Assembly: GCA_021734025.1 (NCBI GenBank)
Contig: JAIPJS010000005.1
Coordinates: forward strand, 2,112-66,111
Length of the DNA: 64,000 nucleotides
Source of the DNA: Fidelibacterota bacterium
Lineage (GTDB): Bacteria; Fidelibacterota; JAANXI01
Direction of reading: 5' to 3'
Positions within the stretch are counted from its first letter, which is position 1. Each line of letters starts with the position of its first letter. A program made the position numbers and the translations under genes. Under the pieces are notes generated by a model. The model did not search any database and was not told where the DNA came from. It saw only the letters and a program-made list of their open reading frames with translations. Positions 1 through 64,000 of this stretch are shown one piece after another.

Positions 1-664
1 CGTCCATCGCGCCCTGACCTGTTCCCTGGAATGAGGCGGTCATCATACTGAGCATATCGCCGCGGGACCGGTCAAAATGGGAAGCGACCTTAACGACCTG
101 TCGTGCATTTTCCAGAAGTTCCGGCGAAATGCCGTCCTCAAGAATGACGCTGATATTGAGCCGTTTGATACGTGGCAAACCCATACTGGATTGTTCCACG
201 GAATGGCTTACCACTTCGGCATTCATTTCCTGACGCGCCGCTGTATCCTGGGTACCTTCTACCTGCTGCGGTGCACGTTGCCCCTCAAATTCCACATCAC
301 TGGGAATACCGGGAAGTATCATCCCGCCGCCCGCGGAACCTGACTGGTCAGTGCTTTCGTTCGCCGTCCCCGGAAGGGCTCCACTTTGGGTTCCGGCACC
401 AGATCCATCTTTGGGACGGTAGACAGTTTCCGTTCGCTGCGACGGCTGGAACTCGATTTCCGCCTGCACATCCACAACGAATTTTTCGTCCTCAAGGACT
501 TTACTCAGTCCCTCGGATATGCGCTCCCGCAACGTATTTTCCAGCATCACTTTTTGCGCAAGCGAGGAGTTACTCTCCTGCGCCAGCAAACCGTTGGAGA
601 ACAGGCATCCAACAGCGAAACCTGTTAACAGCAGAACCAAGCTCTTGAAACCTGAGCGATTCAT
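1..664 (-). CDS. hypothetical secreted protein, N-terminal part (gene runs off the left edge of the window)
   Basis: ATG at 664..662 on the minus strand is preceded by GGAG. The N-terminus MNRSGFKSLVLLLTGFAVGCLFS looks like a signal peptide. The reading frame stays open to position 1 by my translation. It is absent from the ORF track because it is truncated. It lies 14 nt downstream of the motB-like stop. Confidence 0.45.
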   Translation of the reverse strand, partial: MNRSGFKSLVLLLTGFAVGCLFSNGLLAQESNSSLAQKVMLENTLRERISEGLSKVLEDEKFVVDVQAEIEFQPSQRTETVYRPKDGSGAGTQSGALPGTANESTDQSGSAGGGMILPGIPSDVEFEGQRAPQQVEGTQDTAARQEMNAEVVSHSVEQSSMGLPRIKRLNISVILEDGISPELLENARQVVKVASHFDRSRGDMLSMMTASFQGTGQGAMD

Positions 665-678
665 TGTTGACTCCTTTA

Positions 679-1356
679 TTACAAACTCTCAGTTAAAAAT
701 TGAATTTCAACCCGGCGATTCTTCGCCTTGTTTTCCGGGGTGGTATTCGGTACCAGTGGTTCAGTGTCGCCCTTGCCAATGGCGATTAGACGGTTGGGTT
801 GAACACCCTCATCAATAAAAAAACGTGCCACAGCAGATGACCGGGAGGCGGATAACTCCCAGTTCGACGGAAACTGCGCCGTCCGGATGGGATCGGAATC
901 CGTATGTCCGATAATCGCCACCGGAAATACGCTGTTTTTGATAGTGGGTACCAATTTTCGCAGAAAGGGCTGTAACTGCTCGGTCATATCCGCCTGTCCC
1001 GTCGAAAAGGTTAGTTCACTGGGAATGTTCATCTTGACGCCGAAACGACCGCTTTCAACGTTCACCACATCCTGCAAATTTTCCTCCTGTACGATCTCTT
1101 TCATCGACTCGTACAAATCTGCCAAACTTGTCCGTTGTGATTGTTTTTTCGATGCACCCTGCAGACCACCAACGCCTTCGGCAAATTGTTCGAGTTTTAC
1201 CGGATCGATGGATGACATAGCGAACAGGAGCACAAAGAAGGTCATCAGCAGGGTCATCATATCGCCGTAGGTCAGCAACCACGGCTCAGCATCACCGGAA
1301 TCCTCCTCATCATCGAGGCCCTGGAGGTTATAATTTTTGTATTGTGATTCGTCCAT
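679..1356 (-). CDS. MotB/OmpA-family protein (single N-terminal TM helix plus C-terminal OmpA-like peptidoglycan-binding domain)
   Basis: Translation shows a TM segment LLMTFFVLLFAMSSI and an OmpA-like C-terminus (HTDSDP...NRRVEIQF). It sits directly downstream of a MotA/TolQ-like gene. Confidence 0.75.
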   Translation of the reverse strand: MDESQYKNYNLQGLDDEEDSGDAEPWLLTYGDMMTLLMTFFVLLFAMSSIDPVKLEQFAEGVGGLQGASKKQSQRTSLADLYESMKEIVQEENLQDVVNVESGRFGVKMNIPSELTFSTGQADMTEQLQPFLRKLVPTIKNSVFPVAIIGHTDSDPIRTAQFPSNWELSASRSSAVARFFIDEGVQPNRLIAIGKGDTEPLVPNTTPENKAKNRRVEIQFLTESL

Positions 1357-1366
1357 GGATCATTCG

Positions 1367-2164
1367 TCAGTTATTCTCTTCGCCAGGCTTTTTCCATTCC
1401 CGTGGGGGAATGAATGAATTGAGTTTTTCCCGTACAATCAAAGGATGCTTGCGATGCAAAACCTGCACGGTCCCCTCAATCAACATTTGCTGGAGCGTAT
1501 TTTCCTTCCGGATGCGGCTCTCAAATTTCTCTGCCATAGGATTAAAGAACAGGTTCGCCAGCAGCACCCCGTAAAAGGTCGTAATCAAGGCCGCGCCCAT
1601 TCCCACACCGAGCTGGGCTGCGGCATCTGCCGTTGCTCCTTCGCCCATGGAATAGAGCATGACCACCAGCCCGATGAGCGTACCAATCATCCCAAAGGCC
1701 GGCGAAAATTTACCCATGGTTTTTAGTACATTCGCCTCGCCCCGTTCGCGCTTGGCCCGGTTTTCGATCCGGGTCATCATAATATCCCGGAGTTCCGGCT
1801 CATTGTAGCCATCGACCACCATCTGTATGCCATCCCGCAGGAACGGGTGGGAAACATCGGAGACGGAATTTTCCAGTTCTTTCATACTCTTACGCGAGGT
1901 ATCCGCCAAATCCACAATCTCATCGATGAAGGGAGACATGCTGTCCCGCTCCTTTTTGAAGACCACGCCCATAATCCGGAAGATGCGAAACACCTCCTTC
2001 AGCGGGAAGGAAAGCAATGTGGCAGCGAGGGTGCCGCCGAGCACGATAGCCAGACTGGGGATGCTGAGGAACATATTGACCGCCTGCTCCTGCGCGTAGC
2101 TCCACATGGCCCAGCCGATGAGACCTAAACCCGAAAGTATCCCTAAGAGAGTTGCAAAATCCAT
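1367..2164 (-). CDS. MotA/TolQ/ExbB-family proton channel
   Basis: 265 aa with the MotA-like TM pattern and a conserved C-terminal TM pair (GMIGTLIGLVVML...GAALITTFYGVLLANL). Confidence 0.8.
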   Translation of the reverse strand: MDFATLLGILSGLGLIGWAMWSYAQEQAVNMFLSIPSLAIVLGGTLAATLLSFPLKEVFRIFRIMGVVFKKERDSMSPFIDEIVDLADTSRKSMKELENSVSDVSHPFLRDGIQMVVDGYNEPELRDIMMTRIENRAKRERGEANVLKTMGKFSPAFGMIGTLIGLVVMLYSMGEGATADAAAQLGVGMGAALITTFYGVLLANLFFNPMAEKFESRIRKENTLQQMLIEGTVQVLHRKHPLIVREKLNSFIPPREWKKPGEENN

Positions 2165-2173
2165 AAGACTCTA

Positions 2174-3511
2174 TCAGTTTCTGTTTATAGTTGAAGTCGT
2201 CTGCAGTCGGTTTTCGTTCAGCGCCCGGAGGATATTGCGCACATCGTCGTACTCCGGATCGATCTGTAAAGCTAAATTCCAGTTGATGGTCGCTCTGTCC
2301 ACATCGCCGAGTTTGTAGTAGATGGATCCCCGGCGAGCGTACGCCAGCGCCAAATTATCGTTCAGTTCGATGGCGATATCCACTTCCTGCAAGGCTTCCT
2401 TATAATTACCCGCATAGAAGTAGCGCAGGGATCGGGACAGGTGCTTCAACGCCAGGTTAATATTCTGTTCAGTTACGTGTTTCTGGAGTTTCACCCGCTG
2501 GACTGAATCCTTCAGCACCGACGTTTGCTGCTGCAGCATGGCCACTTCGTTTTGGAGGCGATCGATTTCCGCCAGGGTAATTTTCACGGAATCTTCCAAT
2601 GTCTGGATCCGCCTGTTTTTCACCCGGAGGATGGAATCAATCTTGGCTTCGTAGTGTTCCTGCATCGCCACCAGGTCTTTATCCGTCCCCAAAACCCCGC
2701 GCGGCGCCCTTTTGCCGAAATCCGTATATCTGGGTATCGTCATTTCCATGCCTAGTATGATACCGGGCCGCCTTGATACATTGGTACCGAGCTTCGGCAA
2801 ATTGTCGATCCGCTGCACGCCAAAATTGATGTTATAATTCTCGGTAAACGGTATCTTCACACCAACGTTTAACCCCTGACCGTCATACTCTCCAATGAAA
2901 TCCACGCCACCGTGATGCTGCAGGGTCTCTGTCGTCATCCGAAATCCCGCAAATACCCCCGCCGTACTAATGGAGGTCTCTCCTCCACCGGTGAAACTAC
3001 TGGCCAGCAGACCAGTGCCAAATCCCATGTACGTATTCAGCACAAAATCGTCCATCTGCTTTTCATTTGCGATCACGGCGAACATGGACACGTTATTTTC
3101 CTGAAGCGTCAATTGATCGTTGGCAACATCGTTTTGGAACATCACGTTGTAGAGGCCGGCGCTCACTGATATTTCCTCGTAGGAAAATATCCGTTTCTTC
3201 AAGTGCAAACCGTACAGGACTGGCAGGGTATCATCTGCCCCCTTGATTGCGGAAAAGCCCAAACTCAGTGCATTAGCAAATTCCGTATCAAAATATAATC
3301 CCTTGCCGGACGCAAAATCCGGTGCAAATTTGTAGACCGATCCCACAAAACCCGCCCGGAACATATACGGCGCCCGGTGCTGAGACGATGTGGGAATATT
3401 CATGGTCATATCCGGCTTAGTAAACGGGATAGTCGTCTGCGCCGTTGTTGCACTTGCCGCAAACAACCCCAATATACATCCCAGTGATATGATTCGTTGT
3501 ACGCTCTTCAT
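2174..3511 (-). CDS. secreted protein with central coiled-coil and C-terminal TPR repeats
   Basis: The start is moved to the internal Met (MKSVQRIISLGCILGLFAASATTAQ signal peptide). This removes an 89-nt overlap with the upstream gene. The C-terminus carries a TPR-like YYKLGDVDRATINWNLALQIDPEY. Confidence 0.6.
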   Translation of the reverse strand: MKSVQRIISLGCILGLFAASATTAQTTIPFTKPDMTMNIPTSSQHRAPYMFRAGFVGSVYKFAPDFASGKGLYFDTEFANALSLGFSAIKGADDTLPVLYGLHLKKRIFSYEEISVSAGLYNVMFQNDVANDQLTLQENNVSMFAVIANEKQMDDFVLNTYMGFGTGLLASSFTGGGETSISTAGVFAGFRMTTETLQHHGGVDFIGEYDGQGLNVGVKIPFTENYNINFGVQRIDNLPKLGTNVSRRPGIILGMEMTIPRYTDFGKRAPRGVLGTDKDLVAMQEHYEAKIDSILRVKNRRIQTLEDSVKITLAEIDRLQNEVAMLQQQTSVLKDSVQRVKLQKHVTEQNINLALKHLSRSLRYFYAGNYKEALQEVDIAIELNDNLALAYARRGSIYYKLGDVDRATINWNLALQIDPEYDDVRNILRALNENRLQTTSTINRN

Positions 3512-3527
3512 TATTAGTCGTCTGGCC

Positions 3528-4541
3528 TCAGGAGGTAACATACCGCAACCGCCGTACCTCGCTCCGGGCAATTCTTGCATACTCGCTGTCCGGATAGTTT
3601 TGAACGACCCGCTCAAACGTGCCGAGAGCCTGTTCTAGTTGACCAAGTCGTTTTTGGGATAATCCGGTAATGACCAGCGCATCGATGCGATGTTTTGTTG
3701 CCTTGAATGCGTTAATGTATTGATCCATTTCTTGAATTGCTTGCGAAAAATTTCCCAGTTGATAATAGCATTCACCCATCCAGTATTGGGCTGTGGCTGC
3801 CAGTTCCCTGTCTTCCGATTGGTCCACGACCTGCCGGAACTTCTTCAGTGCTTCCGCAAAGTTACTGCCATAATACTGCCGGACTCCCAGCAGATACTGG
3901 CGCTCCAAATGTGGCTGCGCCGGCGGAGTCTTTGGCGGTTTCGGTTCATCCGGTCGGAGCGAAGCCGGTGTTGAACTCTTTTCCTCCTGCTTAGATACAT
4001 TCGCCTGCTGCGTCCGTTGGAATTCCTGCTCAAGATATTCGATTTTTCTGGTGAGCTGCAGATTTTGATCCCGCAAATCCGCAATCTGCTCCTGATACTT
4101 GACTCGCAATGCGTTCATTCGCTCCTGCAACTCAGCCAACGTTATCAGGCTGTCCGATGATTGGCCTCCGGCCAAAGTTGGTTGCGCTTGTTGGATTGTC
4201 GTATCAGCGGCCTGCGCGGCGGAATCCAGAGCGGCTTCGTCCGCTTGCATTATGGAATCGATGCGGGCTCTGGCACGAGCCTGTTCTTGTTGCGCAATGT
4301 TCCGGGCGCTTTTGTTGGCCATCTGCTCCAGCTGTCTGGCGGCGGAATCTTTTTCTGCCTCAGTCGGTTCGACCTGGATACCAAGATCATACATCCGGAA
4401 TTTGTTTTCCACGGCTGCGGAATCCGGCGACACGGTCGCAGATTCCGTCTCCGGTGCGGCTAATCCCGATTCCTGGGCAAATCCTGTAATCGCCGGGAAT
4501 ATACATCCCAACAACAGGAGGACCGACAGCTTATTGCGCAT
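3528..4541 (-). CDS. YbgF/CpoB-like protein (signal peptide, coiled-coil, C-terminal TPR)
   Basis: Signal peptide MRNKLSVLLLLGCIFPAITGFA, a long Q/E-rich coiled-coil, and a TPR C-terminus (QYWMGECYYQLGNFSQAIQEMDQYINAF...). Confidence 0.6.
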   Translation of the reverse strand: MRNKLSVLLLLGCIFPAITGFAQESGLAAPETESATVSPDSAAVENKFRMYDLGIQVEPTEAEKDSAARQLEQMANKSARNIAQQEQARARARIDSIMQADEAALDSAAQAADTTIQQAQPTLAGGQSSDSLITLAELQERMNALRVKYQEQIADLRDQNLQLTRKIEYLEQEFQRTQQANVSKQEEKSSTPASLRPDEPKPPKTPPAQPHLERQYLLGVRQYYGSNFAEALKKFRQVVDQSEDRELAATAQYWMGECYYQLGNFSQAIQEMDQYINAFKATKHRIDALVITGLSQKRLGQLEQALGTFERVVQNYPDSEYARIARSEVRRLRYVTS

Positions 4542-5403
4542 TATTATAGTTGGGTACCTCCATGTATTCTGTCACCCGGGGTAACAGATCGCTCTTTGGA
4601 TAATCCTTTTTCAACGATTCAAACGCTTCCCTGGCTGCCATCTTGTTATCCAGTTTCAGGTAACAGAGAGCCCGTTTAAATTGCGCATGATCACCTTTAT
4701 TGGTTGCAGGGAAGTTCAACACCCGTTCGAACTCCTCGGCGGCTTTCTTGTAATCCTCCATAGAATAATAGCTTTCGGCGATCCAGTACTGGGCGTTATC
4801 AGCGTAATCATTGTGTTTATCAATAATAAGGAGCGTCTGGAATTCGGCAATAGCCCGGTAGTAATTCGCCCGGAAATATTCGTTCAGCGCCTTGTTATAG
4901 CGCTCCCGGTACTCGTCCTTACTGATGGGATCCAGCATGCCGGAAAGGTCTTCCGACTTCGTATAGAGGGAGTCCGAGTGCTTGATTTCAGCTGCTATGG
5001 CTTTGTTCTCCGCCGACTGAAGATTCCGGGTAATGAGCAATTCGCGATACGTATCCGACAGACTGTCGATTTCCACGCCGCCGTCATCGCCCGTGATGAT
5101 TCCGCTGCTGCTCCGATATCGCTGCCGCAACCGATGCTGCAGCGTTTGATTTTCCTCTTTCAGTCGGACAATTTCGTTCTTCAGATTGGAGACTTCATCG
5201 TGCAGGTTTTCAATTTGAGATTCCATTTCGAGTACATCCATCCTTTTTTGTTCCAGAAGTTCCTGCTTGCTGAGCTGGGAAGTATCCGACACCGCTGATT
5301 CCGAATGGGGTTCATCACCGGACACCTGCCGGGCACTGCTGCATCCGAGCAGTAGTAAAAGCGAGATTCCCACCGAGAAAAATAATAGAAACCGCTTATT
5401 CAT
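4531..5403 (-). CDS. YbgF/CpoB-like lipoprotein (coiled-coil plus TPR)
   Basis: The start is moved to the internal Met MNKRFLLFFSVGISLLLLLGCSSA (lipobox). It has a coiled-coil followed by a TPR C-terminus (AQYWIAESYYSMEDYKKAAEEFERVL). It is a paralog of the previous gene. Confidence 0.6.
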   Translation of the reverse strand: MNKRFLLFFSVGISLLLLLGCSSARQVSGDEPHSESAVSDTSQLSKQELLEQKRMDVLEMESQIENLHDEVSNLKNEIVRLKEENQTLQHRLRQRYRSSSGIITGDDGGVEIDSLSDTYRELLITRNLQSAENKAIAAEIKHSDSLYTKSEDLSGMLDPISKDEYRERYNKALNEYFRANYYRAIAEFQTLLIIDKHNDYADNAQYWIAESYYSMEDYKKAAEEFERVLNFPATNKGDHAQFKRALCYLKLDNKMAAREAFESLKKDYPKSDLLPRVTEYMEVPNYNNAQ

Positions 5404-6364
5404 ATTCTTCCCAATCGATGGAGTAAGAGTATCCAATGTAATTGCCAAACGACTTAGGCACATAGAGCTCAAACGTCCCCGAAGCCTCCGGCGGTAAGGC
5501 GGCATCGCTCTCAACGCCGGACTGATACTCGTATTGGATGCCGTCCACAAAGGCGGTCATCGTTTTGTTGTCGCCGCTCCAATTTCTCCGAAACTGGAAA
5601 TGCACTTTTACAAAATCGGCGCGCCGTTGACCGGTGTTCTTAATGGTGCCAGAGAAAATATGGTTCCCGGAAGCGTCGGTGCGTTCTTTGATGCTGCCAA
5701 CCAAAACGCAATTCGCGCTCTGATCCAGTCCCTGCGGAGCCGGCTCCTGGCTCCCGGTCATGGATTTCAATGGCTTGGTCGTTGAACTTTCACTTTTTTC
5801 GGCGGCAGGTTGAGGGGCCGGCTTTGGGGATTCTCCGCCTTTAGTCGAAGTCGTTTCCTGTTCCTGGAACACGGTTGCCTCGTTATCCACAATACGTTTT
5901 ACGGCCGATCGTTCCAGCGATAGATAGCCAATTAACGTCTCTACCTTAATGACCCGCTCATCCTGGGCAACGATCTTTCCAAAGACGGAAGTCCCGTTGT
6001 TCAGAATTATTTCCTTATCATAGACAGAGAGCGGATTCAGCCAGATAGAGGCTTTCGCCTGCAGTTCATCCAGTTGATTCTTCACGTAATCCACCTCAGC
6101 CCGCTGCTTCTTCAGCTGGAAGTTCAGCTCGTCGACCCGCATTTCCAGATCACTCCGGGAAGCCGCCGAACTAGCTGCCGTTCGCCCGGAAGTATTCTGT
6201 GCAGACGATGCGGTATCCGACGCAGTCTGCCCGGATTGGGAGGTTTGTGTTCTTTCCGCTGCCGGTGTGGACGTCTGTGCATCGGGATGATCCCTGAGCG
6301 TAAACAGACTACAGCTCGTCAGGAATACTGCTCCCAACAGCACGTTCGGAAGCCATCGGATCAT
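5396..6364 (-). CDS. hypothetical lipoprotein with coiled-coil region
   Basis: The start is moved to MIRWLPNVLLGAVFLTSCSLF (lipobox). The protein has an S/T/A-rich linker, a coiled-coil, and a conserved-looking C-terminal domain. Confidence 0.5.
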   Translation of the reverse strand: MIRWLPNVLLGAVFLTSCSLFTLRDHPDAQTSTPAAERTQTSQSGQTASDTASSAQNTSGRTAASSAASRSDLEMRVDELNFQLKKQRAEVDYVKNQLDELQAKASIWLNPLSVYDKEIILNNGTSVFGKIVAQDERVIKVETLIGYLSLERSAVKRIVDNEATVFQEQETTSTKGGESPKPAPQPAAEKSESSTTKPLKSMTGSQEPAPQGLDQSANCVLVGSIKERTDASGNHIFSGTIKNTGQRRADFVKVHFQFRRNWSGDNKTMTAFVDGIQYEYQSGVESDAALPPEASGTFELYVPKSFGNYIGYSYSIDWEEYE

Positions 6365-6844
6365 AGATTTAATCCTTATACATGGTTGAGGCGATTCCAA
6401 AATTTGTGGCGTACGAGGCGTCCGAATCTGCAGAACGCAAATCCGGAAATTTGTTATGCTTGCGAAAATATAGTCTCCCCCCAGGGGCAAGTCAAGCGGG
6501 AATTCAATAATTTTAGCAGGTTACCCGAATGACTTTAAAATTTAGTTTAAGTGATTACAGGAGGATTTACAGGTAAGATTTGCGGTGAACTCGGGGGTTA
6601 GTCAGCAGGATGAAATGAGTTTTTTTGCGGAGTACGCATTGCGTGACAATTTTCGCGCAATCGAAAAACCAGTCATTCTGGCTAAGCGCAGCGAGATGTC
6701 CCGGCAAGGGCTTCAATGGAGGAGAAATCTCGTAAAGAAACTTCTGCAGAAATTGGCGGAGGTCAGGATAATCTACAACAAAACCGTCGGCGCCCCTGGG
6801 AGGGAGCACCGACGGATGAATTAAAGATCACATTTTGGGTAGAT

Positions 6845-7999
6845 TTACCCCGTCTTCTGGATGGGATACCGGAGGATGGCGCCGACGTTGTCCAGGTGGC
6901 CCATGTCACCGGCAATCATCTCAATCGACGCCCCCTGTTTCAGTACATTGAAAATCAGGTTATCGATGAGATCCGGAGTCCGCCGTAATTCCGATCCGTC
7001 CAGCGGACAGGTCTGCTCTTTCACCGAGAGGTGGTTGCATTCCGGGCAGTACCACCCTTTGGTTGAGAAGTTATCCTGAACAATGAGCGTCTCGATTTGT
7101 CCGCGCTGCTGGGCGTTGAGCGTGCCGGGAATACCGCTGATTCCCCGCTGTCCACTGCCGATTTCATCGCTGAGGCGATCCAGGAGCTTTGTCTCGTAGT
7201 CCGACCGGGTCGATTCGGCCGCCTCATTTGCCTTTTTCAGCACCTCTTCCATGGGCGCGTGTGGCTCCACAACCAGGTGGCCCTCAATGCGTTCTTTGAG
7301 ATAGGAGTGCAGCATGCCTTCGAATTCATTTATTATTTCCTGCCGGCCGCCGACGTAAATCCATTTATAGTCGTGCTGCTGATGCAGTTCCAGCGCCTTT
7401 TCCGCTACTTGCTTCAGGTGCCGGTGGACGTGTTCGTTGATATGCCGTTCAATCCGGCGCTCGCTGGTGCCGCCGAAGTCACCCTCTTTCACCTGATCCG
7501 GCATATCTTCTTCCAACACATGCAGGCGTTCAATGACTTTACCCAATTTGACCTCCAGAATGCGTGCCTTTGCGCGGTCCACGAGGATAATAGCATAATT
7601 TCGGTATTCGCTGGCCGCTTCGACAAACGGCCGGAGATACGGATGCGGATTAATGACCATCGAGGTCTCCATGGGCATATCATATTTTTGTGTTTCCCAG
7701 AGATCCTCGGCCGCACAGGAAAAAATGGCAACGCTCCGGCTGCCGCTGCCATCCTGATCATATTCCATGGAAATATAGTCCTGTATCTTTTCGAAATCCC
7801 GCTTTACGGATTCCTGGGCGCTTTCGCTGAGATTGTTAAAATATGTTTTCTCTGTTTTATATCGAAAGAGATCCTTGAGTACAATTTTATGTTGGTTGGT
7901 CTTTTTGGCTTCTTCATCGAAACTGAGGTACAGCGTGGTAATCGGAATATTCGCAGGTTGATAATTGAGGATGCCACTGAGTTGTTTTTCTGTGACCAT
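6845..7999 (-). CDS. hypothetical protein, possibly eRF1/Pelota-like (bacterial eRF1-like family) with C-terminal zinc ribbon
   Basis: 384-aa clean ORF with a C-terminal CPECN...CPLDG zinc ribbon. The central region is reminiscent of eRF1-like proteins. I made this assignment by eye only. Confidence 0.35.
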   Translation of the reverse strand: MVTEKQLSGILNYQPANIPITTLYLSFDEEAKKTNQHKIVLKDLFRYKTEKTYFNNLSESAQESVKRDFEKIQDYISMEYDQDGSGSRSVAIFSCAAEDLWETQKYDMPMETSMVINPHPYLRPFVEAASEYRNYAIILVDRAKARILEVKLGKVIERLHVLEEDMPDQVKEGDFGGTSERRIERHINEHVHRHLKQVAEKALELHQQHDYKWIYVGGRQEIINEFEGMLHSYLKERIEGHLVVEPHAPMEEVLKKANEAAESTRSDYETKLLDRLSDEIGSGQRGISGIPGTLNAQQRGQIETLIVQDNFSTKGWYCPECNHLSVKEQTCPLDGSELRRTPDLIDNLIFNVLKQGASIEMIAGDMGHLDNVGAILRYPIQKTG

Positions 8000-8166
8000 A
8001 GAAACCTGTCCTTTCTCGCTGTTGGATATATGGGATTAGTAAATTGAACTGCGGAACAATGAGGAATAATGAATGATGGCAATGTATCCCCGTCGTTTAA
8101 CTACTTCTGCCCACAATATAACCGGTGGGTGATACCCTGTCAAGCAGACCGGCACTGCCATAAATT

Positions 8167-9444
8167 TTATCCGGAGGAAACGAGTGGCTGGCTCAAATTA
8201 TATTGGTTGATCCATTTGAGTGCGATGGGTGCGTACTGGGAGTCCTGATAGTCGGCCTGGAATTTAAACAGAATTTTTTGGGCTTCCCGGTACTCACGCA
8301 ATCGCAGGTACGAGGAGGCCATCATGATAAGTGCATCGTCGTTCTTATTGGAATTGGGATATAAAAACACCTTTTCAAATTCGCGGATTGCTTCCCGGTA
8401 CCGACCGAGTCCAAATTTACATTCACCGATCCAGTATTGTACGTTATCGGCATAGGAAACCGGCGGATCAGAAATTTGCAGTCGCTGCATCATGACCATT
8501 GTAGCGAGATAATCCTTATCCTGAAACTGGCGGAGTCCGTCGTCATACGTCTCAAGAAATTGCTGCCGATGATTTGTGCCAAATTCGTACGGCTCCACGT
8601 CCGGTAGGTCGATGAGGGATGTTGCGGTTGCGGGTTCCGGCGTTTCCGAGATGCGCTCCGGGACACTGGCCACTTCTTTTGTTTCGGAGGTTGTCGTCTC
8701 TGCTGCAGCACCGAGTTCAGCTTGTTCCATCGGCGCCTGGGTAGTGTCGGTTATCCCGGCCGTATCGGCGACCACTGGCTGAGAGACCTCATCCGTCGCG
8801 ACATCTGTGGCAACCTCGTCACCCGGTCCCCGGAAAGCCACGATACCTATGATTATGACCAATACGATAACCGCAGCCGAAACAATATACGGCACCGTGC
8901 TGGAGCGCTGGCGGACCGGCGGCTCCCAACCGGTGCGCTGCCGTTTTTCCATCCGTTCTTCGAGAGTTTCTTCGGAGGTTTCCTCTTCGTCTTTTTCCGC
9001 ATCCGGTTCTTCCGCGTCGGCGGCCGCTTCATCAGCGGCGTCTTCCGGTTCCTCTTCCCGTTTGCCTGACTCCTCCTCTTCGGTCGCCTGCTCCTCAGTC
9101 TTTTCTTCAGATTCGGGAGTCGCTTCACCTTGTTCAGCCGCTGTCTCTTCGGTTTCTTCCTCGGCAGGATGGGATTTCCCTTCCCGGATCAGGGTATCGG
9201 ACGGCGTCCAGTATGGAATCCAGCGCCCCTCAATTTCAATCTCTTCCCCGGTTTGGGGATCCCGGCCGGTGCGACTTTTCCACCATCGCCGACCAAACTT
9301 CCCGAAGCCATAGATAAGTGTTTCCTGGCCCTCTTTTATGCGGTCGGTAATGAGATCCAGGAATTCATCGAGTATGGCTTCCGCTTCGGTTTCGTTCACA
9401 CCTTCCGCTTCGGCTACCTGCTGAATCAATTCCTGTCTGGTCAT
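8167..9444 (-). CDS. HU/IHF-like DNA-binding domain fused to acidic linker, TM segment and C-terminal TPR domain
   Basis: The N-terminus MTRQELIQQVAEAEGVNETEAEAILDEFLDLITDRIKEGQETLIYGFGKFGRR is an HU/IHF fold signature. It is followed by an E/D-rich low-complexity region, a TM helix (VSAAVIVLVIIIGIVAF), and a TPR C-terminus. Confidence 0.65.
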   Translation of the reverse strand: MTRQELIQQVAEAEGVNETEAEAILDEFLDLITDRIKEGQETLIYGFGKFGRRWWKSRTGRDPQTGEEIEIEGRWIPYWTPSDTLIREGKSHPAEEETEETAAEQGEATPESEEKTEEQATEEEESGKREEEPEDAADEAAADAEEPDAEKDEEETSEETLEERMEKRQRTGWEPPVRQRSSTVPYIVSAAVIVLVIIIGIVAFRGPGDEVATDVATDEVSQPVVADTAGITDTTQAPMEQAELGAAAETTTSETKEVASVPERISETPEPATATSLIDLPDVEPYEFGTNHRQQFLETYDDGLRQFQDKDYLATMVMMQRLQISDPPVSYADNVQYWIGECKFGLGRYREAIREFEKVFLYPNSNKNDDALIMMASSYLRLREYREAQKILFKFQADYQDSQYAPIALKWINQYNLSQPLVSSG

Positions 9445-9601
9445 AATCTTGTCCTTTACGGGTTGGATTTATTGCAAGGTGAAAAGGCTGATACAGCAGG
9501 AATAAAGTCTGCCTTTTTCACCAGGAGTGCAAGTCGAAGTGTTTCCGGAATATCCGGCGTAACTCCTCTGAACAATACTTCAGGTCCTTGCCAGAAGGAT
9601 G

Positions 9602-12337
9602 TTACTCCTGAGGGGCGCTATCCCCAGGTGCCGTATTATCCCGCATTTGCCGCAACAGATCCTCCAGTTTATTCCACCGATCGCCATATTCAGCCCAATT
9701 GCCTTGTTGGAGGCTTTGTTGGGCCTGCCGGTACGTTTCCAATGCTGATTTCGCCATATCTGAAATATTCAGATTTTGAATCACCGAGGTAGAAGCAGCA
9801 GCCCGTTGATCCACTACCGGTGTTGGTCTTTTTTCACCGAAGAGCACGGCAAGGGCCTCATCCAAGGTCTCTTCCATCACAATTTGGTTGTCGTAGGAGA
9901 GAATGATCCGTCTCAGTTCCGGAATTTCCCCCTGATCCGATCGCATAAAGAGCGGCTCAACATAGAGCAGCGATTTTTCAATTGGTATAGCAAGCAGGTT
10001 ACCCCGGATGACCCGAGACCCCTGTTGACTCCATAGGGTTAACAGCTCGGAGATCTGGGAGTTCTGATCAATCCGTGCCTCAATCTGCATGGGGCCATAG
10101 ATCAATTCACTCTTCGGGAATTCATAGAGCAGAAGTTCTCCATAATGTTCTCCATCAGAACGGCCGGCGAGCCAGGCAATCATATTGTCCTTGTTCACCG
10201 GTGTAAATGGATAAATCAGGATAAATTCTTCCCCTCGCTCCTCCGGTAATTCCATAATCAGATAGTACGGCTCAACCCGCTTTTCATTCCCCTCATAGAC
10301 CTCTGTTGGGTATTCCCACTTATCTTCCTGATTATAAAACACATCCGGTTCAGTCATATGATACGACAGATAGACCTGCGACTGCACCTCAAACAGATCC
10401 GTGGGGTAACGGAAGTGCTTTTGAATCTCTGTCGGAATTTCAGATTTCGCCGTAAACAGGTTCGGGAAAATTTTCCGGTACGTCTGTAAAAGCGGATCTG
10501 TCTCGTCGACCACATAAAACTTCATGGTCCCGTCATATGCATCCACAACGACCTTCACCGAATTCCTGATATAGTTCGCATTTCCGCGTATCATCGGCTC
10601 GGCATACGGATAGTTCGAACTCAGGGTATAGGCGTCGATGATCCATTTTAATCCACCATTGATAATGGTGATATACGGATCGCTGTCATAGTGGAGGAAC
10701 GGCGCGACGTTTTGCACGCGTTCCCGGATTTCCCGGTGATAATGTACCCTGGAATCTTCCGTAAAATAATCGGAGATCACCACCTTTAAGCTGCTGAACT
10801 CATAGGCATACAACAAACGCCGCCACAACGAACCCATTGGTACGCCGCCATTACCGCTATATTGCGTATATTTATTTTCATCCCCCATGGGATAATCAAA
10901 TTCTTGTTCGGTTGTGCCGGTGAAAATATGGTAGTTAGACACTTCGCCGTAATAAATAGCCGGTCGCGTGATGTTGAAATCGGCCTCGGACACCGGGGGG
11001 ATATTCTTGATAAAAAGGTCGGGCAATCCTTCCTCTGTCACGATATTCACGGGACTCATGACTGCCCCATATCCGTGGGTGTATGTCAGTCGCTGATTTT
11101 GCCAGGTCTGGGCTCTTGTGGGTACCTGGTTATAGTTAAACTCCCTGGCTGACAACATCACCTGTCTGTAATCTCCGTCGATGAGATAGCGGTCAATATC
11201 CACGTCCTGAAAGGTGTAATACAACCGGATTTCCTGGAGCTGGCGATAGGTGCTCAGCAGGGGACGGGTATCCCAGAGACGAACATTCTGCATGGTTGGC
11301 TCGTTCTCAGCCAACACTTCTTGATTCAGGTTGGATTCTACAGGATAGTTCTTCCGCTGCACGTCGTGTAAATCGTAGGCATTCCGTGTAAATTCGATAT
11401 TATACTTGATATACGGCCGCTCACGATCCAGTTCGTTCGGTTCCACCACGAACTGCTGCTGAAACCAGGGATAAATTCCATTCACGAGGACCAGCGCGAT
11501 GACAAACACCGCCACGCCGCTGATCAATAAGTTCACGCCTTTCCGAATCACCGAAATGATAAACAGGACAGCCACGCCGATGGTCAACAAGGCCATTACC
11601 CAGTAGGATAACAACTTCGCATGGACGTCGGTATACCCCGCTCCGTACACGACTCCACTAGACGAGAACAATAAATCATACCGGTCAAGAAAGAATCGCG
11701 TGGCAATTAATATCGCAATACCGACTAGCAGGAGACTGATATGGGTCTGCACCCCGCCGGAAAAAATATTCTGCCGGGATTTCACAAACCGAATGGCCCC
11801 CTTGAGAAAGTAGACGGCGCCGGACAATAACAACCCCAACAAAAACAATGAAAGCAACCAGCTCTGGGCGCCATTGTAAAAGGGCAACTGGAAGAAATAA
11901 AACCCGATATCCTTTCCAAAGATGGGATCGACTGTGCCGAAGCTGCTGGGATTCATAAACTTCAGTATCGTTTCCCAGGAGGGCAACGTGGCCCCGGCGG
12001 CAATAAACGAGATAACGAGAATCAGTGCCCCGACAATGTAGTTAAAAATCTTTTGCCCCGGCATCTTTATGTCGGAATTCTGGAACTGCCGGAACGGTTT
12101 GTTTTTTGTCAGCCGATTTGCGACCCGGTAATTAATCCAGAGAAACGCAGCAAAGAGAATAAACGAGCCGATCCAGACAATTATTTTCCAGGTAATGACT
12201 GTCCAGAATACCTCAACAAAGTTGACGGCTGAAAACCACCAGGATTCGGTGATAATATTGGACAGACTGCTGATCACCGTCAATAAAAGAAAAACGGCTA
12301 CGATAAACCATATCGCCTTGTTTTGTTTGAAATTCAT
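9602..12337 (-). CDS. UPF0182-family large membrane protein
   Basis: 911 aa. The multi-TM N-terminal region and the conserved large extracytoplasmic region are typical of the UPF0182/COG1615 family. Confidence 0.7.
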   Translation of the reverse strand: MNFKQNKAIWFIVAVFLLLTVISSLSNIITESWWFSAVNFVEVFWTVITWKIIVWIGSFILFAAFLWINYRVANRLTKNKPFRQFQNSDIKMPGQKIFNYIVGALILVISFIAAGATLPSWETILKFMNPSSFGTVDPIFGKDIGFYFFQLPFYNGAQSWLLSLFLLGLLLSGAVYFLKGAIRFVKSRQNIFSGGVQTHISLLLVGIAILIATRFFLDRYDLLFSSSGVVYGAGYTDVHAKLLSYWVMALLTIGVAVLFIISVIRKGVNLLISGVAVFVIALVLVNGIYPWFQQQFVVEPNELDRERPYIKYNIEFTRNAYDLHDVQRKNYPVESNLNQEVLAENEPTMQNVRLWDTRPLLSTYRQLQEIRLYYTFQDVDIDRYLIDGDYRQVMLSAREFNYNQVPTRAQTWQNQRLTYTHGYGAVMSPVNIVTEEGLPDLFIKNIPPVSEADFNITRPAIYYGEVSNYHIFTGTTEQEFDYPMGDENKYTQYSGNGGVPMGSLWRRLLYAYEFSSLKVVISDYFTEDSRVHYHREIRERVQNVAPFLHYDSDPYITIINGGLKWIIDAYTLSSNYPYAEPMIRGNANYIRNSVKVVVDAYDGTMKFYVVDETDPLLQTYRKIFPNLFTAKSEIPTEIQKHFRYPTDLFEVQSQVYLSYHMTEPDVFYNQEDKWEYPTEVYEGNEKRVEPYYLIMELPEERGEEFILIYPFTPVNKDNMIAWLAGRSDGEHYGELLLYEFPKSELIYGPMQIEARIDQNSQISELLTLWSQQGSRVIRGNLLAIPIEKSLLYVEPLFMRSDQGEIPELRRIILSYDNQIVMEETLDEALAVLFGEKRPTPVVDQRAAASTSVIQNLNISDMAKSALETYRQAQQSLQQGNWAEYGDRWNKLEDLLRQMRDNTAPGDSAPQE

Positions 12338-12403
12338 TAAAACCTCCTGAAGTCAGATCCCCCCGAACAAATCAGGGGGAATGAAACCAATGTGGTGGGG
12401 TGG

Positions 12404-13162
12404 TTAATTACGTTCCTGAATGTCTTCCAGCTGATCGCGGATGCGTGCGGCATCTTCATAGCGTTCGAGCCGGACGGCTTCTTCCATATCCGCCTTGAGT
12501 TTTTCGGATTTGGAGAGTGGTTTTTCTTCCAGTACAGTTTCACGCCACTCTTCCAGAATTGTGATCTCTTTCCGGGATTCCTCTGAATCCTGGATCCCCC
12601 ATTTTTTATTAAAATCCCGAATTGCTTTAATACTCTTATCTATATCTTCCAGCGCACTGCGATACGTCTCATTTTCCAATGCCTGTTGAATTTTCGCCTG
12701 AGTCTGCATCATTTTCACATAGGGATAATACTGCATAAACGCCCAGGCACTCTCTTCATCTTTCGCGAATTCTTCTACAAATTCCAACACTTCCAGATTA
12801 TGCGCTGTATCCCGGATAACTCCGGAGTAATCACCTAATTCGGCAAAGCAAAGATACCGATGATAATACTGTATCGATTCCTGTTGCAGCTCGCGTAAAT
12901 CATCGGCTGTCAACTCAAACTGATCTTCCTCACCGGCCTCTCTCAGGGCATAATACTCCGACTGTATAAAATCCAGCACATTGGTATAGCCCTTGTACTC
13001 CTGTCCGTCAGGGCGTCCCTGCGCTTCCATCTGCAACAAGCCGAGATCGAGCCGGAGCTGTATCTTTTCGTTTCCGTCGCGACCAGTGATCTTCCGGACA
13101 TTCAGTATATCCGGATCAAATTCCCAGTTATTTAATATATCTGAAATATCTTGCTTGCTCAT
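12404..13162 (-). CDS. hypothetical protein with C-terminal UVR (UvrB/UvrC) motif
   Basis: The C-terminus ...MEEAVRLERYEDAARIRDQLEDIQ matches the UVR motif. Confidence 0.5.
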   Translation of the reverse strand: MSKQDISDILNNWEFDPDILNVRKITGRDGNEKIQLRLDLGLLQMEAQGRPDGQEYKGYTNVLDFIQSEYYALREAGEEDQFELTADDLRELQQESIQYYHRYLCFAELGDYSGVIRDTAHNLEVLEFVEEFAKDEESAWAFMQYYPYVKMMQTQAKIQQALENETYRSALEDIDKSIKAIRDFNKKWGIQDSEESRKEITILEEWRETVLEEKPLSKSEKLKADMEEAVRLERYEDAARIRDQLEDIQERN

Positions 13163-13416
13163 AATATCTCCGTGTTATCGAAATTAAGACCTCCCCTTAT
13201 GAATATAAAGAAAAAACGACAGTCTCCTGCCCTTCTGCGCGTACTTTTTTACAATCCATCCTTTGGTGTTAGTTGAAATTGAGTTGTACCAGCCGGAGTA
13301 AAATAAAGTTTCGCTCGGTAGTGCACGAACTCAGAGATCCCCGGGAAAAATCCAGTTGCTTGTCAGCTCATTTCTCATCAAATTCTGCTGGGGAGAATTA
13401 ACAAACTCAAGGGGAA

Positions 13417-13842
13417 TTGAGGGTACAGATGAACTGGTTAAAGCTAGAAGATGTTGCGCAGTGGATAAAGTCGCCGGGAAAAGCACAGTTGACTCCACAA
13501 GGGTTTCCGATGTTTCAGACGCCCAACGTAGAAATCGTGAAAAAAACTGAAGCAGACCTGTCAGGTCGTGGTTCGGTTATTCTGGCCGAAAATATGGATG
13601 CGATTTGGTACGTCGAAACCAAAGATCGGAAGACAAAATTTAATAAACAGGACAGCGAACGGTTCCTGCGATTAAAAGATGAGCTGAAGGAGCAACATCC
13701 CGATCTCTACATTCGGGGAATCATGTTGACCTCGGCTCCAATCGATGAAGAATCCCAGGAAAATTTGAAGGAAGAGGACTGTTTGCTAATCCACGTACCG
13801 GAAGAAAAGCGGGGGAATCATTCAGCCAGCGGCGAAAAATGA
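13417..13842 (+). CDS. hypothetical protein
   Basis: 141-aa ORF in an otherwise empty interval. I recognised no motif. Confidence 0.35.
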   Translation: MRVQMNWLKLEDVAQWIKSPGKAQLTPQGFPMFQTPNVEIVKKTEADLSGRGSVILAENMDAIWYVETKDRKTKFNKQDSERFLRLKDELKEQHPDLYIRGIMLTSAPIDEESQENLKEEDCLLIHVPEEKRGNHSASGEK

Positions 13843-13849
13843 AAAGATC

Positions 13850-14320
13850 ATGGCTCGCGATTCATTAACTTCCCAGTTAGAATCACTGGCAGATGATGCG
13901 CCGGATCCGGATTCTTTTTGCACGGATGCCGTCCGGCTCATAAAACAATCCAATGGAAAATACGATTGGGTTGGGATTTATGCTTCCCGGGAAAACCGGT
14001 TAAGCCTTCCGGAGTCCTGGTTTCAGGGCGCCACTCCTGAACATACGGAGATCTCCTTCGACGAAGGTATCTGTGGGGCTGCCGCCCGTGAGCGGAACAC
14101 CGTTGTTGTTGATGACGTCAATTCCGACCCCAGGTACCTTGCCTGTAGTATTTTTACACAATCCGAGATTGTGGTGCCGATACTCTCAGAAGACGGCACC
14201 CTTTACGGCGTTTTAGATTTGGACAGCGACACCCCGGCAGCATTCCAGTCGGAAGAACAACAATCCCTGGAAAACGCCGCTGCCATAATCGCCCGGTATT
14301 TTTCCACACATCAAAATTAA
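13850..14320 (+). CDS. GAF-domain protein (free methionine-R-sulfoxide reductase / YKG9 family-like)
   Basis: DWVGIYASREN...ICGAAARERNTVVVDDVNSDPRYLACS...VVPIL..DGTLYGVLDLDS is the signature of the fRMsr-type GAF family. Confidence 0.7.
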   Translation: MARDSLTSQLESLADDAPDPDSFCTDAVRLIKQSNGKYDWVGIYASRENRLSLPESWFQGATPEHTEISFDEGICGAAARERNTVVVDDVNSDPRYLACSIFTQSEIVVPILSEDGTLYGVLDLDSDTPAAFQSEEQQSLENAAAIIARYFSTHQN

Positions 14321-14346
14321 TCCGATTCTGACTATCTAGTGAAATT

Positions 14347-15279
14347 ATGGGAATTTTCTTTACCATAACCATTGTTGTCGTACTGCTGGTCGCCGTTCCA
14401 ATTGTCGCCGGACACGTCGCGTTTTCCGTGACGCCGCAACCGAGCAAGCGCACGCCTGAATCGCTGGGACTGGCCTTCCAGGACATTTATTTCCGCAATG
14501 CCAATAACGAAGTCCTGCACGGCTGGTGGATCCCGCACAGTGAGGCCTCCAAAGAAGAGCCCTGCCCTACGCTGGTATTTGTCCACGGATGGGGCCGAAA
14601 TTGTGAGCGGATGCTGCCCTATATGGATGCGTGCAGGGATTTGCCGGTAAATTTGTTAGCCATTGACGTCCGGGGCCACGGCGAAAATGCGAAGAATAAT
14701 TTTATCACCGAGGTCGGTATTGCTGACGATATCAACGCGGCAATTGACTGGCTGGTGCTGCAGCCAGGAGTCGATATTCAGCGTATCGGACTCATGGGGC
14801 ATTCCTTTGGGGCTGCTGCCACCATCATGGAATCGTCCAGAGATAAACGCATTGCTGCCTTCGTAGCCGACGGCAGTTTTGCCAATCCCATGGATATACT
14901 GAAGGAGATGATGGAATCCAAAAAGGTCCCCTATATTCCCCTGGGATGGCTGATACGCCAATATATCCAGATGCGACTGAATGCTACATTCGACCAAATC
15001 GCACCGGAGAACCGGATCACCTCCACTCAGTCACCCGGCTTACTCATACACGGCGATAAGGATCCCGTGATACCGGTGGAAGACAGTCACCGGATCCTGG
15101 GGAATGCCGGAGAAAATGTCCAACTTTGGATCGCCAACGGATGCGATCATTCCAACACCCCAGAACATCCTGACTTTCAGAACGTTCTGCGGAATTTTTT
15201 GCGACAATCACTGATTGACCTGCCCCCCGCTCCGGGAGATTCTCCGGCGGAAGAGCATTTCTCACCCATTGTAAACTGA
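14347..15279 (+). CDS. alpha/beta hydrolase (dienelactone hydrolase / BAAT-like)
   Basis: N-terminal TM helix. It has the HGWGRN oxyanion region, the GHSFGAA nucleophile elbow, and D/H downstream. Confidence 0.7.
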   Translation: MGIFFTITIVVVLLVAVPIVAGHVAFSVTPQPSKRTPESLGLAFQDIYFRNANNEVLHGWWIPHSEASKEEPCPTLVFVHGWGRNCERMLPYMDACRDLPVNLLAIDVRGHGENAKNNFITEVGIADDINAAIDWLVLQPGVDIQRIGLMGHSFGAAATIMESSRDKRIAAFVADGSFANPMDILKEMMESKKVPYIPLGWLIRQYIQMRLNATFDQIAPENRITSTQSPGLLIHGDKDPVIPVEDSHRILGNAGENVQLWIANGCDHSNTPEHPDFQNVLRNFLRQSLIDLPPAPGDSPAEEHFSPIVN

Positions 15280-15351
15280 AGAATTCAGCGTAAACTCATA
15301 TCATGGAATCGCGAAATCCGAGACACATCGTCGGGCAGTTTAACGACGGTA

Positions 15352-15777
15352 TCAATGCTCATGATATTGACGGGATGGACCGACCCAATTTTCTGCAGAA
15401 AGTCCGAAAATACGCTGAAATTCTCTCAGGTTATTTGTTACTAGTGTCAGGTGTTCGCTCAGAGCATGCGCACCAATCATCATATCATAAGCGTCGATGA
15501 CGTTGCCCCGCCTTTCTAGTGTCGCACGGACTTTTCCGAATTCCTCCACCACCTCTCCAGCGAATGGTAAAATATCGAATGGTGAGAGAAATCCCGCCAG
15601 AGCGATACGGTTTCGTTCCTGTTGTTCGCTTTTTTCGACACCGTACTGAAGTTCGGCCAGGGTTACCGATGAAATACAAAGATTTCCGACGCCGAATTCC
15701 CGAAACTTCGTGATCACCGGCTTCGGTTTTCGCTTTATAATGTAAATACAGATATTCGTGTCGAGCATGTATTTCAT
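15352..15777 (-). CDS. vapC: PIN-domain toxin VapC
   Basis: MLDTNICIY...acidic residues typical of PIN. The start overlaps the stop of a VapB-like reading frame. Confidence 0.75.
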   Translation of the reverse strand: MKYMLDTNICIYIIKRKPKPVITKFREFGVGNLCISSVTLAELQYGVEKSEQQERNRIALAGFLSPFDILPFAGEVVEEFGKVRATLERRGNVIDAYDMMIGAHALSEHLTLVTNNLREFQRIFGLSAENWVGPSRQYHEH

Positions 15778-16003
15778 TCGGGATTATCTCGGTCCTGCAC
15801 TCGCGGCTGATTCCGATTCTCCATGAAATTGTCGGAAAAATAGGCCCGGCTCTCTTCCATTACGGCCCACGGGCTCTCCTTCGGGATCAGCATTACAATA
15901 TCCCCGAGTTTTTCCAATAGACCTCGGACGCGTCGAATCGGTATTCCTTTGGCAGGCGAACTGCCTGGCTTCGTCCGTTTTTAAATAGCTTGGCGGTGTC
16001 CAT
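15774..16003 (-). pseudogene. vapB: VapB (AbrB/SpoVT-type) antitoxin, apparently frameshifted
   Basis: ATG at 16003 gives MDTAKLFKNGRSQAVRLPKEYRFDASEVYWK, then a stop. The continuation KLGDIVMLIPKESPWAVMEE...NPE* is in the -1 frame and ends in TGA overlapping the vapC ATG. The shift occurs at an A5 run near 15905-15915. The total length of 230 nt is not a multiple of 3. Confidence 0.5.
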
Positions 16004-16224
16004 AGGTATCTCCTATTCTGAAGGAGACATCCAAAAACGCTTTTCCCGCCAAACGGCTTAATCTATCAGTTTTTACCGCGTTCGCCGGACTCACTGCCTG
16101 GGAACTATTTCAAACGGTGTGGGGCTATCCGGTGGATCTGAACGATATACTGATGAGCAGTATCGGATCCATTTTCACTCTCCTGGTAGTCAGGGTGTTC
16201 TACAGAGTTTAAGGCGGGAACGGG

Positions 16225-16944
16225 TTAAAAAATCTTCCGGTTAAACCGGCGATACAGCAGGATAAACAGTCCTGTGTGAGTAAAAATTCCCACACCCAGG
16301 TTGATTAGATAGACAAGAAATGAGTCCGCCCAGTACGCTTCGGCAATCCAGAAGACCGGTGAGAGTCCAGCGACGTACTGGACGGGAGACTGGACGAGGA
16401 AGCCCACAATCAGCGCAACTATATAGATGCCCATGGCCTTGCTCAGCGCGAGTCCTTCAACTTTATTTTCCGCCAGCCCCACCAGGAACATTCCGGCGAG
16501 TAACGCCTCTGTAGATAACAGCATTGCCAGTGGAATAAACCGGAGAAGTTTGCCGTTTCCGAAGCCGGAAAACCAGAAAAACACCAGCAGAAACAGGAAG
16601 GCCATCAGGGTCGGCAGGACAAATTTTCGCCGGATGTAGCCGTTCCGGGAAAGCGGCGTGACTGCCACGAACCGAATAATGTCTTCGTCCTGCTCGTCCA
16701 GCAGTACCAGTCCGATGAGCATCCCGTAGATCATCGGCGGCAGGGTGCAGAGAAAGATAAAGATCAGCGGCGTGTACGGGGTCAACTCGAAGGCAAACTG
16801 TGTCCAGAGGACAGAAGCCAGTTCCGGGATCCCGAACCGGAGCAGACCGAAGATCAGCACCGGCGCACACAGGATCAGCACGTACATGGCATCTCTGGTA
16901 TAGTGCCGTGTATCGCCGGCCAGGAGTGTCAGTGTACGCTTCAC
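16225..16944 (-). CDS. ABC-2 type transporter permease
   Basis: 239-aa polytopic membrane protein in an operon with an ABC ATPase. Confidence 0.6.
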   Translation of the reverse strand: MKRTLTLLAGDTRHYTRDAMYVLILCAPVLIFGLLRFGIPELASVLWTQFAFELTPYTPLIFIFLCTLPPMIYGMLIGLVLLDEQDEDIIRFVAVTPLSRNGYIRRKFVLPTLMAFLFLLVFFWFSGFGNGKLLRFIPLAMLLSTEALLAGMFLVGLAENKVEGLALSKAMGIYIVALIVGFLVQSPVQYVAGLSPVFWIAEAYWADSFLVYLINLGVGIFTHTGLFILLYRRFNRKIF

Positions 16945-17645
16945 AGATCCGATCCTATGCTTCGTATGACGTATTTATTGAACCAGCTCGCCGCCCACCA
17001 CCAGGCCAAACCGTTCCAGATAACCAGGTTTATAACAGCTAATCCCATCTCTGGAAAAGAAACTGCCCTGAACGGTGCGCTGACCAGTACTATCAGTCCA
17101 TAGGTCGGCAGTATGCGGAAGAAAACGCTTTCGACGAGGTGAAAATAGTCCATGAGGGGCAGCGCCAGGACAATTGTATAGACAATGGCCCGGAAGAAAT
17201 AGCCATTCAGCGTGCGGGAACGTGCGACCACTGCGATGCCGATGAGGATGAAAAAGATCGAACCCAACACAGCGCCAATAAGAAACCAGCCGATATTCGC
17301 TTTGGTCTGTCCGCCGCCGAGGAGTACGACCAGACTCACCAGCACGGCGAGCGCGGACAGGGTGGCGGTTTTTGACCAGAGATATTCCCGGGGACGGAGC
17401 GGCGTGACGAACAGGCTGTCCAGCGTACGTTGCCTGCGCTCCAGCAGGATAATCCCTCCAATAAAGAAGAAGCCAAGTACGGAAGTATCGGTAAAGACCA
17501 GATACGGGATCAGCACAGCACGGACTTCCGGAGAAAGGCTCAGCAGGGCGGCAAGGTACACCGCGGTCACCAGCGCGTACGCAGCGTAAAATCCGTGGCG
17601 CCACTGGAATTTGAGATCGTATTGTATTGCGGCTGAAATTCTCAT
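16941..17645 (-). CDS. ABC-2 type transporter permease
   Basis: 234-aa polytopic membrane protein. It overlaps the downstream permease by 4 nt. Confidence 0.6.
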   Translation of the reverse strand: MRISAAIQYDLKFQWRHGFYAAYALVTAVYLAALLSLSPEVRAVLIPYLVFTDTSVLGFFFIGGIILLERRQRTLDSLFVTPLRPREYLWSKTATLSALAVLVSLVVLLGGGQTKANIGWFLIGAVLGSIFFILIGIAVVARSRTLNGYFFRAIVYTIVLALPLMDYFHLVESVFFRILPTYGLIVLVSAPFRAVSFPEMGLAVINLVIWNGLAWWWAASWFNKYVIRSIGSDL

Positions 17646-17687
17646 TGCTTATTCGTTCTATGTAAAAATTGAGTGGTTATCATTGGA

Positions 17688-17875
17688 AGTATTGCGTACT
17701 GCGTATTGCGTATTCGTAATCATTCGCACCTTGCTTTGAATGACCCTTTCAGGGGTCTGCGACCCCTGAAAGGGTCATTTTTACTTGTCTCCGTTGGTCC
17801 AGCAACCGCCAGTGTTTTTGTTGTGGTAAAAACGACCGACGGGAATTCTTTTACGCAATACGTAATACGCACTAT
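17688..17875. repeat. MITE-like element with imperfect terminal inverted repeats and a central perfect 16-bp-stem hairpin, inserted between ABC ATPase and permease genes
   Basis: The left end is agtattgcgtactgcgtattgcgtattcgtaat. The right end is the reverse complement of atagtgcgtattacgtattgcgtaaaagaat. The central palindrome is gaccctttcaggggtc-tgc-gacccctgaaagggtc followed by a T run. Related motifs occur at 19443-19540, 37725-37765 and 48640-48680. Confidence 0.55.
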
Positions 17876-17879
17876 TCGT

Positions 17880-18734
17880 TCACACTAACCGTCGCCCGGT
17901 CGTCTTTATAAAAACATCCTCCAGTGACGCCTCCTGGGTATGGATGGTCTCGACCTGGTTTTTGCGTAGTATATTAAGGAATTCGGCGTTTTCTCCCAGC
18001 GAATCGATAGGAAAATCCCTTGTTTCGGTTTGACCCTTTAATTGATATTCGACCCGGACGAGTTTCTTGCCGTCCCGGAGTTTCAGTTCCCGGGGCGAAT
18101 CACACAGGACGAGTTCGCCGTCCACAATAAAGGCTACCCGGTCGCAGAGTTCGTCGGCCACGTGCATGTTGTGCGTGGTGAGGAAGACTGTGACACCTTC
18201 GTCCCGTTTTTTCAACACGATGTCCCGGATTTTTCTGGCATTCACCGGGTCCAGTCCGGCAGTCGGTTCATCCAGGAAGACCAATTTTGGATTGTTCAGG
18301 AACGCCCGGCAAAAGTTCAGGCGCATCTTCATTCCCTTGGAGAAATTACCAACCCGGGTGTTTGCATCCCCCGAAAGCCCGACCATCTCCAACAGTTCAC
18401 CGGGATTAGCCGTATTATCCTTATAGAGCGCGGCAAAATAGTCCAGATTTTCCATGGCGGTGAACTTGGAGTAAAAGTTCGGGAATTCGAACGCCACGCC
18501 GACCTGCTCGTAAAAATCCGGTGAAATGTTGCTCAGTTCCTGTCCCAGCACTTGCACTGAACCGGCGTACCGTTTCAGGATCCCGATGAGGACGCTCTGG
18601 GTGGTACTCTTTCCTGCGCCGCTGGGACCGAGAAAGCCAAGAATTTCGCCGTCATTAACTGAAAAGTTGAGTGTGTCGAGGGTAAATCGTTCGTTTCCGG
18701 GATAGGAAAATGTCAGGTCACGGACAGTAATCAT
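17880..18734 (-). CDS. ABC transporter ATP-binding protein
   Basis: Walker A GPSGAGKST, signature motif, and Walker B LVFLDEPTAGLD. Confidence 0.85.
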   Translation of the reverse strand: MITVRDLTFSYPGNERFTLDTLNFSVNDGEILGFLGPSGAGKSTTQSVLIGILKRYAGSVQVLGQELSNISPDFYEQVGVAFEFPNFYSKFTAMENLDYFAALYKDNTANPGELLEMVGLSGDANTRVGNFSKGMKMRLNFCRAFLNNPKLVFLDEPTAGLDPVNARKIRDIVLKKRDEGVTVFLTTHNMHVADELCDRVAFIVDGELVLCDSPRELKLRDGKKLVRVEYQLKGQTETRDFPIDSLGENAEFLNILRKNQVETIHTQEASLEDVFIKTTGRRLV

Positions 18735-19342
18735 TAGGGGCGTTCCTCCGGGATCAGCTGATTCGCGATGCTCTCTGCCAGCAATTCCACGGTATCATCG
18801 AAATAGTCGTCACCGATTTCGTTTCGGTGAAGGATCATGAGAAACAGGGCGCGGATGGCGCTGGTGATGATCTCCGGGTCACGCCGGATCATCTGTCCGG
18901 CATCCTGCCACTGGTGAATCAGCGGCGTGAGCTCGGAGATATCTTCGGACGTGTGTTGGTCGAGGTATTCCTGCGGGAGTTTTCGTGCCAGGTATCGGTA
19001 CTCGTCCTCCAGGTACATCCGGCGGATAATCGGATTTTTGCCGATGAGCCGAAACGCCTCTAGCAGGAAATCGCGAAACGTGGGTGCAGAGAATTCCTTC
19101 CCGGAGAGCTGCATCAACACCTTGCCCTTGAGTTTCTTTTCTTCCCGCCGGAAGATTTCAAAGTAGAGTACCTCTTTCGATTCAAAAAACGAATAAAACG
19201 ATCCCTTGGCAATCCCGACTGCTTCCGTGAGATCCTCCACGGTGGTCTTTTTCAGCCCGAAGGTGCTGAATAGATCTTCACCCGTCTGAAGCAGCGCGTT
19301 TTTGATCTCCGTTTTTTCCTCAGAACTGAACGATTTTGGCAT
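18734..19342 (-). CDS. TetR/AcrR family transcriptional regulator
   Basis: N-terminal HTH (TTVEDLTEAVGIAKGSFYSFFESKEVL). It is the first gene of the ABC operon. Confidence 0.75.
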   Translation of the reverse strand: MPKSFSSEEKTEIKNALLQTGEDLFSTFGLKKTTVEDLTEAVGIAKGSFYSFFESKEVLYFEIFRREEKKLKGKVLMQLSGKEFSAPTFRDFLLEAFRLIGKNPIIRRMYLEDEYRYLARKLPQEYLDQHTSEDISELTPLIHQWQDAGQMIRRDPEIITSAIRALFLMILHRNEIGDDYFDDTVELLAESIANQLIPEERP

Positions 19343-19442
19343 CTCTGGCAGCCTTAAATGTTTTTGTGACTATTTTATTCATTTGGTCACACAATATTTA
19401 CAACCCGGAAATCTTATTGTCAAGCGCTTTTGTGACTGAAAA

Positions 19443-19540
19443 AATTATTTGGTCATAAAGAGTATTGCGTATTGCGTATGACGTATAAAATGATACAGGA
19501 GTGAGATTTACGCAATACATCATACGCAATAAAAAAACAA
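19443..19540. repeat. short inverted-repeat element of the TACGCAATACGCA family immediately upstream of the tetR operon
   Basis: agtattgcgtattgcgtatgacgta ... tacgcaatacatcatacgcaata. It shares motifs with the 17.7 kb element. Confidence 0.5.
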
Positions 19541-19570
19541 AACCCCGCCGCCAATTCCCTGGCGACGGGG
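19531..19570 (-). terminator. intrinsic terminator downstream of lipoprotein gene (minus strand)
   Basis: The minus strand reads ccccgtcgccagggaattggcggcgggg followed by TTTTGTTTTTTT. Confidence 0.55.
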
Positions 19571-19600
19571 TATGATTAACCCTGGTCTCTTTATCCGGCG

Positions 19601-20119
19601 TTACGCCGTTTTGCCAATATATTGGACGGCCAGCTGTATGCCGCGGTCTCCATTCCAGAGCTGTATTACGATTTCTGTCTCTTCGGTTTGCCAAGACGTT
19701 TGTAACTGTACCTCGCCGTTTTCCAGCCCCTCAGCCGGTTTGTCCTGATATTGCTCTGCCTGGACAAGTGTGGTGTCAACCTCGGGGGAACCGTAGTCTT
19801 CCCTCATGGTGGACTCCAATGATTCGAAATACTCGACAAACTGCGAGCCACTTTCAAATCCGGCATTGAGGATATATTGACCCTGGTTCAGCGTATTATT
19901 TTGGCCTTCGAACTGATAGACCACGTACACCTGTTCGCCTGCCAAATCGTCGGAATAGTACAGAACGTTGGCCTTTTCCTGGAGGAGCTGGTTATCTTCT
20001 GCTGATTTTACCTCAGATTTGGTCATGCCCCAGGATGTACTCCGGAAATCCGTGTCCTGTGCTATCAATGGCGAAACACCAATTAATAACATTAATACAA
20101 GTGCGGCAAATTTACGCAT
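19601..20119 (-). CDS. hypothetical secreted protein
   Basis: Signal peptide MRKFAALVLMLLIGVSPLIAQ. 172 aa. Confidence 0.5.
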   Translation of the reverse strand: MRKFAALVLMLLIGVSPLIAQDTDFRSTSWGMTKSEVKSAEDNQLLQEKANVLYYSDDLAGEQVYVVYQFEGQNNTLNQGQYILNAGFESGSQFVEYFESLESTMREDYGSPEVDTTLVQAEQYQDKPAEGLENGEVQLQTSWQTEETEIVIQLWNGDRGIQLAVQYIGKTA

Positions 20120-20416
20120 CTCGCGCCTCCTTTGGCTTTAATGAATCTCCTGTGTAAAAGGCTCAAATCTTTGCACAAAAAAAGAAAATATGTGTACGGA
20201 TTACCGCGGAATCACCTCCCTGAAATTCTTTCTGCTTACTAGCTACGAATTATGGGCGGTAATCGCAAGGAATGCCCATTGGAACCGCGCCTGGGCGACG
20301 ATTTCAGTTGTTTCACCCTGCGCGCTAGTCTATATTATTTTTGCTTCTTTCAGGTTATTCTCAGAACTATTACGTTCACATTGCTGTTTGTCAATCGAAC
20401 TCCGAAGCGGATTGAT

Positions 20417-21184
20417 ATGATGCGGGTTTTACGAACGTTTATTGTACTCTTTATAACAACCGGAGCCGTCTTATCCCAGGAAACCATTCCCCTCCCTGCC
20501 GGGATTACCGCCGGCCTGGGAATCGGAAACTTTGGTGTGACAGACCAGTACATCTCTGCAGCGAAATATGCCGGCCTGACCAACAATTTCTATACAAGAT
20601 GGGATAAAGATCATCAGAATTCCCACACGCGGATCGCATTCGGTTACCAGTACGGTGAAAAGATCGCCAATCACAATGTTTCGGCGCAGGTACGCCAGTT
20701 CTCGCTCCGCCGTGCAAATCTGTATCCGGTTGCCACAGAATCGTTATTTTCCAGAGATGTTGCTTTCTATTTAGGACCGTCGACGGAGTCATTTATCCAT
20801 CTCAGACGCCAGCAGATTGCCAGCGGCGGCGCTGCATTCCGGACGTCCTACTCGTTTGCCGCCTTGTTTTCTCTGGGAATAAACGGAGAGTTGGTAACTC
20901 CACTTTCCGAGAAAACCGGTCTCCGGCTGGGCAGTAATCTGAGCTTGCTCTCTGCGGGACTCCGTATCATAGATTTGACGGGCGAATCCAACGATTCACC
21001 GCTCAAACTCCTGATTCCGTTCACCGGGATGACATTCTCCGCAAATGTGTCCATTGATTACCGGCTCCATCGCCGGGTCGCTCTATCCACCGGTTATGAC
21101 CTGTTTGTCAGCCGGATTACCGCCTGGGAAAATTTTCTGGTTGCGAGCGACAATCTTTTCATCTCGCTGAGGTTTTTTCTGTGA
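20417..21184 (+). CDS. hypothetical outer-membrane beta-barrel-like protein
   Basis: The start is moved to MMRVLRTFIVLFITTGAVLSQ (signal peptide). It shows alternating amphipathic strands and a C-terminal ...ISLRFFL (terminal aromatic). Confidence 0.5.
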   Translation: MMRVLRTFIVLFITTGAVLSQETIPLPAGITAGLGIGNFGVTDQYISAAKYAGLTNNFYTRWDKDHQNSHTRIAFGYQYGEKIANHNVSAQVRQFSLRRANLYPVATESLFSRDVAFYLGPSTESFIHLRRQQIASGGAAFRTSYSFAALFSLGINGELVTPLSEKTGLRLGSNLSLLSAGLRIIDLTGESNDSPLKLLIPFTGMTFSANVSIDYRLHRRVALSTGYDLFVSRITAWENFLVASDNLFISLRFFL

Positions 21185-22194
21185 AGAAACGGCTTTATAT
21201 CATCAGTTTTTTCAGTATTACTCTGGTGACGCTGAGTTGCCAAAATCTTCTGGTGGAGCCTGCTTCTCAAAACGATAACATGGAAGACTTCATTACGGTC
21301 TGGCACACTGTGAATACGGTCTATCCGCTGTTGGAATTTAAAAACATCGACTGGGACAGTATTTACACCGCGTATCTTCCGCGTGCCGAGGCGGCCCGGG
21401 GTGACGAAATGTATCCCCTGTTAACCGACCTGCTCGGCGAACTGCACGATGGCCACGCCTCGTTGATCACTAACGGCGGATGGCCCATCTCAACGTGGGA
21501 ATCCCCTAGGTTGCAACGCGATCGTCACGCCTTCAGTCCGCTGGTTGTCCGGAACTATTTTTCACATCCCCTGGAAATCGCCGGCCAGGGTAATCTGGAG
21601 TACGAATACATGACGCCGGACATCGGGTACATTTATATTTCCACATTTACCGAGGGAGACTGGAAACGTGCATTTGACCAAATACTGCGATATTTCGGTG
21701 ACTCGAAAGGACTAATATTAGATGTGCGAAATAACAGCGGAGGCCACGGATCCACATTCTACTATTTACTGGCAAAGTTTCTGACATCCCCGGTAACTGT
21801 GACCGATTTTTCCAGAACCCTCACCAGAAAGACGACCATATCTCCAAGCACCGAAAATCAATACACCAAACCTGTGGTTATACTGTTGAACGGAACAAGC
21901 GCCAGCGCTGCCGAGATTTTTCCGGCGCTCATGCATGATGAGCAGGCGGTGACGCTAATCGGTGATACCACAGCTGGGTTGGGGGGGAATATCTACGAAT
22001 TTGACCTGCCGTCCGGTAAAAGAGCACGGATTATCAACCGCTATTTTACCAGTTATGATGGCACTGTCATCGAATGGAATGGCGTCGTACCGGATATTCG
22101 CGTTGAGCAAACGCCTGCGGACTTACAGCAGGGCGCGGATTATCAACTTGAATTTGCCAGAGATTATTTGAGTGGGTTACCGAGCGGAAGATAA
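21181..22194 (+). CDS. S41-family peptidase (C-terminal processing peptidase-like) lipoprotein
   Basis: Lipobox LVTLSC. The catalytic region is VILLNGTSASAAEIFPALM...GDTTAGLGGN. Confidence 0.7.
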   Translation: MKKRLYIISFFSITLVTLSCQNLLVEPASQNDNMEDFITVWHTVNTVYPLLEFKNIDWDSIYTAYLPRAEAARGDEMYPLLTDLLGELHDGHASLITNGGWPISTWESPRLQRDRHAFSPLVVRNYFSHPLEIAGQGNLEYEYMTPDIGYIYISTFTEGDWKRAFDQILRYFGDSKGLILDVRNNSGGHGSTFYYLLAKFLTSPVTVTDFSRTLTRKTTISPSTENQYTKPVVILLNGTSASAAEIFPALMHDEQAVTLIGDTTAGLGGNIYEFDLPSGKRARIINRYFTSYDGTVIEWNGVVPDIRVEQTPADLQQGADYQLEFARDYLSGLPSGR

Positions 22195-22276
22195 AACGCC
22201 TGATATGGTCCTTTGCGGGTCAAGTGGTGAACCGATACATTTTGATATTTCCGGATCTTGATTCATATTTACTTAA

Positions 22277-22774
22277 GTGTGTTATATTATTGAAAAAGAT
22301 AAAAGGAGCGCGTTGGTGATACGAGTCCAATATGAGACGATAATTGACCGCTCCCTCACCGATGTGTTTGATCGCCTAATCGACATAAACGGTTACCCGG
22401 ACTGGCTGCCGAAATCCAAAGTGTTTTTGCATTGTCGCAAGACATCGGAAGGGCCGATCGGAAAAGGAACCACATTTATCGATGAAACCAGAGTGGGAAC
22501 CTATACAGGTGAAGTTCTGGAATTTGAGCGTCCCACCAAAATCACCTTTCGGAATGAACTGCGCTGGTTCGGTCTCAGGGTGATGGAAACCTATCCTGCC
22601 TACGAACTGGAGTCAGTGGAAGACGGAACCAGAGTACGTCACCATGCCGAAGGAAAAATGTTCGGCCTCTTCAAACTCATGCAGCCATACGTGGCCATGC
22701 GCGCGAAAGAAGAGCGGATACGGACGGTGGAAATGCTGAAAAAATCGTTAGAAGCGGAAGCCGCCTCGCAATGA
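22277..22774 (+). CDS. SRPBCC-family (polyketide cyclase/dehydrase-like) protein
   Basis: 165 aa. The pattern resembles the START/Bet v1-like fold. Low specificity. Confidence 0.45.
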   Translation: MCYIIEKDKRSALVIRVQYETIIDRSLTDVFDRLIDINGYPDWLPKSKVFLHCRKTSEGPIGKGTTFIDETRVGTYTGEVLEFERPTKITFRNELRWFGLRVMETYPAYELESVEDGTRVRHHAEGKMFGLFKLMQPYVAMRAKEERIRTVEMLKKSLEAEAASQ

Positions 22775-22792
22775 GATTGCGAGGCTTTTTTG
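22763..22792 (+). terminator. intrinsic terminator after SRPBCC gene
   Basis: gcctcgcaatgagattgcgaggc followed by TTTTTT. Confidence 0.6.
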
Positions 22793-23004
22793 GATTTGAT
22801 TTACGCAATCGATTAGCCTTGAAATCTAATTTCAAGGCATGCTCATCCCCACATTCCGGTACTCTTCAAATGGGGCTAATTCGGATTAATGTCGATCCTC
22901 AAATAAATTGAGGGTTAATACGCAGTAAGCAATATTTACCAAATAGAGTAAGATTATGATTAAGATTCAGAAACGCCAAAAACACCTGGTTTCCCACAGT
23001 ATCC

Positions 23005-23667
23005 CTATCGTTTTAACGCCAGCGTCAACCCGTCGCTCAGCGGGAGCATGCTGAGATCGATGCGGTCGTCCTGGTGCAGTTTCTCGTTTAATGCGCGCAT
23101 GGCGACGGTGTTTTCGTCGTCGGAGTTTTCGTTGAGGACTCGCCCCCGACGTAGCACGTTGTCGAATATAATCAGTCCGCCGGGTCGCAGCAGCTGCAGG
23201 CACTGCTCATAATACGTATCGTATCCGGTCTTGTCTGCGTCGATGAAGGCGAAGTCATAGCGGCCTTCTTCACCGGATTCTATCAGCTTTTGCAAAGTCT
23301 CGTCTGCCGGCGCGATACGAAGGTCGATCTTCTCTGCGACGCCAGCTTTTTGCCAATACTCCTGTGCCATCCTTGTCCACTCTTCACTCACATCACAGGC
23401 GACGACCGTGCCGTCCTCCGGCAGCGCCATGGCTGTCCAGAGTGCGGAGTATCCGGTAAACGTGCCAATTTCCAGCGTGCGTTTTGCGCCCATTAATTTT
23501 ACCAGCAAATACATAAACTGGCCCTGCTCCGGGGAGATCTGCATCCGGGCCATTTCCATTGTGCCGGTTTCTTCGCGGAGATCTCTGAATACCTCCGGTT
23601 CGCGGAGGGTGACGGATAACAGATAATCGTGTAAATCTGGCGTAAGATTTATAGTTGAGCGGGACAT
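23005..23667 (-). CDS. class I SAM-dependent O-methyltransferase (caffeoyl-CoA OMT family)
   Basis: LEIGTFTGYSALWTAMAL (motif I), FAFIDADKTGY, and LLRPGGLIIFDNVL. Confidence 0.75.
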   Translation of the reverse strand: MSRSTINLTPDLHDYLLSVTLREPEVFRDLREETGTMEMARMQISPEQGQFMYLLVKLMGAKRTLEIGTFTGYSALWTAMALPEDGTVVACDVSEEWTRMAQEYWQKAGVAEKIDLRIAPADETLQKLIESGEEGRYDFAFIDADKTGYDTYYEQCLQLLRPGGLIIFDNVLRRGRVLNENSDDENTVAMRALNEKLHQDDRIDLSMLPLSDGLTLALKR

Positions 23668-23734
23668 TGGGGCTCCTTTTCATTCAAATAATTCAAGACA
23701 GCAATAAGTTTCTTGAACTTCGGCATTTTGAGGA

Positions 23735-24262
23735 ATTTTATCTACCGGCATTCTTTCTTCTTTTGCCTTGATACAAAAGTGGAGAAAAAATCAAGGCTGC
23801 CAAATTAATTTCGGTATCGGCAGCAACGCCCTCCTTACCAGAACCAGAAACTCGTCCGGCAACTGCCGGACTCAAACAGCTGGTTCTGGCTTCACGTCGG
23901 ACGTTGGCCGACAGAGCGAAATTAATTTGAAGGCCGAAACTCAAAAGCAAAGAGATTCGTTTTTCGGTCTCGCCATTCCTTAAGTACGAACGACTGGTGC
24001 GATGAGGACAGGATAATTCGGCTGTCTGACGGAGTGGAGCGACGGAGTTCCGAATTATCCCCGAATCGCAGCGTAGTTGTTCTAGAAAGGAATGGCATAA
24101 CCGGATTTTTGCAGCACTTTTTCTAAAAAAGTGCGGAAGAAAAAGAAAGTTTATCTTTCGACATAGGTTAGTATTTATCAAAAACATTTACCTATTGTAC
24201 CAGTCACATCAATTTGTTTGTATTCCCCTTTTGCCTTGATATAAAAGTGGAGGTCGGAGTAA
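23735..24262. repeat. modular structured repeat, locus A (about 1.5 units, forward orientation)
   Basis: Contains the modules hairpin(CTTGAT loop)-AAAAAATCAAGGCTGCCA, cggtatcggca, the ccagaaccagaa...cagctggttctgg hairpin, gaaattaatttgaaggcc, ttttcggtctcgcca, and gatgaggacaggataat. A second unit then starts with the ggatttttgcagcactttttctaaaaaagtgcgga hairpin and ends in a second CTTGAT hairpin at 24225-24253. Confidence 0.7.
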
Positions 24263-24376
24263 TACCAAACATTTTATGAGGAAAAAAGAACCACGATGGT
24301 CGACCAATTCCGAAATGATTTATTGTGATAAACTTTTCTCCTTTGACAATCTCAGTCGCTGCGGTAGGTTTGCACT

Positions 24377-26104
24377 ATGCCTCTTCCAAATCTCACACTC
24401 ACGAATTTTACCGGGGAAGTATCGTCAACTATCGTTGATAGAGGGCAGGACTATTTTTATCGCGATCTGGTAACTTCGCTTGAGGAATCGCTGGATGGTC
24501 AGTGGGTGGCGCAGGTCAGGGGTACCGCAACATATACCGTCGAAATATCACTTTCCAATGATGTGGTGGCGTCCTGGGCGTGCACCTGTCCTTATGATTA
24601 TGGACCAGTGTGCAAGCACGTGGTTGCAGTATTGATGGAGTTGAAGGAGGGGAAATCTGCGAAAGCCGATCCGGAGCAGAAAAAGCGGTCTACCAGAAAA
24701 TCACCGGAAAGGCGGTTTGATTCACTGGTCGACGACCTGCCGGTGGACGCGCTCCGGAAATTCCTCCGCGATTACGCGCAGTTTCATCCGGAGATGGAAC
24801 GGGAATTCCTGGCAAAATTTACCACTGCGGACGTCCCCGACGCCTGGCGGGATTACGTCGCCGTGATCCGGGAATCGGCGCGGGCAGGCTCCGACCGCCA
24901 TGGATTTATTAAATATTCGAACAGCTTCCGGGTTATGCAGCCGATCCATACGATGATTCAGCAGGCATACGAAAAATTGGAGTCCGCGGAATATCACGCC
25001 GCCTGGCACATCGCCCGCGCCGTAGTGCAGGAAGTGCCGAAACTCATCCAGCGGATGGATGATTCCAGTGGTGACGGCGGTTTTGTGACGAACAACGCCC
25101 TGGAGATCCTCCGGGAAGCCGGCACTGCCACCGAAGATGATGACTTACAGTCGGAGATTTTTCAGTTTTTGCTGAAAGAGTATCCAAAACAGCAGTATTC
25201 CGATTTTGGATTTGATGAGACTATCCTGTCTGTCCTGACAGCACTGATCAGGAATCCCCGGCAGGCTAAGCAGGTGGAGCGGCTCATCAAAGCACAGCTG
25301 GAAGCGGCGGAAAATGCGGAAGATGACTTTGGCTTCGATTACCGGTTTCAGCGAGCGCTGAAACATCAGATCGAATTCCTGGAGCAGACCGGCCGGGAGG
25401 ACGAAGCCGCCGATATTATCGATGCGCATCTGGACATCGAGGAGTTCCGGGAGCGGCGGATTCAGGAAGCATTTGATCAAGAGGATTTCGACACGGCAAA
25501 ATCACTGGTACGGGATGGGATTAAACTTATACGGGAGCAAAAGTATCCGCCTGGATACGAATATCGCTGGGAACAGTGGCTGTTCCGGATTGCCAAAGCG
25601 GAAGAGGACACGGAGAACATTCGTCAATATGCACGGTTCTTTTTCCTCCATCGACGGCAGGATATCTCCTGGTATAAGGAGCTCAGATCGACCTATACCG
25701 ATCAGGAATGGCGCCCAATTCTGGCGGATCTGATTGAGGAGATCCGTTCGAAATCATACTTCCCGGCCCGGGCGCTGGCGGAGGTCTATGCGTATGAACA
25801 TCACTGGGATGATTTGCTGCAATTGTTATCGGAGAACCCGGACCTTTCTCTGCTGAAGGAGTACGGCACTTATCTCAGGGAAGATTTTCCCGAAGACCTC
25901 CTCGCAATATACGGGGAGACCCTGCGCGCCTTTGCGGCGGAGTATACGGGGCGCAAGTATTACCGGGAGATTGTCAGGACGCTGAACAACATCCGGGACA
26001 TCTCCGGTGGCGCCGATTTCGTGCGGAACCTGGTGGCGGAATTCCGGGAAACCTATAATCGCCGCCCGGCGATGCAGGAGGAATTGGATAAGGTAAAGGC
26101 ATAG
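24377..26104 (+). CDS. SWIM zinc-finger domain protein
   Basis: WACTCPYDYGPVCKHVVAVL is the CxC...CxH SWIM signature. The remaining 500 aa is helical-repeat-like. Confidence 0.65.
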   Translation: MPLPNLTLTNFTGEVSSTIVDRGQDYFYRDLVTSLEESLDGQWVAQVRGTATYTVEISLSNDVVASWACTCPYDYGPVCKHVVAVLMELKEGKSAKADPEQKKRSTRKSPERRFDSLVDDLPVDALRKFLRDYAQFHPEMEREFLAKFTTADVPDAWRDYVAVIRESARAGSDRHGFIKYSNSFRVMQPIHTMIQQAYEKLESAEYHAAWHIARAVVQEVPKLIQRMDDSSGDGGFVTNNALEILREAGTATEDDDLQSEIFQFLLKEYPKQQYSDFGFDETILSVLTALIRNPRQAKQVERLIKAQLEAAENAEDDFGFDYRFQRALKHQIEFLEQTGREDEAADIIDAHLDIEEFRERRIQEAFDQEDFDTAKSLVRDGIKLIREQKYPPGYEYRWEQWLFRIAKAEEDTENIRQYARFFFLHRRQDISWYKELRSTYTDQEWRPILADLIEEIRSKSYFPARALAEVYAYEHHWDDLLQLLSENPDLSLLKEYGTYLREDFPEDLLAIYGETLRAFAAEYTGRKYYREIVRTLNNIRDISGGADFVRNLVAEFRETYNRRPAMQEELDKVKA

Positions 26105-26354
26105 TGAGCCGGCCTACGTCATTGTGACCCTGCCAGGGTCTTTCGTCATCAATTCCTTTGCTCACCACAGCATTGCCCAAATTAAACCCAAGAATACAAG
26201 CAAATTGCCAAAGCAAGTTTTTTACGGCATCTGAAATCGTATTGTAGAACTTCTGCCGCGATGTCGGCAGGGAGAATCAGCTGTTTGACCGAGTGAAACG
26301 AGGGAGTTCTGATTCTCCCAGACGAGCGGTGTAGCAGTTCTTAATAGGATTTCA

Positions 26355-26786
26355 GCAGCCGGATTTTTGCAGCACTTTTTCTAAAAAAGTGCGGAGAAAA
26401 AGAAATTTATCTTCCGATACAGGTTCGGATTTATAAAAAAGGTTAATCTGTTGTACGGTTATGCAATCACATTAATTTAGTTTTAAGCATCCCCGTTTTG
26501 TCTTGATACAAAACGGGGTAAAAAATCAAGGCTGCCACTACAATTTCGGTATCGGCACCCATTCCCTCCGGGCCAGAACCAGAACTCCCTGCGGTCAGAC
26601 AGCTGGTTCTGGCTGTCCTATGGTCATGGGCCGATAGAGCAAAATTGTAGTGGAGGCCGGAGTAAAAAACAACGGTGGCCAAAATTGAAAACGATGCCAA
26701 AACTAAAAAGTGAAGAGAAGCGTTGGTTTTATCGGTCTCGCCACTCCTTTGGTACGAACTACTGGTGCGATGAGGACAGGATAATA
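26355..26786. repeat. modular structured repeat, locus B (one complete unit, forward orientation)
   Basis: Module order is the gcagcac hairpin, then gttgtac..cacatc, the CTTGAT hairpin at 26491-26518 (perfect 11-bp stem), aaaaaatcaaggctgccac, the ccagaaccagaact..cagctggttctgg hairpin, caaaattgtagtggaggccgg, and gatgaggacaggataat. Confidence 0.7.
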
Positions 26787-27296
26787 TTAATGGCTCCAAT
26801 TCTTTTTAAGATTTTCAAACGCATGCAGCAGTTTTTCATTTCTGCGATAGTATAAATTGTGTTCGAAGACCTGTTCTAACTTTACAATGGCTTCATCTGT
26901 CGTTAGGGTGTTTTCCATTACCATCCGATCAAAAGCCCACAACAACCCATGTGTCTTTATCTTGTGCTTTCTTCCCATTTTACGCAAAACGCCATCGCTG
27001 GTTAGCAGCAATGCACTTTCCTTTTTAGCAAGAAACCAAACTGAGCGGTCGGCAATCGAAAGGGACATGGACAGGTTGAAGGGATCCGTTTCGTCAATAA
27101 AGTTCTCTTCGATTTCAACAATAGTGAGTTTTTCTTTTTCTACCCATGTGGATAAAAATTCACGTTGGTCTTGATCTAACTCCATCCACACCTGATATGA
27201 GGTAATAATATTATGGGGTAATTGGAAAAAGGCATTACAAGCATCGCACAGCAGCAAATCGATAAATATCGAAGCATCTGTGACGGCTAATTTCAT
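26787..27296 (-). CDS. DUF4411-like PIN-fold protein, the usual partner of an ImmA/IrrE metallopeptidase
   Basis: MKLAVTDASIFIDLL... N-terminus. It has a 1-nt gap or overlap with the upstream HTH-ImmA gene. The pairing is recognised from gene context. Confidence 0.5.
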   Translation of the reverse strand: MKLAVTDASIFIDLLLCDACNAFFQLPHNIITSYQVWMELDQDQREFLSTWVEKEKLTIVEIEENFIDETDPFNLSMSLSIADRSVWFLAKKESALLLTSDGVLRKMGRKHKIKTHGLLWAFDRMVMENTLTTDEAIVKLEQVFEHNLYYRRNEKLLHAFENLKKNWSH

Positions 27297-28352
27297 CTAT
27301 CCCAGGAGGAAGTTGTGACGGAATTCGTTTATCGGCTGATTCTTCAGTGCTGCGGCCTTCGAAATAGAGATATACTCCTCTGCCAGCGCCTGGCCGATTA
27401 ACTGATCGAATCGGAGAGCCTGTTCCTCTCCGGTGTATTCTGCCAGATCGGACTCATCCTGTCTCAGGTTATTGCTGTTGATAAATTTGTAAAAATCCCG
27501 GTAAGCCCCTTCACTCATAATCTCCAATTCCTTCAGCCGGGTCGCGATGGCTTGTATCGAGATCCCGTACTGTCGTTTCAGTGAAGCAAGTTCCTGTAAA
27601 GAAACTTTCTTCCGCTTTAAACCGAGTTCTGCTTCAACTGCCCGCTTATCCAGCAGCATCGCACCGGCAAAATGATGGCAAAGACTTTCCTGCTTCCGGT
27701 GATTCATGTGGTTAATATTCAAAAGGAGATGTCCGAGCTCGTGCATCGCATTGAACCGGTAGCGGTCAAGTGAACCTTTTTTCTCTTTATTCAGAACGAT
27801 AACCGGGACAGAGTTGTTAATCCAGGAAGAAAAACCATCGATCGAATCGTCGCCACTCAATTCGATTATTTTGATACCCCGATCTTCCAGCAATTCCAGA
27901 ACATTGTAGAGGGGATCGATGCCGAGATTCCATTGATCCCTCAATTGCTGCGCTGCGTTTTCGACATCCTTTTTATTGGTAATATTTTGTTCTTGTAGTG
28001 GATTTTTTACATGTGGCTGGGTACCGAGAATTTTTTCCAGCTCAAGATAGCGTTCCAGGAAATCACGTGCGGTTTCCACAATTCGGTTCTGTTCTTTTTT
28101 CTGGAGCCTTGACAGTTTTCTAAACGAAATCTCCTCGATTTCTACCGCATGATCCCGATAAAAGTAATCCGGTTTCAAATCCAAAGCATCTGCGATGTTT
28201 TGGATCATCACGTTGCCCGGTACGACCTGCCCTTTTTCATACTTGTGCAGCGCCTGCCTGCTGATTCTATTGTCGAGACGATCAGACAAGTCCTGCAACG
28301 AAAATCCCCGCATAAGACGCGCATGTTTTAAACGCTGTGCAAGTTGTGGCAT
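27297..28352 (-). CDS. XRE-family HTH fused to ImmA/IrrE (COG2856) zinc metallopeptidase domain
   Basis: N-terminal HTH (LKHARLMRGFSLQDLSDRLDNRISRQALHKYEKG). HEXXH motif HELGHLLLN within a DUF955-like region. Confidence 0.75.
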   Translation of the reverse strand: MPQLAQRLKHARLMRGFSLQDLSDRLDNRISRQALHKYEKGQVVPGNVMIQNIADALDLKPDYFYRDHAVEIEEISFRKLSRLQKKEQNRIVETARDFLERYLELEKILGTQPHVKNPLQEQNITNKKDVENAAQQLRDQWNLGIDPLYNVLELLEDRGIKIIELSGDDSIDGFSSWINNSVPVIVLNKEKKGSLDRYRFNAMHELGHLLLNINHMNHRKQESLCHHFAGAMLLDKRAVEAELGLKRKKVSLQELASLKRQYGISIQAIATRLKELEIMSEGAYRDFYKFINSNNLRQDESDLAEYTGEEQALRFDQLIGQALAEEYISISKAAALKNQPINEFRHNFLLG

Positions 28353-28438
28353 TTTTACCTCCCAATCTTGTTGACAAGATAGATTAGTAATAGTAGTTTG
28401 TCAACCAAAGAAAGAACAATGTAAGGAGGTGATTAACC

Positions 28439-28612
28439 ATGGCGACAAATGGCAAGTCCGGCGATAACCGTCGGCATGGTGCCGTTCGCAACCGCTCCCA
28501 GATTAAAAATCCGGTAAACGGCTTGTACATTAAACGCAACAGAAAAACCGGCCGGTTTATGGACGTGAAAACCAGCGGTGGCAGATTTAAAGGCGTCCGC
28601 CGGGAGAAGTGA
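28439..28612 (+). CDS. small highly basic protein (57 aa), divergent from the XRE/ImmA gene
   Basis: Near-consensus RBS AAGGAGGTGA 7 nt upstream of the ATG. MATNGKSGDNRRHGAVRNRSQIKNPVNGLYIKRNRKTGRFMDVKTSGGRFKGVRREK. It is not in the ORF track because it is under 60 aa. Confidence 0.4.
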   Translation: MATNGKSGDNRRHGAVRNRSQIKNPVNGLYIKRNRKTGRFMDVKTSGGRFKGVRREK

Positions 28613-28689
28613 GCGATGCGAGTCAAAAAGACCTTGACAGGTGTCCGGGACCCTGCCAGGGTCTATCGGCATCAATCATTCCAATTTGA

Positions 28690-29465
28690 CTTTATTCCCC
28701 CTTTTGCCTTGATGCAAAAGGGGGCGAAAAAATCAAGGCTGCCACTACAATTTCGGTATCGGCACCCATTCCCTCCGGGCCAGAACCAGAACTCGGTCAT
28801 TGCATTCTCTCAAACAGATAATACTGGCTTTACGTCGGACGTTGGCCGACAGAGCGAAATTAATTTGAAGGCCAAGTTCCAAAAGCACGAGAGTCGGTTT
28901 TTCGGTCTCGCCATGCTTGAGCCCCAGTTCCGGCGTCTACCTTTCGACAAGCTCAGCTCCGGAAGGAGCCTCTTCCGAGGGATGACGCCTCTAGGAGTCA
29001 CTCTGAGCCTGTCGAAGAGTGGCAAACTCTTTGTCTATCGAATGTGAGGAATTTCCCAAATTGGAGTGAAAGATAAATTCATGAATTATTCAGGTTAGGT
29101 TTTCATAAAAACGTTTATCGATTGTATCGGGAAGCAATTATATCAATTTGACTTTATTACCCGTTTTGTCTTGATACAAAACGGGTAGAAAAAATCAAGG
29201 CTGCCACGACAATTTCGGTATCGGCACCCATTCCCTCCGGGCCAGAACCAGAACTCCCTTCGGTCAGACAGCTGGTTCTGACGATCCTCCAGTCATGGGC
29301 CGATAAAGCAAAATTGTAGTGGAGGCCGGATGAACAAAACAGTATACAATCTGAAAAATATCAGTAGTACACAAAATTGAAAGCGAGGCCAATACCTTAA
29401 AGCAAAGGGAATAATACTGTAGTTTATCTGTTGTACTTCAGTCACATCTTGGTAATATTACACCC
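28690..29465. repeat. modular structured repeat, locus C (two partial units, forward orientation)
   Basis: CTTGAT hairpins at 28696-28724 (stem cccccttttgc/gcaaaaggggg) and 29160-29185 (stem cccgttttgt/acaaaacggg). Each is followed by aaaaaatcaaggctgccac..cggtatcggcacccattccctccgggccagaaccagaact. The locus ends with ctgtagtttatctgttgtacttcagtcacatc. Confidence 0.7.
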
Positions 29466-29529
29466 GTAAACCGAGTCCTAAATATGGTACTTGGTAAAGT
29501 ACCATTTTAAACGATGACGCTCACTTAAA

Positions 29530-29952
29530 ATGACCGACGTTCACGAGCCGGAAGTCCGCAGTTACAATATGAGCCGGATTCGGGGTAAGGATACTAAACC
29601 CGAAATGCTGGTTCGGAAGTTTTTGCATTCCTACGGTTTTCGTTACCGGTTACACGTGAACAATTTGCCTGGAAAACCGGATCTGGTTTTACCAAAATAT
29701 AACACCGCGATATTTGTTCACGGCTGCTTCTGGCATGCGCACGAAGGATGTGAGTACTTCAAAATTCCGCAAACCCGAACGGAATTTTGGAAAGAAAAAT
29801 TATTCGGTAACAGAGAAAGGGACGAGGAAAACATTTCTGAACTCCGGAAAATGGAGTGGAACGTTATCGTGGTTTGGGAGTGTGAGTTAAAATCAGAGGA
29901 AAAGGAAGTGAAACTTCAGGAAATTGCAAATAAGGTTGAAGAAAATAAATGA
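29530..29952 (+). CDS. vsr: very-short-patch repair endonuclease
   Basis: MSRIRGKDTKPE...FVHGCFWHAH.GC...TEFW..K...N..RD...L...GW.V..VWECE are classic Vsr motifs. Confidence 0.85.
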   Translation: MTDVHEPEVRSYNMSRIRGKDTKPEMLVRKFLHSYGFRYRLHVNNLPGKPDLVLPKYNTAIFVHGCFWHAHEGCEYFKIPQTRTEFWKEKLFGNRERDEENISELRKMEWNVIVVWECELKSEEKEVKLQEIANKVEENK

Positions 29953-30386
29953 GCATACCTGTTATTGACATTTTTGCCGGCCCTGGAGGCTTAGGAGAAG
30001 GATTTAGTTCCGTTATGAATGAAGAGGGAGAACGGTTTTTTAATACAGTCCTCTCTATTGAAATGGATGAGTATGCTCACGAAACGTTAGAGTTACGAAG
30101 TTTTTTCCGCCAGTTTGCGCCCGGCAAGGCTCCTGAAGAGTATTACAAGTTTTTACGGCAGGAAATCGATAAAGAAGAATTATTTAAGTCTTGGCCTGAG
30201 CAGGAAGAAAAAGCAAAAAATGAAGCTTGGAATATCAAGCTTGGATTTGATGAAAGTTCAGTAACCCCAGATGAAGTCGATCGAAGGATAAGGGTTGCAT
30301 TAAACAATGAAAAAAAATGGGTTTTGATCGGTGGCCCTCGTTGCCAAGAAAAGCCTATGCCGACTCTCAATGGCCAAAATCTGTGA
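29949..30386 (+). pseudogene. remnant of a DNA (cytosine-5)-methyltransferase (motifs I-IV only)
   Basis: Motif I FAGPGGLGEGF. Motif IV is degenerate (GGPRCQ instead of GGPPCQ) and is followed by unrelated residues, with a stop after 145 aa. No downstream frame continues an MTase. It overlaps the vsr stop (ATGA). The intact paralogous dcm starts 450 bp further on. Confidence 0.6.
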
Positions 30387-30835
30387 TTTTGTTCCTATTG
30401 AGTTATCGGTAAAACTCGCTACACTCAGAAAATCTTTAAAAAGTTATTAGTTCTGAGTCTGATTTTTATTATCATATTAAGGAGACTTTCGAAGGGTTTT
30501 CTCAAATAATTGTATCGATCAAAATTCGAATTGTGCCCAGTGGTGATGAAATTTGTCGCTGGATCGATGATAACCTGAATTCGGCAAAGATTCCAAGAGA
30601 AGTAATACTCGAGGATATAGGTGATGGACTCAATTCCTTTGGCGTACACTTTAAAAACTATGACCCCAAAGCCAGGTTCGCCGATAAAGAAAAAGTGAAG
30701 AGGTTGTCGAGGTTGGTGTAGGAGGGATGATGAGAAACCATATACTATCCTGAAAATTCTTATTTTATAAATGACTAAGTTTGTTCATTTTAGAGAAAGT
30801 TAAACAACTAATTTATTTCAGAATAGCTTAAATTA

Positions 30836-32041
30836 ATGAAATACATAGATTTATTTGCGGGTGCCGGCGGTCTTTCTGAAGGTTTTTACAGGGAAGGATT
30901 TGAAGCTGTGGCTCATATTGAAAAAGATCACCATGCTTGCCAGACTATTAAAACCCGGACTGCCTTTCATTATTTAAAGCAGGAAAATCATATCTCTGAA
31001 TATATTCGTTATCTGAACCAAGAAATAACAAGAGAAGAATTCTATGATTTAATACCTGATGAAATACTTGATACGGTAATTGACGCTGAAATATCGGAAG
31101 AGACCTTAGAAGACCTTTTCAATTTAATTGACCAGAAGCTTGAGGATGAAGAACTTGATTTAATAATTGGTGGCCCTCCTTGCCAGGCATACTCTAGTGC
31201 CTCCGCTTATATTGAAGAAAAAAACGAAAAATTAATTTATTTATATGAATTATATGGTGAATTCCTTGATCACTTTACTCCAAAGATGTTCATCTTTGAA
31301 AATGTACCTGGAATTTATACGGCAGATGAAGGAAAATATTATGAAGGGCTGAAAGAATGCTTTAAAAATGCGGGCTATGAATTTGAAGATAAAAAATTGG
31401 ATGCTTCTGAATTTAACGTACCACAGAAGAGAGAACGGGTAATCATAATTGGTTGGAGAGAAAACTTAGATTTATCATATCCTGAATTTGAAAAGAAAAT
31501 ACCCGATACAAAGATTGACGAATTATTTAATGATTTACCAGACCTTGAACCAGGCAAGTCTTACGATCCGGGAAATCACTACACACAAGGAGGATCTGAG
31601 TATGTTAATACCTATATCCGAAACGGAATAGATGTATTGACACACCACATTGCCCGCCCTCATAATGAAAGAGATTTGAATATTTACAGAATGGCTATAG
31701 AAAGATGGGAAGGAGGTGCGAGGTTAAAGAATTCAGATATTCCTGAAGAGATGAGAACTCAAAAAAATATCTCATCTTTTTTGGATCGTTTTAAAGTAGT
31801 TGATGGTGAAGGTTTTTCTCATACTATGATAGCTCATATCGCCAAAGATGGTCATTACTACATTCATCCGGATCAGAAGCAATTACGCTCTATTTCAGTT
31901 AGGGAAGCGGCCAGAATTCAGTCTTTTCCAGACGATTACTTTTTTGAAGGACCTCGAACTTCTGTATTTACTCAAATTGGCAATGCTGTGCCACCAATTC
32001 TTGCACAAGAAATAGCACGCAAAATAAAAAGGGTCCTTTGA
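30836..32041 (+). CDS. dcm: DNA (cytosine-5)-methyltransferase
   Basis: Motif I DLFAGAGGLSEGF, motif IV GGPPCQAYSSAS, motif VI ENVPG, and motif X QIGNAVPPILAQ. Confidence 0.85.
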   Translation: MKYIDLFAGAGGLSEGFYREGFEAVAHIEKDHHACQTIKTRTAFHYLKQENHISEYIRYLNQEITREEFYDLIPDEILDTVIDAEISEETLEDLFNLIDQKLEDEELDLIIGGPPCQAYSSASAYIEEKNEKLIYLYELYGEFLDHFTPKMFIFENVPGIYTADEGKYYEGLKECFKNAGYEFEDKKLDASEFNVPQKRERVIIIGWRENLDLSYPEFEKKIPDTKIDELFNDLPDLEPGKSYDPGNHYTQGGSEYVNTYIRNGIDVLTHHIARPHNERDLNIYRMAIERWEGGARLKNSDIPEEMRTQKNISSFLDRFKVVDGEGFSHTMIAHIAKDGHYYIHPDQKQLRSISVREAARIQSFPDDYFFEGPRTSVFTQIGNAVPPILAQEIARKIKRVL

Positions 32042-34401
32042 TGACTAATTATAAAGAGATATCAACTTATTCTTTTACTCCAGGGGCAATGTCAATTATT
32101 CAGATGGGCGAAGAACTCATTGGGCAACCCAATACTGCTATTAATGAATTAGTAAAAAACGCCTATGATGCCGACGCAAAGAATTGCGAAGTTTATTTTC
32201 ACAGTGCTGAATCAAAAGAATCATCCTTTACTCTAATTTTTGATGATGGAAATGGGATGGATGAGTCTATTCTATTTGGTGATTGGCTTAAGCCTTCTGT
32301 AAGTGATAAACGAAAGGAGGGGGTTAAAAGTCCTGTATATGGAAGAAATTTATTGGGTAGTAAAGGAATTGGCAGACTTGCTTCTATGGCCCTGGGCAGG
32401 CTTGTTACTGTTATTTCAAGACAAAATCCTTCGGATGATTATAACTGGATAACAGTAGACAGGGAATTATTTAAGGAGGAAGCTTTACTTAAGGATATCA
32501 AATTTCCAGGCTCAAGCATTGAGAACTACCTAGATTTATTTAGAGATGAGGAGTTACTAGAAATTAGAAACTCTTATGAAAATGATGAGCTTTTTGAGGT
32601 TCTGAAAAAAAATGACCTTGATCATTTTGAGAAAGGCACATTAATATTGATTGAGGAGTTTGATGAAGCGGTAGTTAAAATTCTCAGGAAAGATTTTCTC
32701 GAAAGTAACGAGAAATTAAATGAGCACTCTCTGAAGAGTACCAATTTCTATAAGTCTTTAGCCACACTTATTACTCCGATAACTTTAAGTTCGGAAATCC
32801 AGGATGAATTATTAGAAAGAGAAATAATTGATGCGAAGAAAATCATTGCATCAAAAGATGATTCATTTGAAATAAGTTTTGGAATCAATTTGCTCCCTGA
32901 TCAGGAAAAATCTGAAATAGAATGGCAGGATATAGACCCAATTCCAATACTTGATGTTTTTGATTACAGGGTCTTTGGTAAAGTTACTGGCGAAGGTGAT
33001 GTTGATGGATATCTTGGCTTCAACAGACTTGAAAAAGATGGCCATGAAATAACTTTTTCAATTTCTCGGAATGAAATTAAAGATAAAAGCTTACGCGGTA
33101 AGGATCAGCCGACATTATTTGATAATGAAAGTGATTCTGAAAATGAAATGGAGACAGGCGAATATTACTTTGACTTCCGAGTATATGATATGGGAGAATC
33201 TGATAATCGGGCAAAACTATCTGAAAAAGCTGGGTTCGAAAATATAAATACCTTTAGAAGTACTTTTAAAGAATTTCAAGGGCTTAGGGTTTCAAAAAAT
33301 GGATTTGGTGTAAAGCCATATGGGGAAGAGGTCGAAGACTGGATAGGTTTATCTAAAGCGAGAGTTCAGAATCCAGGTCAAAATGTTAATACCAATCAGA
33401 TTATTGGTTATGTCTTTTTCTATTCCCCGGAAAATGATCAGATTGAAGAAAAGACTAACAGAGAAGGTTTTCTTGAAAACACAGCTTTCATTCAGGTTAA
33501 GGAAACTTTAAAAGTTATTTTCAAAAACCTAGGACGTAAAAGGTATAACTATCGATTAAAGCATGGTCTTGGCAGGGTGCCTTCCAGTAAACATAAAAGA
33601 CCTAACATAGATAAGTTTCTAAAGTCTATTGAATCCAGTAAAAATGTAGATCAGGCCAGAAAAAAATCAGAAAAATTTGTCAAAGAGATTACGACTTCTT
33701 TGGATAATTTAGAAGAGGCATTAACATTTTCAGAACGATTAGCATCTCTTGGTAGCGGAATAGAACTGGTGTATCATGAGATGGTACAGCCTATTTCAAC
33801 TTTGAGAACTACGAAATCTTCCTTAGATCTAAAGAAAGAGAAAATTGCTGAGGCGGTTAAAGAGATCTTCCTCAACGATATAAATTCATTGAATAGTGCA
33901 ACTGATGTATTAGCAGAGTTAAGAAATTCTCTTCAACCTGCAATAGGGAGAACAAGAACTAAAAAATTCAAACCTGTTGATACCTTTTTGCGGGTATGCA
34001 CCTTATTTAAAACGGATTTTGAGGATGCAGAAATTAGTATAAATCTTATTGGAGAAACTGAAAATTTTACTCTGAAAGATTATGAATACCCCTTCTGGAT
34101 AGCTTTCCTGAATATTTTAAATAATGCCGTTTATTGGATAAAAAGGTCGGAGGAACCAGGAACTATTTATTTTCAAATAGACAATGGAAACATAATAGTA
34201 GGTAATACAGGACCGCTTATATCAGAAGATATTATAGAAGATATTTTTGAATATGGTGTCACAACCAGAAAAGAGAAAAATGCAACCGGATTAGGCCTTT
34301 CTTACACGCAAAGTATTCTCAGTAAAAATGATTGGGACATAACAGCTGAGAATCGAAAAAATGGACCGGTATTTATAATAAAAAAGCAAGAAAGTGAATA
34401 A
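32038..34401 (+). CDS. fusion protein: N-terminal MORC/Hsp90/MutL-like GHKL ATPase domain, about 380 aa of unknown middle region, C-terminal histidine-kinase core (HisKA H-box plus HATPase_c)
   Basis: N-terminal N-box ELVKNAYDADA, G1 FDDGNGM, G2 GSKGIGRLAS. C-terminal H-box ELVYHEMVQPISTL, N-box FLNILNNAVYW, G1 QIDNGN, F IFEYGVT, G2 GLGLSYTQSIL. The start overlaps the dcm stop (ATGA). Confidence 0.6.
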   Translation: MMTNYKEISTYSFTPGAMSIIQMGEELIGQPNTAINELVKNAYDADAKNCEVYFHSAESKESSFTLIFDDGNGMDESILFGDWLKPSVSDKRKEGVKSPVYGRNLLGSKGIGRLASMALGRLVTVISRQNPSDDYNWITVDRELFKEEALLKDIKFPGSSIENYLDLFRDEELLEIRNSYENDELFEVLKKNDLDHFEKGTLILIEEFDEAVVKILRKDFLESNEKLNEHSLKSTNFYKSLATLITPITLSSEIQDELLEREIIDAKKIIASKDDSFEISFGINLLPDQEKSEIEWQDIDPIPILDVFDYRVFGKVTGEGDVDGYLGFNRLEKDGHEITFSISRNEIKDKSLRGKDQPTLFDNESDSENEMETGEYYFDFRVYDMGESDNRAKLSEKAGFENINTFRSTFKEFQGLRVSKNGFGVKPYGEEVEDWIGLSKARVQNPGQNVNTNQIIGYVFFYSPENDQIEEKTNREGFLENTAFIQVKETLKVIFKNLGRKRYNYRLKHGLGRVPSSKHKRPNIDKFLKSIESSKNVDQARKKSEKFVKEITTSLDNLEEALTFSERLASLGSGIELVYHEMVQPISTLRTTKSSLDLKKEKIAEAVKEIFLNDINSLNSATDVLAELRNSLQPAIGRTRTKKFKPVDTFLRVCTLFKTDFEDAEISINLIGETENFTLKDYEYPFWIAFLNILNNAVYWIKRSEEPGTIYFQIDNGNIIVGNTGPLISEDIIEDIFEYGVTTRKEKNATGLGLSYTQSILSKNDWDITAENRKNGPVFIIKKQESE

Positions 34402-35521
34402 TTTGGGTACAATAATTCATTTAGACAACGATGAAAAAATTCTTCAAGATTTTAAAGGGCTATTCGATCAGTCCGGTATTAATCTTGATTTAGTCACTTG
34501 CCAAACAAAAGATGAATTTTATAAGCTTATTGAAGAGCATAAAAATTCTCTAAAGGCATTGGTCTTTGACTTATTAAGTTCTGAGCCCGGTAAAGAAGAA
34601 CTACACAAAGGTGATGCAGAATTTCTGGACTCTGTAGAGGATAGTTTTTCTACGGTTAGTATTCCTATTTTCATTTACAGCGGGTTTTTAGAAGCTATTG
34701 AGGAACAATTTGAAACCCATGGAACTGTGTTTAAAATTGATAAAGCAAATGGGCCAGACGAAATACTCAGGCTGATCAAGCTTTTTGATGAATCTGGATT
34801 TTTAGACGTATTTAGCCCGGGTGGAAAAATTGAAAAAGATTTTCATAATGAATTAAATAAATCTTTTATATCTCAATTCACAAATAACAAGCAAATAGAA
34901 GAAATAATTAACACTGTTGCTGAAGAGGATGTCAAAGAATCTAAAGAAAGGGTTGAAAAGGTCTTTAAGAGAATTGCCTTAAGGTCACTTTTAACCGTGC
35001 TTCAGTTATCAGAAAATGAAGGAGATGAGGAATACCTTAATCCGGTTGAGCACTATGTGAAAAGAATTAATGATCAAAAGATTGTAACTGGAGATATCTT
35101 TTTTAGCCAAGAAAAAAACGAGCATTTATTAGTAATGACACCCAGATGTGACCTTGCTAATAAAGATCCTCAAGAAATTTTAGTATGTAATATTGATACA
35201 GAAAAATTTCCAGATAAGACGACAAGTAACACTCAGAAAGGTAAAATTCTTAATGCTATTACTGATAATCCTGAATATTCAGGTTATGACAGATACTTAG
35301 TTAGGTCCCCTTTTTTTGTTGGCGGCTTAATAAAAATTGGATCTTATTCAATGATAGCAAAGGAAGAATTACTGTCTAGTTACGATCTTCAGATAACATT
35401 AAGTGATGAACTTACAAATGAAATACTGGGTAAATTTGGATCTTATTTTTTCCGTACTGGAATTACAACATGGGATCTTGACGAAACTGTAAAATTCATA
35501 GAGTCGATAAAGGAAGATTAA
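34394..35521 (+). CDS. receiver (REC) domain protein with about 250-aa C-terminal domain of unknown function
   Basis: GTG start overlapping the kinase stop. IIHLDNDE (beta1 acidic pair), ALVFDLL (putative phospho-acceptor Asp near residue 59), IPIFIYSG (Ser/Thr position), and VFKIDK (Lys position) match a CheY-like spacing. I recognised nothing in the C-terminal region. Confidence 0.5.
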   Translation: MNNLGTIIHLDNDEKILQDFKGLFDQSGINLDLVTCQTKDEFYKLIEEHKNSLKALVFDLLSSEPGKEELHKGDAEFLDSVEDSFSTVSIPIFIYSGFLEAIEEQFETHGTVFKIDKANGPDEILRLIKLFDESGFLDVFSPGGKIEKDFHNELNKSFISQFTNNKQIEEIINTVAEEDVKESKERVEKVFKRIALRSLLTVLQLSENEGDEEYLNPVEHYVKRINDQKIVTGDIFFSQEKNEHLLVMTPRCDLANKDPQEILVCNIDTEKFPDKTTSNTQKGKILNAITDNPEYSGYDRYLVRSPFFVGGLIKIGSYSMIAKEELLSSYDLQITLSDELTNEILGKFGSYFFRTGITTWDLDETVKFIESIKED

Positions 35522-35523
35522 AA

Positions 35524-36228
35524 TTGACCTTCAAAAACTGGCTCATATCTACTGGACGAAAACCAATTTCAGCAAAGAAATATGAAAGTGCCGTATACGG
35601 ATCAATTTCTGGTTGGGCAGAAGAGGCTGGAATAGTAAAGTCAAACCTAATTGATGTCAATGATCCTGAAGAGTTTGAATCACTTTCCAATAGGATTAAA
35701 GAACTTGAGATTTTTCTGGAAAGAAATACTGATGGACATCAGATGTACAGCGCTGCATTAAACAGGTACTCAGAATACCTGATAGCTATCCAAAATGAAA
35801 TTGAAGAGGATATAGACAAAGTATCAAATGATGATTCTGTTTCTGAAACTGAAAAAGACAGTCTTATTAAATCCCGTCTGGGTCAGGGCGTTTTCAGAAA
35901 AAGTCTGATGGATTACTGGCAGAGATGTGCAGTAACCGGCTATCAATCCTCTAAATTATTAGTCGCTTCACACATTAAACCATGGAGAAGTTCCGATAAC
36001 AAAGAGCGTATGGATGTGTTCAACGGCCTGTTATTGATTCCAAATCTTGATAAAGCTTTTGATAAAGGCTTCATATCTTTCAAAAAGAATGGTAGCATTA
36101 TAATTTCAGAGTTTTTCCAAAAACCGGCTTCATTGGGAATAAAATCTGATTTAAATCTTAAGATTTCTAATAGGCACCAACCATATCTTGAATACCACCG
36201 TGATATAGTATTTCTGCAAGCTAATTAA
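35524..36228 (+). CDS. HNH endonuclease (HNH_2-type) with N-terminal domain of unknown function
   Basis: TTG start 2 nt after the REC gene stop. C-terminal CAVTGYQSSKLLVASHIKPW...NGLLLIPNLDKAFDKGFISF is the HNH_2 signature. Confidence 0.65.
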   Translation: MTFKNWLISTGRKPISAKKYESAVYGSISGWAEEAGIVKSNLIDVNDPEEFESLSNRIKELEIFLERNTDGHQMYSAALNRYSEYLIAIQNEIEEDIDKVSNDDSVSETEKDSLIKSRLGQGVFRKSLMDYWQRCAVTGYQSSKLLVASHIKPWRSSDNKERMDVFNGLLLIPNLDKAFDKGFISFKKNGSIIISEFFQKPASLGIKSDLNLKISNRHQPYLEYHRDIVFLQAN

Positions 36229-36317
36229 TCAGTTCATTTAGAAGATTTACTACAGAAGATGAAATTACGATAGTTATTGATCAGATATATCGTTTGTACA
36301 ATTAAATTTTAGTTTAA

Positions 36318-36378
36318 TCCGTGGTTATCTGCTGTTTCTGCGATCCGCCGAAGGCGGACAGCGTGCTATTTGTTTTTT
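36318..36378 (-). ncRNA. conserved 3' UTR element with covarying hairpin (copy 1, immediately after rsgA stop)
   Basis: The minus strand reads AAUAGCACGCUGU-CCGCCUUCGGCGG-AUCGCAGAAACAGCAGAUAACCACGGAUU. The copy at 44398-44460 has the same flanks, but the hairpin is replaced by CCCCGACAAAUCGGGG. Confidence 0.4.
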
Positions 36379-36379
36379 C

Positions 36380-37459
36380 TCACCGCAACTTCTTCCGGTG
36401 CTTCTTCATCTCCTTCACATCCTTATAGATCTGTTTCCAGTACTCCTCGCGCTCGCGGCGGGCCGCTTCGTCCTGTTTGGATTCCAGGTAATCTAATTCC
36501 TTCTGGAGTTTCAGGTAATTCTCGTAGTGCGACTCCGGAATCTCGCCGGACTCCACCGCTGCCAGCACCGCACACTCCACCTCGTGCGTATGCGTGCAGT
36601 CATTGAATTTGCACTCTGCCGCCAGATCCAGGATGTCGTCGTACACCTCCTCCATCCCCCCGCCGGACCACAGTTGAAACTCCCGCATCCCCGGCGTATC
36701 GATAATCAGTCCGCCATCCGGCACCAGGATCAGTTCCCGCCGGGTCGTGGTGTGGAGCCCCTTGGAGTCGAACTCGCGCACCTCCTGGGTCTTCTGGCGC
36801 TCCTCACCGAGCAGCGCATTGATAATCGTCGACTTGCCCACGCCCGACGATCCCACCAGCGCAATCGTCTCGCCCGGCTGAATCGCAGATGCCAGTTCGT
36901 CGATTCCGTTGCCCGTTTTAGCACTCACCACAAACAACGGCACCGTCCCAGCGATGTCCTGAGCTGCGTCTTTCTTATCCGATAAATCTTCAGCCAGGTC
37001 CGATTTGTTCAGTATGATGCCCGGCTGAGCGCCGCTCTCCCGGATCATCACCAGGTAGCGCTCCAGGCGATTCGGACTGAAGTCGCCGTCCAGACTCTGC
37101 ACCACATACACGTGATCCAGGTTTGCGCCGATGATTTGTAATTCCGTCCGTTTCCCCGAGGCTCTGCGGGTAAACGTTGTCTGTCGCGGCAGGATGTCGT
37201 GGATGATGGCTTTGCCCTCGTCACCCATCACGGAGATCGCCACCCAATCGCCAACCTTGGGATAATCCGCCGCCGATTCTGCCGAATAAATGAGCCGGCC
37301 AGTGATCTGCGCATCCAATTCCCCGTCTGCTGACATTACCAGATAATTATCCCGATTCTCGATTGCAATTCGTCCCGGCTCAAATCCCCGGGATTCGAAC
37401 TCCGCGAATTCGGAGGCGAAAAAGTCGTTCCAGCCCAACTGTTCCAATGAATAGCCCAT
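36380..37459 (-). CDS. rsgA: ribosome small-subunit-dependent GTPase A
   Basis: GLV..D..PG.R, VGSSGVGKSTIINALLG, and the zinc-finger CKFNDCTHTHEVECAV. Confidence 0.85.
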   Translation of the reverse strand: MGYSLEQLGWNDFFASEFAEFESRGFEPGRIAIENRDNYLVMSADGELDAQITGRLIYSAESAADYPKVGDWVAISVMGDEGKAIIHDILPRQTTFTRRASGKRTELQIIGANLDHVYVVQSLDGDFSPNRLERYLVMIRESGAQPGIILNKSDLAEDLSDKKDAAQDIAGTVPLFVVSAKTGNGIDELASAIQPGETIALVGSSGVGKSTIINALLGEERQKTQEVREFDSKGLHTTTRRELILVPDGGLIIDTPGMREFQLWSGGGMEEVYDDILDLAAECKFNDCTHTHEVECAVLAAVESGEIPESHYENYLKLQKELDYLESKQDEAARREREEYWKQIYKDVKEMKKHRKKLR

Positions 37460-38092
37460 AACGCGGTTAAGATAGTATATGCCGGGGTTGGTTCAAAAGG
37501 TAAAAAACCGTGAGATGTGAGACGTGAGATGTGAAACGAAAATCAGTCAGCAGTAGGCAAAAATACACAACCGGGGGAATGACAGGCGGCTTCAGGAATT
37601 CGTGATAATTATTGGAAAAAAGGAATAGGGATTACGGAATAAGGAAAAAAGAACGCCCCTTTGGGGCTGGATGAAAAACCATGCGTACCCATCAATGGGC
37701 ACATTCGTCAATTGCATAAGACAAATGACCCTTTCAGGGCCATTCGACCTCTGAAAAGGTCTTTATGTAACATTTTCAATCGTTCGTATGAATACTACCG
37801 TCACCGACGCTGTTAGCGATCGGCGACGGGATCATTTTTTTCCGAATTCCATATTTTACGTTGAATTCCAACAAATATGTCAACCCCGTGGGAGTCAGAC
37901 TAGAGAGCTCGGGAAAATTTTGCATGCATTTTTTTATCTCCCACGTAATTCGTGTATAGTCACGGATAGGTTTTTCAGTTGTTATCTGTGTAATCAACTG
38001 ACAGTTATTTCTTCGTGTCTTTGAGCCTTCGCGGCAAATTTTTTCGGTTTTCTTTGGCTCTTTTTTCTTAGCTCTTGGTTCTTTCGGTTTAG

Positions 38093-39505
38093 TTAAAAAC
38101 GAATTTCTGCCTGAATCATGGAAAGAAACGCTGTGCGGTTGTTTTCGTCCCGAACCGGCACGACAGAAAAAGAGGGAATCACATCAAATGATTTCCGGGA
38201 TTCAAGAGTAGAGTAGGTGCCATCTCTGCTGACATCCAGGATGGAGCGCGTCAGAAAGAAACCGCCGGCGCCACCGGCCATAACCATTGCAGAGATAACC
38301 TTTCCGTCGTTGATAGAAGTCAAAGCGGCGGTACCAAGGCTGAACGCCATACCGGAACCTGTACCCAGTGCCATAAGTACCGCCTCTCCAAACTGGTAAT
38401 CATCTTTGGAAATGTACCGATCCATCAGAAAGGCACCACCCAAACTTCCGACTGTTCTCATTGTCAGGCTAAGCGAGGACTCCAAATCGATATCTGCAAT
38501 CTCCGAAAGTAACCCTGCGTACATCAGGCCAAGCAACCGTCCCTCGTAGAGCATAAGGGCGTCACCGAACGTATAATTCCGGTCGCCGAAGTACCGGTGT
38601 CCCAGGTAAATACCCAGTGGATAGCCGGCCATCTCCATGAGTGCATCGGTGCGTTTCCATTCCTGATATTTTTGAAGAGCCTGATTATACTCTTGCTCAT
38701 GAAAAATGTATTGGCCTGACCAGGGGTTATATTCTTCATATTCCCATTGCTCTGGTTTGTCTTCTGTGCCGGCCGAAATACGGTGCAGGTTCCTTGAAGC
38801 ATAGCCTCCTAATTCGCCCCACAGACTGAGTGCCCAGGAGTGGCCATGACTCGGCTTCCACTGTTTATACAGGTAATCTCCAGCCCATATCCCAGCCGGA
38901 ACAGAAGCCATTAACGACACAGCCCAGCCCTTGGAACTGTTGGTAAAAAGGTCAACTTCGGAAGGCCATAATTCGAAGACATCATTGACTAAATAGCCAT
39001 ATCGTAGTCCCAGCACCGATCCGCCTCGCATCATCTGGGCACGGCTGTACGGTATGTTCATATTTTTTGTGTACTGGTAGGTCAAATAAAATGCACCGCC
39101 GATTGAAAGCATTTCCGTCCCGACATACCACTTGGGATTCTCGGCATCCAGGACAAACGGAATCGTCCAGCCGTACAATCCGCTGCCGATAGCAATATTT
39201 TGGAGGACGACCGGCCAGCGGCCGGACTGGTCTAACCGGTCAGGTTGATTTCGGATGATGTCGTTTTCGAGCCGGGTAACCAGATTGTCCGGTAGATGAA
39301 GAGAGGACTGGAGAGTCCGCAGCAGATACCGCTCATTCTCATCGATGGATCCGTCACGGAAAGCGGAACGCAACAGATTTTCGTAAATTCCTTGCGGATT
39401 CAGGGAATCGGAGGGTATAGTATCTGCGGCAGTGGTTTGACCCGTTGCCGTGACTGTAAGGCAGCACAGCACCAGTATTACTGGAAACGCATAGAGGTAT
39501 TTCAT
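38093..39505 (-). CDS. hypothetical exported protein
   Basis: Signal peptide MKYLYAFPVILVLCCLTVTATGQ. 470 aa rich in G/A/M, possibly an outer-membrane protein. Confidence 0.5.
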   Translation of the reverse strand: MKYLYAFPVILVLCCLTVTATGQTTAADTIPSDSLNPQGIYENLLRSAFRDGSIDENERYLLRTLQSSLHLPDNLVTRLENDIIRNQPDRLDQSGRWPVVLQNIAIGSGLYGWTIPFVLDAENPKWYVGTEMLSIGGAFYLTYQYTKNMNIPYSRAQMMRGGSVLGLRYGYLVNDVFELWPSEVDLFTNSSKGWAVSLMASVPAGIWAGDYLYKQWKPSHGHSWALSLWGELGGYASRNLHRISAGTEDKPEQWEYEEYNPWSGQYIFHEQEYNQALQKYQEWKRTDALMEMAGYPLGIYLGHRYFGDRNYTFGDALMLYEGRLLGLMYAGLLSEIADIDLESSLSLTMRTVGSLGGAFLMDRYISKDDYQFGEAVLMALGTGSGMAFSLGTAALTSINDGKVISAMVMAGGAGGFFLTRSILDVSRDGTYSTLESRKSFDVIPSFSVVPVRDENNRTAFLSMIQAEIRF

Positions 39506-40333
39506 GGTTGGAACTCCGGTGTTATTGGTAATCGAAATATATCTGTGGATTGCGGTTCACGCAATATGAATAGTGATAAACAACAAAAAGACGGAAGTCA
39601 CTAATAGGCAAAAAGTAACGAAGATATGGGAGAATGACAGCCGACGGAGACGCCATTGTACGAACAAGCGGACGTCTCCAGGCATTCGTGATGATATCGG
39701 ATATGTGGAATTGGGAATAGGGAGAATCGTGATGCAAAAAATATACAGCAATCGTGAAAAGGGGATAGTTAATATGGGTTGGCGCGTCCTTTAAAAGTCG
39801 TGAACAGGAATTAATGAACCGTAAAAAAGCAAGAGGGGTGTACACCAATTTAATATCAAATAAATGAAAACCGATAATTGAGCCCCGAAGGGGCGGTCGC
39901 AATTAGCCCACCAATTAATTGGTGGGATCCGGGTATTCCCCCAAACAATCAAGTACGGTGAGGCGCGAGGGACGACCTGGTGTGGGTTGTCGAAGCTACC
40001 GCGGCCTCATCAGCAGGCACGCTGTTTCGCATCAAGACGTATGAAAAACAGAATATCGGAGAGGGGCATCTGCCGTTCCTCCTTGGGTACGTCCAGGGGC
40101 AATGTATGTATGCGATTTATCATGTCCTGAAATCCAGCGCGCCTCGCCCAGTCCCTCAGGAATACAAGGGTTGGCGGTAGTACTGTGGTGTTTTCAGATA
40201 CTTTAAATATTTCTGCCTTACGGTGGTTCATTCCGTAATTCGTGTTCATTCCTGTCTCTTCGTGGACAATATTTTTTCACGTCCTTGAGACTTCGTGGTA
40301 AACTCTATCGGTTTTCTTTGGTTCTTGGTTCTT

Positions 40334-40831
40334 CTACAGGTCGTACAACTCCGGATCGCGCCTCAGCGGCCGCACCTTCGGCTGGATGCCTTTCTTCCCC
40401 TTGAACTCGAACGGCATCTCATCCTCGTCGAACATGTCGCCCATCTCCTCTTCAATTTTATCGGGATCCTCGCCGGCTTCAAGGCGGCCGAGAGCCTCTT
40501 CCATCTGCTCGTTGTATTTGAGGCCTGTTTTATCGGCGAATTTCCGCATGAACTGCGCCATAGAGCGGGGATCGTCTTCGTTCATATTCTCTGCCTCCGA
40601 GGCCAGGGACATCATCGCCTCCTCCATCTTGGATTCGTCGATGGGCAGATCCCCGAACTCGTCGTCGCCCTCACCGGCGCCGCCGGAAATTATGGCGGAT
40701 TTGGAGACCATGCGCTTCAGTTCCTCCCGGTCGCACTTGGGGCAGCCGGGGATTTTATCAGTATTAATTCGCTGGGACCAGAAGCTGTAAACCGTGTGAC
40801 AGTCCGGGCAGTAGAATTCGTAAACGGGCAT
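40334..40831 (-). CDS. FmdB-family zinc-ribbon protein
   Basis: MPVYEFYCPDCHTVYSF...PGCPKCD is the CxxC-x-CxxC FmdB signature. It has an acidic C-terminal tail. Confidence 0.65.
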   Translation of the reverse strand: MPVYEFYCPDCHTVYSFWSQRINTDKIPGCPKCDREELKRMVSKSAIISGGAGEGDDEFGDLPIDESKMEEAMMSLASEAENMNEDDPRSMAQFMRKFADKTGLKYNEQMEEALGRLEAGEDPDKIEEEMGDMFDEDEMPFEFKGKKGIQPKVRPLRRDPELYDL

Positions 40832-40959
40832 GTTATGTGACCTCCGTGATTTTCATTTTGGTGCTCCGAAAATTTGTGGTAAAAAATACCGAGATTTTTC
40901 CTGTAGGGCAAACTGCAAACTACATGAAATTGATTTCAAAACAGCATCTATTTTTTGGT

Positions 40960-41745
40960 ACTTTTGGCCAGCCCCAAAAGTACCAAAAAAGGCCTGCCTC
41001 CAAGAGATCCTTACGGGAGAAACTCAGAACTCGCACTGCTCTTTTGATGGATGGTCTTTCATAATACTATTTGGAACTCGAATTTGATATATCGCCATCA
41101 ATTTGGGTGCTCAAACACTGAGTTTCCGGGTTAAATGCAAAGAACCCGGTACCCAGCGGCCTTGCTATTCATTTTGGGCACCGCTTCAACGAGTGGAGGC
41201 AAACAGAACCAGACTGTCCGAGTCCGGCGGCAGCCGGACGAGTTTCTGGTTCTGTTCCGGAACGAGTTGCTAAGCGGTCAAAATGGATAGCACCGCCTTG
41301 ATTTTTTTACATCCTTTTGTATCAAGACAAAAGGATGAAAGAACAAAGCTGTTGTTCACTCATCATGCAAGCCTCAAAGATATTCCCACGGGAGAAACTC
41401 AGAACTCTCCCGTACATCTTTATGACAAGCTATTCACCACCAAGGCAATCTCGTCTTTTGTAAATATATAGGAAATACCAGGTTCCTTACACAAGAGTGA
41501 GTAATAATTCTACTTACATTGCCCGTTTTTTCTTGATAAAAAAACGGGCAGAAAAAATCAAGGAAGCTCAGAACTCGCACCCGTATGTCGAAAATTGGTC
41601 TTTCACAAATACCTTGTAATATTAGTAAATAATAATTGTTTTCTGTCGGGGTGCTCAAACACTGAGTTTCCGGGTGAAACAAAAACACCGCTTGTATATG
41701 GCCTTGCAATTAATTTTTAGGCCCTTTTAGCGTGCAAATGTTCCA
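40960..41745. repeat. modular structured repeat, locus D (mostly reverse-complement orientation plus one forward hairpin unit)
   Basis: 41105-41340 gggtgctcaaacactgagtttccggg...ggccttgctattcattttgggcaccgcttcaacgag...cagaaccagactgtccgagtccggcggcagccggacgagtttctggttctg...caccgccttgattttttt...ccttttgtatcaagacaaaagg is the reverse complement of the locus A-C modules. A forward hairpin lies at 41520-41575 (cccgtttttttcttgataaaaaaacggg..aaaaaatcaagg). gggtgctcaaacactgagtttccgggtg recurs at 41650. Confidence 0.7.
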
Positions 41746-41807
41746 CACAAGCGCATCAAGGCAAAAGGGCACTTACATAAAAAAATCACAAAGGTGAAGT
41801 CAAAGCA

Positions 41808-44291
41808 TCAAAGATAACAGCTTTTATTCCAAAAGATAGACGCCACCACCACAATCCCATAACACCCCAGCGCAATCCCCATCGTCACCGTAAACCCGAA
41901 CTCCATGGATAGCATCACACCCAGCGGCGCGGCCACCACCGAGGCAAATCCGTTGATCCCCCACGCCCAGGGAATAAGCGGTTCGCTCCGGTTTTCCAGG
42001 ATTTCGATGCCGGCGGGAAAGAACCATCCCATGCAGAAGGCCAGCGGAAACAGGGCGATAAACGTCACAAGGAAGCGGACTGCGGTTCCGAATCCGATAA
42101 ATAGGTTCAGGAAGGAATCCAGTCCCAGCAGATAGAGTCCTGCGATGGCAAGTAAACCAATCCCGGCGGCCTGGATTCGCCTGGCGGCCGGCATGTTGAT
42201 ACGTCGCTGGGATGCACTTCCCAAACCTGCGAATACCAGGATAGCGGTGAGCGCCGCCGCTACACTATAAATCGGATCGCCCATAAACTTGGTGAACCGC
42301 TGAATATAGACCATCTCCAGGAACATAAAGCCGAATCCGATGCCGGCGAAGTGAAGGAGCGTCCAGCCGGACGTTCGGTTCAGTGGCAGCGACCGGTTCC
42401 GGAAGAAGAGCGGCAGCAGGATGAGCACAAACGCGATGAGGGAAACCTCGATGAGTGTAATAACCAGCACCGCGTACCCAAGCTCCAGTCGCTGGAGCCA
42501 CTGTCTGCCGTAGGTTTCCATAAATTGATCCACAGAACTCCACTTAAAGAAGTTGAAAAAGTACGGCTGCTCGTCGGTGGCGGGACGCACGTTATACGCC
42601 CAATTCTGATAAAATTGTTTGGCATTTCCGGCGATTATCCGTCCGGCAGCGTGATGCAGATAAGAATACGACTCGCCTTCCGGCCCCGCTATTTTGTTTC
42701 GCTGCTCCAGCGCCGCTCCGGAGATCCCGGGAAACCAGCCCGCATCCATGATCAGCGAATCGCAGACCGCGCGGAATGCGGTGATCTGCTCCGTTGAAAT
42801 TCGCGACTTTGCCAGAATCGTATTCGCCGCCAGGTAATTTCGGCTCTGCAGCATATGATATTCCGGACTTTCGACTCCGGATGACTCCAGAGATTCGTAA
42901 AACGTGGCAAAGATCTTGATATTATCCCTGGGCGGTGACTGGATTCCTCGTGTGATGCTTAGGAGTCCGTCCGGTGTTAATCGCTTAATACACTGCGCAA
43001 TACCCTCAACCGTCAACAGGTAATTCTCGTGTAGCGACTGCAATCCACTCACACCAGCGGACATTCCCTCCACACCCGCAATCTGGATGATGTCGTACTG
43101 TTCCTCGGTCTGCTCCAGAAACAGCCTTGGATCCTCGTTGATTACCGTGACGTTCCCCTTCAGATATATCCGCCCCGACTCCCCTGCGAATTCATTTTTC
43201 ATTAAATTCGTCAACTGCGGATTGGTCTGTACTACCGTGATCGATTCGGCGCCGAACCGCCGCGCAAGCCAGGCGTTCGTCCCGCCAACTTCACCAAGGA
43301 GCAGTACCTTCGGATTTTCCGTCAATCGATACGGAACCGATTGGGGCGTGTAATCCAGGATTGCAGTTTCATCCAGACTATCGACGGTAAAAATGGTGCC
43401 GGCCATTCCTCCGTCCATGAGCAGGGAGAACTGGGCAGGAGGCATTGCCTGAGATTGGAGTCCGGCGAACAACGTCTGATGCACCCTTTCCGATTGATAC
43501 ACATCAATCCGCGCCCGTGGACCGGGCTCCTGAATCAGAGGGGTTGCATCTCCCTGCGCTTCCAATCTTTGGAAATTCGCCAGCGCTTTGTACTGGTCGA
43601 CCGTCTCCAATGGATGGAGAAACACCGAAATCCCGGTAACGATAATCCCGGCTCCGAGGAGGAAGAATGTGAACGGTTTCCGCTCCCCGAAAAAGCTTAC
43701 CGGACTTGAGAATATCAAGCATAGCAAACCAATCAGAACGGTGAGCGCAAGTTTCAGGGGCAGGGCAATCGCCGGGATAAAAAACATAGCCAAAACCGCC
43801 AACATACCGCCGATTCCGCTTCCCAGGAGATCTGCTGCGTACAGCGTGGAAACTTCTTTGCGAAAATAGGAGATTGCCGCGCCAACAATTACCGCGCCGA
43901 AGAAAAACGGCAGGAGTATCAGCAGGTTGTAGAGCAGCATCAACAGTTGCTGGCGGGCGCTGAACAGGACATATCGTGTGTCAATGGGTAACGACTGAGC
44001 GGCGAGATAGCTCACTGGAATTGAGATCAGGAAGACCAAGTAGAAAAGCGGAACCCAAAACGCAAACCGGGATTTCATTCGCTCATAGAAAAACGCGAGA
44101 AATGTCCCGCTCACGCCAAAACCCAGCAATGCCGTGCTGATCACCAGATACGAGAAGTGGTGATACCGCACCACGGAAAGCGCCCGCATGAGAAAGAGCT
44201 GAAGTCCCACCAGCGTCACAGACACGAGGAAGATGGAGAGGAGTGTATATCGGTTGAACTGAAATGACCTTCTTTTATCGGCAGAATTCAT
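41808..44291 (-). CDS. fused polytopic membrane domain / spermidine-synthase-like (class I MTase fold) protein
   Basis: 827 aa. It has N- and C-terminal multi-TM regions. The central region contains LLLGEVGGTNAWLARRF...DIIQIAG, typical of the spermine/spermidine synthase family. Confidence 0.6.
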   Translation of the reverse strand: MNSADKRRSFQFNRYTLLSIFLVSVTLVGLQLFLMRALSVVRYHHFSYLVISTALLGFGVSGTFLAFFYERMKSRFAFWVPLFYLVFLISIPVSYLAAQSLPIDTRYVLFSARQQLLMLLYNLLILLPFFFGAVIVGAAISYFRKEVSTLYAADLLGSGIGGMLAVLAMFFIPAIALPLKLALTVLIGLLCLIFSSPVSFFGERKPFTFFLLGAGIIVTGISVFLHPLETVDQYKALANFQRLEAQGDATPLIQEPGPRARIDVYQSERVHQTLFAGLQSQAMPPAQFSLLMDGGMAGTIFTVDSLDETAILDYTPQSVPYRLTENPKVLLLGEVGGTNAWLARRFGAESITVVQTNPQLTNLMKNEFAGESGRIYLKGNVTVINEDPRLFLEQTEEQYDIIQIAGVEGMSAGVSGLQSLHENYLLTVEGIAQCIKRLTPDGLLSITRGIQSPPRDNIKIFATFYESLESSGVESPEYHMLQSRNYLAANTILAKSRISTEQITAFRAVCDSLIMDAGWFPGISGAALEQRNKIAGPEGESYSYLHHAAGRIIAGNAKQFYQNWAYNVRPATDEQPYFFNFFKWSSVDQFMETYGRQWLQRLELGYAVLVITLIEVSLIAFVLILLPLFFRNRSLPLNRTSGWTLLHFAGIGFGFMFLEMVYIQRFTKFMGDPIYSVAAALTAILVFAGLGSASQRRINMPAARRIQAAGIGLLAIAGLYLLGLDSFLNLFIGFGTAVRFLVTFIALFPLAFCMGWFFPAGIEILENRSEPLIPWAWGINGFASVVAAPLGVMLSMEFGFTVTMGIALGCYGIVVVASIFWNKSCYL

Positions 44292-44397
44292 CCGGATTAA
44301 GAGTAAGAGTATAATTAGGATTAAGAGACCCCGTGAAAATTAGGGCATTACCCATTATACCTTATACCCTATATCATATTTTCCTTCCTGTCTGAAA

Positions 44398-44460
44398 TCC
44401 GCGGTTATCCGTTGTTTCTGCGATCCCCGATTTGTCGGGGACAGCGTGCTATTCGTTTTC
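44398..44460 (-). ncRNA. conserved 3' UTR element with covarying hairpin (copy 2, overlapping pcm stop)
   Basis: See the 36318-36378 feature. It has identical flanks and a different but still self-complementary stem. Confidence 0.4.
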
Positions 44461-45207
44461 CAGCGCCTCCCCCGTCATCGGGACGAACCGCACCGGCATC
44501 AGGCTTTCAGTGCGCATCTTTCCGTCCTCGCCCGTGGTGACCTTCATCAGGGTCTGAGTCACGTACGGGCTGCCCACCGGAATGACCATGACGCCATCCG
44601 CCTTCAGCTGCTTCAGTAGTGGCGGTGGGACGTGTCCGGCAGCTGCGGTCACGATGATAGCGTCGAACGGGGCAGGTTCCTCCCAGCCATAATAGCCGTC
44701 GGCAATTTTTACATGGATGGAGTCGTAGCCGAGTTTGTCGTATCGTTCTTTCGATTGTTGTCCCAGCGCTTCAATGATTTCGATGGTGTATACGTGTGGC
44801 GTGATCTCCGAGAGCACCGCGGACTGATATCCGCTTCCGGTTCCAATTTCCAGCACCTTCTCGTCGGGAGAGAGGTTCAGTATTTCCGTCATGTACGCCA
44901 CGATATACGGCTGAGAAATAGTCTGTCCGTGTCCGATGGGCAGCGGCCGATCCCGGTAGGCATTTGATCGCTGACTCTTTGGAACAAACAGGTGTCTGGG
45001 CACATGGCGCATCGCGTCAAGAACGGCTTTGGAGTTCACACCTCTGGCGGCGATTTGATTTGCTACCATCTTATGACGCTCACTTTGGCGCTCGTCAAAA
45101 CGTGGAGGGGACCAATCTGGCGTATCCGGTGGAACAGCTCCCGACATCTCTGGGAGGAAAACCACTGCAATGAATAAACTGAATACCAATGATAAAAATC
45201 TTCTCAT
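44449..45207 (-). CDS. pcm: protein-L-isoaspartate O-methyltransferase (with signal peptide)
   Basis: VLEIGTGSGYQSAVLSEI (motif I), DAIIVTAAA, and the PCMT family spacing. Confidence 0.8.
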   Translation of the reverse strand: MRRFLSLVFSLFIAVVFLPEMSGAVPPDTPDWSPPRFDERQSERHKMVANQIAARGVNSKAVLDAMRHVPRHLFVPKSQRSNAYRDRPLPIGHGQTISQPYIVAYMTEILNLSPDEKVLEIGTGSGYQSAVLSEITPHVYTIEIIEALGQQSKERYDKLGYDSIHVKIADGYYGWEEPAPFDAIIVTAAAGHVPPPLLKQLKADGVMVIPVGSPYVTQTLMKVTTGEDGKMRTESLMPVRFVPMTGEALENE

Positions 45208-45299
45208 GATTTCACCTCATCCGGTGACGGGTGAACAGAGTGAACATCTCTTATGGTTAAAGTATCAGGTGGGATGGTGAGGTACAACAGGAGATGCGG

Positions 45300-46515
45300 G
45301 TTTTTCTTTAATTTGGCAGCCTGATTTTTTTCATCTTTTAGTGTGCACACGCTTCCGCCGGTGCGTAGCGGGTTTGTAGAAATGCATTAAAATAATTAGC
45401 CTGAATTATTCATAAACTCGTGGACTTGTGATAAAAAATATCGCGCTTAGTTGTTCAGAATCAACGATTTGTAGAGACACGCCATGGCGTGTCTCTACCC
45501 ACGAATATTTTGGCAGCGGAGTACTGCCCATTCATACCATACATCCGGTCAGTACTTCAATGCACAATTCCGAAGATCTTTTTATGAATAATACAGGTTA
45601 GAAAAGAATAATCGCACTATTGAATACCCGTTTTTTCTTGATATCCCATAGGGATCCCTTCCGGGGAAAAACGGGTAGCCTCGTAGAGATCCCTACTGGA
45701 GAAACTCAGAACTCGCACTTGTTATATCAATGATGTCCTTTCATAAGAATATTTGGAATTCATGTTTGGCTTATCGCCCTCAACTCGGGTGCTCAGACAC
45801 TGAGTTTCCGTTTTAAAAGCAAAGAGTCCGGTTCCCAACGGCCTCGCTATTTATTTTGGGCACCGTTGCGATGAGTGACGGATAGCCAGAACCGGCTGTC
45901 TGAAGGAGCGCAGCGACTGAGTTCCGGTTCTGGCCCGGAGCGAATTGTGAAACGGTCAAAATGGATAGCACCGCCTTAATTTTTTACATCCTTTAGTGTC
46001 CAGGTATTAATGTCCAAGTATTCCATACAAGCCCGCACAAGCGTATCAAGACAAAATGAAAGAAAATTAAATCTGTGCCTCACTTAATATTGAGTGACGC
46101 TCCACGGCAAGGTGGCCTCAACCTGATCTCAGCGAAAAAAATAAGAACACTGGTTGAATGTCCCCTTTTTCCTTGATGAAAAAGGGGACAGAAAAAATCA
46201 AGAAAACTTCGAGCTCACGCCTCCGTAATTAATGGCTTTCCCATTTATGATGACGGTGATCAAAATCAATGCTCAGGTAGATATTTCTAGGGGCGTTCAG
46301 ACAGCGAAGTTTTCGAAAACGTCAAAGCAGTTTATTATTGGCCTTGCTATTCATTTTGGGTACCGCTTCGACGAGTAGAGGCAAACAGAACCAGACTGTC
46401 TGAGTCCGGCGGCAGCCGGACGAGTTTCTGGTTCTGTTCCGGAACGAGTCGCTAAGCGGTCAAAATGGAAAGCACCGCCTTGATTTTTTCACCTGTTTTG
46501 TATCAACACAAAACT
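45300..46515. repeat. modular structured repeat, locus E (1.2 kb non-coding; several units, both orientations)
   Basis: 45305-45345 is a ggcagcctgattttttt fragment. 45625-45680 is a forward CTTGAT-type hairpin with an insertion. 45780-45995 is a reverse unit. 46155-46200 is a forward hairpin (gtcccctttttccttgatgaaaaaggggac..aaaaaatcaag). 46290-46510 is a reverse unit nearly identical to 41165-41340. Confidence 0.7.
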
Positions 46516-46527
46516 GGAAAGAAAAAA

Positions 46528-47811
46528 TCAGCCAATCGCCTCAAGCGCCTTCCGGTGCGCTTCCAGCGTCCGGTCGATATCTGCCTCTGTGTGTGCCAGA
46601 GAGACAAATCCGGCCTCGAACGGCGACGGCGCGATGTAGATGCCGCTGTTCATCATCTCCACGAAGTATGTATTGAACTTGTCCCGGTCCGCGTTGCTGG
46701 CATCCTCGAAGTTTTCCACCGGATTGTCACTGAAATACTGGCAGAACATAGAGCCGACCCGATTGATTGTTGCCGGTACGCCGGTCTCTTCCAGGTTTTC
46801 AAGCATCCCCATTTCCAGACGATTGGAGATCTCTTCGAGGCCTTCGTATACCATTTCGCTCTGGATGAGTTGGAGCGTTTTAAGTCCCGCAGCCATGGCC
46901 ACCGGATTACCGGAGAGCGTTCCCGCCTGATACACCGGGCCAGTTGGTGATACGTGCTCCATAATCTCCTGTTTGCCGCCGTAAGCGCCCACCGGCATCC
47001 CGCCACCGATGATTTTACCGAGTGTCGTGAGATCCGGCATCACGCCGTAACGGGCCTGGGCGCCACCGAGTGCAACCCGGAACCCGGTCATGACCTCATC
47101 AAAAATGAGCACGATGTCATTGTTATCACAGAAGGAACGAAGCCCTTCCAGGAATCCGGTCTTTGGCGGAATCGTTCCCATGTTACCGGCCACCGGCTCC
47201 ACGATAATCGCGGCGAAGGCGTCTCCGCCATGATCCCGCAGGAGCGCCTGCACCGAATCGAGGTCATTGAACTGGGCAATGTGCGTATCTTTGGCAGTAC
47301 CTTTCGTAACTCCCGGTGAATTCGGCTGTCCGTGCGTCAACGCGCCGGAGCCGGCCTTGATGAGAAAACTGTCTCCATGACCGTGATAGCAGCCCTCGAA
47401 TTTGATAATTTTATCCCGGCCGGTATAGCCGCGCGCCAGCCGAATAGCACTCATCGTCGCTTCGGTCCCGGAGTTGACCATCCGGACTTTCTCAATCGAT
47501 GGGACTATTTTAATAATTTCTTTGGCGAGTTTCGTTTCCAGGGCAGTTGGTGCCCCGAAACTCAGGCCATTATCCATCACGATTTTTACGTATTCCATCA
47601 CCTCGCGATCGGCGTGGCCCAGGATCATTGGTCCCCAGGAACCAACGTAATCCACGTATTCATTCCCGTCTTCATCCCAGAGAAGTGAACCGCGTCCGGA
47701 TTTGATAAAGGGTGGATCCATCGGCACCGAGCCGAACGCTCGCACCGGGGAATTCACACCGCCTGGAATCGACTTTTTCGCCTGCTCGAATAGTTGTGCG
47801 TTTCGTGACAT
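46528..47811 (-). CDS. hemL: glutamate-1-semialdehyde 2,1-aminomutase
   Basis: Full-length class III aminotransferase with the HemL-specific N-terminus MSRNAQLFEQAKKSIPGGVNSPVRAF and the PLP lysine region. Confidence 0.9.
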   Translation of the reverse strand: MSRNAQLFEQAKKSIPGGVNSPVRAFGSVPMDPPFIKSGRGSLLWDEDGNEYVDYVGSWGPMILGHADREVMEYVKIVMDNGLSFGAPTALETKLAKEIIKIVPSIEKVRMVNSGTEATMSAIRLARGYTGRDKIIKFEGCYHGHGDSFLIKAGSGALTHGQPNSPGVTKGTAKDTHIAQFNDLDSVQALLRDHGGDAFAAIIVEPVAGNMGTIPPKTGFLEGLRSFCDNNDIVLIFDEVMTGFRVALGGAQARYGVMPDLTTLGKIIGGGMPVGAYGGKQEIMEHVSPTGPVYQAGTLSGNPVAMAAGLKTLQLIQSEMVYEGLEEISNRLEMGMLENLEETGVPATINRVGSMFCQYFSDNPVENFEDASNADRDKFNTYFVEMMNSGIYIAPSPFEAGFVSLAHTEADIDRTLEAHRKALEAIG

Positions 47812-47813
47812 AT

Positions 47814-48233
47814 TTACAACTCCTCCTCGTTCATTTTTAAATATTGACCGATAGAAAACGCAATTTCAGGAAATGCGTCGAGTACTTGTTGGTCCTCCGT
47901 GACCAGGGGCGCCCCGACATCTTTGGCCAGAGACACAAATTCGCAATCGTAGGCGGAGCAATCCGAATGACTTGCGAGTTGCAGTATCGATGCGGTGTCA
48001 ACACTATATTCCAGTCCATGGAATCTGTTTTGCGCCAGCTCGAATATCTCCAGCGATTGGTTCAAATCGAGAATTTCTTTCCGGATATACATTGTCAGAA
48101 TACTGCGAAACTCGCTCCGCCAGAGTATCGGCACGCCCCATTCGTGATCCAACCGGTGTAAGGCTTGTGCGCTTTCGGTTTTGACAGAATGCAGGTAAAA
48201 ATAGGCGATAACATTCGTGTCGACAACGATCAT
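47814..48233 (-). CDS. vapC: PIN-domain toxin (VapC-like)
   Basis: MIVVDTNVIAYFY... with PIN acidic residues. It overlaps the upstream RHH gene by 4 nt. Confidence 0.7.
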   Translation of the reverse strand: MIVVDTNVIAYFYLHSVKTESAQALHRLDHEWGVPILWRSEFRSILTMYIRKEILDLNQSLEIFELAQNRFHGLEYSVDTASILQLASHSDCSAYDCEFVSLAKDVGAPLVTEDQQVLDAFPEIAFSIGQYLKMNEEEL

Positions 48234-48472
48234 GGGCGGCCGTGTGCTTTAGCATCGGCAATTTCTTTTGGGGTCAGGGTGTGAGACTCCGTTCGTTGCC
48301 GAAATTTTTGCGCGCTTTCCAGATGTTCCTCGGGATCGAACGGCCGTGCTTCCACAGCCTGTGATAAGCAATGAATGATCTCTTTATTTACGCTGCGTCG
48401 ATGGGATTTGGCATGATCCCGGATCTTCTCGTACAGGTCATCAGGAATATTTTTTACCGTGATATTTTTCAT
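48230..48472 (-). CDS. ribbon-helix-helix antitoxin (FitA/VapB-like)
   Basis: MKNITVKNIPDDLYEKIRDHAKSHRRSVNKEIIHCL is an RHH fold signature. Confidence 0.65.
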   Translation of the reverse strand: MKNITVKNIPDDLYEKIRDHAKSHRRSVNKEIIHCLSQAVEARPFDPEEHLESAQKFRQRTESHTLTPKEIADAKAHGRP

Positions 48473-48914
48473 GAAGAAAGGCCCTCACCTTTATGCCGGT
48501 TTCATTATGGAACCAATTTGGAAATTTTTAGGGTGAGTGTCAAGAATTCAGTGGGGTACTGTTACTGCGGTTGAGGGCCCAGAGCCATCAGTCTCCGGTC
48601 AAAGATAGTGAGATGTGATTCGCCGCAGGTGAATTCAGATGTGAAAAACGCATTACGCACTGCGTATTACGTTTTGACAATGTTGTGGTTTGAAAGTTGT
48701 GAGAACTGGTTGGTAGTCCCCTCTTTAGAGGGCCATTCTGTTGGTTGTTAGTGGTTTGTAGTTCGTTGACCTGAGAAGAAAATGCTACTTGTATAAGTTT
48801 CCATTGATCTTTACGGCTCGATATTTTTTCACAACAAACAACGAACCACGAACAACTAACATTTTTTCCGGTTTCAGGATTTCCCCCTATACCTTATACC
48901 CTATTCCCCCATAC

Positions 48915-49889
48915 CTATCCGTTTAAAAGTCTCGCCGCCTCCTGAGCAAAGTACGTCAAAATCAAATCCGCCCCGGCGCGCTTGATGGACGTCAGAGTTT
49001 CCAGCATTACCTTGTCCCCGTCCACCCAGCCGTTCTGTGCTGCGGCTTTAATCATGGCAAATTCACCGCTGACATTGTAAGCCGCTGTCGGCATTGCGAA
49101 GGTATCCTTTACTTGTCGGATGATGTCCAGATACGGAAGCGCCGGCTTCACCATCACAATGTCTGCGCCTTCCCGGATGTCCAGTTCCACTTCGCGGAGT
49201 GCTTCATCGGCATTTGGCGGATCCATCTGGTAGGACCGGCGGTCGCCAAACTGCGGCGGTGATTCCGCGGCATCCCGGAACGGACCGTAATAATTCGAGG
49301 CAAACTTGGCAGAATATGCCATCACTGGAATGTCGTCGAAGCCATTCTCATCCAGCGCTTCGCGGATGTAGCCGATACGTCCGTCCATCATATCCGACGG
49401 CGCGACCATGTCGGCGCCGGCTTCGGCGTGGCTCAGCGCCTCTTTGGCGAGCAGCTCCAGTGTGGGATCGTTGGCGACATCCTGGTTCTCGATGACGCCG
49501 CAGTGCCCGTGATCCGTGTACTCGCACATGCAGACGTCGGTGATGAGGTAGAGTTCCGGCACTGCTTCCTTGATCTCCCGGAGCGCCCGCTGGACGATAC
49601 CATCTTTGGCATATGCTTCTGAGCCGATTTCGTCTTTTTCCTCCGGAATACCAAAGAGGATAATCGCCGGGACACCAAGATCGAAAGTTTCCTGGCTGAC
49701 CTTCACAGCTTCATCGATAGACAGTTGATATTGCCCCGGCATACTGGGGATTTCGTTCTTTATGCCTTCGCCTGGACGGACAAAGATCGGATAGATAAAA
49801 TCGTCCGGTGAAATGTGAGTTTCTCTGAACATCCGGCGGATGGTTTCGTTTTTGCGTAAGCGGCGCATGCGGGTGATTGGGAAATTCAT
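48915..49889 (-). CDS. hemB: porphobilinogen synthase (delta-aminolevulinate dehydratase)
   Basis: RRLR...IYPIFV N-terminus and the active-site lysines context (...[11 protein letters not shown]..., ...[11 protein letters not shown]...). Confidence 0.9.
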
Positions 49890-49902
49890 AAAAACCTCAA
49901 AA

Positions 49903-49977
49903 GTGTTAGTGTGTTATGGTGTTCATGTGTTCAAGTTAAAAAAGCGTGTTAATGTGTTACCGTACCGTGTTATAGTT
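49903..49977. repeat. GTGTTANN period-8 tandem array (hemB upstream region)
   Basis: gtgttagt gtgttatg gtgttcat gtgttcaa ... gtgttaat gtgttacc ... gtgttata. Confidence 0.55.
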
Positions 49978-50104
49978 AAAGCCGGTCGGACGCCCAGTGT
50001 CCACAGTCACTTCACGTGTTGGTAGTTCCCGCTTTAGCGGGTATTTGTTCGTTTTTCGTAGTTTGTGATTCGTTGTATTCTTTTATTTTCGGTGTCTTTC
50101 CGTT

Positions 50105-51544
50105 TTATTTAATCTGTTTTTCTTTTCTCTGCGTCTCTGCGGTGGAATCCGTTTTTGTTTTCAGGTACTCATAAATTGCTTCCGCGCGCGGTTCAGAGTG
50201 CTTAATACAGTCCGCCACACTGATGCCGCCCCGATGATTCCCGGTGATGAACAGGCCGGGATGGTTCTCCTCGAAGGTCTCCATCCGGGCTTCGCGTTCC
50301 AGGTGCCCCAGCGTGTATTGGGGAATGGCCTTTGGCCAGCGGCGGATAAAGAGTTTTTCCGGTCGTGCTTCGACACCCATAAGAATGGCAAAATCTTCAC
50401 GCATCTGCTGCAAAAGTTCTTCGTCGGATAGCTCTAACTTCTCTGGTTGTCGTCTGCCGCCGACGAATGTGGTGAAGGAGACTTTGCCCTCCGGCGCCCG
50501 GTTCTCGAAGACCGTCGTGGACCAAATAGTGCCAAGGATATTCATTTCCTCCTTCTCCGGAATCAGGTAGCCGAATCCGTCCAAATCAATGGGCACGTCT
50601 TTCTTGTCAAAGGCGCTGTACATCATAATTGCCTTGGCATACGGAATAGCGTCCAGCGCGGCAGCGGTCTCGTTATCCAGATCCCGGATAAACTCCGACG
50701 CCACATACGCAGGTACCGCAAACAGTACAGAATCCGCACTTACTTCACGCGATTCACCATCTTTGGAATAGGTAACTTGCCATTCATCGTCACCTGATGC
50801 AACGCTTTGCACTTCAACGCCCGTTTCGATGGAATCCGCCAGTTCACTTCCCAGCGATTCGGTGAGCGTTCCGAGTCCGTTCCGGAAGGAGAACATCTGG
50901 GCGCTCTGTTTGGACTCCTCGCCCTCTTCCAGCCGCTTTTTTCGCTCACGGCGTCCTTTAATGACGCCCTTGAAGATTCCGCCGTAATTCTCCTCCAATG
51001 CAGCCAGCTTCGGGAACGCAGCTTTCACCGACAGTTCTTTGGGATCGCCGGCGAACACGCCTGCCACGAACGGATTGATAGCGTAATCCAGAAATTCCGG
51101 GCCCAGGCGACGGCTCACAAATTCGGCCACGGTCTCCTCTTTATCCTCCGGTGCTTTGCCAATGAACAGTTCGAGAGGCACTCGCCACTTGGCCTTCCGG
51201 CTGAACAGTTTTGTCTTAAAAAATTTCAGCGGAGCCATAGGCAACGGATGCAACTCTTTGTCCCGTACGATGTAGCGGTTGTTGGCTTCGTCGTTGGCGT
51301 AGATCATCTGATCTTCCAGTCCCAGCGATTCCACCAGCTTTCCGATCACCGGATTCGTCTCCATCCCGCTGTTCGGCCCGTGCTCGATGATAAATCCGTC
51401 TTCCCGCGTGGTCTGGATAGAACCGCCGATCCGGTCGGCCTTCTCCAGGATTTGTACCGAATGTCCCTGTTGTTTCAGCCAATAGGCCGCAGATAGTCCC
51501 GATACTCCGGCTCCGATGACAACGACGTCCACGTGTTCATTCAT
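50105..51544 (-). CDS. hemY: protoporphyrinogen/coproporphyrinogen III oxidase, HemY/CgoX family (FAD-dependent)
   Basis: VVVIGAGVSGLSAAYWL dinucleotide-binding motif. 479-aa HemY architecture. Confidence 0.8.
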   Translation of the reverse strand: MNEHVDVVVIGAGVSGLSAAYWLKQQGHSVQILEKADRIGGSIQTTREDGFIIEHGPNSGMETNPVIGKLVESLGLEDQMIYANDEANNRYIVRDKELHPLPMAPLKFFKTKLFSRKAKWRVPLELFIGKAPEDKEETVAEFVSRRLGPEFLDYAINPFVAGVFAGDPKELSVKAAFPKLAALEENYGGIFKGVIKGRRERKKRLEEGEESKQSAQMFSFRNGLGTLTESLGSELADSIETGVEVQSVASGDDEWQVTYSKDGESREVSADSVLFAVPAYVASEFIRDLDNETAAALDAIPYAKAIMMYSAFDKKDVPIDLDGFGYLIPEKEEMNILGTIWSTTVFENRAPEGKVSFTTFVGGRRQPEKLELSDEELLQQMREDFAILMGVEARPEKLFIRRWPKAIPQYTLGHLEREARMETFEENHPGLFITGNHRGGISVADCIKHSEPRAEAIYEYLKTKTDSTAETQRKEKQIK

Positions 51545-52560
51545 TTTTCGATCTCCTCAAGTACCCGTTGTGCAAGCGCGTCGATAAATTCCGGGGAGTC
51601 ATTCAGCGCCGGCATCACGTGGTAGTGTTCTATCCCGGCATCTTCAGCAATCTCACGATCCTGAATATTCAGTTCGTGCAGCGTCTCCAGATGATCACTG
51701 ACAAACGCCACCGGCACCACCAACAGATGCTTGACTCCTTCTTCACCCAATTGCTCTAACTTATCTATGGTCGAGGGCTGTAGCCACTTCTGCGGACCGA
51801 CCTTGCTTTGATAGCTGATATGGTGTGGATAATCTGTGGATAACCCGTCCATTACGTGTTTGACAGTGGTTTCGATGTGATCTTGGTAGGGATCACCGGA
51901 TTTGATTACCTTTAACGGCACACCGTGCGCGGAAAAGAGCAAATGCAGCGGCTCATCCGTCTCGCAACACCCGTCGATAGTGCGTTCCACTTGGTTGACC
52001 ATGGCATCGATATATGGCTGATAGTCGGGATACGCACGAATCGCATCGCTGGGTAAATCGGACAGTTTTGTGCCATTTGTCACACGTTCCCACTCCTTGA
52101 AGCTGCTGCCGGAAGTGGTTTTGGAGTAGTGTGGATAAAGTGGGAGTAAAACAAGGCGATCCACATCGGCGGCTTTCACTTGCTCAGCTGTTTCTTCGGT
52201 CAGCGGGTGCCAGTAGCGCATGGCAACGAAGGCGTGGTAATCCCGCCCCGGATCGCGCTTACGGAGTTCGTCCCGGAGCAACTCCGCCTGCTTGTTGGTG
52301 ATCTCCCGGATTGGCGAAGGGCCGCCCATTTCGCGGTACAGCTCCTCCACCTCCTCGCTCCGTCGGCTACTGATAAACTTCGCCAGCGGCTTCCTGAGCA
52401 GAAAACCGAGCGGTATATCAATGATATCCGGGTCGTTGAACAGGTTGTTCAGGAAGGGTTCGACGGCGGCGTAACTATCCGGCCCGCCGAGCTGGAAAAG
52501 TACAACACCGACTGATTCTTTTTTTTGTGTGTCTGGGGATTTATGAGTTTTGGGTTCCAT
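51541..52560 (-). CDS. hemH: ferrochelatase
   Basis: GVVLFQLGGPDS..., LLPLYPHYS, and ...SAHGVP... are conserved ferrochelatase motifs. Confidence 0.85.
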   Translation of the reverse strand: MEPKTHKSPDTQKKESVGVVLFQLGGPDSYAAVEPFLNNLFNDPDIIDIPLGFLLRKPLAKFISSRRSEEVEELYREMGGPSPIREITNKQAELLRDELRKRDPGRDYHAFVAMRYWHPLTEETAEQVKAADVDRLVLLPLYPHYSKTTSGSSFKEWERVTNGTKLSDLPSDAIRAYPDYQPYIDAMVNQVERTIDGCCETDEPLHLLFSAHGVPLKVIKSGDPYQDHIETTVKHVMDGLSTDYPHHISYQSKVGPQKWLQPSTIDKLEQLGEEGVKHLLVVPVAFVSDHLETLHELNIQDREIAEDAGIEHYHVMPALNDSPEFIDALAQRVLEEIEK

Positions 52561-52583
52561 GCAGCCCTTTAGCTAATAACGAC

Positions 52584-52616
52584 GTGTTATTGTGTTATAG
52601 TGTTAGCGTGTTATAG
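52584..52616. repeat. GTGTTANN period-8 tandem array (between hemH start and four-helix-bundle gene)
   Basis: gtgttatt gtgttata gtgttagc gtgttata. Confidence 0.55.
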
Positions 52617-52635
52617 TTCTGCGTTTCCTTAACAT

Positions 52636-53109
52636 TTATATAGTGTCAGGGTCAATGAAATTTTCAGGGATCGAGTAAGAGGCGTTAAGAGTTCCTTCAA
52701 CTGAGTATTCAGATTCGGGTTCTTTAACACTGCCCCCCGGTCTGTCGTAATTTTTAAGATATCGTACCAAACCGAAAATTAATTTCCGGACATTATTAGT
52801 CGATACCGAAATAATTGAAAACTGCTCCTTGGTGATGTAATTTTGGTCCAATGCGATATATAATTGACTCTTCAACTCTGAAGCAGAGCTTTGTGCAATG
52901 TCAAGAAAACGAACGAACTCTTTTTTGTGATATCTCCCAAATCCCTCGGCAATATTCGACATTATTGAGATTGCAGCGCGTCTTGTTTGATTTTTCAACT
53001 CAAAGTCCCGACTGAAATCACCGTCATTTGAAATGGAATATATTTCATTAACTAATTCCCGCGATTTCTGCCAACAAATCAGTTCCTCAAAATCCTGAAT
53101 CTTAGGCAT
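52636..53109 (-). CDS. four-helix-bundle protein (the family often encoded in 23S rRNA intervening sequences)
   Basis: MPKIQDFEELICWQKSRELVNEIY...AAISIMSNIAEGFGR...SASELKSQLYIALDQNYI is characteristic of this family. Confidence 0.7.
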   Translation of the reverse strand: MPKIQDFEELICWQKSRELVNEIYSISNDGDFSRDFELKNQTRRAAISIMSNIAEGFGRYHKKEFVRFLDIAQSSASELKSQLYIALDQNYITKEQFSIISVSTNNVRKLIFGLVRYLKNYDRPGGSVKEPESEYSVEGTLNASYSIPENFIDPDTI

Positions 53110-53148
53110 TTTATTATCCTAACCTCGACTTTGTGCTCCGGTTTTTAA

Positions 53149-53192
53149 CTATAACACAGTAACACAATAACACTTTAACACTACCGTCACAC
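53149..53192. repeat. GTGTTANN array, inverted copy (TAACAC orientation) upstream of four-helix-bundle gene
   Basis: ctataacacagtaacacaataacactttaacactacc. Confidence 0.55.
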
Positions 53193-54590
53193 TGTACGCG
53201 AATACGTCGGCGTCTCCTCTTCCTTCTCCCGTTTGAGATACGAATCAAACGTCATCGCGATATTGCGGATGAGCAGGCGACCAAGTGGTTTGACCTTAAT
53301 GACATCTCCCTGGTATTCCACGAGATCGTCGGCGATGAATGGCTCGAGCTCGGGCAGATTAGCGGCAAAATAATCACCGAAATCGATGCCATATGCTTTC
53401 TCTACTTCACTGGGATGGAGTTCGAAGTCGCACATCAGCCGGGTGATGACCCAGCGGCGAATCTGATCGTCCCGGTTGAGTTCGTAACCCTTGAATACCG
53501 GCAGGCGACCCTCGGAAATCCGCTGGTAATAGGCGGAGTTCTCCTTAACGTTCTGCGCGTAAACGTCCTGCGTCTGGCTGATGCTGGTCATGCCGAGCGC
53601 GTAGAGATCAAGCCCGGCTCTGGTTGAGTAGCCCTGGAAATTCCGGTAAAGTTTTCGTTCCTGCTGGGCAAGGGTGAGTTCGTCGTCCGGTTTTGCAAAG
53701 TGATCCATACCGATAAAGACGTAGCCGGCATCGGTGAACTTGTCGATAGCCATTTTGATTATCTGGAGTTTGGTCTCCGCAGTGGGGAGCCAATCCTTCT
53801 TGAAATAATTCTGGTGCGGCTTCAGCCACGGAACGTGCGCGTAATTGAACAGCGCAATCCGCTCGGGGCTGATATCGATGATAGAATCCACCGTCCGCTC
53901 GAAGCGTTCCGGCGTCTGGTGCGGTAGTCCATAGATGAGATCGATGTTCAAGCTCTGGTAGCCAAGTTCCCTCAACGAATTGAAGTGCCGGCGGGTCAAC
54001 TCTTCCGGCTGAATGCGGTGGACGGTCTTCTGTACCAGCGGATCGAAGTCCTGTACGCCCATGCTGGCGCGGTTGAATCCCATCTCCCGGAGCGCCTGGA
54101 GCCTGTCGTAGGTCAACTCCCTGGGATCGATCTCCACTCCAGCCTCGATATCATCGGAAAATTCGAAGCGTTCACGAATGTACCCCATAATATCGCGGAT
54201 CTGATCCGCGGTGAGATACGTCGGCGTTCCGCCGCCCCACTGGAACTGCCGGACTTTCCGGGTGCGATTCTCCGGCAGATACGACGCCAGCATATCGATC
54301 TCTTTCTTCAGATATTCGATATATTCGTCGATCTTCGCCGGCGTTCTTGTGATAATCACATTGCATCCACAATAGAGACAGAGCGAATCGCAGAACGGGA
54401 AGTGGAAATAGAGCGACAGATCCGGCGCGTCCTTCCTGGCGTTTGATTCCCGCAACTCCTCATCCCACGACTCCTCGTCGAATCCCTCGTGAAAGTGCGG
54501 CGCAGTGGGATAGCTGGTGTATCGCGGGCCGGGTTTGTCGTACTTCTTCAGTAAATCTATATCGACGATGACGTCTTGGTTGACACTCAT
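53187..54590 (-). CDS. hemN: oxygen-independent coproporphyrinogen III oxidase (radical SAM)
   Basis: Radical-SAM CxxxCxxC as FCDSLCLYCGCN. 467-aa HemN length. Confidence 0.85.
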   Translation of the reverse strand: MSVNQDVIVDIDLLKKYDKPGPRYTSYPTAPHFHEGFDEESWDEELRESNARKDAPDLSLYFHFPFCDSLCLYCGCNVIITRTPAKIDEYIEYLKKEIDMLASYLPENRTRKVRQFQWGGGTPTYLTADQIRDIMGYIRERFEFSDDIEAGVEIDPRELTYDRLQALREMGFNRASMGVQDFDPLVQKTVHRIQPEELTRRHFNSLRELGYQSLNIDLIYGLPHQTPERFERTVDSIIDISPERIALFNYAHVPWLKPHQNYFKKDWLPTAETKLQIIKMAIDKFTDAGYVFIGMDHFAKPDDELTLAQQERKLYRNFQGYSTRAGLDLYALGMTSISQTQDVYAQNVKENSAYYQRISEGRLPVFKGYELNRDDQIRRWVITRLMCDFELHPSEVEKAYGIDFGDYFAANLPELEPFIADDLVEYQGDVIKVKPLGRLLIRNIAMTFDSYLKREKEEETPTYSRTV

Positions 54591-54740
54591 TTTATAAACT
54601 CCACTTTTACCGCTGAGAACACAGAAGAAATATATTTGTAGCCACCAAGACTCAAAGACACTAAGAACAGATTTATACTATTTTTAGCCATATTTTTGTC
54701 TTTCTCTGCGATCTTTGCGTTCTCTGCGGTGAAATTTTTT

Positions 54741-55781
54741 CTATTTGTAGTTTTTCACTGCATCCACAAACGTCCTCGCGTTTTCCACCGGTACATTGGG
54801 CGTTATACCGTGGCCCAGGTTGACGATGTGCCCCGGGCCATCGCCGTAGGAATCCAGCATTTTCCGGGTTTCGGTTTCGATGGTCGCCGGATCGGTGAGC
54901 AGAATCGCGGGATCGAGATTGCCCTGCAGCGCAACTTTGTCACCGACCTCTTCTCTGGCATCTCCGAGGTCTATCATCCAGTCCAGACTGAGTACGTCGG
55001 CACCAGTTGCTGCCAGAGATGGTAGATGTGTCCGGGCTCCCTTGCTGAAGACCGTCACCGGCGTCTCCGGGTGGCGTGCTTTTATTCCCTCGACAATAGT
55101 TGTAACAGGTTCAAGCGCGAATTCCTTAAATGCGGCCGGAGTTAAAATTCCGCCCCATGAATCGAAGATCTGCACGATGTCCGCCCCGGCCTGTATTTGC
55201 ATGTCGAGGTATTCGATGGTTTCGACCACCAGTTTGTCCAACATGGATTTCAGTAGTTCCGGTTGGGAGTAGAGCAGCTTTTTCACCACCTTGAAATGCT
55301 TGGACGAACCGCCTTCAACCATGTACGTCGCCAGCGTCCAAGGGGCTCCGGTAAAACCGATAACCGGTACCCGTCCATCGAGTTGACGGACTGTTTCCTC
55401 AATGGCTTTGCCTACGTATTCCAACTCCGGAAGAATTCCGCTACGGAGATCATCAACATTCTTATCGTTCCGTACCGGATTATGAAAGACCGGACCGCGA
55501 CCGGAGACGAACTCCAGATCCAGTCCCATGGCTTCGGGAATCGTAAGGATATCGGAAAAAATAATCGCCGCATCCACACCAACGATATCCACCGGCTGGA
55601 TGGTTACCTCCGCCGCCAGTTCCGGCGTTTTGCACATGGTCAGAAAATCTGCCTTTTCCCGGACTGCCCGGTACTCCGGCAGATACCGCCCAGCCTGGCG
55701 CATCATCCAGACTGGACGACGTTCGGTTTGTTCTCGTTTTGCGGCTTGTAAAATTAAATCGTTCTGTAAGTTTTTTGACAT
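54741..55781 (-). CDS. hemE: uroporphyrinogen decarboxylase
   Basis: N-terminal ...RPVWMMRQAGRYLPEY... is the HemE signature. Confidence 0.9.
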   Translation of the reverse strand: MSKNLQNDLILQAAKREQTERRPVWMMRQAGRYLPEYRAVREKADFLTMCKTPELAAEVTIQPVDIVGVDAAIIFSDILTIPEAMGLDLEFVSGRGPVFHNPVRNDKNVDDLRSGILPELEYVGKAIEETVRQLDGRVPVIGFTGAPWTLATYMVEGGSSKHFKVVKKLLYSQPELLKSMLDKLVVETIEYLDMQIQAGADIVQIFDSWGGILTPAAFKEFALEPVTTIVEGIKARHPETPVTVFSKGARTHLPSLAATGADVLSLDWMIDLGDAREEVGDKVALQGNLDPAILLTDPATIETETRKMLDSYGDGPGHIVNLGHGITPNVPVENARTFVDAVKNYK

Positions 55782-55790
55782 TTAAAAACC

Positions 55791-55827
55791 GTGTTATAGT
55801 GTTAGCGTGTTACTGTGTTTTAGTTGT
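55791..55827. repeat. GTGTTANN period-8 tandem array (hemE upstream / hemD downstream)
   Basis: gtgttata gtgttagc gtgttact gtgtttta. Confidence 0.55.
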
Positions 55828-55896
55828 TGAAGTCTTTTCCATCTTCATTCATACTTCTTGGCGCTTTTGCGAGAATCTTTCAGTGTATTTCGGTGT

Positions 55897-56715
55897 TTAA
55901 AGAGTTTTTCTCCGTGACCTCTGCGTCTCAGCGGTAAATTTTTTATGTTTCGAAATTTCTTCCAGCATGTGCTCAACCGTATATTCCTCCGGAACGACCG
56001 CAACCTCAACTCCCGCCGACTCGATTGCTTCTGCCGTGATCGGCCCAATGGCGGCAATTATGGATTGGTTGATGAGTTCGCCCGGTGATTCAGCGGTTTC
56101 CGCCAACAATTCATAGAAATTTTCGAAGGTCGACGGACTGGTAAAGGTCAGATAGTCAACAGAGCCGTCTCTGAGCAGGGGGATCAACCCAGAGGCGGCT
56201 TCTGAATCCGGTGATACGTTGCGGTATGCTTCCAGCCTGGTAACTTCAGCACCGTGCGACTTCAGCCCTTCTTCCAGCGTCCTCCGCCCTTTATTTCCGG
56301 TTACCTGCAAAAAGCGCTTTCCATCGATATTCTTCTTCGCGAAGTATTCGAGCAATCCCTCTGCAGAGAAGTCCTCCGGAACGACATCAACTTCGATAGT
56401 GCTCTCTCGAAGCGCCTCGGCGGTTTTGCTTCCCACGGCGGCGATATTGGATTGTTTCAACCGGGATAATTCCGAAATGTTAGAGAGTCGAACAGTCAAA
56501 TGCTTTACACCGTTGGCACTTGAGAAAATTATCCAGTCATACTCTTCCAGAGTTTTGATAGCAGCATCAACCTCGTCCCAGATCTCCGGCGGCTCGATAG
56601 CGATTGTCGGAAAAATCACTGGCTCTCCGTCCATTTCCCGGATCAACTCAGCCATCTCAGAAGCTTTGGGCTGAGGCCTGGTCACCAATATGGTTGCTCC
56701 ATCCAGATTATTCAT
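55897..56715 (-). CDS. hemD: uroporphyrinogen-III synthase
   Basis: 272 aa with the HemD two-lobe pattern, located between hemC and hemE. Confidence 0.75.
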   Translation of the reverse strand: MNNLDGATILVTRPQPKASEMAELIREMDGEPVIFPTIAIEPPEIWDEVDAAIKTLEEYDWIIFSSANGVKHLTVRLSNISELSRLKQSNIAAVGSKTAEALRESTIEVDVVPEDFSAEGLLEYFAKKNIDGKRFLQVTGNKGRRTLEEGLKSHGAEVTRLEAYRNVSPDSEAASGLIPLLRDGSVDYLTFTSPSTFENFYELLAETAESPGELINQSIIAAIGPITAEAIESAGVEVAVVPEEYTVEHMLEEISKHKKFTAETQRSRRKTL

Positions 56716-57655
56716 TCGGTTCCAGCGCCTCGCGGACTTCCAGCAAGATTTCTTCGGCTCCGTCCTTCAGCAGCTGGTTGGCCAGTTGGATACCCAGCGA
56801 TGTGGCATCGTCCGGCGACCCGGAAATTTCACCGCGCACAGACTTGCTGCCGTCAAGTGCGCCTACGTAGCCTTGCAGGTTCACCTCACCGCCAATCACT
56901 TCGCCGTATGCACCGATGGGCACCTGGCAGCCGCCTTCCAGCTTCCGTAAAAATCCCCGTTCCGCGCGGGTACCGGCTTCGGTATCCGCGTCATTAATTG
57001 GCGCAACTATCGCTTTAATCTGGAAATCGTCGGAACGGGTTTCAATACCCAGCGCACCCTGTCCCACCGCCGGCAACATAATATCCTGGCTGATGGTCTC
57101 GGTGGCTTCGTCTTCCATCTCCAAACGGACCAAACCGGCTTTTGCCAGCACCATCCCGTGCCAGTCTGAGTCTTTCAGTTTCTGGATACGCGTTGGCACG
57201 TTACCGCGGATGTCATGAATAATGAAATCCGAGCGGTAATTCAGAAGTTGTGATTGCCGGCGCAAACTTCCGGTGGCGATGTGAGCGCCTTCCGGTAAAT
57301 CCGCCAGCAGAGTACCGCCTTTGGAAACAAGTACATCGCCGGGATCTTCGCGTTCGGAGATGGCAGAAATTGTGAGTCCCTCCGGTAAAACCGTTGGTAA
57401 ATCTTTTAAACTGTGGACGGCGAGATCGACAGTGCCGTCCAGCAGACGATCTTCCAGCGCTTTGGTGAACAGTCCCTTGCCGCCGATTTTTGAAAGCGCC
57501 GTATCAAGGATTTTATCTCCCTCGGTCTGAACAATCTGGATTTCTATGGAAAGTTCCGGGTGATGCTCTTCCAACTGGCTTTTCACCCAATTCGACTGCC
57601 AGAGCGCCAGATCGCTGCCCCGGCTGCCGATGATTAATGTATTATTATTACTCAT
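56708..57655 (-). CDS. hemC: hydroxymethylbilane synthase (porphobilinogen deaminase)
   Basis: IGSRGSDLALWQ...TEGDKILD..L..IGGKGLFTK. Confidence 0.9.
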   Translation of the reverse strand: MSNNNTLIIGSRGSDLALWQSNWVKSQLEEHHPELSIEIQIVQTEGDKILDTALSKIGGKGLFTKALEDRLLDGTVDLAVHSLKDLPTVLPEGLTISAISEREDPGDVLVSKGGTLLADLPEGAHIATGSLRRQSQLLNYRSDFIIHDIRGNVPTRIQKLKDSDWHGMVLAKAGLVRLEMEDEATETISQDIMLPAVGQGALGIETRSDDFQIKAIVAPINDADTEAGTRAERGFLRKLEGGCQVPIGAYGEVIGGEVNLQGYVGALDGSKSVRGEISGSPDDATSLGIQLANQLLKDGAEEILLEVREALEPNE

Positions 57656-58928
57656 GCATTGTTTCCTTCAGGTCGAAGAGTTCGTAAGCCGCTTCAATTC
57701 GTTTCAATTCACCGTTGCCGTTCTGTGCTGCTTCCCGGAGTTGCATCATCGGAGTATGCAGAAATTTTTTCATCAGGATTGAAGTCAGCTTGTCCAGATC
57801 CTCCCACTCGTCCTCATCAAAATATTTGCGCGCCTTTTCCAGCTCCTCCTGCCGGAGCTGTTCGAACTTTTTGTGCAGAGAGGCGATCACCGGCTTTACA
57901 TCCAGGGTTTTTATCCAGTCCGTAAACGAGGCAACTTCCTCATCCACGATTTTCTCTGCGACTGGAATTTCCTCTTTCCGTAGATCCAGATTTTTATTCA
58001 CGATGGTATTCAGGTCGTCGATATCGTTGAGAAACACGTTATCCAGCTTGTTCAATGCGGGATCGATATCTCTGGGAACTGCAATATCTATGAGAAATAG
58101 CGGTCTGTGGTTTCGTTTGGACATTACCTTCTTCACCATCTCTGCGGAAACCGTAAAGTCCGGCGAATTGGTGGCAGAAATGACGATATCCACCTCGCCG
58201 ATCTTCTCGCCATAGGAATCAAACGGCAGCGCGTATCCACCAAGTTCTTCGGCGACTTTTTCCGCTTTCTCAAATGTACGATTGGTAATGTAGAGCGTTT
58301 TGATATCCCGGGATTTAATATGCCTGGCCGTTAATTCACCGGTTTCCCCGGCCCCAATCAGTAACGCCGTACGTTTTGACAGGTCGCTGAAAATCTTGTT
58401 TGACAGTTCCACCACCGCCGAACTCACGGAGACTGCCCCAGCGCCGAGCTCTGTCTCATTTCTTACGCGCTTACCGACATGAAAGGCCGAGTGAAACAGT
58501 GTATTTAAAATGGTACCGGTGGTTTCCATATCCGAGGCCATCCGAAATGCGTCTTTCACTTGTCCAAGGATTTGCGGCTCCCCCAGTACCTGGGAATCCA
58601 AACCGGATGCAACTCTGAAAAGATGTTTGACCGCATCGGCTTTTTTCTTCACATATGTAATTTCCGGGTTCGACCAGATCTCGATATTCCCGGAGATATT
58701 CAGTAGTGTCCGCAGGCACATCAGGTAGTGCGGGTTAGATGGCCCAACGATATACCACTCAGTCCGATTACACGTGGACAGTCCCACCACCTCTGAAAAA
58801 TGCCCGGTCGCTTTTATGGCATGCAGAATGGAAGACATCCTGTCAGGCGACACCGCAGCACATTCCCGCTGATCCACCGAGGCGGATTTATGATTCAGGC
58901 CGAGAACGTATATTTCAAACGCTTTCAT
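57648..58928 (-). CDS. hemA: glutamyl-tRNA reductase
   Basis: The start is moved to MKAFEIYVLGLNHKSA. Contains LSTCNRTE and GAGETGE. Confidence 0.85.
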   Translation of the reverse strand: MKAFEIYVLGLNHKSASVDQRECAAVSPDRMSSILHAIKATGHFSEVVGLSTCNRTEWYIVGPSNPHYLMCLRTLLNISGNIEIWSNPEITYVKKKADAVKHLFRVASGLDSQVLGEPQILGQVKDAFRMASDMETTGTILNTLFHSAFHVGKRVRNETELGAGAVSVSSAVVELSNKIFSDLSKRTALLIGAGETGELTARHIKSRDIKTLYITNRTFEKAEKVAEELGGYALPFDSYGEKIGEVDIVISATNSPDFTVSAEMVKKVMSKRNHRPLFLIDIAVPRDIDPALNKLDNVFLNDIDDLNTIVNKNLDLRKEEIPVAEKIVDEEVASFTDWIKTLDVKPVIASLHKKFEQLRQEELEKARKYFDEDEWEDLDKLTSILMKKFLHTPMMQLREAAQNGNGELKRIEAAYELFDLKETMHE

Positions 58929-58945
58929 GGTTCTTCCTGATTTAC

Positions 58946-59761
58946 TTAATAGAACTTGTGAAACGAGGTTAAAAAGTAGTTTACCACCGTCATCGAAATC
59001 ACCACTGTGGTAAATCCCGTCAGTGAAACATAGGCGATGCGCTTCCCGCTCCAGCCCAGCCACCTCTTGCTGGCGATCACGAACCCGAAAATGGCCCAGG
59101 TAATCAATGCGAGCATAATTTTCCAGTCAAACACGATCAATTGCTCAAACGCAATTTTCGTCCAGACAGCCCCCAGGAAGATGGTGATGGTCAGGAATGT
59201 AAACCCCGCCGTCGCCGCCTTGGTGTTCATCGCATCCAACACTTCCAGGGAGGGGAGTTGATTATAAAACACACTAAACCGGCTACCCTTAATATCATAG
59301 AAAAGCAAAAGGTAGAGCAGTGCGTAGAGCGCAGAAATCGCGATACTGGAATATCCGAGAATGGCCGAACCGGTGTGAACACTGAACAGCGGTGACTGTA
59401 GGATAGGATTAATATCCGGGATAAATTCGATTGTTGCCGAAGATGCTACCTGAAAAATTGCCACGAGACCTATTACGAAAACCCCGGTCGTTTTGACGGA
59501 CAAGATTGATTCAATCCAGAGATAAATGAGTGCCATAGCGAAGGCGATGACGGTCATCACTTCTGCCGGGGACGCCGTCGGAAAATGCTGATATGCGACC
59601 GTCCGCAGGGTGAGGTCCGCTGCATGGATCAAAAGCGTAACAATCAGGAGAGGCGTCAGATACCGTTCAACATCAACCTCATCAGCAAAAAAGTGGATGG
59701 CATACAGGATGGCGGTCGCCAAATAAAAAACGGGAAGCAGAATATTGAGCAGGTTTATCAT
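58946..59761 (-). CDS. cytochrome c assembly protein family (CcsA-like; HemX-like, as found next to hemA)
   Basis: 271-aa polytopic membrane protein with a W-rich segment. It lies adjacent to and upstream of hemA. Confidence 0.55.
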   Translation of the reverse strand: MINLLNILLPVFYLATAILYAIHFFADEVDVERYLTPLLIVTLLIHAADLTLRTVAYQHFPTASPAEVMTVIAFAMALIYLWIESILSVKTTGVFVIGLVAIFQVASSATIEFIPDINPILQSPLFSVHTGSAILGYSSIAISALYALLYLLLFYDIKGSRFSVFYNQLPSLEVLDAMNTKAATAGFTFLTITIFLGAVWTKIAFEQLIVFDWKIMLALITWAIFGFVIASKRWLGWSGKRIAYVSLTGFTTVVISMTVVNYFLTSFHKFY

Positions 59762-60240
59762 TTTCGGTTCTCGCGGTTAGTATTCAGTCGTTAATATATT
59801 TACAATCTTCATGCCACCAGCGATGAAAAACACAACACCCTCCTGAAAGCGTTGTAATATAAGCGCTGATGAATTATGAGCAAAACCCTCTTATTCATTT
59901 ATAATAAAATTCGGGAATGCGTTGTTTCAAAATGAAACTCCGTTTTTCAGAATGGAAGAACCGAAAAGGAATATGGGTATATGGTATAGGGGAAAACAGG
60001 GGGAGATTGAAGGTTGGAGATGGGAGACTGGATATTGGAAACTCGAAATTAGAAACTAGTCACTTGGAGTGTGACACTTAATATTATATTCTTTACAAAA
60101 CGCAGAATATTCGGTTCATGACTTTTTATAACTTGAACACTTGAATACTTGAACACGATATCGCTGTTGTTTCGAACCCCGTTTTTTCATAGACTTTTGT
60201 TTCGTTTTGCAGGGATCTGAAAATATCAAACGGACGGGAG

Positions 60241-61308
60241 ATGAATATGACCACGGAATCGGCGGACGACGGACGGCTGCATATTCCCAAAGATTACACA
60301 TCTGCGCTAGATTTGCGGGCCACGGAAGAGGCCATCAAATTTATTAAAGATACGTTTCAGGAAAATATTGCTGAGGGACTGAGTCTCTCACGGATTTCCG
60401 CTCCGATTATGGTGCTGCAGGACACCGGAATCAATGATCATCTGAGCGGTACGGAAACACCGGTGACATTTGACGTTCCTGACATTCACCAGTCGGCAGA
60501 AATTGTACAATCATTGGCCAAGTGGAAGCGGCTGGCGCTGGCGGATTACGGATTTGAGCCGGGCGAGGGCCTCTATACGGATATGAACGCCATTCGTCCC
60601 GACGAGACACTGGATAACCTGCACTCCATCTACGTGGATCAGTGGGATTGGGAACTGGTGATGCACGAAAATGAGCGAACTGTGGAATTCCTGCAGGAGA
60701 TCGTGCGGGAAATTTACGCTGAAATCGTCCGTACTGAGCGGAGAAATCACGAGGCGTATCCGGCTCTCAAAGAACCGTTTCTCCCGGACGAGATCACCTT
60801 TATTCACACCGAGGAACTCGCTCAGCGCTTTCCGAATATGTCACCGAAAGAACGGGAAATTGCCATATGTAAAAAGCATGGCGCGGTATTTCTCCGCGGA
60901 ATCGGCGCCGATCTGGAACACAGCGGCCAGGCCCATGACAACCGGGCGGCGGATTACGACGACTGGACATCTGTTGGTGAGGACGGTCATCCCGGGCTGA
61001 ACGGCGATATTCTGGTCTGGTATCCGGTGCTGAACCGGGCGTTTGAGATCTCTTCCATGGGTATTCGCGTCAATCCGGAATCACTGCGAACTCAACTGGA
61101 GTTAAAAGGCGAACTGGAGAAGCAGAATTTTTATTTCCACAAGCGGTTATTAAATGGCGAATTGCCGCAGACCATCGGCGGTGGCATTGGGCAGTCCCGG
61201 CTCTGTATGCTGATGCTGCGGAAGGCGCACGTGGGGGAAGTTCACGCCAGCATCTGGCCGGAGGAGATGCGAGTCACCTGTGAGAAGCACGGGATGCAAC
61301 TGCTGTGA
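60241..61308 (+). CDS. asnA: aspartate--ammonia ligase
   Basis: Full-length AsnA-type ligase, the class II aaRS-like fold (ISAPIMV...GINDHLSGTE..., ...IWPEEM...). Confidence 0.8.
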   Translation: MNMTTESADDGRLHIPKDYTSALDLRATEEAIKFIKDTFQENIAEGLSLSRISAPIMVLQDTGINDHLSGTETPVTFDVPDIHQSAEIVQSLAKWKRLALADYGFEPGEGLYTDMNAIRPDETLDNLHSIYVDQWDWELVMHENERTVEFLQEIVREIYAEIVRTERRNHEAYPALKEPFLPDEITFIHTEELAQRFPNMSPKEREIAICKKHGAVFLRGIGADLEHSGQAHDNRAADYDDWTSVGEDGHPGLNGDILVWYPVLNRAFEISSMGIRVNPESLRTQLELKGELEKQNFYFHKRLLNGELPQTIGGGIGQSRLCMLMLRKAHVGEVHASIWPEEMRVTCEKHGMQLL

Positions 61309-61598
61309 AAACCGGTATAAGGTAGAGGGGAAAAGCGTGTTTGTGCGTTAACTGTTATTGTAATCAAAACCTTCCTTTTGTATCAGAATCGGAAAGCAGG
61401 TCAACCGACGATATAAATTAGCCCCCCAATTTATTGTGGGGATGGGGATATTTGAAGTATGGAAAGTCCCTGCAGCGGCGATCGTAATTGGTGGAATTTA
61501 TCCCAACGGATCCCCGGGCTAAAGCCCGGGGCTATTCATCCGTTCCTTAGGTGCGGATAACCTGAACACCCGAACACCTGAACACTCTAACACTTTCT

Positions 61599-62471
61599 TT
61601 ACGCCGTCACCTTCGGAATCCGCTCGATTAAGTCGTCGAGTTCCTCTTTGGCCTCTATACCGATGGTGAAACAATCCACAAAATCGTGAGTCAGCGAGTA
61701 GCGCAAAGATTCGTCAATTCTATGAACGAGCCGACCGTCGCCGAGGAGCTTCATGCCGATGACACCCTTGCCGTTCCGCTTCATTTCTTCCAATACGGAG
61801 GCGACGGTTTCGGTATCCGCATCCATGCGGATGCCGAACGGGTTGATCCGCGCCAGATCCACCTCTACCCAGTCGGAACGCGCCGCCGTCTTCAGCGCCC
61901 GGAGCGTGTGACACGACACGCCGTGGGTACTGACGATCCCGTCCTGCTTGGCTTTTGCAATGACTTCCATGGCACCTTGCTTCTGCTGATCCCAATCCTC
62001 GTCGCGCATCATATGCAGCAGGAGAATGTCAATGTAATCGGTGCCGAGCTCCTTGCGAAACCGATCCAGGTCGGCTTTCATTTCTCTGGCTGAAGAAGCG
62101 TGGGTCTTGGTCAAAATCTGCACCTCTTCTCTGGGAACGTAATCCAGCGCCTCGTTGAGGTGCGGATGCGAACCGTACGCGTCCGCCGAATCCCAGAAGG
62201 TAATCCCGTTCTCGTAGCCGTGGCGCAGCAGGTCAGCCAGTCCGCTGATGCCGAGATCTCTGGTCTGCTCCGAACTCCCGCCAAATCCGGAGGTGCCGGT
62301 CCCGATAGCCAGCCGGCTCACTTCCACATCGCTGGGACCGAGTATAATCCGGTCATCGGCGTAGAGCGTTTTCTGCTCCGCCAAGATATCAGTTCCGGCA
62401 GCACCAAGTGCCAAGGTGCCGACGCCGCCCAGCGTTTTTCGAAGAAATTCCCGTCTATTTAGTTTGGTCAT
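61599..62471 (-). CDS. aldo/keto reductase with Tat signal peptide
   Basis: MTKLNRREFLRKTLGGVGTLALGAAG is a twin-arginine signal. The body is AKR-like (...FWDSADAYG...). Confidence 0.65.
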   Translation of the reverse strand: MTKLNRREFLRKTLGGVGTLALGAAGTDILAEQKTLYADDRIILGPSDVEVSRLAIGTGTSGFGGSSEQTRDLGISGLADLLRHGYENGITFWDSADAYGSHPHLNEALDYVPREEVQILTKTHASSAREMKADLDRFRKELGTDYIDILLLHMMRDEDWDQQKQGAMEVIAKAKQDGIVSTHGVSCHTLRALKTAARSDWVEVDLARINPFGIRMDADTETVASVLEEMKRNGKGVIGMKLLGDGRLVHRIDESLRYSLTHDFVDCFTIGIEAKEELDDLIERIPKVTA

Positions 62472-62810
62472 TGTTTTTCACCGTTCGTTTATTGATGCGT
62501 CCGAAAGAAGATAGAGGATCCCAACGAAAAAGAAAAATTCCGCAGTCGCCGATTCTTCCTTTGCCCATCAAAAACTCCGGTCTTCCATCATCGCTATCAT
62601 TCCACTGGGCAACGCCTTGTTCGTCAGCTGACCTCGCCGAAGGTTATCCTTCGTTCATACACCTTTTCTCTTGATCTGAAAAAAAACAAATTTTTAAAAG
62701 CGATACAGTCACTACTGTCCGGTTATTGAAAATTTTGAGGTATAATCGAACGCTATATTATAGATATAAAAAAATGAAACTGTCGAATATTTTTCTTGCA
62801 AATCCATATA

Positions 62811-62833
62811 GGGGGGGGGGGGGGGGGGGGGGG
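62811..62833. repeat. homopolymeric G tract (23 nt)
   Basis: atatag(g)23tatcttg in a 775-bp intergenic region. Confidence 0.9.
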
Positions 62834-63246
62834 TATCTTGCAATTGGTACAGTATAAATCTCGTTTTATAGTTTATGTGTTCTTTTTTTTAGGGGATCTG
62901 GTCGGAGAAGGTTTTTACAAAAATTAGCCCAGGGACCTCGATTGATGACTCCAAAATTTCACTAGCCATTCCGGGATTTCGCCCTTGAAAGACTTTACCT
63001 CTTGAAAGGGAGACATAATTCTTTTTAATCACTTAGAACAGAAGGCGCCGAATAATGCAAAACAGGACTAAAAAATTTTCCTTTTCCTAGATAAGGAGCC
63101 TTAGTTTTTATGTATATAAAACCTTACCTGTCATAGGAATGATCGGGTATTGTAACCAGAGGGATCTCTAGGAAAAGTTCCTGTACCTCTCAGCGCAGGG
63201 AGTTTATAGATACATCGATTCAAGTCATTCTTCATGAGGTGTAAAA

Positions 63247-64000
63247 ATGTGTATTCCTCATTCTGTTACCGATGGCTTTTCATCCCTTATTGTCTTTCTC
63301 GCTTTTTTTATGGCAGGGTGTAATAATAATCCCGTCACCCCCAAAGACCTGGAACCCGGCCGCCGGGACTACATCTGGACCGTAGACACCCTAAATATGC
63401 CGATGAATTATATTGCATCAGTCTGGGGCGCCTCCCCCAATGATGTCTGGGCGGTGGGCGCCGGCGGCACCTATAAGGATCGATTGCTGCACTATGACGG
63501 GGAAGATTGGTCAACTTACACCAACGAACCCATCTGGTGCACCGGAAATGTCATCTTTGGTTTTAGTGAGGATGACATCTGGATGGGAGGAGGCGCGGGC
63601 TGGTTGGAGCACGGGGCGGGCATCTGGCATTATGATGGCGCCAAATGGTCGCAATATTATGTATACAATATCAAAAACTCCCCTATTATGTATGTACAAG
63701 ATATTTGGGGGGCAGCACCCGATAATATTTATGCTTCTGGTTTGTTCGTTTTTAACGAAGATTCGACCGAAAATGCCTATGGATTTTTATTACACTTTAA
63801 TGGAAAAAACTGGGAGGAGATTGCAAAGGCAGATTTTGAATCCCAATTTTTAACAGTCAGGGAAGAAAACGGTACCGTATATCTCTTTTCGAGTTCTTCG
63901 AGGGTTGATGGTAACTATCATTTCTATAAATTGGAAGAGAAAAAACTGGTACGGCTCTATTCAAACTCAGATGCTCGCGGTTTGTATAGTATAGATGGGA
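63247..64000 (+). CDS. hypothetical lipoprotein, beta-propeller-like repeats (gene continues past window end)
   Basis: ATG at 63247. Lipobox LAFFMAGC. Repeated W-containing strands (VWAVGAGG, IWMGGGAGW, IWHYDGAKW). There is no stop up to 64000. The ORF-track frame at 63413-63853 is the wrong frame. Confidence 0.5.
   Translation, partial: MCIPHSVTDGFSSLIVFLAFFMAGCNNNPVTPKDLEPGRRDYIWTVDTLNMPMNYIASVWGASPNDVWAVGAGGTYKDRLLHYDGEDWSTYTNEPIWCTGNVIFGFSEDDIWMGGGAGWLEHGAGIWHYDGAKWSQYYVYNIKNSPIMYVQDIWGAAPDNIYASGLFVFNEDSTENAYGFLLHFNGKNWEEIAKADFESQFLTVREENGTVYLFSSSSRVDGNYHFYKLEEKKLVRLYSNSDARGLYSIDG

Follow-up and report, generated by a model that had tools for sequence, protein, structure and literature searches.

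Introduction

Pairs of a histidine kinase and a REC-like protein encoded near restriction-modification (R-M) genes were described by Bellieny-Rabelo, Pretorius and Moleleki (2021; PMC8011034), who, by sequence analysis only, found soluble HATPase_c_3 + DHp (His-Glu) + HATPase_c kinases adjoining REC-like partners of ~360 aa, with a C5-methylase upstream. Kinase/REC-like linkage was 91.6% in 644 regions; among nuclease domains HNH_2 turned up most often and Vsr was also widespread, the two being the commonest nuclease neighbors. The authors suggested a regulatory role for this "TCS-like" pair and left the output domain without an assignment; they reported no Ssp linkage and did not recognize a toxin-like output. 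Their hosts include Chryseobacterium, Flavobacterium, and Hymenobacter (the genera of L011, L018, and L020 in our comparison set); Marinimicrobia, the host phylum here, is absent from the hosts named in the portions of the article consulted.

In R-M-linked relatives, MORC-like GHKL ATPases are proposed to operate on DNA. Iyer et al. (2008) placed paraMORC ATPases in R-M operons and proposed that they loop DNA together with nucleases. In Detocs (DtcA/DtcB/DtcC; Rousset et al. 2023), the only tested defensive two-component system cited here, a histidine kinase signals to a REC-effector fusion that carries an enzymatic toxin where the usual DNA-binding output would be; the effector domains are modular, phosphorylation switches the effector on, and defense is lost when the kinase His or the receiver Asp is mutated. 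Our literature search returned no earlier account of a kinase and REC-effector pair (HK-RR) following an interchangeable Dcm, SspCD (phosphorothioation), or N6-methylase, nor of Dcm + HNH_2 + Vsr as a plain R-M system lacking HK-RR, and a text search of a 2024 survey of phosphorothioate machinery found no mention of HK-RR paired with SspC-SspD.

Organization of the locus

Within the window, a 64,000-nucleotide stretch of a Marinimicrobia genome, four open reading frames lie exactly where they had been described (30836–32041, 32038–34401, 34394–35521, and 35524–36228), all on the + strand and encoding proteins of 401, 787, 375, and 234 aa. The features of the locus are as follows.

29530–29952, + strand: Vsr very-short-patch repair endonuclease, 140 aa (Pfam Vsr, E 1.5e-32; PADLOC Vsr, E 1.6e-37)
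29949–30386, + strand: pseudogene, truncated N-terminal part (145 aa) of another, distinct C5-methylase (ORF list; Pfam DNA_methylase)
30836–32041, + strand: DNA cytosine-5 methyltransferase Dcm, 401 aa (Pfam, TIGR00675, PADLOC)
32038–34401, + strand: soluble sensor kinase, 787 aa (Pfam, family profile, conservation)
34394–34798, + strand: receiver (REC) domain of the REC-effector, aa 1–135 (structure; missed by Pfam)
34799–35068, + strand: helical linker of the REC-effector, aa ~136–225 (secondary structure of the model; conservation)
35069–35521, + strand: output domain of the REC-effector, aa ~226–375 (MazF/Kid/CcdB-type toxin fold)
35524–36228, + strand: HNH_2 endonuclease, 234 aa (Pfam HNH_2, E 5.8e-13; PADLOC HNH, E 5.4e-28)

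The dcm and kinase genes may overlap by 4 nt as proposed, but the ATGA reported at 32038–32041 reads TTGA. The dcm stop is the TGA at 32039–32041, positions 32038–32044 read TTGATGA, and the kinase could start at TTG 32038 (4-nt overlap) or at ATG 32041 (1-nt overlap, TGATG), the latter being more likely. The other two junctions are as first read: the GTG start at 34394 overlaps the kinase gene, which ends with TAA at 34399–34401, by 8 nt, and the TTG at 35524 sits 2 nt past the TAA stop at 35519–35521. The NCBI protein for the REC-effector (P0001) has 372 aa rather than the 375 aa counted from GTG 34394, which would be consistent with a TTG start at 34403, 1 nt past the kinase stop. No terminator-like site was found on the + strand at any junction of the four genes. 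The GC content of the block is 33–38%, against ~50% in its flanks and ~50% in the Marinimicrobia genome, and the block is a horizontally acquired low-GC island of 35% GC. The four-gene block described earlier is real, but the island is larger, with Vsr and the Dcm pseudogene fragment immediately upstream. PADLOC also places RmrA-like, PDC-S62-like, and PDC-S70-like defense-type genes beside it.

All of the initial domain calls (Dcm, HNH_2, an N-terminal GHKL domain fused to a histidine-kinase core, and REC) are correct. The suggestion that the architecture was unrecognized does not stand, as the pair of Bellieny-Rabelo et al. has an identical one. The Pfam models built for that pair (HEF_HK, PF19191; Response_reg_2, PF19192) are matched neither by the proteins in the window nor by any of 47 family members or the Campylobacter, Enterobacter, and Bacillus homologs.

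The restriction-modification core

Dcm matches Pfam DNA_methylase (E 6.6e-59), TIGR00675 (E 1.5e-50), and, over its full length, PADLOC DrmMII/MTase_II; the codons of its motifs were checked, with the catalytic PCQ Cys116 at 31181–31183 and ENV at 31298–31306. The upstream fragment, which shares 4 nt with the Vsr gene at its stop, matches DNA_methylase weakly (E 2.3e-4, residues 5–50), ends right after GGPRCQ, and shares a 31-nt similarity with motif IV of the intact dcm. Vsr, whose orthologs (51–72% identity) occur in ~14 of 22 related loci in varying position and orientation, belongs to the 5mC module as an accessory. HNH_2 is the restriction partner of Dcm and accessory to the HK-RR module: Rhodohalobacter encodes a 57%-identical homolog in a plain Dcm + Vsr + HNH_2 unit lacking HK-RR. 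Dcm and HNH_2 form an autonomous R-M core. Because this outer pair occurs elsewhere without the phosphorelay, the original wording of the latter as "embedded in an R-M module" is apt.

Conservation and exchange of the modification gene

The comparison covered 22 independent loci from Bacteroidota, Balneolota, and Marinimicrobia, in which the REC-effectors fall to 27–30% identity. In every one of them a modification gene, the kinase, and the REC-effector are colinear and abutting in that order, a linkage far above chance. The middle two genes co-occur with one another as well as with genes for modification enzymes and nucleases. The modification gene is usually dcm; SspC and SspD stand in for it in L019, L021, and L022 (PADLOC E = 0 and 9.6e-93) and an N6-MTase does so in L030. 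Directly after SspC-SspD, HK-RR takes the slot equivalent to that of the Ssp/Dnd restriction partners SspE, SspFGH, and DndFGH, proteins to which it is unrelated. HNH_2 follows the REC-effector in ~15 of the 22 loci and is dispensable, since L001, L013, L016, L018, and the Campylobacter plasmids lack HNH while retaining Dcm, kinase, and REC-effector. In some loci dcm is preceded by an HTH controller gene of its own, which shows these operons to be regulated. Other loci have GmrSD, AbiJ, or PbeC-like neighbors. Matches were found in 118 plasmid records, 67 of them conjugative, and the pair is present on Campylobacter, Enterobacter, and Bacillus plasmids, with dcm alongside in Campylobacter and Bacillus.

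Given the autonomous Dcm + HNH_2 + Vsr unit, the locus could be a plain R-M system that happens to lie beside an unrelated two-component pair. Such coincidence is highly improbable, and the conservation data all but refute it: the genes, transcribed in a single direction, overlap or adjoin one another, their order holds in 22 of 22 loci across three phyla, plasmids of Campylobacter, Enterobacter, and Bacillus keep the pair, and PMC8011034 gives the 91.6% linkage in 644 regions.

The kinase

The kinase consists of a MORC/paraMORC-like GHKL ATPase (aa ~1–220), a conserved middle domain (aa ~370–500), a DHp domain with the phospho-His H580 (33775–33777), and a CA domain (aa ~650–787). Pfam matches are HATPase_c_3 (E 8e-20, aa 31–149) and HATPase_c (E 5.3e-10, aa 689–781); the family profile aligns at aa 30–221 with MORC3, MORC2, and Hsp90-N and at aa 548–777 with the DHp+CA cores of ThkA (3a0r, E 6e-17), ZraS, and HK853. 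Down to 26% identity, the full Bergerat motifs of the N-terminal ATPase (E37, N41, D44, D69xGxG, G107–R113) and the H, N, F, and G2 boxes of the kinase core (H580-E581-P585, N692, N696, F737, G751/G753) are invariant. As initially argued, this is not Detocs: PADLOC gives no Detocs match, the sensor is MORC-like where Detocs has TPR repeats, and the standalone buffer REC is absent. The Detocs effector is a PNP ATP nucleosidase in place of the MazF/CcdB fold seen here, and, unlike Detocs, the present genes show tight linkage to those for DNA modification.

The N-terminus also matches the BbrUII/HgiDII restriction-enzyme model (E 2.3e-16) and the PADLOC REase_II model (E 2.3e-13); PADLOC matches to the kinase are all partial, and none of its models covers the REC-effector. 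The paraMORC and BbrUII/HgiDII proteins likewise begin with a MORC-type GHKL domain whose ATP-binding motifs are intact, and Dcm, Vsr, and HNH share their operons, but they end in nuclease or other C-terminal domains, whereas the C-terminus here is a complete DHp+CA core signaling to a separate protein. The ATPase and HNH_2 might nevertheless work together physically as an ATP-dependent restriction enzyme like those of that family; the MazF-fold domain would then recruit HNH as an adaptor, and the kinase-REC relay would be only a phosphate sink or timer, in keeping with the looping model of Iyer et al. We regard this as distinctly improbable, as HNH_2 is missing from roughly one in four loci and from all Campylobacter plasmids examined, HNH_2 and Dcm stand elsewhere without any GHKL partner, and H580, D59, and PxCD are strictly invariant, which argues that signaling and output are the core function.

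The REC-effector and its output domain

Pfam misses the receiver; structure confirms it. Its phospho-acceptor D59 (34568–34570) is accompanied by S96, K117, and an acidic D11/D13 loop, and both phosphorylation sites put forward at the outset, H580 (YHEMV) and D59 (VFDLL), are invariant across the superfamily. In the linker, R193 is likewise invariant and E219 conserved. The output domain, first described as unrecognizable, has a MazF/Kid/CcdB fold by two independent methods, and it looks like a MazF/CcdB-type toxin. The combination of REC and toxin fold is stable: 327 clusters carry it at E ≤ 1e-10, and its full-length members span ~340–400 aa.

The closest systems to this domain include the type II toxins MazF/Kid/PemK and CcdB and the type III toxins ToxN/AbiQ/CptN. 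The likeness is one of fold: searches of Pfam and the PDB gave no sequence match, hhalign against E. coli MazF gave a probability of 0.5%, and conserved equivalents of the MazF catalytic Arg/Thr pair are not evident in the sequence and secondary-structure register. In contrast to MazF-type toxins, the β1–β2 loop is short, REC and a helical linker precede the domain in a single fused protein, and no antitoxin gene is present. The domain has invariant residues of its own and is therefore under selection: TGD (G233), P250-x-C252-D253 (C252 codon, 35147–35149), and R354-x-G356. Conserved C252, D253, E219, R193, and R354 point to a chemistry unlike that of MazF, or else to a surface for binding in place of an RNase. 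A binding module for nucleic acid or protein, instead of a toxin, would suit a two-component system that tunes the adjacent R-M genes, the REC-effector controlling Dcm/HNH expression or activity. This is the role proposed in PMC8011034, and the catalytic MazF residues not evidently kept, the absence of a sequence-level MazF match, and the separate HTH controller of some loci agree with it; we consider it rather improbable.

Proposed function

The same anatomy could also operate with reversed polarity, as an addiction module. The kinase would constitutively phosphorylate D59 as long as it senses self DNA with the correct modification. The labile aspartyl-phosphate, comparable to an unstable antitoxin, would keep the toxin-fold domain off until kinase activity fell, whether because the element or methylation was lost, because unmodified DNA flooded in, or because a phage anti-restriction protein inhibited the kinase. 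As the locus has neither a separate antitoxin gene nor a Detocs-like buffer REC, a built-in safeguard would be needed, and HK-RR is frequent on conjugative plasmids, where post-segregational killing pays. Phosphorylation activates the effector in Detocs, however, and we judge this polarity unlikely.

We give roughly even chances to a two-component toxin module, guarded by DNA modification, that joined an R-M core, the whole forming a composite defense island. Its observed basis is the gene order, the domain identities, the conservation of every catalytic and phosphorylation site, the toxin fold, and the swapping of modification genes; we infer which signal the sensor responds to, whether phosphorylation turns the switch on or off, and how the effector acts chemically. 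A defensive role has a precedent in Detocs, where defense depends on the His and the Asp, and the low GC content, the defense-type neighbors, and the conjugative plasmids fit a mobile defense setting. The earlier idea that phosphotransfer gates an effector is plausible and now more specific. In the 5mC R-M core, Dcm would mark self DNA, HNH_2 would cut unmarked DNA, and Vsr would repair the T:G mismatches left by 5mC deamination. The two-component pair, probably translationally coupled and encoded between the methylase and nuclease genes, would form a second arm, in which the MORC-like GHKL sensor may inform the kinase core of the modification state or presence of foreign DNA. The kinase would then phosphorylate itself at H580 and transfer the phosphate to D59 of its 375-aa partner, releasing the toxin-like domain, which would arrest the cell or the invader, with RNA cleavage the leading guess.

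Gene organization and origin of the island

The four genes of the block lie on the + strand at exactly the positions given in the preliminary description, and encode a Dcm-type cytosine-5 methylase (gene 1), a histidine kinase (gene 2, HK), a response regulator (gene 3, RR) and an HNH_2 nuclease (gene 4). The island reaches further upstream than that description had placed it, taking in a Vsr gene and a decayed C5-methylase fragment.

Features in and around the island (coordinates, strand where assigned, description)
23760-23976, interspersed repeat copy
24377-26104, +, 575-aa SWIM zinc-finger protein (PADLOC PDC-S62, E 8.6e-17)
26417-26671, interspersed repeat copy
26787-28352, -, XRE-HTH and IrrE/M78 peptidase protein (PADLOC RmrA, E 6.5e-54), with a 169-aa partner (PDC-S70)
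28664-28914, interspersed repeat copy
29088-29341, interspersed repeat copy
29530-29952, +, Vsr gene (Pfam E 1.5e-32)
29949-30386, +, second C5-methylase fragment, 145 aa, overlapping the Vsr stop by 4 nt
30836-32041, +, gene 1, Dcm (ORF call)
32038-34401, +, gene 2, HK (ORF call)
34394-35521, +, gene 3, RR (ORF call)
35524-36228, +, gene 4, HNH_2 nuclease (ORF call)
41295-41334, 41518-41563, 45871-45945 and 46477-46524, short pieces of the interspersed repeat

The genes are tightly packed, as had been proposed, although the sequence at the first junction (32038-32044) is TTGATGA and not the ATGA that had been reported. Gene 2 may begin at TTG 32038, giving a 4-nt overlap with the dcm stop codon (TGA, 32039-32041), or at ATG 32041, giving a 1-nt overlap, and the latter start is more likely. 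The 8-nt overlap described between genes 2 and 3 is possible with a GTG start at 34394; an alternative TTG start at 34403, 1 nt past the TAA stop, would be consistent with the 372-aa NCBI protein, from a Candidatus Marinimicrobia MAG, that is 100% identical to gene 3. Gene 4 begins as described at TTG 35524, 2 nt past the gene 3 stop.

The GC content of the block is 33-38% in a genome of about 50%, which indicates that it was acquired horizontally. The 145-aa methylase fragment belongs to a lineage other than that of gene 1 and is truncated after GGPRCQ, and no convincing gene occupies the next 450 nt or so; this suggests that an older Vsr-Dcm unit decayed upon arrival of the present cassette. 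No tRNA genes and no convincing direct repeats flanking the island were found, promoter-like sites occurred only at chance level, and near-identity DNA searches of E. coli genomes and plasmids returned no match to the island. Since the upstream genes match the RmrA, PDC-S70 and PDC-S62 models, the region can be regarded as a small defense island in which the RmrA/PDC-S70-like pair and the PDC-S62-like gene are probably two more defense or toxin-antitoxin cassettes. Copies of an interspersed repeat, roughly 130-250 nt long with 80-90% identity, separate the PDC-S62-like gene, the RmrTA-like gene pair and the Vsr island from one another. The repeat had no Rfam match, is spanned by spurious ORFs with similar peptides, and is a candidate MITE/REP-like element or recombination hotspot.

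A kinase with two GHKL domains

Gene 2 carries two GHKL domains, an N-terminal HATPase_c_3 domain (aa 31-149) and a C-terminal HATPase_c domain (aa 689-781), both identified with Pfam. A profile built from 39 homologs aligned aa 548-777 with the DHp and CA domains of solved kinases (ThkA, 3a0r, E 6e-17; ZraS; HK853) and aa 30-221 with MORC3, MORC2 and the Hsp90 N-domain. All canonical kinase boxes are present, comprising H580, N692/N695/N696, a G1 box that reads N723-x-G-P as in ThkA, F737/Y739/G740 and T750-G-L-G-L. The N-terminal Bergerat residues (E37, N41, D44, D69xGxG and G107-R113) are invariant in the close family, as are the C-terminal H-box (H580-E581-x-x-x-P585), N-box (N692/N696), F737 and G2 (G751/G753) residues, and the invariance of both sets extends to homologs on Campylobacter, Enterobacter and Bacillus plasmids that share 26% identity. 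The H-box and HATPase assignments made earlier were thus upheld by HMM and profile searches, and the histidine of YHEMV, previously singled out as the phospho-acceptor, is H580; because it is invariant down to 26% identity, it is assigned as the conserved phospho-site.

The middle segment of gene 2 is also strongly conserved, with G415...N481 invariant and K420/K426 invariant within the clade, and would be consistent with an S5-type transducer domain as in MORC/paraMORC proteins. Gene 2 shares with the MORC/paraMORC GHKL ATPases both intact ATP-binding motifs and a restriction-modification (R-M) gene context. About one sixth of the kinase homologs (904-937 aa; P0173, P0178, P0192, P0202, P0207 and P0218) have an extra well-conserved N-terminal domain of about 130 aa, which had no sequence match in Pfam or the PDB and might serve as a further sensor or as a DNA-binding module. 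Two unannotated 5-6 kb "Bacteriophage sp." contigs from human gut, MT838277.1 and MT837790.1, also encode a homolog that spans about 67% of the kinase, either as genuine phage genes or through misbinning.

A receiver joined to a predicted toxin fold

Gene 3 begins with a receiver domain that has the (beta-alpha)5 fold and the Asp/Thr(Ser)/Lys signature of canonical two-component systems, in that an Asp ends beta3, acidic residues follow beta1, and beta4 and beta5 are followed by Thr/Ser and Lys, respectively. The output domain had been called unrecognizable, a description that no longer applies: when aa 205-375 were modeled alone (pLDDT 82.6), the 50 best Foldseek matches were all MazF/Kid proteins (probability 1.00; target-normalized TM-score 0.58-0.75), and the predicted structure shows the beta-barrel and C-terminal helix of the MazF/Kid/CcdB fold. 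This assignment is one of fold: a profile search of the output domain against the PDB found nothing, comparison with authentic E. coli MazF by hhalign yielded a probability of 0.5%, no MazF/PemK- or CcdB-type Pfam model appeared among the matches of gene 3 or its family, and gene 3 had no PADLOC match. In this half of the protein, the residues that are invariant or nearly so across the superfamily comprise R193 and E219, both in the linker, together with G233 (in TGD), P250-x-C252-D253 and R354-x-G356. In a comparison of sequence and secondary-structure register, the MazF catalytic Arg and Thr positions appear not to be conserved; with the invariant residues located elsewhere, the modeled toxin fold may have a chemistry different from that of MazF. 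The ORF list contains no antitoxin ORF beside gene 3.

Distribution of the kinase-receiver pair

A profile searched exhaustively against 1.84 billion representatives, clustered at 50% identity, recovered 664 gene 3 family clusters at E<=1e-3, 327 of them at E<=1e-10, with full-length members of about 340-400 aa covered in both halves. In all 22 related loci examined, the HK and RR genes abut each other downstream of a DNA-modification gene, in agreement with the expectation that the middle two genes co-occur with each other and with methylase or nuclease genes. Of these loci, 19 have a Dcm ortholog as the modification gene, and several carry a small HTH gene just upstream of dcm. The remaining three loci, from three Bacteroidota lineages, encode the DNA phosphorothioation enzymes SspC (full length; PADLOC E=0, 1453 bits) and SspD (E 9.6e-93).

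Loci with SspC-SspD directly upstream of HK-RR
L019, 289-8179
L021, 318-7798
L022, 166-8131

Two of these (L019 and L022) also have a PbeC/LmuB-like ATPase gene and a gene for a protein of about 160 aa, convergent and downstream of HK-RR. In a further locus beyond the 22 (L030), the pair accompanies an Eco57I-type N6-methylase. HNH_2 follows the RR gene in approximately 15 of the 22 loci and is absent from L001, L013, L016, L018 and the Campylobacter plasmids, where the unit consists of the kinase, a "response regulator" and dcm. The pair is linked to whichever modification gene is present, even without a nuclease gene, which is evidence for a portable module trailing interchangeable DNA-modification genes.

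The Campylobacter carriers are conjugative plasmids of the pTet type from C. jejuni and C. coli; on C. coli pCCDM224L (39771-44224; L024) and 40 other Campylobacter plasmids, HK-RR is found with a convergent dcm beside VapD and HicAB. Because gene 3 is homologous along its full length to the Campylobacter RR (hhalign 98.2%, E 3.8e-14) and to an Enterobacter RR-like protein (tblastn 2e-8, 91% coverage), these clades can be linked. A distant search with the Enterobacter-type pair against E. coli gave no match.

A separable restriction-modification core

Gene 1 encodes a complete C5-methylase (Pfam E 6.6e-59; TIGR00675 E 1.5e-50) with PCQ and ENV motifs, and gene 4 an HNH_2 nuclease (Pfam E 5.8e-13; PADLOC HNH E 5.4e-28). 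A Rhodohalobacter locus (L028) contains only HNH_2, Vsr and Dcm, its HNH_2 being 57% identical to gene 4, and the HNH_2 family is far larger than the gene 3 family (2332 versus 150 matches). Dcm, HNH_2 and Vsr thus form a separable, autonomous R-M core. The outer gene pair had been described as either a type II or a modification-dependent system. With intact methylase motifs, an HNH_2 gene alongside and the same pair autonomous elsewhere, the type II reading stands; a 5mC-dependent (type IV) HNH_2 was rejected, as such an enzyme would be self-toxic beside Dcm and the same pair is a plain R-M unit elsewhere.

The best PADLOC match of gene 1 was DrmMII. Class 2 DISARM was rejected as an identity for the locus, as the DrmA helicase, DrmB (DUF1998) and DrmC are absent within 10 kb. 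A TARA metagenome scaffold (L029, 1-6708) encodes a 1242-aa helicase and an MZB/DUF1998 protein followed by a close Dcm+HNH_2 pair, an arrangement that resembles DISARM but has HNH_2 at its end. The occurrence of a related pair in this DISARM-like setting accounts for the DrmMII match, and the presence of the same core there indicates that the core recruits different "middle" modules.

Relationship to known systems

The preliminary description was correct in its domain-level reading and the finding is real, but the architecture is not novel, having been published by Bellieny-Rabelo et al. in 2021 (PMC8011034). From sequence analysis, that paper describes a HATPase_c_3+DHp+HATPase_c kinase beside a REC-like protein, with 91.6% linkage in 644 regions, an enrichment of C5-methylases, HNH_2 and Vsr around the pair, and hosts that include Chryseobacterium, Flavobacterium and Hymenobacter (PMC8011034). 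The authors speculate that the pair regulates R-M and leave the output region of the RR unassigned (PMC8011034). The window system shares the "group 1" kinase organization (HATPase_c_3, a DHp His followed by an acidic residue, H580-E581, and HATPase_c), a REC-like protein within three genes that has no other known domain, and a context of an upstream C5-methylase with HNH_2 and/or Vsr nearby. It matches the 2021 system in architecture, context and host range, and is classified as a Marinimicrobia/FCB-group clade of this known, functionally uncharacterized kind. The Pfam models created in that work, PF19191 (HEF_HK) and PF19192 (Response_reg_2; PMC8011034), matched neither the window proteins, nor 47 family members (E<=10), nor the Campylobacter, Enterobacter and Bacillus homologs. 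These negatives were obtained with no positive control and could stem from models that are narrow or not included in the Pfam copy searched. Earlier, Iyer et al. (2008) had described R-M operons in which paraMORC ATPases accompany Dcm, Vsr and HNH, with no mention of a receiver.

Detocs had previously been set apart from this locus, and its three defining features bear out the distinction. In place of the TPR sensor of DtcA, gene 2 has a HATPase_c_3/MORC-like N-terminus; no ORF for a standalone buffer receiver (DtcB) occurs here or in related loci; and the REC-effector fusion, the counterpart of DtcC, has a predicted MazF/CcdB fold and not a PNP domain. PADLOC likewise matched no Detocs model. 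Literature searches returned Detocs as the only experimentally validated defensive two-component system, and no experimental study of the HK-RR family, REC-MazF fusion or Ssp-HK-RR link; the pairing of SspC-SspD with HK-RR is not mentioned in a 2024 survey of phosphorothioate systems. A figure legend in the DefensePredictor paper lists unvalidated HATPase+REC candidates that may include members of the HK-RR family. The additions to published knowledge are the toxin-fold output assignment and evidence for a portable HK-RR module and for a separable Dcm+HNH_2+Vsr core.

Proposed mechanism and significance

Genes 2 and 3 are predicted to form a kinase-receiver pair in which the phospho-sites and both ATP sites appear, from residue conservation, to be under strong purifying selection. 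We tentatively propose that the DNA modification guards against the HK-RR arm itself in addition to HNH. Sensing of DNA status by the MORC-like ATPase would lead to autophosphorylation of H580, and phosphotransfer to D59 would relieve the inhibition that REC and the linker impose on the toxin-fold domain, so that this domain could arrest either the cell or the invader. As to how, the foremost guess is RNA cleavage, with gyrase poisoning or another activity as alternatives. An activating rather than inhibitory role of phosphorylation is favored by analogy with Detocs, in which mutations of the His and Asp abolish defense; the reverse polarity, in which the labile Asp~P would serve as a built-in antitoxin, is conceivable and would suit plasmid-borne copies.

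In a bolder reading, possible rather than probable, HK-RR would be a new class of "signaling restriction" module. A MORC-type ATPase would read the modification state of DNA, whether 5mC, phosphorothioate or m6A according to the partner gene, and with no DNA cutting a His-to-Asp phosphorelay would unleash a MazF/CcdB-fold toxin. Such a module would amount to a restriction enzyme with its nuclease swapped for a kinase, in which epigenetic self/non-self discrimination would be coupled to abortive infection. Recognition of the toxin fold turns a vague idea of an R-M regulator into a concrete, directly testable model, with H580, D59 and C252/D253 as key candidate residues and the prediction that methylase loss is toxic in a manner dependent on HK-RR. 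The family, which by its gene content would join phosphorelay signaling to DNA modification, is at least as widespread as Detocs, occurring across Bacteroidota as well as on plasmids of Campylobacter, Rhizobium, Burkholderia and Bacillus, and a role in defense or addiction on the clinically relevant Campylobacter plasmids seems worth testing. Work on HK-RR would provide a readable output for bacterial MORC-like ATPases as well, and could shed light on the sensing of chromatin state by MORC proteins.

Follow-up and report, generated by a model that had tools for sequence, protein, structure and literature searches.

The published system closest to the locus described here is that of Bellieny-Rabelo, Pretorius and Moleleki (2021, Genome Biol Evol; PMC8011034), in which proteins with HATPase_c_3, HEF_HK and HATPase_c domains are encoded beside a receiver, a C5 methylase, Vsr and HNH_2. 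This "group 1" architecture was the dominant form, with 174 of 222 sequences, and the same study speculated on a role in the control of restriction-modification systems and raised NTP sensing by the N-terminal GHKL domain as a possibility (PMC8011034). A second system, Ambrosia, defends Pseudomonas aeruginosa against phage, and both the receiver aspartate D60 and every gene of the system are needed for the effect (bioRxiv 10.1101/2025.09.30.679545). In that work reporters at the methylase and HNH positions were induced upon infection, AbrC was said to contain a winged-helix domain, and the authors preferred transcriptional control over direct activation of an effector. Finally, paraMORC ATPases occur in restriction-modification operons (Iyer, Abhiman and Aravind 2008; PMC2292703).

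We have analysed a stretch of 64,000 nucleotides from a Fidelibacterota bacterium (contig JAIPJS010000005.1), in the following called the window, to which all coordinates refer. Between 29.5 and 36.3 kb the GC content is ~35%, against ~50% in the flanks, and this island, which was most likely acquired horizontally, holds the following genes.

29530..29952, + strand: vsr, very-short-patch repair endonuclease, first gene of the island (Pfam Vsr, E 1.5e-32; PADLOC Vsr, E 1.6e-37).
29949..30386, + strand: dcm remnant, a second, shortened C5 DNA methylase (Pfam DNA_methylase over residues 5-50 only, E 2.3e-4).
30836..32041, + strand: dcm, complete C5 cytosine DNA methyltransferase of 401 aa (Pfam DNA_methylase, E 6.6e-59; TIGR00675, E 1.5e-50).
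32038..34401, + strand: MORC-like GHKL and transducer ATPase module fused to a DHp and CA histidine-kinase core (profiles, alignments, AF2 and Foldseek).
34394..35521, + strand: cognate receiver protein of 375 aa (linkage, AF2 model, homologues).
35524..36228, + strand: HNH_2 endonuclease of 234 aa, last gene of the island (Pfam HNH_2, E 5.8e-13; PADLOC HNH, E 5.4e-28).

The remnant retains methylase motif I (FAGPGG), extends to GGPRCQ and then meets a stop codon; it is probably a pseudogene, and no long open reading frame was present in 30387-30835. The complete dcm also matched a PADLOC DrmMII-like model (E 2e-158) and type II methyltransferase models. The dcm stop codon runs into the beginning of the kinase gene, where a TTG at 32038 is directly followed by an ATG at 32041; this ATG, itself overlapping the dcm stop, is probably the true start. 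The kinase gene ends 8 nt into the receiver gene, and the HNH_2 gene begins 3 nt past the receiver gene. Since dcm, kinase, receiver and HNH_2 genes all overlap or lie 3 nt apart, they are predicted to form one transcription unit.

The kinase gene is a single reading frame of 787 aa in the ORF listing, and its product carries two separate GHKL ATPase domains, as a preliminary description of the locus had claimed. Both exceed the curated Pfam cut-offs: HATPase_c_3 matches residues 31-149 (E 8e-20, 71.7 bits vs a cut-off of 25) and HATPase_c residues 689-781 (E 5.3e-10, 40.2 bits vs 26.4). The N-terminal motifs noticed in the preliminary description therefore score clearly as GHKL. More than 500 full-length homologues rule out a chance reading frame or an assembly fusion as the origin of the two-domain protein. 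The protein is predicted to be soluble, with no transmembrane segment detected and a maximum Kyte-Doolittle 19-residue mean of 0.94. Its parts are arranged as follows.

32128..32484, + strand: Bergerat-fold ATP-binding domain, residues 31-149 (HATPase_c_3 and invariant motif residues).
32485..33567, + strand: middle region, residues ~150-510, a transducer (S5-like) domain with helical inserts (AF2 model, Foldseek, conservation).
33679..33957, + strand: DHp helices with the H-box ELVYHEMxQPI (H580 conservation; NCBIfam kinase models).
33985..34398, + strand: CA Bergerat-fold domain (HATPase_c; best solved match 3a0t).

Conservation of the kinase was measured in 42 relatives from the same clade (48-90% identity) and in 60 distant relatives (20-26%). 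In the N-terminal ATP site, E37 is assigned as the catalytic base, N41 as the Mg-binding and D69 as the adenine-binding residue, and the lid motif reads G107-x-K-G-x-G112. E37, N41 and D44 of the motif ELVKNxYDADA are invariant in both sets, as are D69, G71, G73, G107, K109, G110 and G112; the N, G1 and G2 boxes noticed earlier in this domain are thus present and conserved. The middle region carries a family-specific motif (RxSKNGFGVKPYG...DW...RVQ.P...N.NQ..G...KTNREG), and within it D434 and R475 are invariant in the wider family.

At the sequence level the N-terminal domain gave only a marginal direct match to MORC2 (E 0.016) and weak matches to models for MutL and BbrUII/HgiDII. When residues 1-545 were modelled with AF2 (pLDDT 78.7, pTM 0.78), Foldseek matched the model over ~500-545 columns to the SMCHD1 ATPase module 6mw7 (E 1e-14), MORC2 (9cdh/5of9), MORC3 (5ix2), Hsp90 and the MutL LN40 fragment (1nhh). 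Both domains were spanned in the SMCHD1, MORC2, MORC3, Hsp90 and MutL modules, with E between 1e-14 and 1e-9. A match of ~500 columns to such modules indicates that the N-terminal half is a GHKL plus transducer module of the MORC/SMCHD1/Hsp90/MutL type, in agreement with the MORC/Hsp90-like N-terminus proposed in the preliminary description.

The C-terminal part forms a DHp and CA histidine-kinase core. Residues ~548-780 align to the cores of AtoS, ChvG, CreC and ZraS (best E 4.9e-13, NCBIfam), with NCBIfam histidine-kinase models starting to align at residue ~524-553, and the H-box contains the pair H580-E581 (H580 codon 33775-33777). H580, the predicted phospho-acceptor, is conserved in 100% of the 42 clade and 60 distant relatives, and N692, N696, G725, G751 and G753 are likewise invariant in both sets. 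Among the distant full-length relatives, Pfam HEF_HK matched 4 of 60 and HisKA 2 of 60. The separate H-box and the N, G1, F and G2 boxes reported earlier for this region are all present (N692/N696, F737 and A749-T-G-L-G-L754 for N, F and G2), with G1 as the variant N723-x-G725-P726. All 42 clade members have N at position 723, where 91% of the wider family have D, and the G2 box of the clade begins with A where G is usual.

These two substitutions raise the question of whether the kinase-like C-terminus is degenerate and performs no phosphotransfer, the 787-aa protein being instead the restriction subunit of a type II-like system such as BbrUII/HgiDII. Among NCBIfam models the protein does score best with restriction enzymes of the BbrUII/HgiDII family (E 2.3e-16), PADLOC REase_II models match its N-terminus, and minimal loci occur that offer no other nuclease candidate. 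However, the BbrUII match is limited to residues 32-132, with 59.5 bits vs a cut-off of 550, and neither Pfam nor NCBIfam found a nuclease domain in the 787 aa. Of the solved sequences, 3a0t, a histidine-kinase CA domain, comes closest to the protein (E 1e-5); its alignment shows the same N-S-G-P G1 variant, and the G1 change is thus no proof of a dead kinase. Invariance of H580 and the N box, together with that of D59, S/T and K in the partner protein, would moreover be hard to explain without phosphotransfer, and we regard a restriction subunit with a pseudo-kinase as improbable. The enzymes of the BbrUII/HgiDII family (NF050001) do resemble the window protein in having a related N-terminal HATPase_c_3 domain and C5 methylase partners, but the likeness covers ~100 residues only, and they have neither kinase core nor receiver partner.

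The neighbouring cognate receiver protein was absent from the preliminary description. Its sole name in public sources is "hypothetical protein" and it gave no Pfam match, but 150 of its homologues share contigs with kinase homologues, and a reading frame of ~355-460 aa lies immediately 3' of the kinase gene in 78 of 82 loci. The protein, modelled by AF2 with pLDDT 84, has two parts of interest.

34394..34798, + strand: REC domain, residues 1-135 (residue conservation; Foldseek; Response_reg matches of partners).
35006..35518, + strand: putative C-terminal output domain, residues ~205-375 (conserved motifs; predicted structure).

The REC domain has the acidic pair D11/D13, D59 (codon 34568-34570), S96 and K117, with D59 as the predicted phospho-acceptor. 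F58-D59-L60, P91 and K117 are invariant in 48 receiver relatives, and D59 also in 68 kinase partners from all phyla, of which 28 match canonical Response_reg (best E 7.9e-11) and three Response_reg_2. In Foldseek the model matched receiver domains such as 3jte (TM 0.73). Taken together with the kinase, both nucleotide sites, H580 and D59 of the receiver are invariant from 90% down to ~20% identity.

The output domain, predicted as a beta-rich barrel with helices, carries the motifs Y221, WTG233D234I, T-P-R-C252-D253 and R354-x-G356. G233 and C252 (92% each), R354 (88%) and D253 (83%) are conserved in the 68 partners. Weak Foldseek matches pointed to the MazF/PemK fold (5co7_D, TM 0.71, E 5e-3; a PemK-like protein in BFVD, E 9e-3), and a MazF likeness found no sequence support by PDB profile search or by hhalign against E. 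coli MazF; nor was a nuclease or toxin signature detected in this domain at the sequence level (Pfam, PDB profiles, hhalign).

It is at this point that a purely transcriptional role has to be weighed, in which the kinase-receiver pair is only a regulator that, upon a stress or infection signal, induces the methylase and HNH nuclease genes, whose products do the actual work, and the receiver binds DNA and has no enzymatic output. Such a role would be in line with the reporter induction and the AbrC winged helix of Ambrosia (bioRxiv 10.1101/2025.09.30.679545), with the 2021 speculation on restriction-modification control (PMC8011034), and with the Foldseek matches between the receiver model and full-length FixJ, RcsB and ARR1, whose alignments extend past REC into the helical region 136-205 (205-225 columns, albeit with rmsd 7-15 A). 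On the other hand, Pfam detects no HTH family in the receiver protein, and its most conserved residues outside REC (G233, C252, D253 and R354) fall in the beta-rich C-terminal domain. A single transcription unit would make it hard to control the nuclease separately, and many relatives consist of methylase, kinase and receiver only, with no nuclease to regulate; examples are Pedobacter, Campylobacter plasmids and the loci L086 and L087. We therefore consider purely transcriptional control possible but doubtful.

The two-ATPase architecture, earlier called unusual, proved to be widespread: besides being the dominant form in the family published in 2021 (PMC8011034), it was found by profile search in 1,312 clusters (50% identity, E<=1e-30), with at least 564 species loci and 87 plasmids. 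The spread over Bacteroidota, Actinobacteria, Firmicutes, Proteobacteria and Archaea is patchy, at 22-27% identity, and resembles that of horizontally transferred genes. In 55 of 79 genome loci a Dcm homologue is encoded no more than 4 kb from the kinase, directly adjoining it in 37, and Vsr is present in 18 of the 79. The order is Dcm, kinase, receiver, HNH_2, Vsr in two relatives (L002 and L003) and Vsr, Dcm, kinase, receiver in Pedobacter, and a kinase-receiver-dcm triad occurs on Campylobacter conjugative plasmids. In a sister subfamily an N6_N4 methylase precedes kinase and receiver within defence islands with AbiJ, ThsB-TIR and MmeI, and in one relative (L062) an EcoRII-N DNA-binding domain is fused ahead of the GHKL domain (E 3e-13). 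HNH_2 keeps its position in L002-L007 and is rare in distant loci (5/79); it is an accessory gene found only in some relatives.

These data bear on whether the pair could be an ordinary housekeeping cytoplasmic two-component system, placed near a restriction-modification cassette by chance, with its N-terminal GHKL domain sensing NTP levels. The NTP sensing suggested in 2021 (PMC8011034) and the public names of the kinase homologues, which are only "sensor histidine kinase" or "ATP-binding protein", would allow such a role. In contrast, the methylase linkage persists over phyla, plasmids and defence islands, the genes belong to a low-GC island, their occurrence across taxa is patchy and transfer-like at low identity, and the N-terminal module matches the DNA-acting ATPases MORC, SMCHD1 and MutL. 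Such a housekeeping pair is accordingly very unlikely.

Compared with the HEF_HK/Response_reg_2 system (PMC8011034), the window shares the HATPase_c_3 domain, a DHp with His-Glu, the C-terminal HATPase_c, solubility, an adjoining receiver with no other known domain, the upstream C5 methylase, and HNH_2 and Vsr nearby, in the published set also in Bacteroidetes genera. The window clade is nevertheless divergent: PF19191 and PF19192 from the 2021 work fail to recognise it, and it has N-x-G-P as G1 box. Pfam HEF_HK matched only one of its 42 members (E 0.06), and Response_reg_2 none of the 48 receiver relatives. The transducer domain and the conserved C-terminal domain of the receiver, both found here, are absent from the 2021 description.

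Ambrosia and the window, compared by their described genes, share the order methylase, HATPase/sensor kinase, REC and HNH, with the receiver aspartate at D60 in Ambrosia vs D59 (predicted) in the window. Vsr is missing from Ambrosia, whose methylase is of the N6-adenine type and which includes a HipB-like XRE regulator, whereas the window has a C5 methylase and Vsr and no adjoining XRE gene. An N6_N4 methylase is, as noted, linked to the sister subfamily of the window protein. When a Pseudomonadales relative served as the query, P. aeruginosa was not among the results. The window protein, paraMORC/prokaryotic MORC, MORC2/3 and SMCHD1 share an N-terminal GHKL domain whose ATP motifs are intact, with an S5-type transducer after it. 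The predicted structure of the window protein comes nearest to the ATPase modules of SMCHD1, MORC2 and MORC3, and linkage to Dcm, Vsr and HNH genes is shared with paraMORC/prokaryotic MORC (PMC2292703). The fused DHp and CA core with a cognate receiver, a feature of the window, defines no described MORC or paraMORC family.

From these comparisons we favour, with a probability of roughly 55%, the reading that the 787-aa protein serves as kinase subunit in a two-component-like defence module which is linked to a methylase, was acquired horizontally and belongs to the HEF_HK/Response_reg_2 or paraMORC-kinase family. The N-terminal GHKL and transducer module would act as an ATP-driven dimerising clamp of the MORC/SMCHD1/MutL type, located where ordinary kinases have their sensor domain, and would report the state of DNA, i.e. 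foreign or unmethylated DNA, or infection. That this ATPase senses DNA as a clamp and feeds the kinase, as the preliminary description suggested, is plausible, and the idea fits the invariant catalytic Glu37, the conserved methylase, Vsr and HNH context, the EcoRII-N fusion and the adjoining cognate receiver gene. The ATP cycle of the clamp would govern the DHp and CA kinase and lead to autophosphorylation of H580, from which the phosphate would pass to D59 of the receiver, the product of the next, overlapping gene.

A similar working principle is reported for Detocs, a defensive two-component system, where a cytoplasmic histidine kinase is said to sense infection, phosphorylate a receiver-effector and thereby trigger defence. 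Detocs reportedly combines a TPR sensor with an additional buffer receiver and, as its effector, a PNP ATP-nucleosidase, and is said to have neither a methylase nor an N-terminal GHKL module; its homology with the window is confined to the generic kinase and receiver domains, and PADLOC found no Detocs match in the window.

In the favoured defence module the phosphorylated receiver may activate its own C-terminal domain, or else the HNH_2 nuclease of the same transcription unit together with expression of the operon; HNH_2, being absent from most relatives, is no more than a candidate effector. Dcm would mark host DNA, and Vsr, which mends T:G mismatches arising by 5mC deamination, would repair the mutational cost of 5mC. 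Within a family that was already described in 2021 and is still poorly understood, the copy in the window is an additional member, which may serve in defence of the Fidelibacterota bacterium.

The single open reading frame on the + strand at 32038..34401 encodes a kinase of 787 aa with two GHKL ATPase domains, HATPase_c_3 at residues 31-149 (E 8e-20) and HATPase_c at residues 689-781 (E 5.3e-10), both far above the curated Pfam cut-offs. The preliminary description had claimed such a pair, together with N-terminal nucleotide-binding motifs and a C-terminal set of H, N, G1, F and G2 boxes, and both claims held when relatives were aligned. In 42 close relatives (48-90% identity) E37/N41/D44, D69/G71/G73 and the GxKGxG motif at 107-112 are invariant or nearly so, as are the H-box (H580-E581-x-x-Q-P), N692/N696, and the G1, F and G2 (ATGLGL) boxes. 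Among 60 distant full-length relatives (20-26% identity) the N-terminal residues E37, K40, N41, D44, D69, G71, G73, G107, K109, G110 and G112 are 100% conserved, and likewise H580, N692, N696, G725, G751 and G753. Since the motifs are conserved in close and distant relatives alike, the double-GHKL pattern is real and chance can be ruled out.

The C-terminal third of the protein is a normal kinase core, with dimerisation/histidine-phosphotransfer (DHp) helices and a catalytic (CA) domain. Residues ~548-780 align with the DHp plus CA cores of many sensor kinases in NCBIfam, e.g. AtoS (E 4.9e-13), and the boxes present are H580, N692/N696, a variant G1 (N723-x-G-P), F737 and the G2 sequence ATGLGL, albeit the Pfam model HisKA gives no match. 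Hydrophobic or transmembrane segments are absent, and the kinase is therefore soluble. A PADLOC match to 'PDC-M43B' was set aside; it covers only CA-domain residues 653-775, and no literature on it was found.

The variant G1 box and the N-terminal similarities bear on one of the weaker rival explanations, namely a restriction enzyme of GHKL type whose tail is a pseudo-kinase. Residue 723 (codon 34204-34206) is Asn in 42/42 members of the clade and Asp in 91% of the wider family, the clade having N723-x-G-P vs D-x-G-P-G in that 91%, and other residues take the place of the second glycine of G1 and the first glycine of G2 in the clade. However, the solved CA domain 3a0t, the best PDB match, has the identical N-S-G-P in the printed alignment, and the G1 change is for this reason not taken to indicate a dead kinase. 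Among solved structures, the kinase comes closest in sequence to this CA domain (E 1e-5) and gives a weak match to MORC2 (E 0.016). Residues 32-132 align with the N-terminus of the BbrUII/HgiDII restriction enzymes, MutL and MzaB (NCBIfam); membership of the BbrUII/HgiDII family (NF050001) was rejected, as the score is 59.5 bits vs a cut-off of 550 and only this segment aligns. A restriction enzyme with an inactive kinase tail is, in our judgement, very unlikely.

To cover the N-terminal half, residues 1-545 were modelled with AF2 from the 42-sequence alignment (pLDDT 78.7, pTM 0.78). A Foldseek search of the model against the PDB matched two-domain ATPase modules over ~500-545 columns, i.e. 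SMCHD1 (6mw7, E 1e-14), MORC2 (9cdh/5of9) and MORC3 (5ix2/6o1e), and further Hsp90, GRP94 and MutL LN40 (1nhh, 1b63), in line with the MORC-like N-terminus proposed earlier. The two-domain matches imply that this half exceeds a bare Bergerat fold and would comprise GHKL plus transducer. As modelled, it is a 'GHL' engine of MORC and MutL type with an intact catalytic glutamate. With the paraMORC/MORC-type module it has in common intact ATP-binding and catalytic motifs and, according to the predicted structure, an S5-fold transducer directly after the GHKL domain. In the middle region lies the strongly conserved family motif (R/K)xGF(R/G)VxPYG...DW...RVQxP...NQxxG...(K/S)NREG, in which D434 and R475 are invariant; by inference we suspect that the basic residue 420 serves as a gamma-phosphate sensor, like the transducer lysine. 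The uncharacterised C-terminal extension of paraMORC1 and its HNH linkage (PMC2292703) are suggestive for the window kinase, but only that. The earlier proposal that an N-terminal clamp may feed the kinase is plausible.

The kinase gene lies inside a block of ~6.8 kb with 33-37% GC, in a genome of ~50% GC. The genes around it are the following.

29530-29952: vsr, in the low-GC block
29949-30386, + strand: dcm remnant, a truncated second C5 DNA methylase that has kept motif I, reaches GGPRCQ and then stops
30836-32041: dcm, a complete C5 methylase
34394-35521, + strand: receiver protein of 375 aa, its start overlapping the kinase stop
35524-36228: HNH_2 endonuclease

Because the genes overlap or are separated by 3-nt gaps, they form one operon from dcm onward. 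The position of the dcm remnant between vsr and the intact dcm suggests that an earlier methylase was replaced or has decayed; the intervening stretch, 30387-30835, is poor in ORFs. Neither tRNA nor Rfam RNA genes were found at the island borders. Promoter-like sites in the island region were no commoner than in shuffled sequence, and terminator-like sites (9 observed vs 4.5 expected) did not coincide with any operon boundary.

Several further features were observed to the left of the island. A two-gene cassette on the - strand (26787-28352, 44-45% GC, outside the low-GC island) encodes a 351-aa fusion of HTH_3 and IrrE/Peptidase_M78 (E 1.8e-11 and 5.7e-10) and a protein of 169 aa that matches no family, and looks like an ImmA/IrrE-type regulator with a partner. 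It is flanked on both sides by a structured repeat of ~190-230 nt, present in three + strand copies (0 expected by chance) just left of the low-GC island.

26400-26660, + strand: structured repeat, core 26520-26560
28607-28867, + strand: structured repeat, core 28727-28767
29069-29329, + strand: structured repeat, core 29189-29229

One hairpin of the repeat shows compensatory changes between copies that keep the pairing, and a second hairpin, CCAGAACCAG...CTGGTTCTGG, is accompanied by a long-range closing stem. The predicted RNA fold has an energy of -67.7 kcal/mol (z = -4.4), and no Rfam family matches it. Farther left, at 24377-26104 (+ strand), a 575-aa protein is encoded whose only recognised domain is a SWIM zinc finger at the N-terminus (E 7e-6).

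The 375-aa protein encoded directly after the kinase has no match in Pfam, NCBIfam or PADLOC. An NCBI entry from Marinimicrobia is 100% identical to it, which marks the host as a MAG of that group. Its 150 homologues lie on the same contigs as kinase homologues, and their alignment exhibits a receiver signature with the acidic pair D11/D13, F58-D59-L60, P91...S96 and K117. In the structure model (pLDDT 84) an N-terminal receiver fold, matched by Foldseek to 3jte (TM 0.73) as well as to FixJ, RcsB and PorX, is followed by a helical region and a beta-rich C-terminal domain. Taken together, the shared contigs, the signature and the fold identify the protein as the cognate response-regulator-like partner of the kinase. 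An ORF of ~355-460 aa directly follows the kinase gene in 78/82 loci; D59 is invariant in 68 such partners, and 28 of the 68 match the canonical Response_reg model (best E 7.9e-11). The partner had gone unnoticed in the preliminary description.

The same description regarded two Bergerat-fold ATPases in one polypeptide as unusual, a view that does not survive comparison with the literature or the databases. In 2021, Bellieny-Rabelo, Pretorius and Moleleki described 'HK-like' proteins with HATPase_c_3, HEF_HK (PF19191) and HATPase_c in 174/222 sequences (PMC8011034). These proteins are soluble, and 91.6% are linked to 'RR-like' Response_reg_2 (PF19192) proteins; C5 methylases are found upstream, with HNH_2 and Vsr nearby, among others in Chryseobacterium, Flavobacterium and Hymenobacter (PMC8011034). 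That work was computational only, and an origin from the paraMORC ATPases of Iyer et al. 2008 was proposed (PMC8011034; PMC2292703). The window shares with the HEF_HK/Response_reg_2 system the two ATPase domains in one soluble protein, the adjacent receiver-like gene with its Asp, acidic pair, Thr/Ser and Lys (here D59, D11/D13, S96 and K117), and the C5 methylase neighbourhood, often with Vsr and HNH_2, which recurs in related loci. The double-GHKL architecture, the receiver partner and the restriction-modification context are thus already published.

The Pfam models derived from that study miss the window clade. PF19191 leaves the window kinase unmatched and finds a single one among the 42 members of the clade, at E 0.06, although H580-E581 is invariant; it reaches 4/60 distant full-length homologues (best E 1.8e-6) and none of ten proteobacterial relatives scanned. 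PF19192 matches 0/48 clade receivers at E<=1 and 3/68 wider partners at E<=0.01. An HMM of the clade still detects full-length homology in distant loci (E 1e-36 to 1e-79); with this homology, the same invariant residues and the same context, the window kinase falls into the same superfamily as HEF_HK. We take this to mean that the PF19191 and PF19192 models are narrow and that the window kinase is a divergent member.

More than 500 close full-length kinase homologues occur in Bacteroidota and Balneolota, and full-length matches at 22-27% identity extend to Actinobacteria, Firmicutes, Proteobacteria, Verrucomicrobia, Chloroflexi, Acidobacteria and Archaea. At least 564 loci were recovered when one genome was scanned for each species, and 1,312 clusters (50% identity) reached E<=1e-30 in a profile search against 1.84 billion representatives. 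Gene order is Vsr-Dcm-kinase-receiver in Pedobacter steynii and Dcm-kinase-receiver-HNH_2-Vsr on two metagenome contigs. Of 79 genome loci, 55 have a Dcm homologue within 4 kb, adjacent in 37 cases; 18 contain Vsr and only 5 an HNH of the window type. The conserved core is accordingly methylase plus kinase plus receiver, with HNH_2 and Vsr as accessories. In a sister subfamily (four fetched loci, L064, L072, L086 and L087) the order is N6_N4 methylase-kinase-receiver instead of Dcm, and the surroundings are defence islands with AbiJ, DUF1156, ApeA-HEPN, ThsB-TIR and MmeI. The system is also mobile: kinase homologues occur on 87 plasmids, full length on 41, and Campylobacter conjugative plasmids, which bear a 'sensor histidine kinase - response regulator - dcm' triad, make up most of these. 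A housekeeping NTP-sensing two-component system is another of the weaker rivals; given the methylase linkage and the plasmid and defence-island settings, we consider it the most improbable of the alternatives.

Some relatives carry additional N-terminal domains. In a distant flavobacterial relative from Gangjinia marincola (locus L062, 7566-10172) an EcoRII-N domain, B3-like and DNA-binding, is fused before the GHKL domain (50.2 bits, E 3.2e-13), and another locus, L056, gives a weaker match of the same kind. An extra domain of 125-150 aa, absent from the window kinase, is found in the related proteins P0079 and P0058 and ~20 other close relatives (905-937 aa, 57-60% identity to the kinase; for example locus L002, 8001-10739); it resembles nothing in Pfam or the PDB, nor EcoRII-N.

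A system of similar layout, Ambrosia of P. aeruginosa, was validated in 2025 and has the gene set XRE regulator, N6A methylase, HATPase/sensor kinase, REC protein, type IV HNH nuclease (bioRxiv 10.1101/2025.09.30.679545). Anti-phage defence by Ambrosia needs all genes as well as the receiver Asp D60; pre-methylation by the methylase gave the phage no protection, and the authors, whose HMM thresholds are 500 (AbrB), 150 (AbrC) and 200 bits (AbrD), favour transcriptional induction (bioRxiv 10.1101/2025.09.30.679545). Likened by description of gene order, methylase-HATPase/kinase-REC-HNH corresponds to dcm-kinase-receiver(D59)-HNH_2 in the window. Ambrosia differs in its N6-adenine methylase and adjacent HipB-like XRE regulator, whereas the window has a C5 Dcm, Vsr and no XRE gene; near the island, HTH_3 occurs only in the HTH-IrrE/M78 fusion, which is encoded on the opposite strand 1.2 kb upstream and lies beyond the low-GC block. 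In the sister subfamily, L087 does have an XRE HTH gene next to that of the receiver. A homology search from a Pseudomonadales relative returned no P. aeruginosa Ambrosia proteins among the matches listed. Three other leads were dropped: the sole kinase in the preprint on MADS (methylation-associated defence system) is a genomic landmark, and that system is therefore unrelated; the DefensePredictor paper mentions HATPase and REC solely in the legend to a figure showing unvalidated predictions, and no link could be drawn; and the GHKL and cREC topics of a jumbo-phage review are unrelated.

Our preferred reading, to which we give a probability of roughly 55%, is a methylase-linked relay. As the input, the MORC-like module would form a dimerising, ATP-driven clamp, report on DNA or infection and control autophosphorylation of H580; the phosphate would then pass to D59 of the partner, and the phosphorylated partner would trigger an output. 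Dcm would mark self DNA, and Vsr would offset deamination of 5mC. The main rival, a purely transcriptional model as proposed for Ambrosia, is possible albeit distinctly doubtful. Against it as a general explanation stand the tight packing of the window operon, the many loci without any nuclease to regulate, and the location of the partner's most conserved non-receiver residues (G233-D234, T-P-x-C252-D253 and R354, with G233 and C252 92% conserved) in the beta-rich domain, not in an HTH.

The beta-rich domain also underlies a more specific proposal, in which the triad is a self-contained phosphorelay-gated restriction or abortive-infection machine. Here the clamp would read DNA methylation directly, and His-to-Asp transfer would release a previously unrecognised toxin or nuclease effector, the partner's C-terminal GDI/TPxCD domain with its MazF/PemK-like barrel. 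Two weak Foldseek matches of the domain to the MazF/PemK fold point in this direction; homology to MazF was rejected after a PDB profile search of the partner alignment gave nothing relevant and hhalign against E. coli MazF (NC_000913) gave a probability of 0.5%. In view of the weak structural matches and the negative sequence searches, a MazF-like output is a lead only. We consider the complete proposal unlikely; if it is true, receiver output domains would gain a new class, and restriction-modification a new logic that does without transcriptional control.

The window adds no new kind of system, a system of the same layout having already been validated experimentally. It adds a divergent clade that is missed by current Pfam models, a predicted structure-based assignment of the N-terminal half of the kinase, and an output domain of the receiver protein that is conserved and uncharacterised. 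Little studied and attractive in its mechanism, the family is large and spans many phyla, archaea and conjugative plasmids; its annotations go no further than 'sensor histidine kinase' or 'ATP-binding protein', and the partner is called 'hypothetical'. It joins, beside a DNA methylase, a MORC/MutL-type ATP clamp and His-Asp phosphotransfer, which are usually studied apart. If the methylase-linked relay gates restriction or abortive infection, it would represent a distinct coupling of epigenetic self-marking to an inducible immune response, and a bacterial model for MORC-type ATPase signalling.

Follow-up and report, generated by a model that had tools for sequence, protein, structure and literature searches.

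The gene at positions 34,394–35,521 (forward strand) of the window, the whole 64,000-nucleotide stretch of a Fidelibacterota contig (JAIPJS010000005.1) that we analyzed, encodes a 375 a.a protein in which a divergent receiver domain is followed by a helical linker and a C-terminal barrel of the MazF/Kid/CcdB fold. Encoded directly downstream of a histidine kinase with a paraMORC-type ATPase and lying in a cytosine-methylase island, this receiver protein probably serves a widespread, putative defence module as the effector switched by phosphorylation.

The receiver protein and its toxin-fold output domain

The open reading frame starts with a GTG codon at 34,394, while NCBI places the start of the identical protein from the metagenome-assembled genome at a TTG codon (34,403), giving a 372 a.a product. 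The receiver gene is translationally coupled to the kinase gene, the start of the former overlapping the stop of the latter by 8 nt. More than 150 full-length homologues were found and, as conservation spans the full length of the protein, a chance open reading frame or a pseudogene was ruled out. A profile of the C-terminal part matched 588 cluster representatives (50% identity clusters, E ≤ 1e-3), across which the order of receiver, linker, and barrel is constant. The viral contigs searched contained no relative, and scans for promoters and terminators returned background levels only.

The receiver domain spans residues 6–134 (nt. 34,409–34,795, forward strand) and adopts a flavodoxin-like (βα)5 fold with a conserved pocket. 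The phospho-acceptor D59, the aspartate of the "VFDLL" motif (codon 34,568–34,570) at the end of β3, is invariant in 61 of 61 aligned relatives, as is K117 after β5. The remaining pocket positions are similarly conserved, with an aspartate or glutamate at position 11 after β1 (61/61) and at position 13 (52/61), and a serine or threonine at position 96 after β4 (61/61). The fold is that of a genuine receiver, its active-site quintet is intact, and the domain is predicted to be phosphorylated by the partner kinase. The CheY-like character that an earlier note on this DNA had assigned to the first 120 residues was thus borne out, including by modelling of the N-terminus, which could have returned a non-receiver fold. 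The Pfam Response_reg family (PF00072) did not match the window protein and reached only sub-threshold scores in 1 of 61 close and 24 of 75 distant relatives (best ~28–30 bits against a cut-off of 30.2).

Residues 141–204 (nt. 34,814–35,005, forward strand) form a three-helix linker with invariant Q161, F162, R186, and R193, for which no structural match was found. The barrel follows at residues ~219–357 (nt. 35,048–35,464, forward strand), with a terminal helix extending to residue 375. The earlier note had seen no motif in the C-terminal 250 residues. This holds at the level of sequence, where searches of Pfam, NCBIfam, PADLOC, and a profile search of PDB sequences gave nothing meaningful for the protein or its halves; the sequence-library matches were noise (DyP_N, KaiA_N, and cyanophycinase at E ≥ 0.01), and the PDB profile search returned designed Rossmann proteins only. 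At the level of fold, the statement does not hold. The C-terminal domain combines an SH3-like barrel with a C-terminal helix, as in MazF/CcdB-type toxins, and both fold searches were dominated by MazF/Kid proteins; using Foldseek, the top 50 matches were all MazF/Kid (probability 1.00, TM 0.6–0.74 on the target). By fold comparison, the barrel is of a MazF/CcdB-type toxin fold, its toxicity being a prediction. The only structural relatives of the output domain are toxins, so the remote-homology check suggested in the earlier note turned up no housekeeping DNA-binding output, and a conventional DNA-binding response regulator is ruled out, there being no helix-turn-helix (HTH)-type fold.

At the level of sequence, no link to PemK/MazF/CcdB was found. 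Aligned with hhalign (a single sequence and an 11-sequence alignment), barrel and MazF were collinear end to end, yet the match was non-significant (probability 1.3–3.2%), with TGDIF paired to RGDVY, MTP to TP/SP, and LSDELTNEIL to LSDDKMKEV. The MazF profile was shallow, all matches among those listed for the Staphylococcus aureus MazF seed sharing at least 72% identity. Neither PemK_toxin (PF02452) nor CcdB (PF01845) matched the protein even at E ≤ 10. In the same non-significant alignment, the MazF catalytic arginine and threonine (R25 and T48 in S. aureus) fall on the variable residues E242 and D268, and the long β1-β2 loop bearing the catalytic arginine is absent. Because the catalytic pair maps to variable positions and the arginine loop is missing, RNase activity by the known MazF mechanism is judged unlikely from the alignment. 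The barrel family instead carries motifs of its own: E219-H220, T232-G-D234, T249-P-R-C252-(D/N), G310-G311, LSDELTNE343, and R354-x-G356, with an alanine in place of R251 of the PRCD motif in a distant branch. The invariant polar residues among these (E219, D234, C252, and R354) form a set typical of an active or ligand-binding site, as judged from conservation.

The kinase partner and the cytosine-methylase island

The upstream gene (nt. 32,038–34,401, forward strand) encodes a 787 a.a protein composed of a paraMORC-type GHKL ATPase, a DHp domain, and a histidine-kinase catalytic domain, as assigned by Pfam, NCBIfam, and PDB matches. These comprise HATPase_c_3 at residues 31–149 (E 8e-20), HATPase_c at residues 689–781 (E 5e-10), and an AtoS/ChvG/CreC-like NCBIfam match over residues 524–779, and the best PDB sequence match of the N-terminus is MORC2. 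Both GHKL domains retain intact ATP-binding boxes, and across 27 kinase homologues no variation is seen in the H-box H580-E581 (codons 33,775–33,780), the N-box, or the GLGL box. We presume this protein to be the sensor and the phosphodonor of the receiver. In all 26 related loci, the gene immediately preceding the receiver gene is that of the kinase. The pairing is likewise kept in the superfamily's distant branch, and on plasmids from Enterobacter and Bacillus; using blastn, the Enterobacter pair had no match in E. coli genomes. The paraMORC GHKL ATPases of restriction-modification (R-M) neighbourhoods are said to have been described by Iyer et al. in 2008.

The pair sits in an island ordered Vsr, Dcm remnant, Dcm, kinase, receiver gene, HNH, which has a GC content of 0.33–0.38 compared to ~0.50 in its flanks of housekeeping genes. 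This cytosine-methylase island is horizontally acquired, and its reading as an R-M/defence-type island is supported. The first gene (nt. 29,530–29,952, forward strand) encodes a very-short-patch repair endonuclease (Vsr; Pfam E 1.5e-32, PADLOC E 1.6e-37), an enzyme of the T:G repair that accompanies 5mC methylation, with homologues in approximately 16 of the 26 related loci. The next (nt. 29,949–30,386, forward strand) is the N-terminal remnant of a second C5-methylase, in which motif I is intact and motif IV is degenerate (GGPRCQ), followed by truncation. It is probably a pseudogene or a recombination scar, and its motif IV DNA is similar to that of the intact dcm (repeat D8). The intact Dcm-type C5 cytosine methyltransferase (nt. 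30,836–32,041, forward strand; Pfam DNA_methylase E 6.6e-59, PADLOC DrmMII-like E 2e-158), whose stop codon overlaps the kinase start by 4 nt, is the predicted modification or self-marking component, and in 22 of the 26 loci the gene immediately before the kinase is a homologue.

Downstream of the receiver gene lies a gene for a 234 a.a HNH_2 endonuclease (nt. 35,524–36,228, forward strand; Pfam HNH_2 E 5.8e-13, PADLOC HNH E 5e-28), a predicted accessory DNA nuclease. Residues 99–231 match PDB entry 6yex (E 3e-34), and VcaM4I, a modification-dependent enzyme, has a homologous nuclease domain (PMC7897488). Compared to VcaM4I, the protein has a different 98 a.a N-terminus, with no EVE sensor and no recognizable DNA-specificity domain. 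HNH_2 follows the receiver gene in the window and in 16 of the 24 fetched loci that reach past that gene. The third gene is otherwise variable, with proteins of 283–298 or 662 a.a of unknown kind in some loci lacking HNH_2. In five HNH_2-free loci (L001, L015, L017, L022, and L025), the methylase is kept and, the kinase aside, no domain other than the barrel is toxin-like; L001, L022, and L025 have no third gene or other nuclease domain, and in L015 and L017 a glycosylase alone follows. A C-protein HTH is found in L002 and L004, where the kinase–receiver pair is kept. The Vsr, HNH_2, and C5-methylase neighbourhood recurs around distant family members. No small MazE/PemI/CcdA-like open reading frame or other antitoxin-like gene was found in the island.

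Comparison with described systems

The earlier note had proposed a candidate novel effector. [quoted passage not shown] 2021, PMC8011034). As in that pair, a soluble protein with HATPase_c_3, a DHp domain (H-E), and HATPase_c adjoins a divergent-receiver protein of ~360 a.a, with a C5-methylase upstream and Vsr and HNH_2 nearby, including in Chryseobacterium, Flavobacterium, and Hymenobacter. Unlike that pair, PF19192 matched neither the window protein, nor the 136 receivers (61 close, 75 distant), nor the Enterobacter and Bacillus homologues, a result to be read with the caveat that the Pfam copy used may not include this entry. Likewise, none of the kinases matched PF19191 in that copy, although it is reported as a current Pfam entry. 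In the published description, no identity was given to the C-terminal two thirds of the RR-like protein, which here correspond to the linker and the MazF/CcdB-fold barrel; only the identity of this output domain appears to be new.

The best functional analogy is Detocs, an experimentally validated defensive system passing from histidine kinase to receiver-effector, in which defence needs both the kinase histidine and the receiver aspartate (bioRxiv 10.1101/2023.01.24.525353). As in Detocs (DtcA/DtcB/DtcC), a histidine kinase is paired with a regulator that carries a toxic effector, predicted here from the fold, in place of a DNA-binding output. Unlike Detocs, the module has no stand-alone buffer receiver (DtcB), its sensor is a paraMORC GHKL clamp rather than TPR repeats (DtcA), its effector is of the MazF fold rather than a PNP ATP nucleosidase, and it is linked to a DNA methylase. 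None of the PADLOC defence-system models matched the receiver protein.

With the type II toxins MazF/PemK/Kid and CcdB, and the type III toxins CptN/ToxN, the barrel shares collinear secondary structure, a GD in strand 1, and a T-P after strand 2. It differs from MazF/CcdB toxins in being fused in cis to a receiver and helical linker with no paired antitoxin, in lacking a PF02452 match, a long β1-β2 loop, and, as far as the non-significant alignment shows, the conserved catalytic Arg/Thr, and in having a helical insert of 30 residues that separates strands 3 and 4 as well as its own invariant PxCD and RxG motifs. Regarding the sensor side, paraMORC-HEPN RNase fusions are found in R-M neighbourhoods (PMC3710099) and a paraMORC-nuclease variant of Shedu has been validated (PMC12137116). 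These fusions and paraMORC3/Shedu VcSduA similarly combine an N-terminal HATPase_c_3 ATPase, an R-M context, and a coupled nuclease-type effector; in our module, however, there is no direct fusion, and the effector is coupled by way of an additional DHp-CA kinase and a distinct receiver protein. MADS was ruled out as the known system, being an N6-methylase system of eight genes with a kinase only as an island boundary. Such modules go unmentioned in a 2025 review of R-M systems, and a literature search found no experimental paper on the kinase–receiver module.

Proposed mechanism and alternatives

We tentatively favor, as the most likely single reading and at somewhat less than even confidence, a defensive phosphorelay, similar to Detocs and linked to methylation, that would gate a toxin of the MazF fold. 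The receiver protein would be the output of a cytoplasmic two-component-like module within a Dcm self/non-self island. The 787 a.a kinase, a MORC/MutL-type GHKL clamp with a DHp-CA core, would sense a DNA-level or infection-level cue, the most economical guess being unmethylated DNA, or methylation that has been lost or inhibited. It would then autophosphorylate on H580 and pass the phosphate to D59 of the receiver protein, where altered packing or dimerization, as in ordinary response regulators, would release or assemble the MazF/CcdB-fold domain; the direction of control (phosphorylation on or off) is a guess. The barrel would act as a growth-arresting or invader-damaging effector; like MazF/Kid, it would most probably use a dimer interface to bind or cut nucleic acid, but the catalytic residues (TGD/PxCD/RxG) would differ. 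HNH_2, where present, may add DNA cleavage. The earlier suggestion of a toxic effector switched by phosphorylation is consistent with the R-M/defence-type island, the receiver pocket, and the fold, but the canonical MazF catalytic Arg/Thr appear not to be conserved. For this reason, and given that toxicity, nuclease activity, and phosphotransfer are predictions, an abortive infection role is one we can only infer.

The presence of HNH_2 in two thirds of the loci means that the real killing activity could lie elsewhere than in the barrel. Along these lines, a non-catalytic barrel may bind nucleic acid or protein, with the phosphorylated receiver letting it recruit or license HNH_2, the variable third gene, or the paraMORC clamp, which would make the module a DNA restriction enzyme under the control of ATP and a phosphorelay, with no toxin. 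The apparent lack of the MazF catalytic residues, the variable gene following the receiver gene in many loci, and the classic R-M trappings (Vsr, and the C-protein HTH of two loci) are in keeping with this, as is the VcaM4I-type HNH_2 (PMC7897488), which has no modification-sensor domain, so that its targeting must come from elsewhere. We nevertheless consider this rather unlikely, given the several complete loci with no third gene or other nuclease (or a glycosylase alone) and the retention of the four invariant polar residues in the barrel.

Two further explanations appear improbable. The apparent lack of the catalytic residues is also compatible with a non-enzymatic, CcdB-like poison that binds an essential enzyme, such as DNA gyrase, once unleashed by phosphorylation; however, MazF/Kid proteins lead both fold searches, the GD in strand 1, the T-P after strand 2, and the LSDE...helix are MazF/Kid-like rather than CcdB-like, and nothing at the locus suggests gyrase. 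There is comparably little to recommend a purely regulatory two-component system that controls the expression or activity of the neighboring R-M genes without being an effector itself. Control of R-M systems by signalling was proposed in PMC8011034, and some loci have no C-protein and might therefore need another regulator, but the output shows no HTH or other response-regulator DNA-binding fold and only toxins as structural relatives, the pair is kept even alongside a dedicated C-protein HTH, and the kinase bears a MORC-type DNA-clamp ATPase, not a signal-input domain.

Returning to the gated toxin, its most specific form is one we put forward as a possibility that is, on balance, unlikely. 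The window holds candidate parts of a type II R-M system (Dcm, Vsr, and HNH_2), with HNH_2 missing in about one third of loci. The module may be an R-M-like immune system whose restriction arm is a phosphorylation-gated MazF-fold toxin, not a DNA endonuclease; the MORC clamp-kinase would read DNA methylation, or an attack on the methylase, and signal by His-Asp transfer to a toxin with a new TGD/PxCD/RxG site, controlled in cis with no antitoxin.

If true, this would wire together epigenetic self-marking, two-component phosphotransfer, and MazF-type toxins, in a way not known to have been demonstrated, and would place a MazF-fold domain under the control of phosphorylation instead of an antitoxin. 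It would provide a second, mechanistically distinct phosphorelay immunity after Detocs. The cue sensed by bacterial paraMORC ATPases would become directly testable, because kinase autophosphorylation gives a read-out. Finally, it would give a concrete output to a gene pair that is widespread (588 clusters at 50% identity) and has since 2021 gone by no name other than "RR-like/HK-like".

The receiver domain and the C-terminal barrel

The receiver gene singled out in the earlier note (34394–35521, + strand) is a real ORF of 375 a.a. with a GTG start; a Candidatus Marinimicrobia MAG has an identical protein of 372 a.a., starting from a TTG at 34403 and deposited under the name "hypothetical protein". 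A chance ORF is ruled out by more than 150 full-length homologues (36–77% identity, mostly from Bacteroidota, none annotated) together with 588 representatives of 50%-identity clusters, 230 of them at E ≤ 1e-10, that a C-terminal profile retrieved. The complete profile hits are almost all 340–400 a.a. in length with the matched part at the C-terminus, indicating that the architecture is constant across the family.

The N-terminus had been taken for a CheY-like receiver, and the conservation of its active-site residues bears this out. The aspartate of the VFDLL motif (D59), an acidic residue (D/E) at position 11, S/T96, and K117 are each present in 61/61 close homologues, with position 13 acidic in 52/61. 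The PF00072 threshold was not reached by the receiver protein of the window, and the model matched 1 of the 61 close and 24 of the 75 distant-branch relatives, every one sub-threshold. We regard the domain as a divergent receiver that, judged by its conserved residues, is catalytically complete.

The remaining ~250 residues had been described as lacking any recognisable motif. This is correct at the sequence level, given that Pfam, NCBIfam, and PADLOC returned no meaningful match to the whole protein or to either half, and a 61-homologue profile found nothing relevant among PDB sequences. The first part of this region is a linker of three helices (residues 141–204; Q161, F162, R186, and R193 invariant), for which a structural search gave no match. 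It is followed by a beta-rich domain with a long helix at its end (residues about 219–357), for which the top 50 Foldseek matches in the PDB were all MazF/Kid chains (probability 1.00, target-normalised TM-score 0.6–0.74). The C-terminal domain thus has the MazF/CcdB-toxin fold, and the proposal of a candidate effector stands insofar as the output is a toxin fold and not a housekeeping DNA-binding domain.

When a profile of 70 barrel sequences, drawn from the two family branches, was aligned to one from a small MazF/Kid alignment, with reference sequences identical to the PDB entries (S. aureus MazF, 4of1; E. coli MazF, 3nfc; Kid, 1m1f), the match was collinear from strand 1 through the terminal helix, at a probability of 1.5–3% that is not statistically significant. 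The aligned pairs (barrel to MazF) were TGDIF to RGDVY, LLVMTP to VVIIQN (IVTP in Kid), ILVCNID to VIVAAIT, GGLIKIGSYSMIAKEEL to DSVILLEQIRTLDKKRL, and ITLSDELTNEIL to LTYLSDDKMKEVD. In this same insignificant alignment, the variable residues E242 and D268 lie opposite the catalytic Arg and Thr of MazF, and the long beta1–beta2 loop that carries the Arg in MazF is only five residues in the barrel. Unlike MazF, the barrel also has a 30-residue helical insert between strands 3 and 4. An invariant set particular to this family comprises E219(-H220), T232-G-D234, P250-x-C252-(D/N), G310-G311, and R354-x-G356, from which the distant branch (75 sequences) retains TGD, PxCD, GG, and RxG, with R251 replaced by Ala.

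The methylase-linked island and its surroundings

The receiver gene lies in a low-GC island (roughly 29.3–36.3 kb; GC 0.33–0.38 versus about 0.50 outside) with housekeeping genes such as rsgA on both sides and every gene on the + strand. These include a Vsr (29530–29952), an intact Dcm-type methylase (30836–32041), the 787-a.a. kinase-like protein (32038–34401), the receiver gene itself, and an HNH_2 nuclease (35524–36228). The methylase and kinase genes overlap by 4 nt, the kinase and receiver genes overlap by 8 nt, and only 2 nt separate the receiver gene from HNH_2, an arrangement that indicates translational coupling. The kinase begins with a HATPase_c_3 GHKL ATPase domain, whose top PDB sequence match is MORC2, continues through a strongly conserved middle region and a DHp-like helix with invariant H580-E581, and ends in a histidine-kinase catalytic domain whose N and G boxes are intact. 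The HNH_2 nuclease domain (residues 99–231) is homologous to that of VcaM4I (PDB 6yex, E 3e-34), a modification-dependent (5mC/5hmC) enzyme with an EVE sensor (PMC7897488); in contrast to VcaM4I, the protein has an unrelated helical N-terminus of 98 a.a. where the EVE modification sensor would be.

Between Vsr and the intact dcm sits a second C5-methylase copy (29949–30386, +), a 145-a.a. ORF covering the N-terminal part, in which motif I is intact and motif IV has decayed to GGPRCQ ahead of a stop. No convincing ORF lies in the ~450 nt after this truncated remnant, and the arrangement suggests an incoming cassette that overwrote an older Vsr-Dcm system.

A short way upstream of the island, at intermediate GC (0.42–0.47), is a second candidate defence or toxin–antitoxin-like pair (26787–28352, −), consisting of an HTH_3 and Peptidase_M78 gene (PADLOC RmrA-like, E 6.5e-54) and a 169-a.a. 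PDC-S70-like gene with weak PIN similarity. This pair is bracketed by copies of a ~200-nt repeat element, of which there are three in total, all on the + strand (26490–26700, 28668–28794, and 29150–29345) and preceding the Vsr-Dcm-kinase island. Copies of its 56-nt core are exact or differ by one mismatch (0 expected by chance), and it folds into a hairpin and a long-range stem (RNA MFE −67.7 kcal/mol, z −4.45) with no matching family in Rfam. The element may be MITE/REP-like, or a junction or recombination site of a defence hotspot. The island is also flanked by a 575-a.a. ORF with a SWIM zinc finger as its sole Pfam annotation (24377–26104, +) and by two ORFs lacking a Pfam match (38093–39505, −, 470 a.a.; 41808–44291, −, 827 a.a.).

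Conservation of the kinase–receiver pair

We compared 26 related loci from Bacteroidota, Balneolota, and Ignavibacteriota, of which 22 came from GTDB genomes and the other four from exact-protein look-ups. In all 26 the kinase-like gene is immediately upstream of the receiver gene, in 22 there is a Dcm homologue ahead of the kinase, and about 16 encode Vsr; among the 24 loci in which the contig continues far enough past the receiver gene, 16 have HNH_2 after it. Two loci (L002 and L004) carry an extra C-protein-like HTH, and one (L015) has an inserted NOV_C-domain protein (3835–4605) that separates dcm from the kinase. The usual Vsr/HNH place, downstream of the receiver gene, is taken in L015 (8086–8751) and L017 (5355–5981) by an HhH-GPD DNA glycosylase, probably a T:G mismatch enzyme standing in for Vsr. 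In Flagellimonas sp. SN16 (L026, 7001–7645), where both dcm and the kinase are intact, the receiver protein is only 214 a.a. (receiver and partial linker, barrel absent); this locus is either decaying or a naturally effector-less variant.

Three Cytophagales/Lentimicrobiaceae loci have the pair without an upstream Dcm homologue. In two of these (L023, 268–4610; L025, 148–4487), a 1080-a.a. nSTAND1-like NTPase and a PAPS-reductase-family protein lie ahead of the pair in place of Dcm, and the third (L024) has upstream ORFs that match these in size. This replacement hints that the pair can plug into another DNA-modification module, possibly Dnd-like. Distant superfamily members likewise show the kinase–receiver pairing and methylase linkage: two metagenomic lineages and a Bacillus plasmid have a C5-methylase beside the pair, one lineage also has an adjacent type I R-M system, and another has an uncharacterised 283-a.a. 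gene together with Vsr. An Enterobacter mori plasmid carries the pair with no annotated methylase within the stretch retrieved, and no relatives were found in viral contigs. Since the pairing holds in both close and distant members, the kinase and receiver protein are the constant core; a DNA-modification gene accompanies them in almost every case, and the third gene, perhaps a nuclease, varies.

The family is not new, as Bellieny-Rabelo et al. (2021) had already described just such a pair (PMC8011034), with an "RR-like" protein (divergent receiver, Response_reg_2, PF19192) and an "HK-like" protein (HATPase_c_3, HEF_HK [PF19191], and HATPase_c) linked in 91.6% of cases, and surroundings enriched in C5-methylases, Vsr, and HNH_2, including in Chryseobacterium, Flavobacterium, and Hymenobacter. 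Neither PF19192 nor PF19191, in the Pfam copy used, matched the window proteins, the 136 relatives, the plasmid homologues, or their kinases; we therefore take the family to be a divergent branch of this type of module and not a certified Pfam member. The receiver was the only known domain reported in RR-like proteins (PMC8011034), and our literature search found no paper assigning the C-terminal domain or testing the module experimentally.

A possible phosphorelay-gated effector

We tentatively favour a phosphorelay-gated toxin-fold effector in a methylase-linked island. The elements in hand are a complete receiver pocket, a kinase in which the phosphodonor His is conserved and both ATP sites are intact, genes that are strictly adjacent and coupled, a toxin-fold output, and methylase linkage within a horizontally acquired island. 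The paraMORC clamp would sense a DNA-level cue, the simplest guess being unmethylated target DNA or failed methylation, upon which H580 would autophosphorylate and pass the phosphate to D59. Phosphorylation of the receiver would then activate the barrel, probably via dimerisation given that MazF/Kid toxins act as dimers, leading to cell arrest or invader damage, with HNH_2 adding DNA cleavage where present. Precedents include Detocs, a validated defensive HK to REC-effector system requiring both His and Asp (bioRxiv 10.1101/2023.01.24.525353), paraMORC-HEPN fusions encoded near R-M genes, for which a role as PrrC-like RNase back-ups was proposed (PMC3710099), and VcSduA, a validated paraMORC-nuclease Shedu variant (PMC12137116).

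From its aligned residues, the barrel, if an enzyme, would work without the MazF dyad. The main rival, which we consider rather unlikely, makes it an adaptor without catalytic activity, through which HNH_2, the variable third gene, or the clamp itself would be licensed; the system would then amount to a DNA restriction enzyme under the control of ATP and the phosphorelay. A protein poison of the CcdB type appears improbable by comparison. R-M regulation has been speculated for RR-like proteins (PMC8011034); a purely regulatory two-component system seems equally improbable here, where the output has a toxin fold. What is new is the recognition that the output domain has the MazF/CcdB fold and a conserved site that is non-canonical; in place of an "RR-like protein of unknown output" there is now a hypothesis, that of a phospho-gated toxin, which can be tested.
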